From Azolla caroliniana (taxonomy: Eukaryota > Plantae > Polypodiophyta), in assembly GCA_043228905.1 (NCBI GenBank), contig JBHGNT010000011.1, forward strand, positions 6,696,001 to 6,760,000: 64,000 nucleotides of DNA, in the 5' to 3' direction. A program made the translations under genes and the position numbers. Of this stretch, positions 1-64,000 are shown piece after piece (the first letter of the stretch is position 1; every line of letters starts with the position of its first letter). The notes beneath the pieces were generated by a model. That model was not told the DNA's origin, ran no database searches, and saw only the letters and a program-made list of their open reading frames with translations.

Positions 1-25
1 TTTAGCTAGAAGTAGCCTATCTGAA

Positions 26-1463
26 CTATCTTTTTGTCCCTTGCGTGGGTGCTTCTTCTGCTCGTGTTCTTGCAGATCGAGTAGATGCTTCTGCTTCTTG
101 CAATCTTTGTTTCAATTCCTGCTTAGAGTTGGAAAGCCTGTTTGGTTGTTGGCGTGTTAATAATTCTTCTTCGGCTTTCTTTAGTTTTTCTTCAGTCGGC
201 CAACATTTCTCCAACAGTTCTTCTTTTTCAGCCTGCGTACTTGTATATTTCTCATTCAAAACTTCCGACGCTGCCATTGATTTTTTGTATAAATCAGCCA
301 TATCTTTGGCTGCTCTGCTTGCTCATTCATATTCCTTGTGCACTTCCACCAGTGCCTCATGCAAGGGAGGTATTTGTATCGCTTCCCCCTTATTTTTGAT
401 CCTTTCAACCTCCCGTTGTTCTTCTGGCTCGACAGCTCCACTTAAGGATTTTTGAATCATTATATTATCCTGATGCTCCCGTGCCATTCTTTCGGACACC
501 TCCTGTAACCTGCGTCCTAACCATTCTACTAAATCATAAGATGTACCAAATTGTAGAATGGCTACTAGAGGAATGTCGGAAAAGCCTGTTGCTTCCCATA
601 TTGTTGTTACTGATGTTTGGCCTTCTTGAATTCTGCTTGTATCATTTGGATTAATCTGAGTTGCTGGTTTTGAAACTTGCTCCACCGTTCTTTGCTTTTT
701 CTATGTAGGTTCGCCTTGCTACGCCTGCGGAAATCGTTGTGACCTATGCTTGACTTGATACGATCTTTCCTCAGTAGGGAGCGGAACTTGTTGTTGTGCT
801 TGCATTGGTTGCTCCGATTCAGTGTTGATTGGTGTTGGGTTGGGTTGGTAAGTTGGTGGTGAGGCTAGAAGAGGCATAGAGGTTTGCATCGCAGTCTGTG
901 TTGCCTCCGGTACCTATGTAGCTTCCGATTGTTGTCGGACTAGTTCCGACTGAATCTCATTGACCTATGTCGATCCTCCTTCTTGCCATTCCTCTCGCTG
1001 TACTTGCCTTTTGGCTCTGGGAGTTGGTCATGGCCTTGTCTGTCTTTGTTCCTCCTGTTGGTTTTCCGAAGTAGGTGTTAGAAATAGCACCAACTACCAC
1101 CGTGCAAAAATCGGCTTCATCGGCTTGCCTATTTGCAGCCCCCAACACTTGCTCTTTTAGAGCTTCTGCCGTCAATAATCCCCAATCAAATTTTTCTCCT
1201 TCATAAGTGGTGATAATAAAGCCTACCCGCTTTTTCGGCATGCAGTAAAACCTGGGGCTAACGAATCCTACCTTTAGTAAGAATTTTTCCACTTTTTGAA
1301 AGAATTTATCTTCCCCTCCATATGTCTGATAGGCTTTTGCCGACGGGGAGTATTCACCGAAATACGACCGCAACATCTGCTTGTCCATCTTCTGAACTGC
1401 CAGAAACCCTTCCCTTTTTAGATTCAAAATGTGACGTACTTGTTTATTTGTAATCTTCGCCAC
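26..1463 (-). pseudogene. Accessory (post-integrase) ORF of element G: conserved N-terminal domain, Q/P/T-rich linker, coiled-coil C-terminus; frameshifted
   Basis: ORF 957-1463 (YFGEYSPSAKAYQTYGGED...TYEGEKFDWG) matches ORFs at 28490-28920 and 31688-32170. ORFs 323-685 and 26-301 are E/K/Q-rich and look helical. Confidence 0.6.
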
Positions 1464-1589
1464 GTCAATTCGTTGGAGGATTTAGTAGCTCTTGGGTGAG
1501 TATCTGCATCTGCGACTTTGAAATAGCCTTGCAGACCCTTGTCCACGAGCCACTGTCGAAGGTTATTAGAGACCACGATCAACATGAGT

Positions 1590-4500
1590 TCTTCTTCAAT
1601 AGTAAGATCAGTGCACCTTTCGGCGAAATATCATCCTTATGCCGACGTATTTGACAAGGTAAAAGACAATACTCTTCCTCATCATCGTCCCTACGATTGT
1701 CCCATCGATTTACAACCAGGACCAGAGCCACCATGGGGACGAATCTACAACTTGTCACCCACCGAGTTAGAAGTCCTTCGAGCCTACATAGAGAAGAACT
1801 TGGCAAGCGGTTTTATTCGTCATTCGAAATCTCCAACCGGAGCACCCATCTTCTTTGTCAAGAAGAAAGATGGTTCACTTCGTCTTGTCGTTGATTACCG
1901 CGGCTTAAATAAGGTCACCATCCGGAATAGGTATGCACTTCCTCTTATATCAAGTCTTTTAGAGCGAGTTAATGGTGCCAAGTTCTTTACAAAAATCGAT
2001 CTACGAGGAGCGTATAACCTCGTGCGGATCCGACCGGGAGATGAATGGAAGACCGCCTTTCGCACGCGGTATGGGCATTTCGAATATATTGTTATGTCGT
2101 TCGGTCTAACCAATGCACCTACAGTCTTCCAACACATGGCAAATGATATATTTAGAGATCTCTTGGATATCTGTTTGATCATCTATCTGGATGATCTATT
2201 GATTTATTCGAAGACCCAGGAAGAGCACGATTCTCATGTACTATTAGTACTAAACCGACTCCGCGAGAATGGTCTTTATGCCAAGCTAGAAAAATGTAGC
2301 TTCGACTGCAAGCAAGTGGAATTTCTAGGCTACGTTATCTCCTCAAAGGGCATCTCCATGGATCTAGCTAAAGTCCAAACTGTGCTAGAGTGGCAAATTC
2401 CACGGTCAGTACGAGATGTACAATGTTTTCTAGGTTTTGCTAACTTCTACCGCAAATTTATACAGGATTACTCGAAGATTATTTTACCTCTCACACAACT
2501 TACGAAGAAGGGACAAGCATTTCTTTGGTCTAATGAAGCAGACATGGCTTTTCGGCATCTTAAGACAGCCTTTACATCAGCACCTATTCTAGCCCATGTG
2601 GATACAAGCAAACCATTCATCATGGAGGCCGATACATCAGGTTTCGCCCTCGGTAGCATCCTTTCTCAACAAGGAGATAAAGAAGAGTTACATCCTGTGC
2701 CTTTCCATTCGCGCAAATTCGATGTTGCGGAAATCAACTATGAAATACATGACAAGGAGTTATTAGCCATCGTGGATTCATTTGTGCAATGGCGGCATTT
2801 TTTGGAGGGCTCTCCACATCAGGTCATCGTCTTCAGTGATCACAAGAATCTTTCTTATTTCCAGAATGCTCGTGTGCTAAATCGACGGCAAGCTAGGTGG
2901 GCTCAATTCCTCACACGTTTTGATTTCAAAATCGCATATCGCCCGGGGAAGCAGCAAGGAAAGGCAGATGCACTATCACGGCGTTCATATCTTGCACCTC
3001 ATCCTGGTGATCCCAGATTCGATAATCAAAAGCAAGTAATCTTGGGACCAACACGATTTCACACAACACGGATTTTTCACACCCCAATGGATTCCCAGAT
3101 TATCGACACCATACATGCGAATTTGAAGACGGACAATTTTGCTCAAGACATTCTGGCGCACATTGATACCTCTCCGGCATCCTGTTCCCAGTCTCAGCAA
3201 CTAGGTATGGACTACCGACAATTCGAATATCATGATGGTTTGTTTTTCTTTAAAAAGCTTGTATATTTCCCTGATTGCTCCTGTCGTCTTCAAATCGTTC
3301 AAAGTTGTCACGACACCCACATGGCGGGACATTTCAATAGCACTATGACGTTGGATCTAGTTGAACGATCCTTTTGGTGGCCCCATATGCGACGTTTTGT
3401 CGACGACTACGTTTGGACCTGTGATGCTTGCTGCCAAGCAAAGATGCCACGACACCATCCATATGGCTTGTTGGAACCCTTACCGATTCCAAGTAAGCCG
3501 TTGAAGTCTATTTGTCTTGATTTTATCACAGATCTGCCGGTCTCGAAGGGGTTCGATGCTATCTTAACCGTCGTCGATCGATATAAGAAGATGGCACATT
3601 TTGTGTCATGTACTAAGGCCATCAGTAGTGAGGAAACCGCCGCCCTTGTCATGCGTGAGGTATGTCAGCATCATGGCCTCCCAGACAGTATCATCAGTGA
3701 TCGAGGACCGCAATTCATCTCCAAAATTTGGCAGCATCTCTTCAAGATGCTCAAGGTCTCTTGCAACCTCTCCTCCGGCTACTAACCTCCGACCGATGGG
3801 CAGGCAAAACGAACAAACCAAACGCTGGAGCAATATCTCCGGTGTTTCCTGAGTTATCAACAGGACAATTGGGCCGAGAATCTCCACTTTGCGGAGTTTG
3901 CGTATAATAATGTTGTTCACTCCTCGCTGGTTCTCATCCTCGCTGGTCGGTGATCGACACCCCAGAGCTACCTAGCAATCCTCGTGCCGAGGATCATTTG
4001 GAGAGACTACGCAAGATCCAGATGGATCTTTGTACTCATCTTCTTCATGCTCAACAGACATAGAAGACTTACGTGGATCGTCATCGGCTTCCCTCCTCTT
4101 TCTCCATCGAAGATTGAGTATGGCTTTTACGTCATCACATCAAGACTACTCGACCGTGCGACAAGTTGGATTATCGCCGACTCGGTCCTTTCCGTATTAC
4201 CGGTAAGGTTAATGATGTCACGTTCCGCCTTGATCTTCCTCCGCATCTTCGGATACATCCGGTCTTCCATAGTTCTCTTCTTGAACCTTATAAAGCAAAC
4301 ACTCTTCCCAATCGTGTTACACCACCGCCGCCCCCGCTTGAGTTAGACGTCGTCCCGGAGTATAAAGTTGCTACCATCCTCGACTCCAAATTTGTTCGCA
4401 ATAAACTTTATTATTTGGTCGATTGGTTGGGAACCCGTCGAGCATGTCACCAATGCTCAAGATCTTCTTGCTGAGTTCCATCAAAAGTATCCGAACAAAC

Positions 4501-5001
4501 CCGGTCCGCAATCAGCGCCGACTCGTTCCACTCATTGCCTTAAGGGGGAGATAGTGTCATGATATGGCAAGACTCGAACCCATGACCTTATGTTATATGG
4601 GTCGAGCTCTTGACCATTATACCATCTATTGTAATACATAGGATATTATTTTCATTTAAGTTTTATTATAGGAAATTAATGTATATTCTAGATTTCTCTG
4701 GAACATTCTAGAAGCTTCAGGATTACTCCTAAGAACACTATAAAAGAAGGCACTAGGCATTATGTTGAACCAAATTGGTTCAACGCCAGTCTTAAGCCTC
4801 TTAGCCATTTTGTACTTATCTTTCACATAATATATTGGTTGTTATCATCATCTCTCTCTCTCTCTCATCCTTGCTATCTCTCTTTTCTCTTCTCTCTCTC
4901 TCTTTCTCTCAGGAGTCTTCCGCAGTCCCATCCTCTTAGTACTAATAGTACTTCTCTTCTTTAGTACTAATTCCCTCTCTGCTTTAGTACTATTCCTCAC
5001 A
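1590..5001 (+). mobile_element. Element K: 5'-truncated Tcn1-like chromoviral Ty3/gypsy (RT-RNaseH-INT-chromodomain, PPT, 3' LTR 4555-5001)
   Basis: ORF 1539-3785 has YLDD RT, RNase H (EADTS, NYEIHDKELLA) and an HHCC/DDE integrase. A chromodomain remnant follows (EYKVATILDSK...YYLVDWLG). PPT AAGGGGGAGATAG precedes the LTR (TGTCA...CACA). Confidence 0.9.
4701..4745 (+). promoter_or_regulatory. Heat-shock element (4 alternating units) and TATA box in the K LTR
   Basis: GAAcaTTCtaGAAgcTTC at 4701-4718; TATAAAA at 4739. Confidence 0.65.
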
Positions 5002-5217
5002 GTATGTAGTGGAATGGCAACATCAGCAAGATATCTGATCATCCAACTATGCCATCTTATTTGCCCTAAAAATCGACTAAGGCTCTTAACATTGGTTGGT
5101 TCCGGTGCATCTAATATCTCCTTGACCTTGTCTAGGTCAACTACAATTCCTTCCTGACTGACAATGTGTCCTAGTAATGCTCCACTAGTAACCCCGAACG
5201 CGCATTTAGCCAGATTC

Positions 5218-5676
5218 TGTCAAGACAGAGAGAGATAGAGAGATAGAGAGATAATTGAAAGAGAATTATTATATTGAAGAGTAAAATGTATTACAAAGAG
5301 TACGCTACAAAATGGCGTTGAACCAATTTAGGTCTGGGATGAGTGGTAGATCCCTATTTATAAGTAATAGAGAACACTCTAGAATATTTTAGGTTATCCT
5401 AGAATGTAGAGTAATCTAGAAGATCTCTAGAGTATTTTAGAAGGTTCTAGTGGTATAAAACACTCTAGAATATTGTAGGTCATTCTAGAATGTAGAGTAA
5501 TATAGAATATTCCGATAATATTATATTTCATATACTAAAAACTATACATATAAGAATATTAATACAATGGTTAAGGAGTTGACATGTGTACAACAAGGTC
5601 GTCGGTTCCAATCCCTTCGAGTCATAATGTCAGTGTCATGATCCTTTCGATGCATGATGTGAGTGTTATCATGACA
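5218..5676 (-). mobile_element. Solo LTR of the element-D chromovirus family
   Basis: Reverse-complement match to 53884-54354, TG...CA ends, 5-bp TSD GATTC (5213-5217 / 5677-5681) inside the RT of G. Confidence 0.92.
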
Positions 5677-5802
5677 GATTCAGGCTGAGCCAAACTTGCC
5701 GACAACGTTCCAAACATAATCATAAATGTTCGAAGTGTCCCGCCTTCCGACTGTAGACAACAAAATCGTCCAAGAAAACTTGCATGAATGCTGGAATGTA
5801 AT

Positions 5803-8800
5803 TGTAAAAGATTATGTATGGAAGCAATAGAAAACCAAACACACAGAAAATATGCAGGTTTGATGGAGACCTTGAGTATACATAGTACGCGGGAGAGACA
5901 GAGAGAGACCACACAAAGAACTCAATTCAAAAAATACTAACTCTCTGTACATACACCGTGCTCAGTGAGCACCTTTTATACAAGCCGTAACAATCGGGCT
6001 AACACAAGTACTGATAGTACTTGACTGCTCATAAATGAGCCTCAACACTTACTCCCAAAACTATTCCTTACGAGGAATATCTCTCTAACGTCCTTTCAGT
6101 TTACGCACCAATACGGCCTCTCGTTACGCACTGGTTTGCGTATCTGTTTTACGCATCGGTCCAGCCTAACTGATCGGTCCCAACCGATCCGGTCCTCGGC
6201 TTGCTCAGCGGATCCGGCCGATGTTGAGCTTGTCTCTCAACACTCCCCCTCAAGCTCAATTTGAGGCTCTTCGGGATCTTCCGGATCACCGCTCCCGTTC
6301 CTCCTGGCTCCACGCCTCGCTTGCGCTCCTCGGCCTGTTCGACTCTGCGCGCTTCGACCCTTCCGATCGGCTTGTCTGCTCCCACGGCCCTTCACAACTC
6401 CCTTGTCGTCCCGGTGTTGGCGCTTCTCCTACTGCCTTCTTTTCTGCTTGGGCCTCGGTTGATTCAGTTTATCCGAATCAGACATCCGAACCGACTCGGC
6501 TACCTCCGATCGGTTTTCGCTCTCGTCCGAGTTGGCTGTCTCCAACTCGTCTTTGGTCTTCTCACCCTTGACGGCGTCATCTCTCCCATGCTTGGTTGGC
6601 TTCGGCTCTTTCTTTCGGCTACTCCCCTTATGTCCGCTTTTGGACTCTTCCGTGGATCTGCCCTCGGCTTCTTTAGCCGATCCGAAGTCGAATTCGTCAT
6701 CCGACTCGGTGTCGCGGCCTCTTCCGCTCCCATCATGCTCCCTTGCTCGGTCTTTTGAGACTGTTCTCCCCCTCAAGTTTGGCACGTCGAGGTGACGCAA
6801 CCCAAGCACACCCGAGAATTGCCGCAACTTGTCCAGACCAAGGGGCTTGGTGAAGATGTCGGCAGTCTGCCGATCCGTCGGAACATACTGAAGTTCAACT
6901 TCACCAGAAAGGACACGCTCACGGACAAAATGGTAGTGCACCTCAATGTGCTTGGTCTGTGCGTGGAAAACGGGGTTCTTCACGAGCTGGATGTTGCTGA
7001 GGTTGTCGTAGTAGATCGTCGTCGGATTGGACACCTCCTCTTGCAGGTCCTTAAGTAGCCGCTTTAGCCATATGGCTTCGTATGTCAAAACAGCAGCTCC
7101 TCGGTACTCAGCTTCAATGCTCGACAGTGCAACTGTCAGCTGCTTCTTATTGCTCCACGCTATTGTGGCACTCCCAGGAGAGAATGCGTATCCGGACATG
7201 GATCCACGATCGGCGGCGTTGCTAGCCCAATCAGCATCGGTGTAGCCGACCAGCTACGAGGCTGTACCGGTCCGATATAGCAGTCCCCGGTCCTTAGTGC
7301 CGCTTACGTACCGCAGTACGCGTTGTGCACAATGAAGGTGCTCCTCGGTAGGTCGCGCCATGAACTGACTGATCACCCCGACCGGATAACTGAGATCGGG
7401 TCGGGTGATTGTCAAGTAGATAAGGTTTTTGACAATTTGTCAGAACCTCGTTGGGTCGCATACCTTTCTGGAATTGGGGCGAAGCTTGACGGTTCTATCC
7501 AAAGGAGTTGAGACGGACTTATAGTCGGCCATCCCAAATTTGAAGAGCATACTCAGCACATAATGGCGTTGGAGGATCAATATGCCTTCGGGGGTACGGA
7601 TCACTTCGATCCCGAGGAAGTAATGAAGATCCCCCAGATCCTTCATGTCGAACGATGCCGCAAGCTGGAGCTTCACGCGGTCGATTTCACCTAGGTCGCC
7701 GCCGGTGATGACCAAGTCATCAACATATAGTAAAATACTGACCGGACCGAGTTGACCTTTCCGGATGAATAGGGAAGAGTTCGATTTTGATGTTGCAAAG
7801 CCCATCTGACGCAGTTGCTGTGTGATCTTCGCGTTCCTGGCACGCGGGGCTTGCTTCAGTCCATAAAGGGACTTCTTCAATCGGCACACTGCCGACGTGT
7901 TCGTTCCGGAGTGAAATCCGAGGGGTTGTACCATGTACACTTGTTCCTCAAGCTCACCTTGTAGGAATGCATTCTTTAAATCCATCTGATGTAAGTGCCA
8001 CCCCTTTGCCGTAGCTACCGCAAGCAAAACACGGATGATCGTCATCTTCGCGATCGGCGCAAACGTCTCATTGTAGTCGTTGCCGTGTTTCTGCGCTTAG
8101 CGTTTTGCCACTAATCGGGCCTTGTATCGGTTGACCGAGCCATCGGTGTTGTACTTGACCTTGTACACCCACCTACATCCGATCGGCTTCACACCCTTCG
8201 GTGCGTCAACCAGGTCCCAGGTCTCGTTTTCCGCCAATGCATGCATCGCTTCCTCCATCGTGGTGCGCCAATTCGCGTCCTTAGCCGCTTCAGTGTAGCT
8301 CTCCGGCTCATGGACTTCCACTACACGGGTCATATACGCATAATGATGCGCCATGTACTCGTTGTATCCAAACCGCACAACTGGGTTCTTCTAGCGGGTA
8401 GATCGACGTAATCGGTCATTAGCCAATGTCGAGGTCTTCTCGGCCGACACGGACTTCGCTCTTGAAGACCCGTCACCGCTTCCCTCGGAGTCAGACTCGT
8501 GTCGGTCAGACTCGTTCCTATCCATGCCGGAATCCAACACCTTCTTCTTCCCTTTCTCTTTGCGCGTAAGCCGTCTCCTCTACTTGCCAGGTCTTCATCG
8601 GACTGGTCGAACTGACTCAGTCGTCCATTCGGTCCACTTAACCGAAACGAAATCGGACTCTCTTCGCGGGTCCCGATTTCAGGCTCATCCGGAGGCATCT
8701 TAGTCTCGCTGACCTCATCGTCAGAGCTCGGATTGGAATTGAGATCCGGAGTCAGAGGCAAGTACCAGGACGCGGACTCATCAAACACAACGTCGCGGCT

Positions 8801-11537
8801 CACGCGCGTTTGTTTGGTGCGCGGGTTATAACACTTATAACCCTTCTGCTCGTCTAAGTAACCGACCAAGATAAACTTCTTGGTTTTCACGTCCAACTTC
8901 CTCCTTTTCTACTTCGGTACATGCACATACGCAATGCTACCGAAAACTCTCAAGTGTCGTAGATTCGGCTTCCTTCCAAAATACTGCTCATGCGCCGATA
9001 CTTTTCCTCCGATCTGATTCTGGATGTATACCGCAGTTCGTACCGCCTCGGCCAAATATAGCTTGGGCAAGCTCTTTTCTGCGCCGCTTCCACAATCGAC
9101 CGATTCTTCCTCTCGGCCACGCTGTTTTGCTCTGGCGTGTATCTGCAACTGAATTCGTGCCGAATTCCCATCTGTTGTAGATAACCATTGAATTGACCGG
9201 AAAAGTATTCTTTTCTGCCATCCGACCGCAGGTACTTGATCTTTCTTCTTGTTTCCGTTTTCACGAACCCTTTGAGGTCCCGGAAACAGTCGAAGACTTC
9301 GGTCTTCCTCTCAATGAGGTAGATCCACGTGTGCTGCATGTAGTCGTCGATGAAGGAGATGAAATATCGGCTCCCGCCAAGACTAACGTTTTGTGCTGGC
9401 CCCCACAGATCGGAGTGTATCAACTCGAGCTTGTTCCGGCTCCGGTTATGCTCATTGGGGAGGGAAGTCGGTGTTGCTTCCCAAGCTGGCAAGCTTCACA
9501 AATTTGTGCCTTCCGGCCACTAAATTTGGGCAATCCGAACATCACCTATTTCGATTGCAGGTCCTGAAGCCGTTGGTAGTTGACGTGGCCTATCTGCTTG
9601 TGCCATAAGTCGATGTCCGACTCGACTTTTTGTCCCTTCGTGAACATTGCGGTGCCACTGTCAGTAGAGTCGAGGATGAACATCCTCTCGTCTCTACGCC
9701 CTTGCGCAATAACTCGGCCTTCTTCCTCGTTGAAGCACCCGAGATGCGTGAACCGGACTTGCAGCCCCTGGTCGACGATATTCCCGACCGACACCATATT
9801 CTTCGTGATTATTGGGACGTGTAGCACGTTCATAAGTTTCCCTTTCTGCCCGACATGGCTCAAGGGAACTTCACCAACATTTGCGATCGGATGCGGAGTG
9901 TCTTCTCCGGTTGTGACTACTCCTGGTTGCGTCGGTTTCTCAAGGTATGAGAACCACTCCTCGTGGTATGTCATGTGGTTTGACGCGCCGGAGTCAACGT
10001 ACCACACCTCCTCCAACTTCGGGGTGATCTTTTTCATCGAGTTTGCTTCGTGTCTCGTCATGAAAACTGACCCTTTTCCGGCTTCTCTGGATCCTTCGGC
10101 GTAGTGCGATCATTGCTGATTTCCTTTGTCGGTCTGTCCGGAACCTATTCCTGACCCCGTTCTCTCCGAATCGGCGCGTTTTTTCTGGCACTCGCTCTTC
10201 CTATGGCCTTTCTTGCCACAGTACCAGCATTCTGCGGCGGATTTCCCTTGCCGGTTCTCGTTGCCTCGACTCCCCCTATTTCCGGAGGGTCCGGAATTAC
10301 AGTCGGCATCACTTCGGTGCCTTCGTCCTTGATCCCGTCGGCCGCCTCCATTGCATACCGACTCGCCTCATCCGCCACGACCACGGGGCCTATCTCCCTC
10401 CGTGTACAACATCTTGTTGTCGGCATGCGTGCTTGTCGACGCACCCGCGTGGTTCTCCTCTATAAGGAGCATCGACTGTAAGTCGAAAAATGACGACGTA
10501 TTCTCCCGTGTACATATAGCAGTTCAGAATGCTCCGAACTTTAACGCCAAACCCCCGAGACAGACCTGGACCATCTCCCTTTCCTCGATGTTCACATCGA
10601 TGAAAGCTAAGGAGTCGCATATGTCCTTGATCTTCGAGGTATAGTCAGCCACCGACAAATCGCGTTGTCATAGGTTGCTCAACTCCTGTCGGAGCTGAAG
10701 CTTCCTGCCTATGGTGCTCGCGGCGAAGATCTTCTTCAGATTTTCCCACGCATCCTTCGGCGATTTTGCATCCCGAATGTAGCTTAATAATTGTTCGCCC
10801 CCACAAGACGTGAAACAGTACAACACTCTGCTCGCCGATTGTTTCCACGCTGGGAAGTCTTTGTGTGTCGAATCGGGTGTTGTGTCATTTGTTCCATCAA
10901 CATAGCTCCAATAACCGTGTCCGTGCAGGTACTGGTGCATCTTGTAAGACCAAGACGCGTAGTTGTTTCTGTCGAGCTTCTCCATCGGAAGCGAGCTAGC
11001 CATGCTCTATCCATCAGTTTTACCAGTTCTTCTTGGTTGGTTTTTCTTTCAAGCTATGTCGGTTGTAGAGGTTCTCAACCCTCGTGCTCTAATACCATGT
11101 AAAAGATTATGTGCGGAAGCAATAGAAAACCAAACCCATAGAAAATATGCAAGTTTAATGGAGAGCTTGAGTATACACAGTACGTGGGAGAGACAGGGAG
11201 AGAACACACAAAGAACCCAATTCAAAAAATACTAACTCTCTGTACATGCACCCTGCTCACTGAGCACCTTTTATACAAGCCCTGACAATCGGGCTGACAC
11301 AAGTACTAACAGTACTTGACTGCTCATAAATGAGCCTCAACACTTACTCCCAAAACTATTCCTTACGAGGAATATCTCTCTTACGGCCTTTCAGTTTACG
11401 CACTGATACGGCCTCTCGTTAGGCACCGGTTTGGGTATCAATTTTACGCACCGGTTCGGCCTAACTGATCGGTCCCAACCGATCCGGTCCTCGGCTTGCT
11501 CAGCCGATCCGGCCGATGTTGAGCTTGTCTCTCAATA
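5803..11537 (-). mobile_element. Element C: full-length decayed Ty1/copia retrotransposon
   Basis: 440-bp LTRs at 5803-6242 and 11098-11537, TSD GTAAT, PBS TGGTATTAGAGC (Met-i-like, 11086-11097), PPT CTTGAGGGGGAG. Confidence 0.95.
6429..11003 (-). pseudogene. Copia gag-pol of C (gag, protease DSGAS, integrase, RT YVDD, RNase H), multiple stops/frameshifts
   Basis: ORF track motifs: EKLDRNNY, WYVDSGASNHMT, HSDLWGP, RYKARLVAK, LLYVDDL, TKHIEVHYHFVRE. Confidence 0.92.
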
Positions 11538-12088
11538 GTAATCATCTTAATTTTCTTGTATTATTATTTGAAATGTGGTTGGAGCAGTTTTTAACCCAAA
11601 CATTATTACGATCGCCACAAATACTCCCCATTCAGTGACAAAGGTTGTCTTTTCTTGATAATCGGGGTGCATTCTTTCTTGATTATATCCACTAAAGCCA
11701 TCCAAGAAATTGTACATTTCATGACCGGCTAATGCATCCAATACTCCATCTGTAAACGGTAATGGAAACGCATCTATTATTGTTGTTGCATTAAGTTTCC
11801 GATAGTCGACACACACCCGAATTTTGCCGTTTTTCTTCGGCACAACTACGATCGGACTCAGCCATATAGCCTTTTTTATGGGACAAATGAACCCGACCTT
11901 AATCAGTTGGACTGGCTTTGCATCTTTGTGGAGATTAATTTGGTGTTGACAAAAGGCTGGATCCAGCCCTTTCATGTCTTCGAAGGACCAACGAAGATAT
12001 CTTTATACTATTTGAGTAAGCCGATTAATCATTGTTTGTCAGCTATCAACATTTCCTTGGCTATCAGTATTGTTTTTTGTTCAAGCGT

Positions 12089-15000
12089 TCTCGCGAAGAT
12101 GCGCGTGCGTGGGTTAGCTTGAGCGGAACCACCGGGGGTCTCAGTCCGGAGAGGAAGTTCACGAACTTGTTGAAAAGATTTGATGATGTGGATAGGAGTC
12201 GAGGAAACAAATGTCACATTTTGAAAATATTCAAAGATTGACAATTATAAGAAGTATAATAATATTGATCGATGGCAAAAGAAGAATAACAATAAGAAGT
12301 ATATTTATAAGAAGAATTTTATATTGATGGTAATATCACATAATGAGGCCCCCCTGTACACAAGCCTTATGAGGGTTTTTATAGGTCTATCCATGCTTCT
12401 AACATGCACAAAACCATGGGGTTGGACCCATGGTTTTTGGGCACACAGTGTTTCTTGTAGCATGCATAAAACCATGGGCATGGAACATGGTTTTGTGCAC
12501 ACGGTTTTGTGTGGTTGTTTTCCTATACCTTTAAAGTATAAAACATTTAAAGTACTTGGTAGTAGCCTTAATGGTAAGATAAATGTTTCTTATTTTGGAG
12601 GTGCAAGGTTCAAATCTTGCTTGCACCCCTCTATATGCACTTGAATGCCACTAGGCCCTAGGATAATTTTCATATTTATAATCGTTTGTGTAATGTGCAC
12701 GGAATTACACTATTTCACAATTTCTCCCATTTGACACACAACATCACAACATCCACCCCCACCAAATTGCACATCCTCAAAGGTGGTTGGCCTTTGATTA
12801 CTTTCTTTCTTACGCCTCGCTTGCGATGGCCTTTTTCCTCCATTTTGAGCACATGCATTCCTTCCACCCAAACAATTGTCGCTCGCCCTTCGCATTGCCA
12901 TGACCACTTGGCATAGCCCTTTTTGCTCCACCTGAGCTTAACCCTTCATGCATCGTACACATGCCGCCTTCATCCCAACCATCTCCTTGGTCATCAAACT
13001 TCCTTCGATCGACCTTGCTTGTGTCATGCTTGCATTTCCTCATGCTCAGCAGCTTCGACCGGGTGTCGCGGCTTGTTTGCTTCAACTTACGGCTAGGTTA
13101 GCTCAACTTCTGTCTGGATCGGTTTCGACCAATCAAATTCTTGCTTGGTCGGCCTTCGTCCGTATTTGCATTCGGCTGAATCAGACTCAGAAGAACAGCT
13201 TCCATCCGGGTTTCAGGTGGGTCGGGCCCGATTGATCACTTCCCGTCCGGGTTGGCTTTCGTTCAGGTTGGAATACCAACCGCGTCATCTTCCATCTGGG
13301 TTGTCTTCCAGTTCTTCCTTTCTTGCCGCTCTCTAGCTCGTCATCGAACTCTATTGTAGCTTTGTTCTTGGCCTCCTTGTTGGCCATTGTTCCTCCATAT
13401 GTGATGGCTTCGACCCTCATCTCCTCGCCGCCACCTTTCGTCTCTCCGGTCTCACGTTGGCAAACGGGCACAACTGCCGAAGTCTCAAGAACAATTGTGG
13501 GGAGAACCTCGGCACCATCGGTCACCGTCTTCTCATCCATAGCCACCTTTTGCTGAACGTTGTTATTCGCATTGTCTTCAATATTTGCTTCCCCACCACT
13601 TTCCGTCTCTTGGATCTCATGTTGGCTCTCGGACGCAACTACCCAAGTCTCTAGATCAAGTGTTGGGAAAGTCTCAACACGGTCATCCGCCGTGAACTCT
13701 TCCATAGCACTATCTGCGACTCGATGTTGTTCTTCATGGCTACGACCTCAATCACGTCGACCTCGCACTCTTTACATCCCTCGATCACGCAAGCTTTGCT
13801 CATGCTTGCACCTTCATCACTCGATATTTCGGACACAACATCTGTTCCGAAATGCTCGTCCACTCTTAAAGCAACATTTCCCACTCTCGAGTCTTTGCCT
13901 TTCTCTTGACCGTCATTCCTTCGTAAGTCGAGAAGGTGGCTTGTTTCACACATTATCCCGTGGTATTGTCGTACCGAACCTGGGCCTTTGTATTGGTCGT
14001 ATCATTAGTCCGCATTTGTCGGGAGATCTCCTCTTCCTTGATCACCAATTGCCTCGGTTTTGGCTCCATTCTAGGCTTCTCTTTGGCCTTGACTTGCACC
14101 TTTAAACTCTCATATGCCTCCTTTATGAAGGCCTCTATGTTGAGTACCATCGAACCTTCCCTCTTCAAGCTTTCTTCTTTACGTGGTTGTGTGTAGTCGC
14201 ATCCCGTCCTCCTTTCACCATCCCTCGTGGGTTGTGTTGTTGCCGATGAGAATCTCATCTTTCTCTTATCATGTAGTCGGCATACACTTTCCACTTTTCT
14301 CCAATCCTCAGTGAGGCCATTTGCACCATAATCTTCTTCGAGTTTGAGTCGAATGGCCATCCTTTCCCTTCGATCGACCGACTTCAGGAACAACAAGACC
14401 TTATCCACCCCCACCAATCTTTGTTCCTGCTCCGACAGTTGAGAAAAATGACGCTCGAAGTCTAGGAATGCTTGTGTCGCATCTTGGTGGGTCTTCACCG
14501 ATGCCACCCACTAGTCAAACTCACGCCGACCTTGTCTCTTCGGTCTCTCGTAGCCATATGCCTTCAATAGAGCCTCTATGAAAGTCACCCACGAATCATG
14601 ATCTTCTCGAAGCTTTTTTACCTCTTTGTAGATCATTTCAGGCACCACCCGACGAAAGTACTCTAGCCTCATAGCTTCATTCATACCTCTTGAATCCATC
14701 TCGGCATTGTAGGTGTCTAGAAAATTTTGGAGTATGCCCCCGTCGAAATAGCCGACTCGCTTGACCACGCTTCCGACAACTTGTTGGGCCACATCTCGTC
14801 TTTTCCCTTCTCTTGAATATTTCATTATCATCTTTGACATTGCCTCCATGAGATATTCCTCGTCCATCTTCATCCTTCCCTGCGCTCTTCACATCGGGTT
14901 CAGCAAATGATGTCGCGAAGATGCGTGTGCCTGCGTTAGCTTGAGTGGAACCACCGGGGTCTTAGTCCGGAGAGGACGTTCGTGAACTTGTTGAAAAGAT

Positions 15001-15572
15001 TTGATGATGTGGATAGGAGTCGAGGAAACCAATGTCACATTTTGAAAAGATTCAAAGATTGACAATTATAATAAGTATAATAATATTGATTGATGGTAAA
15101 AGAAGAAGAACAATAAGAAGTATATTTATAAGAAGAATTTTATATTGATGGTGATATCACATAATGAGGCCCCCCTTCACAGAAGCCTTACAAGGGTTTT
15201 TATAGGTCTATCCATGCTTCTAACATGCACAAAACCAGGGGCTTGGACCCATGGTTTTTGGGCACATGGTGTTTCTTGTGGCATGCACAAAACCATGGGC
15301 TTGGAACATGGTTTTGTGCACACGGTTTTGTATGGTTGTTTTCCTATTCCTTTAAAGTATAAAATGTTTAAAGTACTTGGTAGTAGCCTTAATGGCAAGA
15401 TAAATATTCCCTATTTTGGAGGTGCAAGGTTCAAATCTTGCTTGCACCCCTCTATATGCACTTGAATGCCACTAGGCCCTAGGATAATTTTCATATTTAT
15501 AATCATTTGTGTAATGTGCGCGGAATTACACTATTTCACAATTTCTCCCATTGGACACGCAACATCACGAGA
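12089..15572 (-). mobile_element. Element B: non-autonomous gag-only (TR-GAG-like) LTR element related to A/E
   Basis: ~660-bp direct repeats at 12089-12751 and 14911-15572, tRNA-Trp-like PBS 14888-14905, PPT GGTGGGGGTGGA. The gag-like ORFs 14873-13953 (VGYFDG...FLDTYNAEM) resemble A gag; no pol motifs. Confidence 0.85.
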
Positions 15573-17471
15573 TCGTGATGTCTTCATTAGCTAAATTGAC
15601 CTCCTCCAATGCCGAAGCTTGAACTAGTTGCGATACTTTCGTTTCCTTTTTCGTAGCTTCCTGCTGAAGGCGGATTTCTTTCATCGTTTGATCATCAATT
15701 GGTAAGTCATCATGTGTGTCAACATATGATGTAGGAGCTTGTAATATGTCGACCTCGAACAAGGGAATAAATCTTGGGTTATCATTAAAGTAATTATTCT
15801 CCTCAGCTTCATCTAATCCCTCCATCATATTGACTACTTCTACATGAACCGCCAGACATTGTCTACTGGTAGTAATCTTATTTTGGGTGGATACCTGAAT
15901 TTTATGTTTTCCTGTTCGAAATGTTAATAAATTCTAACTCCAAATTTGCTTAGTATTGGCCGTCTTTAACCATGGACGCCCTAATCGCAAAGGATATGCT
16001 CCAGGAGCCTCCAAATGAAGCACTACTACTGATATTTGAAAACTGTGACCACCTAAAACGACATCTGATTGCCTAATTAATCCGATCGGTCGCGCCGTAC
16101 TCTTGATCCACCATCTACAATAGCGCCATCTATTTCTTGGCCATGGATTATCACTCTTATTGATGGATTCTGCTCATCCATAATTGTCGGACTATTACTT
16201 GGTTGACTATAATTAACTGCTATCTATTTTATCCCTTTCTAGGCAATCAAAGTTGTCACTTTCTCCGTAACCTGTGGAACCAATTTCAGAAATCCTATCA
16301 AGGGTAATGACACTTGGCAATCAGCCAAGATTTTCCAAGCTTCCTCATGTTCCTGTACTACCATTGCTTTGGGTAGTTCATTAATGTTGTCGTGAAGATT
16401 TTCGGCAATGGTGTGAAAATCACATAAAACGTGTATTAATCACATAAAACAATAATAGTGAAGATAACATTTTAAATAAGTTTAATATCTAAGTACAAAA
16501 TGATGGAGGTCTTCAAGATCTTTCGAATGCACTTTATTACATGAGAAATGGACAACTAGATGTCAAGATATGAGGGTATAAAGTTTGTGAAAGGAAAAGA
16601 GAAAACTGTGAGATATCCCACATAGGCATGACAAATACGGCTCTCATCATATATAAGGTAGAGAAAAAGCTATTATCTTTGTGCCTATGTGTGGAGCATA
16701 TAGAGTTCAAGGTAACTTGAACTAAGAGTGAAGGTGGCCTAGCCACTTGTAAAGGTTTTGGTCGACCAAAACCGGACCAACGATAGAGCCGGTGATCCGG
16801 CGGAACCGACGTCCGGCAGCGACTAGATAAATAAATATATATGACAAGTAAGGATTCAAACTTTGCACCTCCAAGTTAGGAGACAATTGGCTTACCACTA
16901 AGCCAAGATATTTAGTTGAAATTATATTTCTATCATTGTACTTTTACATGTAAATTCTTATGCATGAGAGCTAAAATGAGTGACATGGTTATTATGCACC
17001 ACATGTAATACACGAGTGCCAAATGGCAAACATGCATCATATGCATGGGGGCATCTATAAAAGGATGGATGAAAATGTATTATGGATCCATGTATGAATG
17101 AAGAAATTAATGAGAAGAAAATTCATTGATGATATATCTTGTTTCTCAAATCAAGAATTAAAATCTTAATCTCAATATCTCTCTCTTGGCCATATCAATC
17201 TTTCTCAATCTAAGTCAAGCGTTTAATCTTAATCTCTTTCTCTCTTTCAATCTATCCTAAATATTTTCTCGTTAAGCTTGGTGCGAACTTTGATCCTTCC
17301 GGTCCATAACCCTGGCGGTTCCACCTCGCGATCTGTGCCTAGTGACGGATCTTCACGACATAATTAAGTGGTGAACTTGACGTGATAGAGGCGGTAGGAA
17401 GGATCAAGTCGAGGATCAACCAATACTTGGAGATGGCATCGTCAAGCAATCAAGCGTGAGAGCTCAAAAGG

Positions 17472-20400
17472 ATGATGCTAAGCGTCGAGCAAATGATGAG
17501 ATCTCGGGACAATGATGCGAGTGTGGAGAAGGCTGTTGATCATGTCGTAGAGCTCGAGGGCCAATTCGATGGATGGAACGTTACGAAGTTCCTTGACACA
17601 TATAGAAGGGAGATGAATCAGAGGGACGTGTCCGAAGCATGTCAAATCGCAAGCTTCAAGAGAGTTGTCTCCAACAACATCCAAAGACGCGTCATCGATC
17701 TTCAAGAAGGTAAGACAACATGGTTCGAGTTTAAGAAAACGATACTAGCGGAGTTCGCGACTGAAGACTCAACGAGGATGACTCGACATGCCCTGATGAA
17801 GTGGATAGAGAAGAAGAATAAGAAGATGAGCGCCTCGAGGGTGTACGACGAATTCGACCAGATGTTTAGTCGTCTCCCCAACACGGACCAAGTGTTGCTT
17901 GAAGAGGACAGGACTTTGTACTTCTTGAAGGTCGTGGACATTAAGGATAGACGGGAGTTGGGGACTCTTCTCGAAGATGATACCGAAGCAAATAGGCTCG
18001 TAGCGGACTGGATCGCGGTGAAGCGGGCATGCAATAGGCTCGACAAGCGTCGTCAGTGGGTTGATGACACCGACTTGGCAGGATCGACTGTTGCGGAGAA
18101 AACAAGACAACCGAAAGTAGCTGAGCCGCCCAAACAAAGCAGCCCAGAAGAAAAGAAGATTGATGACAACATCATTGAAGAGCTGGTGAAGAAGTTTGAG
18201 GTGGTCACGCTAGACAACATGAATCTTCCGGGCCCAAAGGAAAAGAACCCTTTAGACGCGTGTGGTGCGATAGCATGGACCACATGAGAAGGGATTGCGC
18301 GAGCCTTCGAGAGGCGACCCGACAAAATATCGTGTACATAGATGACAACATGATCTGCTCGAGCGAGACTAGAAGACCCCTACGGGTGAATTTCGGAAGA
18401 GGAGGAATGAAGAAATCTATGGAGGATGCCGATGCGACTCATGTGGATGTGATGCACTATGCTGTGTCGGCCGGAATAAGAGTCAGGAAAGACAGAAATG
18501 AAGCTGCGAAAGTGGGAGCCAAGTTTTGGTCTTCCGTTCTCGAGTATGAGAAAATGGGGAAGGTTACATTGAACAAGGTAGAGCTTGCGGACCGAAGCGT
18601 GCAAAGCATAACCGGGTGGTCGGATCGCGGAGGTGATGTGCGACAACCATGTGGTGTTCGTCGAAGAAAAGAGAAAAAGAATAGAAGAGCAAGGACCATC
18701 AAAAAGACATAAAACAAGGAATGCGAAAAAGAAGGACGATGCGGAGACGAGTCGACCTTTACAAACGGAGGAACGAGAATCAAGCCGAAAAGGGGAGCCG
18801 AGCATACGAGTTGAAGAAACGGTTCGGCCCGTGAAGGTTGGTGTCGAAGACCCCCCTCGGAGAACAAGGACTATGCCTACCTATAAGCTAAGGTCGGACA
18901 TAGAGCAGACGACGGACCTAAAGAAGATTCTCGGAGAACGAGTTCTTGATAGCCACGTGACTTTGTCCTTGAGGGAATTGCATCGTGGACCATGTAAAGA
19001 GAAAAAGACAGCAATCGAACGAGGAAGAAGAGAAGCCGCAAAAAGCAAAAACGAATGCCATAACGATGGCAAGAGACGAAGTCGATGAAGATATGGTGGA
19101 CAACAACTATACTCGACCTCATTGGGCACGAGCGACAACGGAGATGCCGGTGAAGATCGGGGAGAAGAAAGAGACAGTGGTAGCTTTGATCGACCATGGC
19201 TCGGAGATCAACCTCATGTCAACCGACTTCTACAAAAAAGGAAGATGGCCAATCAATACAAACCACGGATGGAAGATTCGCGCGGCAACAAAGTCTACGG
19301 AGGACTTGTACGGAGCTTGTCCCAATGTCAAAGTCACGATCGGGGATGTGGAGAAGGATCAACACTTCTTCGTACAAGAATCAACGTCACATCATGTCAT
19401 CCTAGGGCAACCGTATATCACATCATCTCGGATGGAGACCAAAGTGTTCGATAATGGAGCAGCCTTCGCACGAATAAAGAGTCTTGACAACCAAAGATCG
19501 GTCCAAATCCTAACGGTGCGAGCCAATCATGAAAGGAATCGAGATAGTCTCGGAGGCGAATCCTCGGTTTTTTAGAGCGGACTATTAAAGCATGGGGCAC
19601 AAATAGTCCGAGCAATCAGAAGACCCCACAAGAAAGAAGAGTGTGTGGATTGCGAGGAGAAGCGACATGTGTCACACCTAGTGGCGCATGTAAACTAGTA
19701 CTACCCAACAAGAAGGACAAGCGTCGGATACAAGAATTCAAGAAGATGTTGAAAAAAGAGAACATCATAGAAGAAGGAGAGTTCGTGACTCATATTATGG
19801 AAGAAGCCTCATTTAACGACACCATCGGCGTAATCGAGGAAGTCATGGACTTGAGCTATCTTCATGATCATTACGTGATTTCGATTAACTCTATCAACAT
19901 GTATGCTATCATCGATGAATACCGTCGTGGCATCTTGATGAAGCTGACATCAACACGAAATATAAAACGGTGGATAAGAAGATCAAGCCAGTTTCGGTTC
20001 CGCTACTGGAAGATAGCTGGCAAAAGGTGAAGGAAGTCGCTAACGATCCAAGCTTAAGAGATCCGAAGATGATAGGTCATGTCTTCACCAAAGAGACAAA
20101 GGGGAAGCTATGAGTTGGAAGGGAGGATTTCCTTCTCCCTAAAGAGGAGCGAATGTTTCGCGATATGCTTGAGAGACATGGGAAGGCTTTCACATTCTTC
20201 CCCAGAGAAATCGGATGTGCCGACCCAAAGGTTATAGAGCCGATGGTGATCTTCACGGTGCCTCATGTGCCTTGGAATTTGAAACTGATACCGGTTCCGA
20301 GAGCACACCTTCCGAAGCTGATCGACCTCTTAAAGGAGAAGGTGAGTATGGGAATTCTAGAACCATCGAATGCTCCTTATTCCAATAGGTGGTTCATGGT

Positions 20401-23054
20401 GCCGAAGAAGAATGGATCATTGCAATTCATCCAAGATCTTCAACCCGTCAACAAGGTGACAATTCGAAATGCCGAAATTGGTCCGAGCGTGGACGAATTT
20501 GCTGAAGCGTTTGTGGGCTGAACCATCTACTCCATTGGCGATCTCTACTCTGGATATGACCAATTCCAATTGGCGATCAACAGTCGGGACATTACAACCA
20601 TGAGGACTCCGATCGGGCTTGTGTGGATGTGTACCTTACCCCAAGGTGCAACGAACTCGGTGGCTCATACGGTGAGTGCCATGAATAAAGTCTTCAAGGA
20701 TTGCATCCCGGACATCACGATGCCATTCTTGGATGATATTCCGATAAAAGGATGTTCGGATGAGGAGAAAGATGAATTGAAAGATAAGGAAGGTTGTAGA
20801 AAGTTCGTTGCGGATCATATGAAAGATTGCGAGAAGGTGTTTCAAAGGCTTGAAGATGCGAATTTGACATTTTCGGGAGAAAAATTCGCATTCGGGCAAC
20901 CAGAGATCTTGGTGGTAGGTCACTTGTGTGGAGCATACGGCTGGAAGCCCTCGCCATCCAAAGTGGACGCAATCCAGGACATGAAAGAAGAATGCGAAAA
21001 CCAAACGGAGGTTAGAAGGTTCCTTGGAGCATGCACATTTTATCATATCTGGATTCCGCACTACGCTCATGTCGCCAAACCGTTATATGGACTACTAAAG
21101 AAAAGAATGAAGGTCGAATGGTGAGACGAGCACACAAATGTGATGCGAAGATTGAAGAAATTGCTTCTTGAAGCTCCGGCACTAAGGAAGGCCGACTATG
21201 CCGAAGGGAAGCCGATTTACGTAACCATAGATACGAGCCCAACCGGAATCGGGTGGGTCATCAATCAAGAAGGAGAAGATAATGCGCAATATGTCGTCCG
21301 GTTCGGAGCAAAGATTCTCAGCGAACGGCAACAAAGATATGCCCAAGTCAAGCGGGAACTTTGGGGTATTGTGTCGGCAATGAAGATGGACAAAGATTAC
21401 CTGATCGGGTCAGAAGTGATAATAGAGACAGATTGTCTCCCAATTCTCGGAATGGTCTCGGGATGTGCGATCCCCGATCTTGCTATGCTAAGGTGGATCG
21501 CCTACATCAAGTCTCTAAACCCAGAGATCCATCACATTGCAGGGAAGAAGAATGCCATGGCTAACATGTTGTTGAGGGCAAGATTTGAAAATGGAAGTGA
21601 CATGTTTTCGGAAGATGAAGAAGTCGCCCTCGACTTCTTCAAGATGGCTCAATTGTCGGCGGAAGACCAAGACACGCAAACCCTCCACGCCTTCAACGAG
21701 AACGAGTACGAAGGAGAGTGGTTACTGATTGGTAGATTCCTAAGAACATTGACGACAAATGCTTCGTTGACAAAGGAGGAGGCCCTACGAATCCGGAAGG
21801 AAGCTTACCGATACTACTTGAAGGGAGGATTCCTTTGGCGACATCCAAAAAGAAGGACAAGAATACCACGTCGAGTGGTGGTGAAGAAAGAAGAGCAAGA
21901 GACGTTGAGGACCGAATTCCACGAGAGTGCTTGGGCAAGTCATAGAAGAACATGGGCGACGTTCGAAAAGTTGAAGGAGAAGTACTGGTGGCCAAGCATG
22001 TACAAAGATGTACTCCATTTCGTGTCCACATGCGAAACTTGCCAAATATATTCAAATATACGTCATCGTGATGAGTTACAGCCGACATACCCACTCACCA
22101 TACACTTCAAATGGATGGTGGATCTGGTCTCAATGCCAATGAGAGTGGGACAAATGAAGTACTTAGTGTTGGCAAGGGAAGACTTGACAAATCAAGTGGA
22201 AGGACGAGCCTTGACAAATAAGATGACATCAACCATTTGCAAATTTCTACTTGAAGAGGTTGTTTGCTGATACGGATTTGTGGGGAAGATAGTGGCAAAC
22301 CGAGGGGAGTTGGATGCGCACGAAGCGACGGAGCTCTTCGAACGACTAGGCGTGAAGCTCTCCCTCACGACTACCTACAATCCGGAAGCGAATGGGAAGA
22401 TCGAGCGAGGGCATGGACCTATCGTCAAAGCCATCGTACGGGCATGCAACGGTTGAGTCGGGAATTGGCCACGACTATTACCCTATGCCTTGTGGGCGGA
22501 CAGAACGACACACAGCTCGGTGACAGGGTATATGCCGACGGAGCTTATGTATGGACAAAAGCCAGTAATGCCCATCGAAAGGACGATCGCCTCATGGGTA
22601 GCGATACCGTGGGAGAACGAGATGAGCCGAGAAGAGTTATTAGCGGCACGAATAAGGCAACTTGAAAGAAGACCTCAAGATCTAGAAAAAGCGCAAGATG
22701 ATGGAGGCAGCCCGAGTAAAGAACAAAGTTGAGTTCGACAACACGCATCGACTTCGTCCCAGGAAGATTAAAGAAGGAGATTGGGTTTTGGTTTACGATA
22801 GTAGCCTTGACAATCAACACAATACAACAAGAAAGTTCGCAAGAAGATGGTTCGGGCCGTATGTGGTGACAAGTGCCAACGATAATGCCACATACCACCT
22901 TGCGGAGCTAGACGGATCAAGGTTGGCCGTACCCATTGCGGGAAAAAGAGTAAAGATTTTCAAGAAAACACAAGACGAGGATCCTGACCTCGATCACCTC
23001 GACGATGAACATAATAGGGCGGATATAAATGAAGACATGGAGGAATCTGATTGA
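17472..23054 (+). pseudogene. gag-protease and pol of A (CCHC-like knuckle, DHGSEIN protease, FLDD RT, RNase H, integrase)
   Basis: ORFs 17472-18287, 18260-18712, 18985-19575, 20153-21124, 21140-22270 and 22490-23054 carry the motifs in the expected order. Confidence 0.9.
19566..19630 (+). promoter_or_regulatory. Predicted -1 frameshift signal of A (G GTT TTT plus stem-loop/pseudoknot)
   Basis: Stem CGGACTATT/AATAGTCCG; loop TGGGG can pair with downstream CCCCA; the -1 frame is open into ORF 19641. Confidence 0.7.
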
Positions 23055-25318
23055 TCACTGTAGCCGAAATCTCATTTTCTCTCTTCTTGGCACGTACCGG
23101 AGGACATGCGGTTTGGTGGGGGTGGATGTCGTGAAGATTTTCGGCAATGGTGTGAAAATCACATAAAACGTACAAAATTGAGTATGAATCACATAAAACA
23201 ATAATAGTGAAGATAAAATTTTAAATAAGTTAAATATCTAAGTACAAAATGATGGAGGTCTTCAAGAGCTTTCGAATGCACTTTATTACACGAGAAACGG
23301 ACAAGTAGATGTCAAGATATGAGGGTATAAAGTTTGTGAAAGGAAAGGAGAAAATTGTGAGATATCCCATATAGGCACGACAAATACGACTCTCATCATA
23401 TATAAGGTAGAGCAAAAGCTATTATCTTTGTGTCTATGTGTGGAGCATAGAGAGTTCAAGGTAACTTGAACTAAGAGTGGAGGTGGCCTAGCCACTCGCA
23501 AAGGTACCGGACCGGCGATGGATCCCATGATCCAGTGGCAGCTGACAAGCGGACATCCGACGGAGTCGGCGAGCCGGTGGCGCACCGGCATCCGGCGAAC
23601 CAGCCGTATATATATATATACATATACAAGGAGGACAAGTATATAGGATTCGAACCTTGCACCTCCAAGTTAGGAGTCAATTAGCTTACCACTAAGTCAA
23701 GATATTTAGTTGAAATTATATTTCTATCATCGTACTTTTACATGTAAATTCTTATGTATGAGAGCTAAAATGAGTGACATGGTTATCATGCACCACATGT
23801 AATACACGAGCGCCAAATGGCAAACATGCATCATATGCATGGGGGCATCTATAAAAGGATGGATGAAAATGTATTATGGATCCATGTATGAACTAAGAAA
23901 TTAATGAGAAGAAAATTCATTGATGATATATCTTGTTTCTTAAATCAAGAATTAAAATCTTAATCTCAATATCTCTCTTTTGGCCATATCAATCTTTCTC
24001 AATCTAAGTCAAGCGTTTAATCTTAATCTCTTTCTCTCTTTCAATCTATCCTAAATACTTTCTCGCTAAGCTTGGTGTGAACTTCAACCCTTCCGGTCTA
24101 GAACCCTAGTGGTTCCGCCTCGCGATCCGCGCGTAGTGATGGATCTTCACGACAACGTGGTTTATCTCATTGTCCTGCAGCATCCTTGACATATTATTTT
24201 TATTAGTTTCTTCCACCCATTCCTTGGCTACTTTTCTAACAACTTCTTGGATTTCCCATTCTGATTGTTTACCTTTACTTCTGGTAGTGACGTGCTGAAT
24301 TTCCGGTATCACCATAGTAACGATAGGTGCTTTTCCTTTGGTTTTAGACGAACATTGATTTGCATAATGTCCATCTTTCCTACAAATATAGCAGTTAGGA
24401 GTGAATGATCCACTGCCTTCACCCTGTTCATATTGGGGACATCCATCCGGATTTTCTCTTTGAGAATCATGTTGAAATTGCCGTGACACTTTTGGCTTAT
24501 AGAATATTTTGTTGTTGGGTCGATTTTGTTTATTCTGATAACGACCTCCTTGTTGCTGTTGACGACTGTTATCCTGTAGTGCTGAAAAATCTTGATCTCG
24601 ATTCTGTCGATAATCATATTGTCGGGCGTCCTCTTGTGTTGGACCTTGATTATCATTTCTCCTATATTCATTCCAGTCATTATTCGGTCGCTTTTCCGAA
24701 TAATTCTGATTATCATACTAGTCATCCTCCTGATACCTATTATTGAACCTATTACGGTTATCTTGGTAGCCATTTTCCGGAAAAATTTACCGTACCGGCG
24801 CTGTTGCTTTGTTAAGCAAATTATATTCACATCATTCTATTGAATGGGCCTTAGAGTGACAGATTGTGCAATGTGTACGTAAACTACACTCGATTGTCGA
24901 ATGCCCCGTATTCAAACAAGCAGTACATTGTATTGCTTGGCGAAACTGTAACTCTTCCATAGTTGGCAAAGTATGATGCAATGCTGACATATCCATACTT
25001 CTTACATTTTTTGGATTTCGATCCATAGCAATGGCCTTATCAATCACTTGCTCAATTGACTAATTTCGGAAATCGAACACCACTAGTGTTGTTCGTAGTG
25101 GTTCACGAATTGCCTCTAGAAAGATATCCTTTAGTTTGTGATCCGGAATTGGCCTAGAAATTTGTAGTTGTAGATTCTGAAATCGAATGACAAATTGTGA
25201 CACCGTTTTCATTGGCTTCTTGATACAATGCATAAAATTGAGCTATCAGATCCTTCTGAGGAATCTGTTTCGAAACAATTGAAGAAATTTTTTGGTTAAT
25301 TGTTCAAATGTTTCGAAC

Positions 25319-25682
25319 GCTCGGAAACCATTCCGAGCAAACCAATTTGCCGACTGGCCATCTAATGACAAAACAAACTCAACTATTTTAGACTTATCCT
25401 CTGCTGTGGCCGATAGTCGCTGAGCTCCTTGGTTTATTTCCCATGTTGTTAAGAAATCCCTAATATGCACTTCTACATCAGCGCCTTCTCGAAATTTTGA
25501 GCTCGGAAACCATTCCGAGCAAACCAATTTGCCGACTGGCCATCTAATGACAAAACAAACTCAACTATTTTAGACTTATCCTCTGCTGTGGCCGATAGTC
25601 GCTGAGCTCCTTGGTTTATTTCCCATGTTGTTAAGAAATCCCTAATATGCACTTCTACATCAGCGCCTTCTCGAAATTTTGA
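25319..25682. repeat. 182-bp near-perfect tandem duplication within gag of G
   Basis: GCTCGGAAACCATTCCGAGC...GAAATTTTGA occurs at 25319 and again at 25501. Confidence 0.9.
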
Positions 25683-26725
25683 GTAAGGCTAAGGCATATT
25701 GTCTTCACTCCAGATATCATAAAATGATACCTCTTCTGATTGATCTCCATCTGACTAACTGTCAGTTAAGTCGGGAAGTGAAGACCACCTCTGACTTGTT
25801 TCTTGTTGTAACACTGCAATACAATCCTCTTCGACACACTTTGTAACCAAACGTGTACGAGGACGTTTACGATCGACTGGTTTATCTGGACCAGACGACA
25901 ACATCCATTCGACTTATTCTCTACTAATTGCAGATGTAACCAGGCATGCCAAAATTATACTATGTTGTTCGGTCGGCACTCAACTCCGTCACCAAAAACC
26001 TAGTATATACGAGAGTTATAGTCCGAATGTTCTATCAAAGAATTGTAGAGTACGAATGGATTAGACTTTGTTAATCATGTACTACGATACGATATTATGT
26101 ATCGTGATCGGTTCTGTTAGTTAGTATAGATATAGCAGAACATCATATAGAGTTATAAAATGTTGACACAAGTGCTCAGAGTTCTACAACTAATAAAACT
26201 ATATTAACTAAAAATAGACAACCTTTTTACAATGCCTTTCAGTTGCTTTTATAGGTAACCATAAAGGCTTTCTCATCAAGAAATACATATTGCCTTACCG
26301 GCAAGAACTACACAACTTATAACTAACTTAATATTCGGTAATTTATTATTTCAGAAAACTACTGGCTCATCGATCCAACCCCGACTCTGATGCTTCTACA
26401 CATGTCCGGGTAACATTTTGGAGGAAGTATCCATTGTACAACTCGTTCGGAACATGGACCGGAATGTCGAAAACCAGGCCCGGTTTCATAGCTAGTCTAG
26501 GGGATGCAAGGAAATTCATCATCGTATAGGAGGGAAAACCCGCGAGTGCACTCAGACGAGATCATGGTAATATGCACCCTGCCTTGCGGACGACCCACTA
26601 TACCCCTCAAGGGTTCGATAGAGGTAGAGGATCCTGGGGAGTGAGCAAAGCATGGAGCATATAGAGCTGCGTGATCCTAGGCGACAATGTCCTAGGAGAT
26701 GATATTGGATTCACCCTGCCCTTCG

Positions 26726-26796
26726 CGCCGTTGACGGGGATCGAAACGGGTTAACCTCGTGACAGGCGGGAATTCTCACCACTATATTACAATGAC
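26726..26796 (-). pseudogene. trnD-GUC: tRNA-Asp(GUC)-derived copy
   Basis: Reverse complement GTCATTGTAATATAGTGGTGAGAATTCCCGCCTGTCACGAGG...TTCGATCCCCGTCAACGGCG matches plant tRNA-Asp with substitutions. Confidence 0.8.
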
Positions 26797-27109
26797 ATCT
26801 AGGTGTTGGAAGTATCCACCATACAACTCGTTTGGACCTTGGACTGGAATATCGAAAACGACGCAAGTTTCATCGTGAGTACACGGGATGCGACGAAATT
26901 CGTACGCGTCTGGGCTAGAATACCCACGAGTGCACTCGGACGAGATCATGGTAATATGTGCCCCGCCTCGCGGACGACCCATTGTACCCCACAAGGGTTC
27001 GAAAGGGGTCGAGGATCAGGGGGAGGGAGCAAAGCATTGAGCATATGGTGGTGAGGGATCCTCGGCGGCAATGCCATAAGAGATGACATCGGATTCGCCC
27101 GGCCCTTCG

Positions 27110-27181
27110 CGTCGTTGCCGAGGATCGAACCCAGGTCACCCGCATGACAGGCATGAATACTCACCATTATATGACAATGAC
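27110..27181 (-). pseudogene. trnD-GUC: tRNA-Asp(GUC)-derived copy
   Basis: 72 nt, anticodon loop CTGTCAT, T-loop GGTTCGATCC, stem mismatches. Confidence 0.8.
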
Positions 27182-27723
27182 ATCCTCGTGATGGAAGAAG
27201 TATCCATTGTACAACTCATGCGGACCATGAACTGGAATGTCGAGAAAGAGGCCCGGTTTCGTCGCCGGTACACGGTATGTGAGGAAATTCATTCGCGTAT
27301 GGGCGGGAATACCCGCGAGTGCACTTGGACGAGATCTTGTTGGAGGAAGTATCCATCGTACAACTCATTCCGAGCATAGACCAGAATGTCGAAAACAAGG
27401 CCCAATTTCATCGCCCATACACACTACTATAATACAACAACATCCATGTGTTGGTAGCTCGAAAACGAGGCCCGATGTCGTCCCTAGTACAAGGGATGCA
27501 ACGAAATTTGTCCTCGTATGGGCAGGAATACCCGCGAGTGCACTCGGACAAGATCATGGTAATTTGCACCCTCCCTCGCGAACAACCCAAGTACCCCACA
27601 TGGTAATTTGCCTTGAGAGGGGTAGAGGATGCTAGGGAGCGAGCAAAGCACTGAATGCATCGCGGTGCGGGATTCTAGGTGGCAATGCCCTAGGAGATGA
27701 CATCTTATTCGCCCCGCCATTCG

Positions 27724-27794
27724 TGCCGTTGTAGGGGATCGAACCGGGTCACCCACGTGACAGGCTGAAATACTCACCACTATAATACAAAGAC
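27724..27794 (-). pseudogene. trnD-GUC: tRNA-Asp(GUC)-derived copy
   Basis: Contains ...GCCTGTCACGTGGGTGACCCGGTTCGATCCCC...; 1-nt deletion. Confidence 0.75.
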
Positions 27795-28120
27795 ATCCAC
27801 ATGTTAGAAGTATCCACCATACAATTCCTTCGGACCATGGACAGGAAGGTCGAAAACGAGGCCCAATGTCGTCTCATGTACAACGGATGCAACGAAATTT
27901 ATCCACGTATGGGCGGGTATTCCCGCGAGTGCACTCAAACGAGATCATGGTAATTTGCGCCCTGCCTCGCAAACAACCCACGTACACCACATGGTAATTT
28001 GCCTTGAGAGGGGTAGAGGATCCTAGGGAGCGAGCAAAGCACTGAGTGCATCACGGTGCGGGATTCTAGGCAGCAATGCCCTAGGAGATGACATCAGATT
28101 CGGCCCAGAATAGCCCTCCG

Positions 28121-28192
28121 CGCCATTGCCGGGGATCGAACTCGGTTCACCCACTTGATAGGCGGGAATCCTCACCACTATACTACAACGAC
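28121..28192 (-). pseudogene. trnD-GUC: tRNA-Asp-derived copy (anticodon mutated GTC to ATC)
   Basis: Reverse complement GTCGTTGTAGTATAGTGGTGAGGATTCCCGCCTATCAAGTGGGTGAACCGAGTTCGATCCCCGGCAATGGCG. Confidence 0.8.
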
Positions 28193-28356
28193 ATCCTGGT
28201 GTTGGAAGTATGTACCGCAACTCATTCGAAGCACGTACCAAAATGTCAAAAACGAGCCCCGGTTTTGTCGCCAGTACACGGGATGCGATGAAATTCGTCC
28301 GCGTATGGGTGGGAATACCCAAGAGTGCACTCGTACGAGATCATCGTAAGATGCGA

Positions 28357-28422
28357 TGTCGTGAAAATCCATCACTATGTGCGGATTGTGAGGCGGAACC
28401 GCTAGGGTTATGGAAGGAAAGG
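28357..28422 (-). mobile_element. ~65-bp terminal fragment of an A-family LTR at the array/element-H junction
   Basis: TGTCGTGAAAATCCATCACTATGTGCGGATTGTGAGGCGGAACC is the reverse complement of the A LTR 3' end (~24090-24154). Confidence 0.8.
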
Positions 28423-30646
28423 ACTCCATGGTGGCTACCTCCACTAACCTTCGCTTTGCGGATGATGGCGGCGGCATGGGGTTGCTATGCTATGGTGCCG
28501 GCAGACCTCGGGCTGGGAATAGTATCGTAAGATATTGTTGTATGATAGGCCTGAGCTTTTTGCCTCCTTGATACACGTGCAGGCCTTCCCGTAACGCCAG
28601 CCCCGTAATGACCCCCCAATCGACCGCGCGCCCTTCAAAGGTATCAATGATGATACATGCCTTGTCCTTGGGCATCCCATATGCGTTTACATGTACGCAT
28701 CCGACCTCCAACAGGAACTTGGCGATTTCACAGAAAAAGGGGTCTAGGATCTCCTTCGTTCTATATGCCTTGGCGGATGATGAATATGGACCGAAATATC
28801 TCTGCAAAGATTCTACAGGAGGGATTTTGAAGTGCCTTTCACCCAGTGATGATAGGTCAAGCTTTTTCCGGACGGATGTGTTGGTGACCCTATCGATATT
28901 GAGCTTCCTAGCGATGTCCAGGGCTTCAGGGTGGGGAGGTGCCTCGGCGACTCAGATGTATCCATCTAAGCGTTTCTCCACGAGCCATCAACGCAAGGCG
29001 CCAAAAATGGGTATCGGCATCGTCGGATTCGGCTCGTGGCTAATGGGTGAGGATTGCTGGCTATGGCGAACTTGGGCTCTGTGATAGGATGGCGAAGAGG
29101 GTGAGGAAGGGGAGCGATGAGAGCGATGAGAGTTAGAAGGTTGGTTTCTATATTGTGTAGAAAACCTTCTATTTCCTTCTTTTTGTGGCCTAGGGTTCAT
29201 TGGTCGGTGAGCCATCGTGGTTCCGCGTGTTCTTGGCCTAGAAGTCTGTGCATGCCTTAAGTCCTTTTAATAACGTCGTTATCTTCTCTCTTTTTTTCTT
29301 TTTCTTTTTTCGTAACGGTTAGATACAACACAATTTTTACATTATAATACAAGTGGGGCCGTCTACTTACTCCGTGGATTCTCCGGCTTTGTCCTATCCG
29401 GCGAGGAATGGGTTAGGTGGGGTAGGTCCAAGATAAGGTTTCAGGCGAAGCCCATTCACTTTTTGGCGTAACACTTCCCCGGCCAATGTGCCAAGTTGAA
29501 ACGTGCCTTGTTCTGCTCCCACTATCCAGTACGGGCCTGTCCAGCGGAATCTTAATTTTCCTGGCATATGCCCCATGCGTGTTTGAAAAACTAATACTGC
29601 TTTCCCAATCGTAAAGTCTTTTTCACGCGTATGCCGGTGTCGGTCCACGAATGCTTTGTGCCACCATTGTTCATGCTCTAATATGGCCATACTGTGTAAC
29701 CTTGTTTCTCCTAGTTCTAGTAGTTGTTGTAGCTGTACTTGTTCGGATTTTCCCTCCGGTAGCCGGGCTCGTACTTGAATCCGTAAACTGGGTACCTGGA
29801 ATTCGACTGGCATCACGACCTCCAGAACAAATGCTAGCCGGAAATGTGTTGAGTGTATGCTAGTCTTATAGCTGGTACGGTATGCCCACAGCGCGCTGTG
29901 GAATTTGGTATCCCAATCCGTTTTGTTCTCATTGACTATCTTTTTGAGGATAGTTTGTAGGGTTTTGTTCGTGGATTCCTCCAAGCCATTTGCCTAAGGG
30001 TAATACGACGTACTTCTTTTGTGAACCACGGCGTAATGTTGGGTCAGTTCGTTGATGACTGTATTGAGGAAGTGACTCCCTTGGTCACTAATGAGCTCGA
30101 TAGGGCAACCGAAACGACACTAGATGTGTTCGTAAAGCAATTTCGCCGTGACTACCCCGGTATTCTCACGTAGTGGTTTCGCTTCTACCCACTTGGTACA
30201 GTAATCTGTGGCCACCAGGATGTACTTATTGCTTGTTCGAGCGGCCGTTGGGGTAAAAGGTCCCACAAAATCTAGCCCCCACTTTTGGAAAGGTTCCAGT
30301 GGCAACACTGGTTGGTGTGGCATCCTTGCGACTTCCGTAGGTTGGCCTAGTCGTTGACATAAATCGCACTGTCTGCAATATTCATACGCATCTTTTTGCG
30401 TCGTCGGCCACCAAAGTCCCGCTTGCCATATTTTCCAGGCCGTAACATCTCCCACGTAATGTCCTCCGGCCATACCACAATGGGCTTCGCGTAGAACCGT
30501 GGCCTTCTCATCTTGCCGTATTCCGCGCCTCCAAATGCCAGCATTGCCTTTGTGGTATAGTATGTCTTCTACTAAACAAAAATGTCGACTCCGTATGGCC
30601 AGCCGTTTTTCCTCGCCCGTCCGTAATTGGGGTGGCGGTAACCCCG

Positions 30647-30846
30647 TATTGTACGTTTTTAGGGTTAGGGTTAATGGCAATGATGATTATCGATGACGAA
30701 GATAGACATGGTGTAATAATGAAGATGATGGAGACTATGATGGTAAGAGAGATCATGAAGATGTTGAGAATCATTGAGAAGCATTGTTGGGTGGGGGGTG
30801 GTGCCTAGAATGGCTCCACCCCCCTTCCAAGGGGGTTCAACGTAAG

Positions 30847-30893
<47 letters not shown>

Positions 30894-33800
30894 GGTTATT
30901 TTTCCATTCATTCATTCCCCATGAGGGGTTAAATAGGTACAAAGGGGTAGATCCACAAGGGTGTAAGCCCCTTGGGCATTCACACCTAGCCACTCACTCA
31001 CACCTCTTTGTATCCACCACACTCACACATACATTCACACTCATAATCGTATAAGATTACACATACATATCAACACATTAAATCTTTCACCCTCACTTAT
31101 CACACTTATCCATCACACGTACGTCTCGTACGGTAACACAATATGGCACGCCCGTGGGAGAGTGCCTTGCACGTCGATCCCACATGCCTTGATCATAATT
31201 TTTCTTCGACCGGAATTTCCATCGATCCTCTCAACGATCGACTCCCTCGATCGGAGCGCTTGACTTGAACATCTCCGCTGGTCAACGACTCTTCTGCGAC
31301 ACGAACATTCTCGTTTTGTGAACTTACGAACTTTGGTATCATCAACGATCGACTCCCTCGATCGGAGCGCTTGACTCGAACATCTCCATCGGTCAGCGAC
31401 TCTTTTGTGACACGAACATTCTCGTTCTGTCGACTTACGAACTTTGGTAACATCAACAATCGACTCCCTCGATCGGAGCGCTTGACTCGAACATCTACGT
31501 CGGTCAGCGAATCTTCATCGACACGAACATTCCCGTTCGGTCGGTTCACGAACTTCGGTAACATGATTTGGGTCGTCAAATTATTTTTTTGTATGTATGT
31601 GTGTTCCTTTTGTTGATTTTGTGAGTTGTGTGTTGATCACGTCCATTTCTTTTAGGTTGATGAGTTTTCAAATTTTCTTAGGAATCATTATTGATTTTGT
31701 GAGTTGATGTGTTGATCACGATGGGAATCGGTTGTTCTTCCCCGCTTTGTGGTCTTGACGGGCTCGATAGGGGGCGCCAATAGGGTGAGCCATTGCACCA
31801 CTGCCGTCCATATCTTCTGACCCTCCTTGCCTCTGACAGAGTCGATGGCTGCACAGAGGCCATCCGCAATCAGTACCGGCCAGTCCACCTTCTCGCCTTC
31901 ATATGTTGCTATGATTAAGCCGGCCCGGTTCTGAGGCGTGCACGGGGGTCGAGGGTATACACGTCCAAATTCATGGAGCACCCAGCTATCCCTCGAAAGA
32001 GTGGATCTTCACCACCCTATGTCCGGTAGGCCTTGTTGGCCAGAGAGTATTCCCCAAAATATTTCCGGAGCTGCTCCAGGGTAGGGTTGTCGATAGTGAA
32101 GATGCCCCCCTTCGGAAGGCCAATCAACACATGGATGGCTTGCTCAATGATCAGCTCCGTGTTGATTTCTTTGACTATCTTCTCCGTCTCCCGGTGTGAC
32201 TATCTTCTCCGTCTCCCGGTGCGGTGGCGCCTCCATGATTGTGAGGAAACCTTCTAACCCGTGTTGCTTCTTCGGAGAGTGCTTGGCAGTCCATGGCTTC
32301 TTCAAGGACGGTGAGTGCTGGTGAGGGTTGTGTGTGAGGAGGCTCTGTGTGCGTGAGCTCGCGTCTGTTGATCTGCAATCGCCTGTCTGCGTTTGTGCTC
32401 CTCTGTTCGCGAAATGTGAAGGTTTCTATGTGGTGGGGGCTTTCTTGTTGCATGTTGGCACCTGTTTTTTTCTTACCTGCGCGTGCGCACATCGTGTACT
32501 AAAATAGAATGTCGTGCCATGTGGCGGCGGTTTAATACTCTATTAATAGCCCACTACGTACCTTTTCAAAGTGCCTGTTCACTCCTTGTTCTTGCATATG
32601 TCCGTTCACTCCTTGCCCTTGCATGATTTACTTTGATTTGATTTGATTTGATTTTTTTTCTTTTTTTTTTAATGAAAATGGTTTGGTTAATTCCCATCCG
32701 GTCCCACTGGACCCCTATCCGGATTGTGGGACTTGCCAGCTGCTGGACTGCTTGCCGTCGCATCGTTCTTGTCGTTTGTCGGCTTGTGCTCCCGCTTACC
32801 GGCTTCGCGTTTGCTGATTGCTAATGGTGTTGCTGTATCTTCCGACTTACCGGTGTCGGCCTTTACTTGTTCAAATGGGTTTCTTGGCATGGGTCCATTG
32901 TATGGTTTGAGTCGGAACCCATTGACCCATTTACCCAAAACCTCGTTGGCGAGTGTCCCTAATTGGTAGGAACCGTTGAACTCATGCGTAATCCAGTATG
33001 GTCCGCTCCACCGAAACCGTAGCTTTCCCGGCATCTTACCCATCCGGGTCTAGAATACTAGTACCGGTTTACCGATTCCGAACATCTTTTCATTCCCTTT
33101 CTAGTGACAATCCACGAACGCCTTCCTTCGCCGCTGCTCTAGTTCTAGGTGCATGATGCTAGCTAGCCGGTGTTCTTCCAATTCGCACATAGCTTCTGAT
33201 TCCTTCTCATTTAGGCGTTCCCGAATCTGTATTCGTAAACTCGGTACCTGGAACTCTACTGGCATCACTGCTTCCAATCCGAATGCTAGGCGAAACGGTG
33301 TTGTGCAAATACTTGTCTTATATGTCGTTCGGTAGGCCCAGAGTGCATTGTGTAGCTTTGTATCCCAATCCGTCCGGTTCTCATTGACGATTTTTCGCAG
33401 GATGTTCTGTAGTGTTTTATATGTTGACTCAGCTAATCCGTTGGCTTGCGGATAATAGGGAGTGCTCCATTTGTGCACCACCGCATAAAATGTCGTCAAA
33501 CTTTCCACTACTTGCCCTAAAAAGTGCCCACCTTGGTCATTTATGAGCTCTATCGGACATCCATACCGGCACCAGATGCATTCATATAAAAATTTTGCCA
33601 TGGATTCCGCGGTGTTGTCGTGTAGTGCTTTAGCTTCCACCCATTTTGTGCAGTAATCCGTAGCGACGATCACGTACCCGTTGACGGTTCTCATTGCCGG
33701 TGGTTTGAATGGACCGACAAAATCCAGCCCCCATTTCTGAAATTGTTCTAAGGGTAGCACGGGCTGGTGAGGCATTCTGACTTGTTCGGTTAGTTTGCCC

Positions 33801-35902
33801 ATTCATTGACATATGTCGCATTCTTTAGCGTACCGGACTACATCCTTCAATGTTGTCGGCCACCATAGTCCATTCTACCATATTTTCCTTGCCATAGCAT
33901 CTCCGGCATAATGGCCTCCAGCCACTCCGCACTGTGCTTCGTGCAATATTATTTCCTTTTCGTCGTTGCGCACTGCACGCTGCCATATGCCATCTTGCCC
34001 TTTGTGGTACAGTGTGTCCTTTAATAGATTGAAGTGTCGTCTTTGAACTGCTAAGCGTTTCCTTTCGTCTCTGTTCATCTCCTCCGGAGGTAAGTCGGTG
34101 CTCCGAAATTGGTGCATGTTGGTGAGCCACTTGTCTTCCTCTGCGACCGTACTATCCGTTGTTGTTTCTGCTGTGACTCTAAATAGCTCTACATCCAGAA
34201 AGTTGTCTGGGACTCTGTCACCGGTTTCGGCGGAATCTAACCAGCTTAAATAGTCTGCTACCGGTTCGGTGGAATATCTCGAACTCGAATTCTTGTAATT
34301 GTAACGTCCACTGAGCCAGCTTACAGGTGAGTGATGCTTTGGACACCAAGTAGAGGAGCGCCAAATGATCTACGTGAAAGGAAGATTTCCTTCCCAATAG
34401 ATAGTATCTAAACTTGGTGACATTGTAGATCATACCCAAGGCCTCCCTTTCCATTGTTGAATAATTACGTTCCGCTTCGGACAGCTTCCGGCTGGCATAA
34501 TACACTGGCCGGTACCATTTCGGTTCTGTCAGTTGCATCAGCGCGCTCCCGATTGCAATGTCGGACGTGTCAACGAACACATGGAAGTCTTTAGACAAAT
34601 CCGGAGGTTGCACCACCGCCACTTGTGACAACAGTACTTTTAGTGCCTGGTAAGCCTGGTCTTCTGTGTCCATCCATCGGAACGGTGTCCAATGCACCGC
34701 GGCATGCAGTGGTGTCGCTAGGTCTGCCAGATACCGGAGCATTCGTCTATGCCACCGAATTTGTCCTAAGAACCGGCTTAGTGCCTTTGCTGTGGCTGGC
34801 GCCAGTGCCTCAAGGATTGCTTTTACTTTGTCTGGATCCACTGCGATACCGTCCTTGCTCACTATGTGGCCCAATCACGCTCCACTGGTTACTTTGAACA
34901 CGCATTTTGCCGGGTTCAGGCTTAGTTGGTAACCCCTACATTTCTCCAAACATAGTTGGAGGTGCTGAAGGCGATCCCCTTCCTGGCTATAAACAGCGAA
35001 GTCATCCAAGAACACCTACATGAATGCCGGAATGAATTCTCCAAAAATCTCCATGATGATCCGCTAGAAGGTTGCTAGCGCCGTTTTCAGTCCGAACATC
35101 ATCACTATGGCAACAAAGACTCCCCATTCAGTGACAAAAGCAGTTTTCTCCTGGTCAGCGGGGTGTTCCAGATCTGATTATAGTCGCTGAAACCATCCAG
35201 AAAACTGGACACCTCATGACCGGCGACCGCATCCAGGACTCCGTCCATGAATGGAAGCGGGAAGGCGTCCGTTACCATAACCGTTCAGAAAGTCTCCTTG
35301 CTCGCTCTGTAACCGGGTCGTTCATTGGTCGCGTCATCCATTCCCGCCAATGTTCGCTGCGATTGTGCAGGAATCGTGATCCCATCGTGGTCGCCAAAAG
35401 GTGTTGTACGTTTTTAGGGTTAGAGTTAATGGCAATGATGATTATCAATGACGAAGATAGATATGGTGTAATAATGAAGATGATGTAGAGTATGATGGTG
35501 AGAGAGATCATGAAGATGTTGAGAATCATTGAGAAGCATTGCGGGGTGGGGGGTGGTGCCTAGAATGGCTCCACCCCCCTCCCAAGGGGGTTCAACGTAA
35601 GTGGAGAGAGAGAGAGAGAGAGAGAGAAATATGTCAAAGAGAGAGAGAGAGAGAAATGATTATTTTTCCATTCATTCATTCCCCATAAGGGTTAAAATAG
35701 GTACAAAGGGGTAGATCCACAAGGGTGTAAGCCCCTTGGGCATTCACACCTAGTCACTCACTCACACCTCTTTGTATCCACCACACTCACACTTACATTC
35801 ACACTCATAATCGTATAAGATTACACATACATATCAACACATTACATCTTTCACCCTCACTTATCACACTTATCCATCACACGTACGTCTCATACGGTAA
35901 CA
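30647..35902 (-). mobile_element. Element J: gag/protease-deleted Ty3/gypsy with RT-RH-INT, accessory ORF and 3' tandem repeats
   Basis: ~495-bp direct repeats at 30647-31138 and 35402-35902, TSD CCCCG/CCCCA. Minus-strand pol fragments at 35280-32687 and accessory ORF ~32170-31688. Confidence 0.88.
31231..31563. repeat. 111-bp tandem repeat (3 copies) in the 3' region of J
   Basis: TCAACGATCGACTCCCTCGATCGGAGCGCTTGACT at 31231, 31342 and 31453 (variant). The minus-strand ORF 31193-31579 repeats every 37 aa. Confidence 0.9.
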
Positions 35903-38351
35903 CCCCATGGTCAGGAAGTAGGTCATTTCCATCAGCCACCGATCCAGAAAAGTCTTTTCCGTTCGTTCTGCTAGAGTTGCTACCCGTAGGATGTTTGCAT
36001 CTGGAAAGTCGTCGTCATCCTTCTGTGCCGTTTCTCCATTATCTAGTCTGCTCAAGAAATCTGCCACTACGTGTTGCGTACCCGAGCGGTGTTGAATTAC
36101 TACAAAATCGAATTCTTGAAGCAGTAGCATCCATCTAGCCAATTTCCCCGTCAGCGCTTGTTTTCCTACCAAATATAGCAGTGCCGAATGATCCACGCGA
36201 AATGCGAATTTCCACCATAATAGATAATGCCGGAACTTATTGATGATGTATATCATACCCAACGCCTCACGTTCCGTTGTGGAATAGTTTCGCTTCGTCG
36301 TTGACAATTTTCGACTAGCGTAGTACACTAGCCGATACCAATTTGGCTCCGTGAGCTGCATTAGCACACTACCTATTGCTATGTCTGAGGCATCTACAAA
36401 CACGTGGAATGGCTTTGCCCAAACTGGTGGTTGTACAACGAGTGCCTGCGTTAGCATTACCTTTAGCGCATCATATGCCTTCTCTTCCATAGCTGTCCAT
36501 TGGAAAGGAGTCCGATGAACAGCGACATGTAATAGTGTGGCGAAGTCCGTCAAATAGCGTATCATCTGACTGTGCCATCGTATTTGTCCCAAAAACCGCC
36601 TGAGTGCTTTCGTGTTTGTCGGTGTTTTCGCGTGAGTAATCGGGGAGATTTTATTCGGATCGACCGCTATCCCTTCCTTACTAACTATGTTGCCGAGGAG
36701 AGCCCCACTAGTAACGTTGAAGGCGCATTTGGCGGGATTCAGACTTAAGCGTGCGATTCAGCAACGCTCCAGGCAAAGTTGTAGATGCGTAAAATGGTCA
36801 GTTGTTGTCCCATATATCGCAAAATCGTCTAAAAAATCTTGCATGAAGGCTGGAATATATTCCCCAAAAATCTCTGTGATTGTCCGTTGAAATGTAGTCC
36901 GTGTTGTCTTTAGCCCGAACATCATGATGACTGCAACATAGACTCCCAAGTCTGTGATAAACGCAGTCTTCTCTTGGTCGTCGGGGTGCATGTGTACTTG
37001 GTTGTACCCACTGAAGCCATCTAAAAAGTTGTACATGTCATGCCCTGCGACAGCGTCCAGTACGCTATCGGTGAACAGTAAAGGGAATGCGTCAATAATG
37101 GTTATGACGTTCAATTTCCGGTAGTCCACGCATACACGTATTTTTCCATTTTTCTTTGGTACGACTACTATCGGGCTTAACCATGTAGCTTATTTAACTG
37201 GTCGTATGAATCCGGCCTTGACGAGTTTGTCAATTTCTTCTTTTACACGGCCCGCGTAGTTTGGGTTCATACGGTATCAACGTTGTTGGACCGGTTTTGC
37301 ATCGGTTGCTAAATTGATCTTATGTTGATAGACCTTCGGATCTAACCCCTTCATGTCCTCATGGGCCCAGGCGAACACATCTTTATATTTCCTGAGTAGT
37401 GCTATCATCGCGTCTCTCTGATCCGATAGTAATTCTCTTGCGATGGAGAGGAATCGGGGTTCCGACGCCGTACCCACATTTACTTCTTCCAAGGCTGAGG
37501 CAATGACTCGTCGTGAAATTTCCATTTCCGTCTCGAACGCTGCCCGTGCTCTGCTTAGTTCTAATATTGACTCCGGGTTTGGTTCGTAAGCCTCGTCGTG
37601 GAGCATAGAGGGCATAGCATACTCCATCGCAGTTTCGATGACAAAGATGGCGCAACCATGTGAAGCCAAAATGGGCAAGCTTCCCATTCTGAAATTCCCA
37701 ATTGTTCGCATGTCTTCGCGCTAATTACATTAACGCCCGAGCTGCCGTCGATTACGCATCTTGGGATTTCTTGACCATGTAGTATCAACTTAATAGCCGG
37801 ATTGTGGTGATCCACCACTATTGGTTGGACGCTAATGTCCGTAAAATTTGTGGCGATGCTTACTCTAGGTCTACCCGTAATCCACTCTTGCACGGCCTAA
37901 CGGAGTCGTGGGACTAGTTGCAGTAGTTTCTCCATGCCTAACGTTTATCTCACAGCCTGTTAGTGCTTGCCATATGGGATCCGGAGATGTTCCCTCTTCC
38001 TCCAATAGTTCCACCGTGTTTGCGGACTCCTTCCGCATGCATTCCATATTTGCCGCGTTTGCTTTTTCAACCCATGTTTGGGGTCTCTGATGTATCTCAT
38101 CTTGCACGACCCAATCAACATTTTTCGTTTGCTGATGTGTCGTGACTTGCTGTACTTCCGTCGTAATCGTATTGACGGCGGGCCCCTTGCCCTTGCATAC
38201 TGGGCATTGTGTAGCATAATGCCCGAGCTGTTGGCAAACAAAACAATGGACGCTAGATTCGGTCCCAGTAGGCGTGCCAAAAGTGTTACCGATTAGGAAC
38301 ACGGTCTACGGTCAGTCCTTCGATCTAGACCTCAAAGCGACTGTGTTTACA

Positions 38352-39729
38352 ATGCCCTAGGTGATTACATCAGATTCGGCCCACCCTTCGCCGCGTTGCC
38401 GAGGATCAAATACGGGTCACTCGCATGATACGCGGGAATCCTGACCACTATATTCCAATGAGATCCTCGTGTTGCATGAAGTATCCCGTGTGACAGGCGG
38501 GAATTTGTCTCTGTTTGGGCAGAAATATCTAGGAGTGCACTTGGACAAGATCATAGTAATATGCGCCCTGGCTCGCAGACGACCCATTGTACCCCACAAG
38601 GGTTCGAAAGGGATAGTTGATACGGGGGAGCGAGCAAAGCATTGACCATATGGCGGTGCGGGAAGCCGGGTAACTAGCGTGACAAGCGGGAAAACTCATC
38701 ACTATACTACAACAACAACCTAGTGTTGGAGGAAGTATCCTCTATACTACTAGTTTGGAATATGCACCGGAAATGTCGAAAAAAGGCTTGGGTTTGTCGC
38801 CAATACATGTTATGGGACGAAGTTCGTTAGTGTATGAATGGGAATACCTGTGACTGCACTCCGACGAGATCATGGTAATATATACTACAACGACATCCTA
38901 ATGTTGGAGGAAGTATCCTCCGTACTACTCATTTAGAACATGGACTAGAATGCTGAAAATGAGGTCTGGTTTCATCACCAATACACGTTATGCGACGATG
39001 TTCGTCAGCATTTGAACGGGAATACCTGTAAGTGCACTCGTACGAGATCATGGTAATATGGGCCCTGCCTCGCGGACGACCCACTGTACCCCCCCAAGGT
39101 TTCAAAAGGGGTAGAGAATTAGGAGGAGGTAGCAAAGCATTGAGCATATGACGGTGCGGGTTCCTCGTCGGCAATGTCGTGGGAGATGACATCAGATTCC
39201 CCCCACCGTTCGCGGGGATTCAACCTGGCACTATACTACAAAGACATCCTCGCGTTGGAAGAGTATCCACCGTACAACTTGTTGAGAGCATAGACCGTAA
39301 TGTAAAAAACGAGGCCCGGTTTCATTGCTAGTACAAGTGATGCAACGTAATTCGTCCACGTTTGGGTAGGAATATCCAGTTGTGCACTCTAAGTATATCA
39401 TGGTAATATGTGCCCTACCTCACAAAAGACCCATTGTACCCCACAAGGGTTCGAAAGGGGTAGATGATCAAGGGGAGCGAGCAAAGCATTGAGCATACGA
39501 TAGTGCGGGACACTCAGAAATAATGCCCTAGGAAATGACATCAAATTTGCCCTGCCCTTCGCCCCATTGCGGAGCATCAAACCCGGAATATTGACCACTA
39601 TATTTCAACGACATCCACGTGTTGGAGGAAGTATCATGCGTACTACATGTTCGGAATATGGATCGGAATGTCAAAAACGAGGCCCGGTTTTGTCGCGAAT
39701 ACACGTTATGCGAAAAGGTTCGTCACCGT
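38352..39729 (-). repeat. tRNA-Asp tandem array, segment 2 (one near-full copy ~38391-38462 plus internally deleted copies)
   Basis: Same unit motifs as segment 1; partial tRNA copies at ~38665-38718, ~39208-39245 and ~39561-39612. Confidence 0.85.
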
Positions 39730-42700
39730 TGTCGTAGTGGAAATCGTACACTATGAGAAAATTGCATTTTTGGTCTCTCCAGAGGGGACGAAGCAATACT
39801 GGGAAGAGACGGATAAAGAAGGCCGCTGAGAGTCAGTAAGAACCGGATGAAGAGTACCCGATCAGAACCGGACAAAGCAAGCTTGTAACCGCCGCCTGTG
39901 GCGAAGATAGCAAGCTTGAGGTCGTGGCCTTGGTGCTTTCTTATTGTACATTCTGACATAGCGATAGTTTGCGGTCTGTGGGCTGCCGTGGTTTTTCCAA
40001 GTTTGGGTTTTCCACGTAAACATCTTGTGTACTCTTCTCTCTATCGTGTTGTGTTTCATTCCCTGTTTTCTGTGTTTTATTCTAGGCTCGGTTGTGGCCA
40101 AGCGTTGTTCAAAGGGAGCGTGTAGTTCCTGTCAAGAAGTAAGGCGGGACCCTGAACCGAGGAACGTGAGAGAGAGAGAGAGAGAAAGAGAGAGACTCAC
40201 AGAAACACAGAAACACTGAAAATGAAAGATTCGAATCCTATAACAATGTAGATTACAACTTGCAAAGTTACAACCAGCAAGTGGGTGATAAACTAGACAC
40301 TGACGAATGCACGCCCTGAAAGATGTGGTGGAGCCTCTACCGGAAGCACACAGGCTTTCACGCAGCAGAAGCAACGAACCTAACCAAAATCCCTATAGAA
40401 GCGACACCGGTGGTGGAGGAGAGAGCTTTGTTCCCAGTCTGACAGCACTTCATCGTCTCAGAATGCGATGCCTATTCAAGCCCCTTCCCTCTCCCTTTAT
40501 AGCTCTAGGAGAGAACCATTTACAGACCGTTAAATTCTTGTTATTCTCCTTGATTCCCTACTTAAAGAACTAGTGCTACCTAGGATAGTTATATCTCCGG
40601 CCTATACTTAACTATGTATATAAATCTATTAGAACATGTGCTCATGTGTAAGGGCCGGTTCACGCATATCATCCACTGATTTCTCCTAGGGACGGTTTTC
40701 TCCACGACATTCGCTCCCACCTAACCGCGCATCCTCCGGTATGCACTAGAATAGACTTCCGTCGGAGAGGACCCGCCCGCGATTATCTTTCGTTCTCCAT
40801 TTCGTCACCTGCCCTGAACCGATCGTCATCGCCATCCATGCCCTCTGGTTCTGGTTCGTCCGGCCTCTTGCCGCTTCTTGAACGCCTTGATCCTCTTTCT
40901 AGCCAGCGGCATAGCTATCCTCATTCCGTCGAGTTCTACGAGGTGGTAGGTGCCGTTGTCAGTGCCACTTGTCACCGCGTAAGGCCTGAACCACCTCCTT
41001 ACAAACTTCCGTATCGCCTTGTGCTGGTTGTAGAGGCTACTATCGTAGACCAGAACCCAGTCGTCTTCCTGGATTTTCTTTGGTCATAGTCGGTGAGTCC
41101 GGTCGAATCGCCCGCTGTTCTCTGTCCTTGCCGTTTGCAGCTTCGCCGACGCCCATTCTACATCCTCCGATCTTCGCTCGAGCTGCTGGATTTGCGTCGC
41201 TAACAGCTCCTCCCAGCTCATCTCATCTCTCCGGTCTACCACGGCCCACGAGGAGATCGTTCGTTCCATCGGCATGACCGGCGTCTGCCTGTACATAAGC
41301 TCTACCGGCATGAACCCGGTTACTGAACTATGCGTAGTTCGGTCTGCCCAGAATACGACTTGGCCTCCGTAGGCTCGTACAACCACCTTTACAATTGTCC
41401 CATTTCCACGTTCCACCTTCCCGTTTGCCTCCGGGTTGTACGCCGTAGTGAGGGAGAGCCTGACCCCTGCCCAGTCGAACAACTCTTGGGCTTCCTGCGC
41501 GTCCAACTCCCCTCGATTTGCCACGATCTTCCCTACACACTCGTACCGACATACCACCTCCTCAATCAGGAATCAGCACACCGTTGCAGTCGTCTTATTC
41601 TATAGTGAGCGGCCCTCCACTTGGTTCGTCAAGTCTTCTCGCGCCAACACCAAGTACTGCATCGTCACTATATCCACCATCTACTTGAAGTGGATGGTCG
41701 ACGGGTAAGTCGGATGCAGCTCATCCCGATGTCGGACTATGGAGTGCATCTGACAACTTTCGCAAGTTGTTATGAACCGATGCACGTCCCGGTATAGTCC
41801 CGGCCACCAATACTTCTTCTTCAGCTTCTTGAATGTGGCCCATGTCCCCCTGTGCCCGGCCCAAGGACTCTCGTGATACGCTGTTAGCAAGGCTTCCTGC
41901 TCTTCCTTCCTAGCCACCACCCGGAGTGGGACTCCATCTCGCTTCTTCGGGTGCTTCCATATGCTTCAATCTCGCAGGAAGAACCAATACGCTTTCTTCC
42001 GGATCCGGTTAGTCTCTTCCCTCGTCCATGCCGCTCCTAGCGTCATCGTCTTTTGGAACCCACCGATTTGGAGCCACTCCCCGTCATACCTGCTCTCGTT
42101 GAACTCATTAAGCATCGGAGTGCTCCCGGCCTTTGCCGCTATGCGAGCTGTCTTGAAGAAGTACTAACCAACTTCTTCGTTCTCCAAAACCATGCCGTCT
42201 TCGTTGTCGAACCGTGCTCTTGAAAGCATATCGACCATGGTGTTGTCCTTACCGGAGATGTGTCATATCTCCGGATTTAGAGACTTGATGTATGCGATCC
42301 ACCTAAGCATTGCAAGGTCCCGACTCGCGCATCCGGAAATCATACCGAGATTTGGTAGGTAATCCGTTTCGATTATTACTTCTGTCCCAATTAGATAGTC
42401 CTTGTCTGCCTTGTCTGCCGAAACGATACCCCATAGTTCACGCTTGACTTGGGCGTATCCTCATTGTCGCTTGCTCAATACCTTCGCCCCGAATCGGATC
42501 GGGAACCGCACGCCGCTCTCGTCCTCCTGATTGATCACCCATCCGATCCTGGTCGAGCTTGTGTCTACGGTTACGTAGACGGGGACCTTCTTGCTGTAGA
42601 CCGCCTTCTGGAGAGCTGGTGCCGTGGTAAGCATCTCTTTTAATCTCCGGATTGATTCCATATGTTCCTCACTCCATTCGAATTTTCGCCCTTTTTTAAG

Positions 42701-45700
42701 CAATCTGTAGAGCGGTTCCGCGACGTGTGCGTAGTGCAGGATCCAAATGTGATAGAACGCACATGCCCCTAGGAATCTCCGCACCTCCGCAACCGACTTG
42801 CATTCTTCGTTCATTGCGGAGATGGCCTCTACCTTTGCCGGAGACGGTTTCCGGCCGTAAGGCCCGCACAGGTGACTGACCACAACGATCTTTGGCTGCC
42901 CAAAAGCCGACTTCTCTCCGAAAAGGGAGAGCCGCGCACCCCCTAGTCTTTGCAGTACCTTATCCTCAATGTGGTGCGTCACGAATCTTCAGCATCTGTC
43001 CGACCCAACCGTCTCGTCCTTATCCTCCACCGGGCACCCCTTTATCGGTATATTGTCCAGACACAGCATGGTGATGTCTGGGATGCAGTCCCTCAGCACC
43101 TTCTTCATCGTATTCACCATGTGCGCCACTGAGTTTGTCCCTCCCTGCGGCAAGGTACACATCCGCACTAATCCGAGAGGTGTCTGCATCGTAATGACAT
43201 CCCTACTCTCCTCGACTAGTTGGAACTGATCGTACCCTGAGTATAGATCCCCGACCGAATAGATCAACCTCCCGGCAAAGGCCTCTGCAAACTCGTCGAT
43301 CGTCGGTCCGACTCCTGCGTTCCGAATGGTCACTTTATTGACCGGCTGCAGGTCCTACATGAAGCGCAACATGTCGTTCTTCTTAGCCACAGTAAACCAC
43401 CGATTTGAGTATGTGGCACTCGACGGTTCGAGGATGCCCATCTCCACCTTCTGCTTTAGCAGCTCCATCAGCTTCGGGATGTGAGCTCTGGGTACTGGAA
43501 TAGGTTTGAGATTCCACGGCACATGCGGTATTGTAAAAATAACCATCGGCTCAATGACCGTCGGGTCCACGCACCCAATCTCTCCCGGTGAGAATGCGAA
43601 GGCCTTCCTGTGCCTTCCGAGTATTCTCCGAAACCGTTCCTCCTCTGCCGGCAGTAGAAAGCCACCCCCACCAACTTTGAGCTCCTATAACATTGTGTTG
43701 GTGAACCGGTCGGATCCCATAGACTCGAGTCCGACGCGACCCCTTTCATCCGTAACCTGTTGCCCTCCGGCAAGGGTGCAACGACTAGCCTCACCTTCCA
43801 GTCCACAATCTTGTACCTTATATGCACGCAAGCTGTCCGATCCGACTTGAGCCTTTCCCCGAAGTCAGTAATGACTCCGTACATCTCCACCGACTTAACC
43901 AGAATCATCCGATCTTCATTGAGGCCTTCATCGATCACCTTCCCAATTTCCTCGAGGGTGTCATTGAAAGAGACCGCCTCCACAGCGCCACTAATTTCCT
44001 CATCGAGGTCGAGGACTCCACGTATCCTGAGTCGTTCCTCCGCCCACTTCTTCTCCCAGCCAATGATGTCGGCTATCGTACAACCTCTGCTATTGGAGAA
44101 CCAAAACTTCCAGCCTATGGTACATGTGTGGGGATCCTCCAAGGTGTCTAGACTATCGCGGCCCCACGCCTTGATAGCCCTCTCTAAAAATCCCCTCTGC
44201 TTTCGCCACTGAGGGTCTCGCGATTGCGCTCATGGTTCGGTCGCACGGTCAGGAATTAGATGGAGTGTCGTCCATCTTGGCTCTTCACGCGTGCGTATGC
44301 CGAACCATTATCCATCACTTTCGTCTCTATACGTGTTGCTGTAATGTACGGCTCTCCGAGTATCACCGGATGCAAGGATGTCTCCTGCACGAAGAATTGT
44401 TGGTCGATCTCGACATCACCGATTTTCACTCGCACATTCGGGCAGGCCCCATGTAGTTCTTCTGTGGCACGCTTCGCTGCTCGTATTTCCCACCCGTGCT
44501 TGGTGTTAATCGGCCACTTGCCTTTCTTGTAGAAGTCCATAGACATCAGGTTGATTTCCAAACCGTGGTCTACTAATGCTACCACCGGCTCCTGGACGTC
44601 CCCGATCCTAACCGGGGTCTCCGTAGTGGCTCTTGCCCAGTGCAACTTTGAATAGTGGCTTTCCACCAACTCTTCTTTCAGGGCCATGTCTTCTAGGTGC
44701 GTCGTTCGCACATCTACCGGCCTCTCTAGCTCCGGCTCTGTCGAAAGTCTCTTCTGCTTCACCAAGTCCACGATGGAGTCATGGAATTCTTTCTTGGCGA
44801 TCCTAAGCACTTCCCTCAGTGACAACTCTACCTTGTTGTTAAGGATTCGTTCCTCAAGGACCTTTTGTAGGTTCGTCGTTCTTTCTATCTCGGGGCTCAA
44901 CCGGTAGTCGGCTTTCTTTGCTTTATCCGGTGTGCCGGCAGCACCGGCGTCATTCTACTTCGGCCTGAATCGGGTCTCGTACCGTTGTGAAGATCCGGCC
45001 CCTCCAGCCTTCCCCGCACGCTTGTCTTCTACCAAGACCTCGTAGTTCTGGCACGTGGCTTCCACAAAGCTAGTCTTTTCTTTGACCAGATCGCTCCACC
45101 CGGTGACCTCCTGGATCCGCCTTTCTGCACGGTCCGCTTCCTCCCTTCTCAACCGTATGCTGGCGAGGCCTTCTAGAACCACCGGCCAGAACCCGGAGTC
45201 TTTCGTCTTCCAGGCTTCGTCACTCTCGACCCAGATTCCTGCCGACACCAAGTAGTGGATGGTCTCCGTGTGGCGCACCGCCGCTTCTTCCATCAGTCTC
45301 TTCATCCCTCCTCGTCCGATATTCAGCTCCAGGGCTCTCCGGGTCTTGCTAGCGTGCACCCTTCCGTTCCATAGGTAGACCACATTAGCCCTTATTTCTT
45401 CTGCGAAGTCCACGCAGTTCTTCCGGACGTGACCGACCGCGTCACACCACAAGCACTGATGTCCACCCAGAGGCCTTTGGTCGCGAGGTTGCTCGCCACC
45501 ATCCGTCCTCGCTAGTGCAATCTAGAGGTCTCGTACCATCTGCGTCAGCTCCTCCAGAGCCGCTCCGCCGGACGGCCCCTTGACTAAACCGGACAAGCCT
45601 CTCTCAAGCCAACCCCGGGTTTCCTCCTTGCGCACCGGTGGGGGTCCCTCGAGGTTTCTCACTGAAACCCCTCCTGCCTCCGACGAGCCCTTGTCGACCC

Positions 45701-45863
45701 ACTCACACTGTTTTTCGAAACGGCCGCAGACCTCCTTCACCATGGCCCAGTCGGTCGTCAACCCATCATCCGTCTCCAGCAGGAGACCCACTTGCTCCCG
45801 ATCCCTCACATCCATAGCTTTGACAAATAAAAGGACATGAATCATGTCCAGTACGGTCCTGTC

Positions 45864-48800
45864 TGTTAAGAAAACGTGAGGAAGGCACTCGGGCTCTTCT
45901 TATGTGCGCGGCGGATCGTGGTGTGCTAGATCGTTTAGTGCTCAAACACAGAAGGGAAGGGGGAAGGAGACTTACCTCTGTAGTAGCCAAAACTTCTTCT
46001 ATTTCATTATACGCGGAGCTCTACTTGCTCTCGTCTGTTTCTCTCTTTTGCTCTCACTCTCTAAGTTCTTTCTTTCTATCCTCACACTCTCTCTCAGAGT
46101 TCTACTTCCTATATCTCTTACTTACCTACTCTCTTACTTTTTACCTAAGTAATAAGTTACTTACGTACGCAACTAATTAGCTGTCAGTCGCTAAATAGTT
46201 GTCAGTAGCTAATTAGCTGTCAGTAGCTAATTAGTTGTCAGTAGCTAATTAGCTGTTTCTCCTTTATGTTCACAAGTAGCTAAATAGCTACTATAGCTTA
46301 TTTCCTAATAAGCATCACATACCATGTTGAGCTTGCTTCTCAACACTTCTCAACTTATCATTTCTTGGGGTTATCTACCACTTCTTTTCCATGATGCTTT
46401 TCAGCCATCATATCAGTGTCTACAACTCCCATCATGTTCCGAAACTGTGTATGCTTTTCCACACTCAATCCCTTTGTGAGAATATCAACAACCTGCTGAT
46501 TTGTATTCACATACACCAGATCAACTTCTCCTTCAATCACTTTTTCTCTAACAAAGTGATAATGCACTTAAATGTGCTTTGTTCTTGCATGGAACACTTG
46601 GTTTTTTGCAAGCTGAATGTTGCTCATATTGTCACACCAGATTGTGACAGTACCATGTATATACTCTCCCAAATCAGCAAGCAATCTTCTGATCCATACC
46701 TCTTCACAAGTGGCTATGGCAGCTCCTCTGTACTCAGCTTCAGTACTAGACAATGCAACAGTAGCCTGTTTCTTGCTACTCCATGAAATACCTGCACTTC
46801 CCAATGTAAACATATATCCACTTGTGGATCTTCTATCTGTTTGGCTTCCAGCCCAATCAACATCTATATATCCTTCCAGATTTATGTCCAAATCAGCCCT
46901 GTAAAACAATCCATAGTTCTGAGTAGCTTTTACATACCTCAGAATTCTTCTAATGCAGTCCAAATGCGGTTTTGTTGGCTGTTGCATAAATTGGCTGACT
47001 AATCCAACTGCATAACTCAAATCAGGTCTTGTTATGGTCAAATAAATAAGGTTGCCCACCATAGACCTGTACATGTTTACATCTTCTATTTTGGCTCCCA
47101 AATCAGCCCTCAATTTGCAGTTTTTATCTAGTGGTACTCCAATAGGTTTGCATCCAAGCATACCATACTTTTTCAACATAGTTGTTGCATATTGTCTTTG
47201 CAACACATATATACCACTTTCAGATCTGATGATTTCAATACCCAAAAAATATCTCAGATCTCCCAAATCTTTCATATGAAATTTCATTTCCAAATTTCTT
47301 TTCAGCTTACTTATTTCATCCATGGAATCACCTCCAATGAAGAGATCATCAACATAAATCAGAATCACAACAATACAATCATCTTTCCTTTTAACATACA
47401 ATGATGAATCAGCCTTTGACATTTTGAAGTCAAGTTTTTTCAGATAATCTGAGAGTTCTCTGTGTCATGCTCTTGGTGCCTGTTTCAGTCCATAGAGAGC
47501 CTTTTTCAGCTTACATACATAATCTAGATGCTTCCTATCTTCAAAACCTGGTGGTTGACACATATACACTTCTTCTTCCAAGTTACCATGTAAAAAGGCA
47601 TTTTTTACATCCATATGATGAAGAAACCATCTTCTGGCTGCACCTACAGCCAGTAATGTCCTCAATGTTGCCATCTTTGCAACCGGAGCAAATGTCTCAT
47701 CATAATCAATTCCTTGCATTTGGGCATATCCCTTTGCAACCAATCTTGCTTTATGTCTACTTACATTCCCACTGGAATCGTGCTTTGTCTTGTAGACCCA
47801 TTTGCAACCTACCACATTTTTTTCTTTTGGTAACTTCACCAAATCCCATGTTCTGTTTTCAGCCAATGCATCAATCTCTTCTTGCATTGCATCCGCCCAT
47901 TTCTTCTCAGTTTTAGCCTCATCAAAACTACTTGGATTAGGGATTTGTACCACCTTAGACATATATGCATAATGCATAGCCATATATGTATCATAACCAA
48001 ATCTTTCAACAGTTTTTTTCTCTCCATCTGATCTTCTCAGTTTCTGATTTGCATCCTTCAATGCTTTTTCCATACCAGGGATTTTCAATCCTCTTATACC
48101 AAGAAGATCATCCAATGACATATCTGAATCCTCATCGTCCATGTTTTTAGACAAGTCATCCAACATTTCATACTCTGGCATTTTCTGTTTTCCTTTTTTA
48201 TCATCACATTTTTTGTGTCCTCCACTTTTTCCACTCCAAGAATTCGAATCAGATTTACCATCTGAGCTTTTTGATGGTCCCGAACATTCTGTTGATGTTG
48301 GACTTTGCTGTCCAACCTTGCTTCCATTTTTGTGGCAGTCTTCTACATTTTCAGATTTGTCTCTGTCTTCAATCTCATTGTCTTCATCAGTCTCTGGATT
48401 CTGTTTTGGACTATACCAGCTGGCTAACTCATCAAAGATTACATCCCTACTTGTCACAATCTTCTTTGTTACAGGGTTATAGCATCTATACCCTTTTTCT
48501 TCTTCTGAATAGCCAACAAAAATACATTTTTCTGCCTTTGGATCCAACTTACTTCTTACTTCTGCAGGCACATGTGCATATGCAAGGCATCCAAACACTT
48601 TTAAGTGTTCTAAACTAGGTTTCCTTCCATAGAAACACTCTTCAGGAGTTGTTTCATGTACTCCCGATGTTATACATCTATTTAGAATATAATTTGCTGT
48701 ATTTACAGCTTCTGCCCAATAGTACAATGGCATATTCTTCTCTGTCATCAAAGCCCTTGCAATGTTCACCAATGTTCTGTTTTTCCTCTCAGCAACTCCA

Positions 48801-51302
48801 TTTTGCTGTGGAGTGTATCTACATGTGAACTGTCTTCTTATTCCCTGATTGCATAGAAAATCAGAAAATTCATTGGAGAAATACTCTCCTCCTCCATCAG
48901 ATCTTAAACATTTTATTCTTGTACCTGCCTACTTTTCTACCATGCATTTAAACTTACGAAAACATTCAAACACTTCACTTTTCTCTTTCATGAAATACAC
49001 CCATGTTTTCCTTGAGCAATCATCAATAAAAGTTACATAAAATCTGCAGCCACCGATAGATGCATTTTTAGTTGGTCCCCATACATCCGTATGTACCAAA
49101 TCCAACAAATTTTTACTTACATGTCTTTCATGAGGGAATGGCAACCTATTTTGCTTTCCATATTGACATGCTTCACATATCTTTCCCATTTCACAATTTT
49201 TCAGTTTTGGCAGTCCAGCCACTGCATCTTTTCTCAACATATTCTTTAGGGTTTGCATACTTATGTGGCCAATCCTTTTATGCCACATTTCCACATCTGA
49301 GACTACACTCATTCCATTTGAAAATATAGCTGAAATCTGTCTAGGCATGTCAACATCCAAAATAAACATTCTTCCTTGTCGTTTTCCTTTTGCAATGAGC
49401 TTCCCATTCTTTTCTATATAGCATCCACTTTGCTTAAACTTTACTTGCATACCTTGCTCTACTATCTGTCCAACAGAAATCAGATTCTTAGCAAGATTTG
49501 GAACATGCATTACATTCAACATATACTTAGTCTTTCCTTTTTCTTCCCACAATGGGATATCTCCAACATGTTCTATTTGGTGAGTACTATTATCACCCGT
49601 CTGTACATAGCCAGGATCTGGTTCTCTCAACCTTTCAAACCAGTTTGCATGTCCAGTCATATGGTTAGATGCCCCCGAGTCTACATACCATGTAAACTCT
49701 TCATTACATTTTTGTGAGCTTTCAGCCACTGCTGCTATCTCATGTTGTACCACAAATGCACCATCTTTTTCACAATCTTCACTAGTTTGGCCATAGTTAT
49801 TCTGCTCTCTTTCCTCTTTGCTCATCATTTTGCTTCTTGTAACATTCAGCCTGTGTGTGGCCTGGTTTTCCACAATACCAACAACCATCATCATTTACAT
49901 ATGTTTGCTTACCTCTACCTTGGTTGCTCCCCCTGCCTCTGTTGTTGTTTCTTCCTCTAATGGTTTGTTGTCCTCTTCCTTGATAACCATTATTGTTGGT
50001 TCTTGCTGAGCCAAATCTTCCATGGCCTCTTCCTCGGCCTCTTCCGGCACTATTATATAGGGCTTGCCCCTCATTCTGAAGATTTCCTTTATTTACATCA
50101 TCCATCTGATTCCTTTCTTCTACTACAAGCATTGAAACCAAATCTGGAAAACTTGGGATAATATCCCTTGTAAGCATAGAGGTTTTAAAGCTTTTGTATT
50201 GAGGTCCCAAGCCTCTCAAGCATATTTCTACCTTATCATCATCTTCTATCTTTACATTGATAGAAGCAAGTGATTCACATATGCTCTTTATTTTCAAGGC
50301 ATACTCATTTATTGACATCTTACCTTTTTCTAAGGTATTTAGCTCAGTCTTCAACTGTAGCTTTCTAGCTTTTGTGTTTACTACAAACAGTTTTACCAAA
50401 TTGTCCCAAGCTTCTTTTGGGAGCATAGCATCCTGTATGTGCCCAAGCATCGAATCTAAGATGCTAAGTGAGAGCCAATGCATTACCTTCCTTGCTCCTT
50501 GATTCCAATCTTTGAATGCTTTAATCTGTGCCGTTGTGGCATTTTCTTTTGGGATCTCCGGAGCCTCTTCTAGGTCTCCTTCAATGTAATCCAAGTACCC
50601 TTTCCCCATCAGGAAGTTTGTCATTCTAAATTTCCACGCCGGGAAATTGTTTTTATCTAGTTTCTCTGTAACTATTTGGCCCGCATTCTCTGCATCCATT
50701 ATCTCTTCCAAACTAGGTTTTCTGTTACAATTACTTCAACAAGTAACTTTCTGATTCAGATCAGCAACCAGAGAAATACCTTTCTCAGTTCTATGCACTT
50801 CTGTACTCTTCTTTATGAGCAACTCTGCTCTGATACCATGTTAAGAAAACGTGAAGAAGGCACTCGGGCTCTTCTTATGTGCGCAGCGGATCGTGGTGTG
50901 CTAGATCGTTTAGTGCTCAAACACAGAAGGGAAGGGGGAAGGAGACTTACCTCTGTAGCAGCCAAAACTTCTTCTATTTCATTATACGCGGAGCTCTACT
51001 TGCTCTCATCTGTTTCTCTCTTTTGCTCTCACTCTTTGAGTTCTTTCTTTCTATCCTCACTCTCTCTCTCAGAGTTCTACTTCCTATATCTCTTACTTAC
51101 CTACTCTCTTACTTTTTACATAAGTAATAAGTTACTTACGTACGCAGCTAATTAGCTGTCAGTCGCTAAATAGCTGTCAGTAGCTAATTAGCTGTCAGTA
51201 GCTAATTAGCTGTTTCTCCTTTATGTTCACAAGTAGCTAAATAGCTACTATAGCGTATTTCCTAATAAGCATCACATACCATGTTGAGCTTGCTTCTCAA
51301 CA
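45864..51302 (-). mobile_element. Element F: full-length Ty1/copia inserted in the gag of E
   Basis: LTRs 45864-46345 and 50839-51302 (differing by one 18-bp GTAGCTAATTAGCTGTCA unit), TSD CTGTC, perfect Met-i PBS TGGTATCAGAGC at 50827-50838. Confidence 0.96.
46358..50711 (-). pseudogene. Copia gag-pol of F with few disruptions
   Basis: CWYCGKPGHTQAEC knuckle, [41 protein letters not shown]. Confidence 0.93.
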
Positions 51303-54300
51303 CTGTCCAGCGCCGAAAGTCGTGCGAAGCGTTCCTCAAACTCCTAGAGGAGCACCGACACATTCCTCCCCTTTCCCTGGAGTCTCTACCCAATCCATAA
51401 AATCCCGCTTCGATAACCAAAGCGTGTCATCAAAGCCAGACCGCTCAAGGAGCTGCGCTTCAAATTCTCCCCAGGTTTGGCATCCAGCCTGCACCTCGAG
51501 CACCTCTACGCGAATGCCCGATATCGCTACCCGAGGGAACCCAGCCAGACGCGTTTCTTCCGGGATGTCCCTCATCACCGTCTCGGCCCGGTAGGCCACC
51601 AAATAACTTGTGGCATCCTTCCCATCAAACTGGCCTATTGTGCCGACGATTGCTTCGATGGCCTTGTCGAGGGCGCCCGTGCCCTCGTGAGCACTTACTA
51701 TCCGATCCACTGCTGCCACCATGACTTCGGTGAGCTCTGATTCCCTCATTTTTTATTCCTCTGCCGTCTTAATTCAAACATGTATCGATGTTTACGATTT
51801 CCCCGTTCCGTAAAGAATATAGTTTTGTAGTTAGGTGCAACATGTGTACTATAATGTGTGAAGCGCGAGCCTCCACATTTGTCCCATGTCATGATACATT
51901 GGCGTTGCAAAAAGGTCTCATTTACAGAGGAATCTAATGATGCATCATGAAGCAAGTGTCTCGTATCCCATCTACCAAACCATTTTTCTATATCTTGCAT
52001 CCAACCGGAACACAAAATTTTGCTTTTATGTGTCTTTTAGATCTTTTTGCTTGCTTCCCACGCAATTCTAGGAAGTCGATATGAGGGACTTTTTTGAAAC
52101 TTAAGCATGTATTCAACAACCCTTTCCATGGCCATGATCTCAATGGGAATCGATCCCGTCTCGTGGAGGAGGAGGGTGTAGGGCGTTTGTTTCTTAACTT
52201 GTAGAAACTTGGTAAGAAAATGTTTTTGGACATTTTCAAACTCTTTCCACATAGATTTAGGGATGCTACCGCCCCATACTTCCACCCCATAGAGAAGAAC
52301 CGGTGTCACCAAAGTGTTGAAAAGATATTTCTTGAGGACCCAACACTTAATATCTCCAAGATTGCATGTGTTCTCAAATGCATAGTATGCTCGCTTAACC
52401 ACCTCTAAGCGGCGTGTAGCACAATCATTCCATCTATGATTTGAAGGAACTTCAAGGCCAAGATATTTGAAGCTTTCCACACATTCAAGTGACTCATTGT
52501 TATACATAATGCATGGTTTATCTCTTTTTTTTCTCTTCACAAGCATAATCTTTGTTTTAGAGCTATTGACACTTAATTTAGTATGCATGCAAAACATTTC
52601 CAATACCAAGCTTTTGTGCATCTCCTAAAGTATTTGCAAAAAGCGCTACATCATTTGCATATAGCAAAAGCATAATCACAACATTCCCAATGGCAACTTC
52701 TTCAACACATTCTTCCTTTGCAAACTTGGTAACCATTTCTTCCAATTCATCAATGCATAGACCAAATAGTGTTGGTGAGAGTGGGCATCCTTGCTTAACA
52801 CCAATAGTGCTTTTGAAAAAATCTAAAAGTTTATCTCTCATGCGCACACAACATATAACCTTCTCATAAATTCGAGAAATTACAAGCATATATTCACTTG
52901 GCACCTCAAGTTCTTCCATTCGCCTCCAAAGATGCTCACGAGGTACCATATCAAAAGCTTTCTTGAAGTCTACAAAGCAACAATATAAACCTTTACCTCT
53001 AAGGCGACTTTCCTCTATTAATACTCGAAAGGTGATAAGGTGATCAATGGTGCTATGGTGTTTCTGAAAGCCAGCTTGTCCATAAGCTCTCTTACCACTT
53101 TTTTCAGCCCATACACTTATCTTTGATTCCATTATACATCCAAATAGTTTTGCCATTAATGAGCCAACCATGATGGTTCGATAGTTGTTTACATTATTTA
53201 TATCTCCACCTTTATGTAAAGTTTTGATCCAATTTGTAGTCCAATCGTACAGTATACCATGTTGTAATGCATCATTAAACATATCGCTTATCCATATATG
53301 TGCTTCCTTTCCTGTCCATTTGAGCATTTCAGCCTTTATACATTGAAGATCGCTTGCCTTTCGAGAGGCCAATTTCTTAAATCCTATGCATATATCTTCA
53401 ATTGTAAAGAAGGGAGGCATATGTGAAAGAGAACCATAACACATCATCTTTCCGGCAAGAGATAACTCATATAAATTCTTACAATGCATAGACAAGTCGT
53501 GAAGAGTTAAGTCACCATAACTCTCAACACATTTCCCCTTTAGATTTCCCCAAAATTTAGCACATGCATGTGCTTTCTCTTGCGTTTGGACAAATTGTTG
53601 AGTAACTTCCCATATTCTTCTCTTTCTTTAAATAAGCCTTTTATACTCATGCAAATGCTTTTGGTAATTCTCTTTATCCTTAACTACATCCAAAACCATA
53701 AGGCACTTTCGAGCTTCACGACATTCTTTATCAAACCATTTTTTCCTAAGTTTCTTGGTGCATTTCCAAGATGTGCGGTTGGTCGAAAAACATTTTTTGT
53801 ACAGGAGAGAATGACTTTCTTGAAAGCTTCCCATTTGCATTCTAGTGTGGCACCATGTTGTATCTTTTTCATTTGTAACATATTGTCATGATAACAGTCA
53901 CATCATGCATCGAAAGGATCATGACACTCACATTATGACTCGAAAGGATTTGAACCCACGACCTTGTTGTACACATGTCAAATCCTTAACCATTGTATTA
54001 ATATTCTTATATGTATAGTCTCTAGAATATGAAATCTAATATCATAGGAATATTCTATATTACTCTACATTCTAGAATGACCTAGAATATTCTAGAGTGT
54101 TCTATACCACTAGAACCTTCTAGAATACTCTAGAGATCTTCTAGATTACTCTACATTCTAGGATAACCTAGAATATTCTAGAGAGTTCTCTATTACTTAT
54201 AAATAGGGATCTACCACCCATCCCAAACCTAAATTGGTTCAACGCCATTTTGTAGCCTACTCTTTGTAATCCATTTTACGCTTCAATATAATAATTCTCT

Positions 54301-54442
54301 TTCAATTATCTCTCTATCTCTTTTTCTCTCTCTTTCTCTCTCTCAGTCTTGACAGTTTGAACCAATTTTTTTCCTTTCATCTCTTCGTCTTCCACAAACC
54401 CTAACAAGTTCTCTTCTTCCTTCTCCTCTCCCCTCATAAGCT

Positions 54443-55567
54443 ATGGAGTCCGTGAGCAAACAAGAATACATGCGTGTTCTTTCTGAGCTCGACATGCTCA
54501 CGAATAAATTTGTGGCATTAGAGCACGAGAATCAGAGGCTACTTGGAGATCTACAACACGTGAGCGCCGAAAAAGCTCAACAATATGAAGAGTTATCACA
54601 GCGGGTTCATCAACTTGAGGCGACTATATTGTCATTACGAGAGCAAGCGTCCGGGGCTCAGAACTCCCCTAGAGAGCCAAAGATCAGCCTCCCTGCCAAG
54701 TTTGATGGTACGAGGTCTTTATTTTGAGGCTTTTTGAATCAAGTTCGTTTAGTTATTCAGCTACATCCCAATCGGTATCCAACTGATGCTGCTCGTGTGG
54801 GATTAGTGGGAACTTTGCTATGCGGTACGGCGTTAGCATGGTTCGCACCACTTCTCGAGAAGAAATCACCATTGCTGGAGGATTTCGAGGCCTTTGTTAA
54901 AGAGTTTCAAGCTAGTTTCGGAGACACCGACAGCACTAGGACAGCGATAAACAAGATTCGAAGGCTCCGACAAGGAGATCGTCCCGCGTCGTCTTATGCA
55001 GCCGATTTCCGTCTCTTGGCATGCGATATCCCTTGGGATGAGGCAGCTTTAATGGATCAATTCCGTCAAGGTTTGAGAAATGATGTCAAAGATCTTCTTC
55101 TTACTTTCCCTGAAGATCCGAAGTCACTTACAGAAGCCATTAGTCGAGCTGTGCGATGTGATAATCGCCTATTTGAGCAACGTTCTGAGCGCCAACAAAC
55201 GTTACGCTGCCAACCTGAACAGACTTACGCTTCCGTAGTCGCAACGCCTCCACAAGTTTCTAGACCCATTACAAGGGATGGCCCAACTTCGATGGAAATA
55301 GAGTCAACACAACGTCGTGGGCCGTTATCAGATGCTGAGAAGCAACGACGTCGAGCGCATCGCCTCTGCCTGTATTGTGGTGGTCCAGGACATATAGCTG
55401 TAAATTGTCCACATAAACCTAGGCGTCAAGTATACCAAGTAAGTGCCCATGAAAACCCTACCTCGAGTTCTATTGTTACTTCTAATAACATAAATAAGCC
55501 TCATAGTCCATGTCATGAGAACAGATTCGATGTCTTGAGTCAATTAGAGGATGTGTTAAACGAGTAA
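54443..55567 (+). pseudogene. gag of D (coiled coil, capsid, CCHC knuckle) with one in-frame TGA at 54725
   Basis: PAKFDG...F*GFLNQ, LRQG, CLYCGGPGHIAVNC. ORFs 54443 and 54734 are in the same frame. Confidence 0.9.
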
Positions 55568-55606
55568 GTCCGGCCAAAATAGGAGCCATTTGGCTGGACC
55601 ATCCTA
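55555..55606 (+). promoter_or_regulatory. Predicted -1 ribosomal frameshift signal (G TTA AAC plus H-type pseudoknot)
   Basis: pol is in the -1 frame and open from the slip site. Stem 55568-55578/55589-55599; second stem TAGGA/TCCTA. Confidence 0.75.
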
Positions 55607-58600
55607 GCTATGTAGAGTTAGTTCCTAGTCGTGGTTCCATTTCATCAAATGAAGTGAGTCGAGTTTTTTCAGCACAAGTCGAGCTTACCACATCTACATG
55701 TCATCGAGTCCTAGCCTCTGCCCTTCTAGATTCTGGAGCCAACTCTTGTTTCATGGATCGTGAATTTGCCTTGTCACAAAACATCCTCTTGAATAAGCTT
55801 CCCAACCCAGTAGCCGTAGGAGTCATCGATGGACGTCCCATAGCATCAGGAGATATAGTCGAGGAGTCCGAGCCAATTAGGATAGTTCTTGGCAATTTGG
55901 CAAGCATAATCTCTTTCAATATTATTCGTAGTCCGGACCACCCAATAGTTCTAGGTCTCCCCTGGTTTGAACTCCATAACCCGAAGATTGATTGGATGAA
56001 AAGAACAATTGAGGAGACTCGGGAAAAAAGCACAAATCCCGCATCCCTCTCTCCTACATGTGCTAATAGATCCCCGGAGTTATCGCCCATCTCTTTACGA
56101 CAGTTGCGGGAGGAAGGGGGGAACGAGGCCATGTTCGTCTTCGCGATAGTAGCAACTCCATCATCCACTTCACGTGACGCGGATATTAAACTACCAGAGA
56201 AATACAAGGAGTTTTCAGATGTCTTTGATAAGGTGAAGGCCAATACATTGCCGGAGCATCGGCCATACGACTGCCCTATTGACTTACAACCAGGGAAAGA
56301 ACCTCCATGGGGCCCAATTTATAATCTCTCCCCTGTAGAGCTAGAGACTTTGCGGGAATATATTGATGAGAATCTGGCAAACGGATTCATTCGGCATTCT
56401 AGATCCCCTGCTGGTGCACCTATCTTCTTCGTTAAGAAGAAGAATGGGACTCTTCGGTTGGTCGTGGATTATCGAGGGCTAAACAAAGTGACTATCCGAA
56501 ATAGACATGCTCTACCATTAATCCCGAATCTTTTGGAACGTCTCAGTGGTGCAAAATATTTCACGAAGTCGGACCTTCGCGGAGCATATAATCTAGTTCG
56601 GATTCGCCCGGGGGATGAATGGAAGACAGCTTTCCGCACTCGCTGTGGACATTTTGAGTATACAGTGATGCCATTTGGTCTCACGAATGCACCTGCTGTT
56701 TTCCAACATATGGCGAACGATATTTTTCGAGATTTTCTTGATATCTTCACTATAGTTTACCTAGATGATATTTTAATCTACTCAAAGACCCAAGAGGAGC
56801 ATGATGCACATGTTCGTCAAGTACTGTGCCGACTCCGAGAATATGGTCTCTACGCAAAATTAGAAAAGTGTAGTTTCGGCCAGAATCAAGTGGAATTTTT
56901 GGGGTATGTTGTATCGTCAAATGGTATTGCTATGGACCCCATGAAGGTACAGGCAATTTTAGAGTGGCAAACGCCCCTTTCAATGCGTGATGTGCAATGT
57001 TTTCTCGGGTTTGCAAATTTTTATCGAAAATTTATTAAAGATTATTCCAAGGTTGTGCTTCTGCTTACTCAGCTCACACATAAAGATCAACCATTTATAT
57101 GGAGTTCAGATGCATCCGAGGCATTCGAAAGCTTAAAACGAGCATTTACAACGGCACCTATCTTAGCACATGTCGACCCAACAAAACGCTTCATCCTCGA
57201 AGCCGATGCATCCGATTTTGCACTAGGGAGTGTCCTCTCGCAGACTAGAGATGATGGACAACTACACCCTGTCGCCTTTCATTCACGAAAGTTTGAAGCT
57301 GCAGAGATCAACTACGAGATCCATGACAAAGAGCTTCTTGCAATCGTGGATTCGTTTCAACAATGGCGACATTTCCTAGAAGGTTCTTCTCAACAGATCA
57401 TTGTCTACAATGATCATAAGAACCTGACTTATTTCCAAAATGCTCGAGTCTTGAGTCAGCGACAAGCCCGGTGGGCGCAATTTTTGACTCACTTCGACTT
57501 TATCATCATATATCGCCCTGGGATGCAGCAAGGCAAAGCAGATGCTCTTTCTCGGCGCTCTTATATGGAACTTCGTCCAGGGGAACCTGCTTTTGAGCAT
57601 CAAAAACAAATCCTTTTGGGTCCTAATCGATTACGATTAATGGTAGTTAACGCCATAACAGCTCTTGAAAATTCCACTCTTCTTGATTCCATTCGCCAAG
57701 GATGTTTTGGATCATATCGTCCCGGATCGTGCTTCTTGCTCACAGTCGAAAAATCCTCGTAATGACTATTGTCAGTTCTATTGGCATGATGGTTTTCTAT
57801 TTCGACAAAATTTATTGTATGTTCCTGATGGTCCCCCACGGCTACAAGTTTTGCAACATTGCCATGACTCACCAATGGCTGGTCATTTTGGAGTTCACAA
57901 GACTCTAGAATTAATTTCTCGACGCTATTGGTGGCCTCGCCTTCGTCATTTTGTTGAGGAGTATGTTTGGAGTTGTGATATATGTTGTCGATCAAAGAAT
58001 CCTCGTCACCGACCCTATGACTTACTACAACCACTTCCCATTCCGGAAACACCTTGGAAGTCTATATCCTTGGACTTCATTACTGATCTCCCAGTTTCAA
58101 AAGGTTTTGATGCAATTCTCACAGTTGTTGATCGATTTACCAAAATGGCACATTTCTTGCCATGTACAAAGTCGATTACTAGTCAAGAGACGGCTGATCT
58201 CGTTATGCGGGAGGTATTTAAGCATCATGGTCTGCCAGATGATATTATTAGTGATCGTGGTCCACAATTCATCTCAAAGTTTTGGAAGCACCTGTTCAAA
58301 CTTCTCCACATTTCAATTAAGCTTTCTTCGGGCTATCATCCTGAAACAAATGGCCAAACAGAGCGTACCAACCAGACATTGGAACAATATCTTCGTTGTT
58401 TCATCAACTATCAACAAGATGATTGGGTTGCATTTTTGCACTTGGCGGAATTCGCTTACAACAACTCAGCCCATTCTTCTACAGGATATTCCCCATTTTT
58501 CGCAAATACGGGCTGTCATCCTCGATGGACGATGAATGCGCATCCAGAAGTTCCTACCAACCCTGCTGCCGAGGATCGTCTTAGTCGCCTCCAAGAAATT

Positions 58601-59179
58601 CAAGCTAACATTCTCCACAATTTGCATGATGCTCAATTTACACACAAGAGGCTTGCCGATCGTCATCGTCTAGACTCCTCAAAAAAGTTCCACATTGGGG
58701 ATCATGTATGGCTTCTCCAACACAACATCAAGACCACTCGACCTTGCAGTAAATTGGATTACCAACGTTTTGGCCCTTACATGATCACTGGTAAGATAAG
58801 TGATGTTGCATTTCGTCTTGACCTCCCTCCGCACATGCATCTTCATCCGGTGTTTCATGTATCCCTTTTGGAACCTTATACTACAAGTTCAATTCCGGGC
58901 CGTCTTACAACACCCCCACCACCTGTCGAGTTCTTGGACGGGCCTGAATTTGAAGTTGCTGCCGTTCTCGATTCTAAAATCGTGCGCAACAAGTTGTATT
59001 ACTTGGTCGATTGGCTAGGCTATACCCCCAATGATCGAACTTGGGAACCTGCCACAAATCTTTCCAATGTTGCAGAACTCGTCAATGCATTTCATCGCCA
59101 ATATCCTTGTAAACCAGGTCCTAATACAAACCCTACGACCCGTGAGACGTGTCGTCGAAGAAGGGGGATAGTGTCATGA
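55555..59179 (+). pseudogene. pol of D (protease LDSGA, RT YLDD, RNase H, integrase, chromodomain); one frameshift near 57690
   Basis: ORFs 55654-57762 and 57665-59179; chromodomain EFEVAAVLDSK...YLVDWLGY...TWEP. Confidence 0.92.
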
Positions 59180-60731
59180 TAACAGTCACATCATGCATCG
59201 AAAGGATCATGACACTCACATTATGACTCGAAAGGATTTGAACCCACGACCTTGTTGTACACATGTCAAATCCTTAACCATTGTATTAATATTCTTATAT
59301 GTATAGTCTCTAGAATATGAAATCTAATATCATAGGAATATTCTATATTACTCTACATTCTAGAATGACCTAGAATATTCTAGAGTGTTCTATACCACTA
59401 GAACCTTCTAGAATACTCTAGAGATCTTCTAGATTACTCTACATTCTAGGATAACCTAGAATATTCTAGAGAGTTCTCTATTACTTATAAATAGGGATCT
59501 ACCACCCATCCCAAACCTAAATTGGTTCAACGCCATTTTGTAGCCTACTCTTTGTAATCCATTTTACGCTTCAATATAATAATTCTCTTTCAATTATCTC
59601 TCTATCTCTTTTTCTCTCTCTTTCTCTCTCTCAGTCTTGACACATATCCTCAACCATCTTGGAATACATGGGTGCTCGCTTAAGGTTCATGCTCAAGTGC
59701 GGTTGTTTATTATCTTTAATAGCCTTCTCACAATCAAACCTATGCATACATTTGAGATCAATACATAACGGCCTATGATCGGATTCCGGTGTCCATTTAC
59801 CAAGTGAGAATTTATGTATACGATCCAAAATACCTTCAGAAAGTATCACATAGTCAATCACACCATTTCCGTTGTGTTTTCTACATGTAAAACCATTCGT
59901 GTTGGGCCATAAGGAAATACCATTTGCAATAAGCAATCCGGTACTATTGCACATATGTAGGAGTAACTTCCCAAATTGGTCCGGATCTTTTTCATCGCTA
60001 GAAGAGCGGCTATACATTTGCATATCCTTTTGCATCCTTGAGATATGTGGCATGAAAGATTCTTGTGAATCAAGTTGGAAACTTCTTGTACGAGCATTCA
60101 TGTCACAAAAGACAATAACTTCCCCTTTGGATTTGAAATAAGCAATATCATCTTCTAGATTGGCAAATGGTTGATCTTTATCCAAACAAGCATAAAAGTT
60201 AGAATCTTCTAGAGAGAGAGGGAAAGAGAGAGACTCGTAGAAACACAGAGAGACAAAAATGAAAGATTCGAATCCAATAACAATGTAGATTACAACTTGC
60301 AAAGTTACAACAGGCAAGCCAGTGATAAACTAGACACAAACGAACGCACGCCCTGAAATACGTGGTGGAGCCTCTACCGGAAGCACGCAGCAGAAGCAGC
60401 CAACCTAACCCAAATCCCTACAGAAGCGATAACGGTGGTGGAGGAGAGAGCTCGGCTCCTAGTACAACACTTCGTCCTCTCAGAATGCGATGCCTACTCA
60501 AGTCCCTTCCCTCTCCCTTTATAGCTCCAGGAGAGAGACGTTTACAGACCGTTAAATTCCTGTTATTCTCCCCGATGCCCTACTTAAAGAACTAGTGCTA
60601 CCTAGGATAGTTACATCTCCGGCCTATACTTAACTATGTCTATAAATCTATCAAAACATGTGCCCGTGTGTAAGGGCCTGTTCACGCATATCATCCACTG
60701 ATTCCTCCTAGGGACGATTTCCTCCACGACA

Positions 60732-61757
60732 ACGAGATCATGGTAATATATACTACAATGAAATCTTAGTGTTGGAGGAAGTTTCCTCTGTACTCCTCAT
60801 TCGCAACATGGACTGGAATGTCGAAAACGAGGCCCGCTTTTGTCGCCAATACACGTTATGCGACGAAGTTCGTTAGCGTATAAACGGGAATACTTGTGTA
60901 CTCGGATGAGATCATGGTAATATATACTATACTAACAACATCCTAGTGTTGGAGGAAGTATCCTCCGTACTACTCGTTCGCAACATGGACCGGAATGTCG
61001 AAAACGAGGCTCGGTTTTGTCGCCAATACACGTTATGCGACGAACTTTGTCAACGTATCAACGGGAATACCCGTGAGTGCACTCGAACGAGATGATGGTA
61101 ATATGGGCCCTGCCTCACGCACAACCGACATTATCCCCCAAGGTTTCGAAATGGGTAGAGAATCAAGAGGATAGAGCAAAGCAATGAGCATACGACGATC
61201 TGGGATCTTCAGCGGCAATGCCGTAGGAGATGACATCAGATTTGCCCCGCCTTTCGTGCCATTGCCGGGGATCGAACTCGGGTGACCCGCGTGACAGGTG
61301 AGAATACTCACCACTGTGCTCGAACGACATCCTGATGTTAGAAGAAGTGTCGATCATACAACTCGTTCGGAGCATGGACCGGAATGTTGAAAACGAGGCC
61401 TGCTGTCATTGTGAGTACAGGGGATACAACGTAATTCATCTGCGTATGGGTGGGAATATCCAGGAGTACACTCAGACGAGATTATGCTAATATGCACCCT
61501 GCCTCACGGATGAGCCACTGTACCCCACAAGGGTTCGAAAGGGGTAGAGGATCCCGGGGAGCGAGCAAAGCATTGAGCATATGGCGGTGCGGGAAGCCGG
61601 GTCATCGGCGTGACAAGTGGGAAAATTCACCACTATACTACAATGACATCCTTGTGTTTGATGAAGTATCCTCCGTACTACTCGTTCGGACGAGGGACCA
61701 GAATGTCGAAAATGCGGCGTGGTTTCATCGCCAATACACGGCCTGGTTTCATCGCCA
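60732..61757 (-). repeat. tRNA-Asp tandem array, segment 3
   Basis: Same unit motifs, including sub-unit duplications at 60732-61100. Confidence 0.85.
61257..61328 (-). pseudogene. trnD-GUC: tRNA-Asp(GUC)-derived copy
   Basis: Reverse complement GTCGTTCGAGCACAGTGGTGAGTATTCTCACCTGTCACGCGGGTCACCCGAGTTCGATCCCCGGCAATGGCA. Confidence 0.8.
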
Positions 61758-63468
61758 TGGCAAAGTCACCAAGAGACAAGTTAGAAAAGAGTCGACAACA
61801 ACCACAGGGGAGGACAACTAGACACCGTCGAAATCCCAATCTGGGGCCGGGACAGCTAACAAGACTCCTGATACAGATGGTTCAACTAATACCGATTGAC
61901 CAATACAACTGATTGAAGGATCCAAACCAAACATCTTGGCACACAGGAGATCTAGACGAGCTCGTAGGCAAACAAAGTTCTACCAACCAGGCCTCGACTA
62001 CGTCAACTAGACGGATTCAGGCGAACCAAGCACCTATGAAGAAGCTATGGCCGCACCGGACGTCGAAACATGGCTATAAGCCATGAAATTTGAAATGGAC
62101 CCGATTCATCAGAATCACACATGGGAGCTGGTCGAACTACCAGCTAGAAGAAAGCCGCTACCTTGCAAATGGGTTTTCTGATACAAGTATGTATCCAACT
62201 CGGAGAAACCCAAGTACAAAGTTCGGCTTGTCGCGAAAGGATTCAAACAGGAATACGGGGTCCTACAACAAGATATTCTCACCAATAGTCAAGATGACCA
62301 CCCTCCAACTCCTACTAGGAGTCGTGGCGATAGAAGATCTAGAGCTCGAGCAAATGGACGTAAAGACGACATTCCTACACGGAGATCTGGAAGAAGACAT
62401 ATACATATCTCAACTGACAAGCTTCACGGCGATGGGGGAGGATAGTCACCTCGTATGTCTACTAAAGAAAAGTCTATATGGACTAAAACAAGCGCCAAGA
62501 ATGTGGTACCACAAGTTTGACTCCTACATATGCCAGCTTGGATACAACAGATTAGACTCCGACCCATGCATGTATGTTCTACAATTGGCCGACGCGTCAA
62601 GGATCTATCTGGTCCTATACATCGACGACATGTTGATTGCAGGAAGCAATCAAGCAGAGATTGGTAAGCTGAAGCGGAGCTTTCACGCAAAGTTCACGAT
62701 GAAGGAACTCAGACAAGCCCGACACATACTTGGCATGAGGATAGAGCAAAATCAGACGACCAAAACTCTCCGACTCTCCCAGTTCGAATACATCCGCAAG
62801 GTGCTGAAGTGCTTCAACATGGAGAATGCGAAGCCAGTACCAACACCGCTTCCGATGTTGATTGGACTATTGGACAAAGACTCTCCTTCAACGGACAAGC
62901 AGAGAGAACTTAATGGAAAAATACCCTACACAAGTATCATGTACGCCATCGTGGCGACCCAACCCAACATAGCCTATGTCGTAGGGGTGGTCAGCCGGTA
63001 CATGTCAAACCCAGGAAAGAAGCATTGGGAGGGCGTCAAGCACATCCTTAGGTATCTAAAAGGAACCCTGGATGCACAACTGACTTTCAGACTGACAACC
63101 TCAACCGAAGTCGAAGGCTACACCGATTCCGACTATGCATGAAATGCAGATAACCGGAAATTGACATCAGGCTACATCTTGACCCATGGTGGCGGCGTGA
63201 TATCATGGAGGTTGAAACTTAAAGAGTGCACGACTCTGTCTACCATAGAAGCTGAGTACATATCAGCATCAGAAGCAGTGAAGGAAGCGACGAAAATGGG
63301 GATTCGAAGTGACCGAGCAGAAGAAAGCCGAACGAGCAACAGAAGGTAAGATATGATGGGAACAATAACGACACATCCTATACATTTGCCTACCTGGCTC
63401 CATGCCCACCGACATGTAACATATAAACTTAGATCAATTTTGTAATCTAGGCTTACAGGGGAGATAAC
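61758..63468 (+). mobile_element. LTR-less Ty1/copia RT/RNase H fragment ending at the PPT
   Basis: [37 protein letters not shown]; ends ...CTTACAGGGGAGATAA, then the array resumes. Confidence 0.85.
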
Positions 63469-64000
63469 CCCAATACACGTTATGCGATGAAGTTCTTCCG
63501 CGTATGAACGGGAATAACCATGAGTGTACTTTGAATCTGACATCATGGTAATATGGGCCCTGCCTCGCGGACGACCCACTGTACCCCCCCCCAAGGGTTT
63601 GAAAGGTGTAGAGAATCCGGAAGAGGGAGCAATGCATTGAGCATATGACGGTGCAGGATCCTCGACGGCAATACTTTAGGAAATGACATCAGATTCACCC
63701 CGCCCTTCACGCTGTTGCCGGGGATCAAACCCAGCTCACCTGTGTGACAGGCGGGAATACTCACCACTATACTAAAACGACATCCTAGTATTGGAGGAAG
63801 AATACTCGGTACTGCTCGTTCAGACCATGGATCGGAATGTCAAAAACGAGGCCCAGTTTCATTGCCAATGTTGGAGGAAGTATCCTCCGTACTACTCGTT
63901 CGCACCATGGACCGGAATGTCGAAAACTAGGACCACACCGCTTTGTTGCCAATACATGGGATGCGACGAAGTTCATCCCCGTATGACCGGGACTATCCGT
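63469..64000 (-). repeat. tRNA-Asp tandem array, segment 4 (continues past the window end)
   Basis: Same unit motifs. Confidence 0.85.
63710..63781 (-). pseudogene. trnD-GUC: tRNA-Asp(GUC)-derived copy
   Basis: Reverse complement GTCGTTTTAGTATAGTGGTGAGTATTCCCGCCTGTCACACAGGTGAGCTGGGTTTGATCCCCGGCAACAGCG. Confidence 0.8.

Follow-up and report, generated by a model that had tools for sequence, protein, structure and literature searches.

How does an LTR retrotransposon begin its plus strand when the polypurine tract (PPT), generally ascribed to retroviruses and LTR retrotransposons, is missing? The question is raised by element J of Azolla caroliniana, which lies in a window of 64,000 nucleotides (the whole stretch of DNA analysed) and which the initial annotation had described as carrying a CCA-ending tRNA 3' end in place of a PPT. 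We consider it rather probable that J represents a Ty3/Gypsy lineage devoid of a PPT, in which host tRNA-Arg(UCU), or a 3' fragment of it, anneals to a site in the minus-strand cDNA and primes the plus strand.

An insertion of Ty3/Gypsy type, J is both broken and mosaic, and has LTRs and a target-site duplication (TSD; Table 1). The LTRs are direct repeats of the TG...CA type, the left one beginning with TA, and are 96% alike (473 matches and 19 substitutions in the alignment of 30647-31138 with 35402-35902; K2P 0.040); the flanks, CCCCG and CCCCA, can be read either as a TSD of 5 bp with one mismatch or as one of 4 bp with an additional base. The integrase frame of the host element breaks off at one flank of J and continues at the other. 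The integrase and RNase H domains, a TATA-like octamer near 30929-30936 in the 3' LTR and a CT tract of 40 nt were all located on the minus strand; both the LTR and TSD structure and the orientation of pol and LTR signals originally proposed were thus borne out. The domain order (RT, RNase H, integrase) is that of Ty3/Gypsy. Relative to the related locus L046, J is without about 3.2 kb comprising gag, protease and the start of RT, and it combines two families, both of which possess the 3' tRNA-like site; as a non-autonomous mosaic, J was copied in trans. Elsewhere in the window, a tRNA call by ARAGORN (28120-28192) falls inside a satellite-like repeat.

Table 1. Features of element J and the related site of its host element H (positions within the window)
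Feature	Position	Strand	Basis
Left target-site duplication of J, CCCCG	30642..30646		flank comparison
3' LTR of J, 492 nt; carries TATA-like octamer and CT tract (minus strand)	30647..31138	-	LTR alignment, signal search
5-nt spacer between 3' site and LTR (2 nt in most relatives)	31139..31143	-	junction comparison
Core of inverted tRNA-Arg site; tRNA nt 66 unmatched; CCA-ending tRNA end on sense strand; PPT position	31144..31159	+	tRNA comparison
4-bp hairpin between complements of tRNA nt 59 and 58	31162..31172		fold and relatives
Complement of tRNA T-loop and 5' T-stem (nt 58-49), 9/10 matching in J	31174..31183	+	tRNA comparison
Three tandem units of ~111 nt, 3' non-coding region of J	31231..31564		repeat analysis
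Extra 3' ORF remnant, common to site-bearing relatives	31688..32008	-	ORF and relative comparison
Integrase region, with stops and frameshifts; rve in 33101-33802	32687..34369	-	domain search
RNase H domain; three checked acidic positions (D, E, D) intact	34218..34874	-	domain search
RT remnant, broken, start deleted	34875..35276	-	comparison with relatives
Leader and first gag codons, up to ~3.2-kb deletion relative to L046	35281..35375	-	comparison with L046
11-nt insertion, missing from L011 and L046; makes PBS appear 17 nt	35376..35386	-	alignment with L011, L046
5' PBS of J, 10-nt family core TGGCGACCAC	35387..35396	-	shared with relatives
5' LTR of J, 501 nt; 5-nt spacer 35397-35401 on its inner side	35402..35902	-	LTR alignment
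Right target-site duplication of J, CCCCA	35903..35907		flank comparison
tRNA-Arg-like site of host element H, 4 nt from LTR-type end, without hairpin	38263..38279	-	sequence comparison

The inverted tRNA-Arg site of J spans about 40 nt: it is complementary to tRNA nt 76-67 and 65-60, then forms a 4-bp hairpin, and ends with a stretch complementary to nt 58-49. The initial annotation had confined it to 31144-31159, 5 nt inside the 3' LTR; that position holds, and the length does not, as the site runs on to 31183. A PPT was looked for before the 3' LTR of J and, in agreement with its reported absence, was not found: purines follow one another for at most 3 nt at this junction and make up 53% of the last 15 nt, versus 67-80% in six other elements of the window. 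By a rough figure, the chance of such a 16-mer lying 2-8 nt inside an LTR is ~1e-7. A search of Rfam with the site gave no match. The likeness to a site in element H, also remarked upon earlier, stands in that H has such a site and falls short in that H is devoid of the hairpin. The region around the H site is weakly similar to gag before the zinc knuckle; because an LTR-type end of similar sequence was found with an identical spacer, the H site is more likely a real LTR junction than gag coding sequence alone.

At the other end, the 5' PBS had been placed at 35380-35396, 5 nt inside the LTR. Its position is correct, so that both sites of J lie 5 nt inside their LTR, but a 17-nt PBS was rejected: only the first 10 nt are shared by the family, being present in J and 17 related LTRs, and the 11 nt that follow in J are inserted by comparison with L011 and L046. 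This PBS is putatively tRNA-Arg(UCG)-like; no tRNA matching it was found in viral_contigs. The identical 10-mer occurs at both ends in 7 of the 17 LTRs. In the other 10, which are of the J type, the 5' PBS is of another tRNA type than the 3' site, which is therefore not merely the partner of the PBS, and pairing between the ends stops at 4 nt; pairing of the PBS with the 3' site was accordingly rejected as a general mechanism.

Is the site a property of J or of its lineage? A metagenome scan, whose pattern fixed a core of 16 nt plus 3 and so was blind to relatives having a PPT or a site of another tRNA type, returned 123 sites, 121 of them of the J kind (in 118 loci); two loci, L003 and L071, were chance matches and were rejected as members. 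The loci stem largely from a single series of metagenome assemblies, in which many of the contigs represent repeats that were collapsed. An LTR end (ACA) lies 2-8 nt upstream of the site in 110/116 cases (background, 13%), and the 94 LTR ends form 20-46 clusters. No purine run at the junction exceeds 4 nt in any of the 111 relatives, so the combination of site and missing PPT that was to be sought in the family is indeed there. Equal 5-nt spacing at both ends, the conservation of which was to be tested as well, is not a lineage trait: 5/5 spacing occurs in 3 of the 17 LTRs with both junctions, and the 3' spacer is 2 nt, the usual overhang at a priming site, in 75/114 relatives. Outside the search pattern, CCCAC recurs in 95/116 sites. 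All four hairpin pairs are kept in 105/116 sites, with compensatory changes from G-C to A-T in 12 and from C-G to T-A in 1, and the same two changes appear at equal depth in all four sequencing runs. Read depth over the site is ~3.5-21 times that over the LTR of J, many different LTR ends adjoin it, and none of the 41 listed read differences falls in its core, under an 80% filter that favours similar copies.

Orientation was judged from 67 loci, 14 of which have coding matches; these are directed toward the site in 11 and away from it in 3 (L035, L051 and L070), the latter being only partly explained. The pol of L043 was rejected as orientation evidence, since in a quick tree of database matches it groups with window elements of another lineage. 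One unit, in L031, is ordered PBS, gag, site, and three short units without a coding match retain the site. A complete TSD-bearing element was sought among the loci and an integrase relative in viral_contigs; neither was found.

The earlier proposal that the 3' site corresponds to a tRNA-Arg 3' end was confirmed. Fifteen tRNA calls have the site-type end, one at L121 and the others at 14 of the 34 genome loci, and all are Arg; moreover, the four sequencing runs contain, flanked by LTRs, a copied mature tRNA whose 3' 30 nt, including CCA, are the same and which continues to a UCU anticodon. Pairing of the site with tRNA nt 49-58 has a mean energy of -15.5 kcal/mol versus -8.2 +/- 2.1 kcal/mol for shuffles (bacterial tRNA as stand-in, RNA parameters).

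From the position, conservation, tRNA complementarity and hairpin of the site and from the absence of a PPT, all of them observed directly, we infer the following priming steps. A tRNA would prime the minus strand at the 10-nt 5' PBS; after strand transfer, RNase H would remove the RNA and expose the site in DNA, where three segments of a tRNA (nt 76-67, 65-60 and 58-49) could pair, leaving nt 66 as a bulge and the hairpin as a loop outside the duplex. RT would then extend the CCA end across the 2-8 nt spacer into U3, and integrase would trim the spacer, as at the PBS end. Since the site is copied from genomic RNA and not from the primer, its nucleotide deletion and hairpin would be inherited. 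A second tRNA as primer of the plus strand, as first suggested, is thus still the best, though inferred, reading: a successful plant retrotransposon lineage, having given up the PPT that resists RNase H, probably uses host tRNAs as primers for both DNA strands, which would be a new way of starting the plus strand. Against a tRNA primer it may be held that the tRNA:DNA hybrid is an RNase H substrate, the acidic residues of RNase H being present, and that the site in cDNA can fold on itself (mean -6.4 kcal/mol, RNA parameters). Speculatively, the interruptions in the pairing may limit RNase H attack on the hybrid.

The element's own RNA might instead be the primer, the tRNA-like stretch being an atypical, structured PPT that survives RNase H and is cut after CCA. 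No second tRNA would be necessary, the site lies exactly at the PPT position with a spacer of mostly 2 nt, and the sense RNA folds as a stem capped by the small hairpin that compensatory changes maintain. Yet the advantage of the fold over shuffles is modest (z -1.85 for 57 nt and -0.54 for 91 nt), the CCA stays unpaired in no more than 21/72 folds, and the structure differs among families. The hairpin, moreover, interrupts the T-loop, the part read by tRNA enzymes, and the tRNA letters are kept over 20-46 LTR clusters, for which pairing with a fixed host molecule is simpler; we regard an own-RNA primer as unlikely, if worth keeping in mind. Another possibility, that the site serves as a PBS in antisense transcripts, with plus-sense LTR DNA joining the minus strand or with copying of the family in either orientation, would profit from an RNA:RNA duplex escaping RNase H and from the 10-mer common to both ends of some LTRs. 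It is nevertheless improbable, and the either-orientation copying initially envisaged is disfavoured: the two sites are unequal (10 versus about 40 nt), TATA-like and CT signals are found on the sense strand only (in the LTR of J), and a full antisense copy would still be without a PPT at its far end.

A site that does not prime at all, serving as a packaging, circularisation or small-RNA decoy signal while the plus strand starts elsewhere, has a precedent in Drosophila Gypsy, whose second tRNA site near the 3' end is dispensable for cDNA synthesis (PMC1635307), and ends with the same 10-mer could pair with each other. Such end pairing is, however, limited to 4 nt in the J-type majority, 2-8 nt separate the CCA from the LTR, and the junction is without a PPT in 111/111 relatives, which makes this reading quite improbable. 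That J is a one-off inversion or chimera, or a chance match, as its mosaic nature might suggest, is hardly credible and was rejected: the 121 sites occupy 118 loci, the site is present in both parent families, and it is found in sequencing runs under three organism labels.

A literature search, including a motif search of papers and of the Neumann supplements, yielded no description of such a site. All retroviruses contain a PPT according to PMC12789967. With the canonical PBS and PPT elements, yeast Ty3 (PMC5371799) and retroviruses (PMC12789967), the J lineage shares LTRs, TSD, a 5' tRNA PBS, the RT-RNase H-integrase order and a priming signal few bases before U3; in J relatives, however, this signal is not purine-rich and is an inverted tRNA complement. 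The bipartite or second PBS of Ty3, Ty1 and Drosophila Gypsy is similar in its acceptor-stem and T-arm pairing and in lying, as a tRNA-related site, near the 3' end. In the published accounts (PMC5371799, PMC1635307) it is on genomic RNA that tRNA binds those sites, and a PPT exists alongside them, whereas in the J lineage the PPT is gone and the genomic RNA itself reads like tRNA, so that pairing would be possible only with minus-strand DNA (or antisense RNA).

Among plant groups (PMC6317226; preprint 10.64898/2026.03.20.713144), Athila, Tat, Phygy and Selgy share with the J lineage a non-Met tRNA PBS and an extra 3' ORF; the 3-6 bp PBS spacer is Athila-like, and a chromodomain was not found, as in plant non-chromovirus Ty3/gypsy elements. 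Unlike Tat, the full-length relatives P0003 and P0006 have no archaeal RNase H (aRH), and the J-lineage integrase is separate from aRH-bearing entries in a quick tree of database matches only. The PBS is putatively of Arg type, versus Asp/Asn in Athila, Trp in Phygy and Ala in Selgy; the J lineage thus has neither the tRNA-Asp/Asn PBS nor the conserved PPT junction of Athila. Phygy and Selgy have a 4-bp TSD; the TSD of J can be read as 4 or 5 bp, and the 3' site is of Arg type. The nearest named proteins are from a fern and then a liverwort. Helenus TRIMs likewise carry tRNA-derived sequence, but inside the LTR, probably as a Pol III promoter; they possess a PPT, and the author found no priming role (PMC10886601).

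That a lineage of many families does without a PPT shows the start of the plus strand to be open to rewiring, and one must ask how RNase H is evaded by an RNA primer lying on DNA. For the two candidate primers the predictions are opposite: nt 66 present and hairpin absent for a tRNA, nt 66 absent and hairpin present for the element's own RNA. Annotation tools that score PPTs would miss or mis-orient these elements. If the tRNA reading is true, double dependence on tRNA ends would expose both priming steps to control by tRNA fragments.

In the lineage of the Ty3/Gypsy element J, the polypurine tract (PPT) has really been replaced, lineage-wide, by an extended inverted tRNA-Arg site just inside the 3' LTR. 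The public data used were a metagenome scan with the core of this site, together with sequencing runs. The scan returned at least 123 sites at no fewer than 120 loci; two scan sites at which every other feature was absent were rejected as chance matches. Among the matches listed, an LTR-type ACA is found 2-8 nt upstream of the site in 110 of the 116 with enough flank (13% at random), a stricter LTR terminus in 99 of 111 (2.9% in the background), and a purine run longer than 4 nt is absent from the 3' junction in all 111; the 94 comparable LTR ends form 20, 29 or 46 clusters, depending on the threshold. Six other LTR elements in the window are purine-rich at the corresponding junction. For 114 of the listed matches, the spacer between site and LTR measures 2 nt (75), 4 nt (12), 5 nt (19) or 8 nt (1), with 7 unresolved. 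Over the site, summed read depth exceeds that of the LTR of J by a factor of about 3.5 to 21, depth not being copy number; it was measured in runs carrying three organism labels, and different LTR ends adjoin the site.

Element J itself is non-autonomous, a copy that has gone through replication and integration. Of 492 aligned bases in its two LTRs, 19 differ, and its flanks, CCCCG and CCCCA, represent either a target site duplication of 5 bp with one mismatch or one of 4 bp with an extra base. In the older host element, H, the integrase frame is interrupted at one flank of J and continues at the other. Integrase and RNase H, the TATA-like octamer of the LTR and the CT tract are all on the minus strand, the orientation given by the initial annotation. 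The reading frames are broken and, compared with the metagenome locus L046, J lacks about 3.2 kb covering gag, protease and early RT. Its sequence is, moreover, a mosaic drawn from two families: its LTR and first ~540 inner bases (31139-31727) resemble short elements such as L044, L050, L066 and L095, and the remainder (31727-35380) resembles L011, L043 and L046, whose LTR differs from that of J. H belongs to the same integrase clade (68% identity), is missing the left end and almost the whole right LTR, and has a tRNA site adjoining the gag zinc knuckle. The satellite-like repeats around this nest are built of units about 178 nt and 390 nt long. Elsewhere in the window lie an exact 183-nt tandem duplication, either very recent or an assembly artefact, and a young element with LTRs 99.8% identical and a clear PPT, of whose LTR there is an inverted 94% copy.

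Positions of the features in the window
Feature	Positions	Strand
Element J	30647-35902	minus
Core of the 3' site of J	31144-31159	
5' arm of the hairpin in the 3' site	31161-31168	
10-nt core of the 5' PBS of J	35387-35396	
Element H	28490-38350	
Satellite-like repeats	26400-28350, 38350-39720, 60730-61740, 63460-64000	
Tandem duplication	25319-25683	
Young element	53880-59642	
Inverted copy of the young element's LTR	5223-5676	

Both tRNA sites of J lie where they had first been placed, each 5 nt inside its LTR. The position of the 5' PBS stands but its length does not, as only 10 nt are common to relatives and the next 11 nt are an insertion in J. The 3' site does match a tRNA 3' end, and is longer than initially annotated, continuing into a hairpin and a T-arm complement. 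Compared with the tRNA-Arg(UCU) genes of L121 and L130, and in standard numbering as assigned in this analysis, it consists of the complement of nt 76-67 and of nt 65-60, with nt 66 unpaired, followed by one variable base, a 4-bp hairpin and the complement of nt 58-49. By eye, the hairpin's 5' arm also complements the D-stem/anticodon-stem junction of the tRNA-Arg(UCU) copy seen in reads on L130, and the hairpin may therefore be tRNA-derived; the 8-mer of this arm is present in 62 of the 116 sites among the matches listed. At L034, two related LTRs stand head to head, each with a tRNA site and a hairpin.

Because the search pattern fixed 19 bases, only the remaining ones inform on selection. 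Among the matches listed, CCCAC outside the pattern is present in 95 of 116 sites, all four hairpin pairs are intact in 105 of 116, and compensatory hairpin changes are of two kinds, seen at 12 sites and at one. The 12-site change is probably a single event; both members of this commoner pair occur at equal depth in four of four runs. With RNA parameters and one bacterial tRNA used as substitutes, pairing with tRNA nt 49-58 reaches -15.5 kcal/mol, versus -8.2 +/- 2.1 kcal/mol in shuffles, and the extension brings the whole duplex from -32.5 to -48.5 kcal/mol on average, the average applying to the second value. The assignment to tRNA-Arg was borne out, every tRNA call with the same end being Arg, at L121 and at 14 of 34 further loci (13 TCG and 1 TCT; no call at the other 20). 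Indirect evidence for a host tRNA comes from reads on L130, which contain a mature-tRNA copy flanked by LTR sequence, identical over the 3' 30 nt including CCA and extending to the UCU anticodon. These reads, from runs X1, X2, X4 and X13 on L130:94-127, reveal another repeated family, in which an LTR-type end is followed, after a spacer of 4 nt, by a tRNA-Arg(UCU) complement running uninterrupted for about 60 nt, through the anticodon and D arms; this uninterrupted site may represent the ancestral state.

Orientation was assessed at the 67 sites, among the matches listed, with more than 400 nt of inner sequence. Coding matches occur at 14, directed towards the site in 11 and away from it in three. 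The latter are not fully accounted for: one is a remote match (34%, at 4.1 kb), one a fragment of 35 residues where a contig ends, and one a piece of the extra ORF outside the family homology. L031 contains PBS, gag and site in a single unit. The site is retained in three short units that have no coding match, as would be expected of a cis-acting signal. A PBS is present at the opposite end of 17 of 73 LTRs among the matches listed, ten being of the J type and seven sharing the 10-mer of the 3' site (L007, L015, L022, L024, L032, L040 and L077); the 5' primer has switched within the lineage. As many contigs are collapsed or tandem repeats, this pairing holds by LTR family and not by single insertion. 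Equal 5-nt spacing, initially put forward as a feature whose conservation should be checked, is found in only three of the 17 LTRs with both junctions.

The closest proteins are environmental sequences (71-90% identity), followed by fern, liverwort and pine proteins, and a rapidly built integrase tree with 75 rows unites J and H in one clade with fern sequences, apart from the aRH-bearing Tat proteins. Neither aRH nor a chromodomain was found in full-length relatives. The lineage is non-chromoviral and unplaced, and its PBS types, compared with those given in PMC6317226, do not appear to match Athila, Phygy or Selgy; its host is probably a fern or some other plant without seeds.

A tRNA site in place of the PPT was not found described in the mostly open-access literature searched. 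Among PMC6317226, PMC5371799, PMC1635307, PMC10886601, PMC12789967, PMC11963269 and preprint 10.64898/2026.03.20.713144, what comes closest is a PBS that is bipartite or is the second of its element, where the tRNA pairs on the RNA and a PPT is also present.

Since the genomic RNA is itself tRNA-like at the site, the only partners available to a tRNA are minus-strand DNA and antisense RNA. The plus strand must begin where the CCA of the site ends, and a host tRNA would anneal here to minus-strand cDNA and prime plus-strand synthesis, a reading that we hold to be reasonably probable on sequence grounds. What speaks against it above all is that RNase H accepts a tRNA:DNA hybrid as its substrate, and the acidic residues of the RNase H domain are retained. 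The element's own RNA might instead act at the site as an atypical PPT, but its fold is modest and variable, and we consider this unlikely. That antisense RNA serves as the template on which the tRNA pairs, the other partner open to it, seems more doubtful still. A non-priming role for the site appears slightly less probable again, and an accidental origin of the site is very improbable. Overall, dual tRNA priming, of both strands, is a likely though putative mechanism in this lineage.
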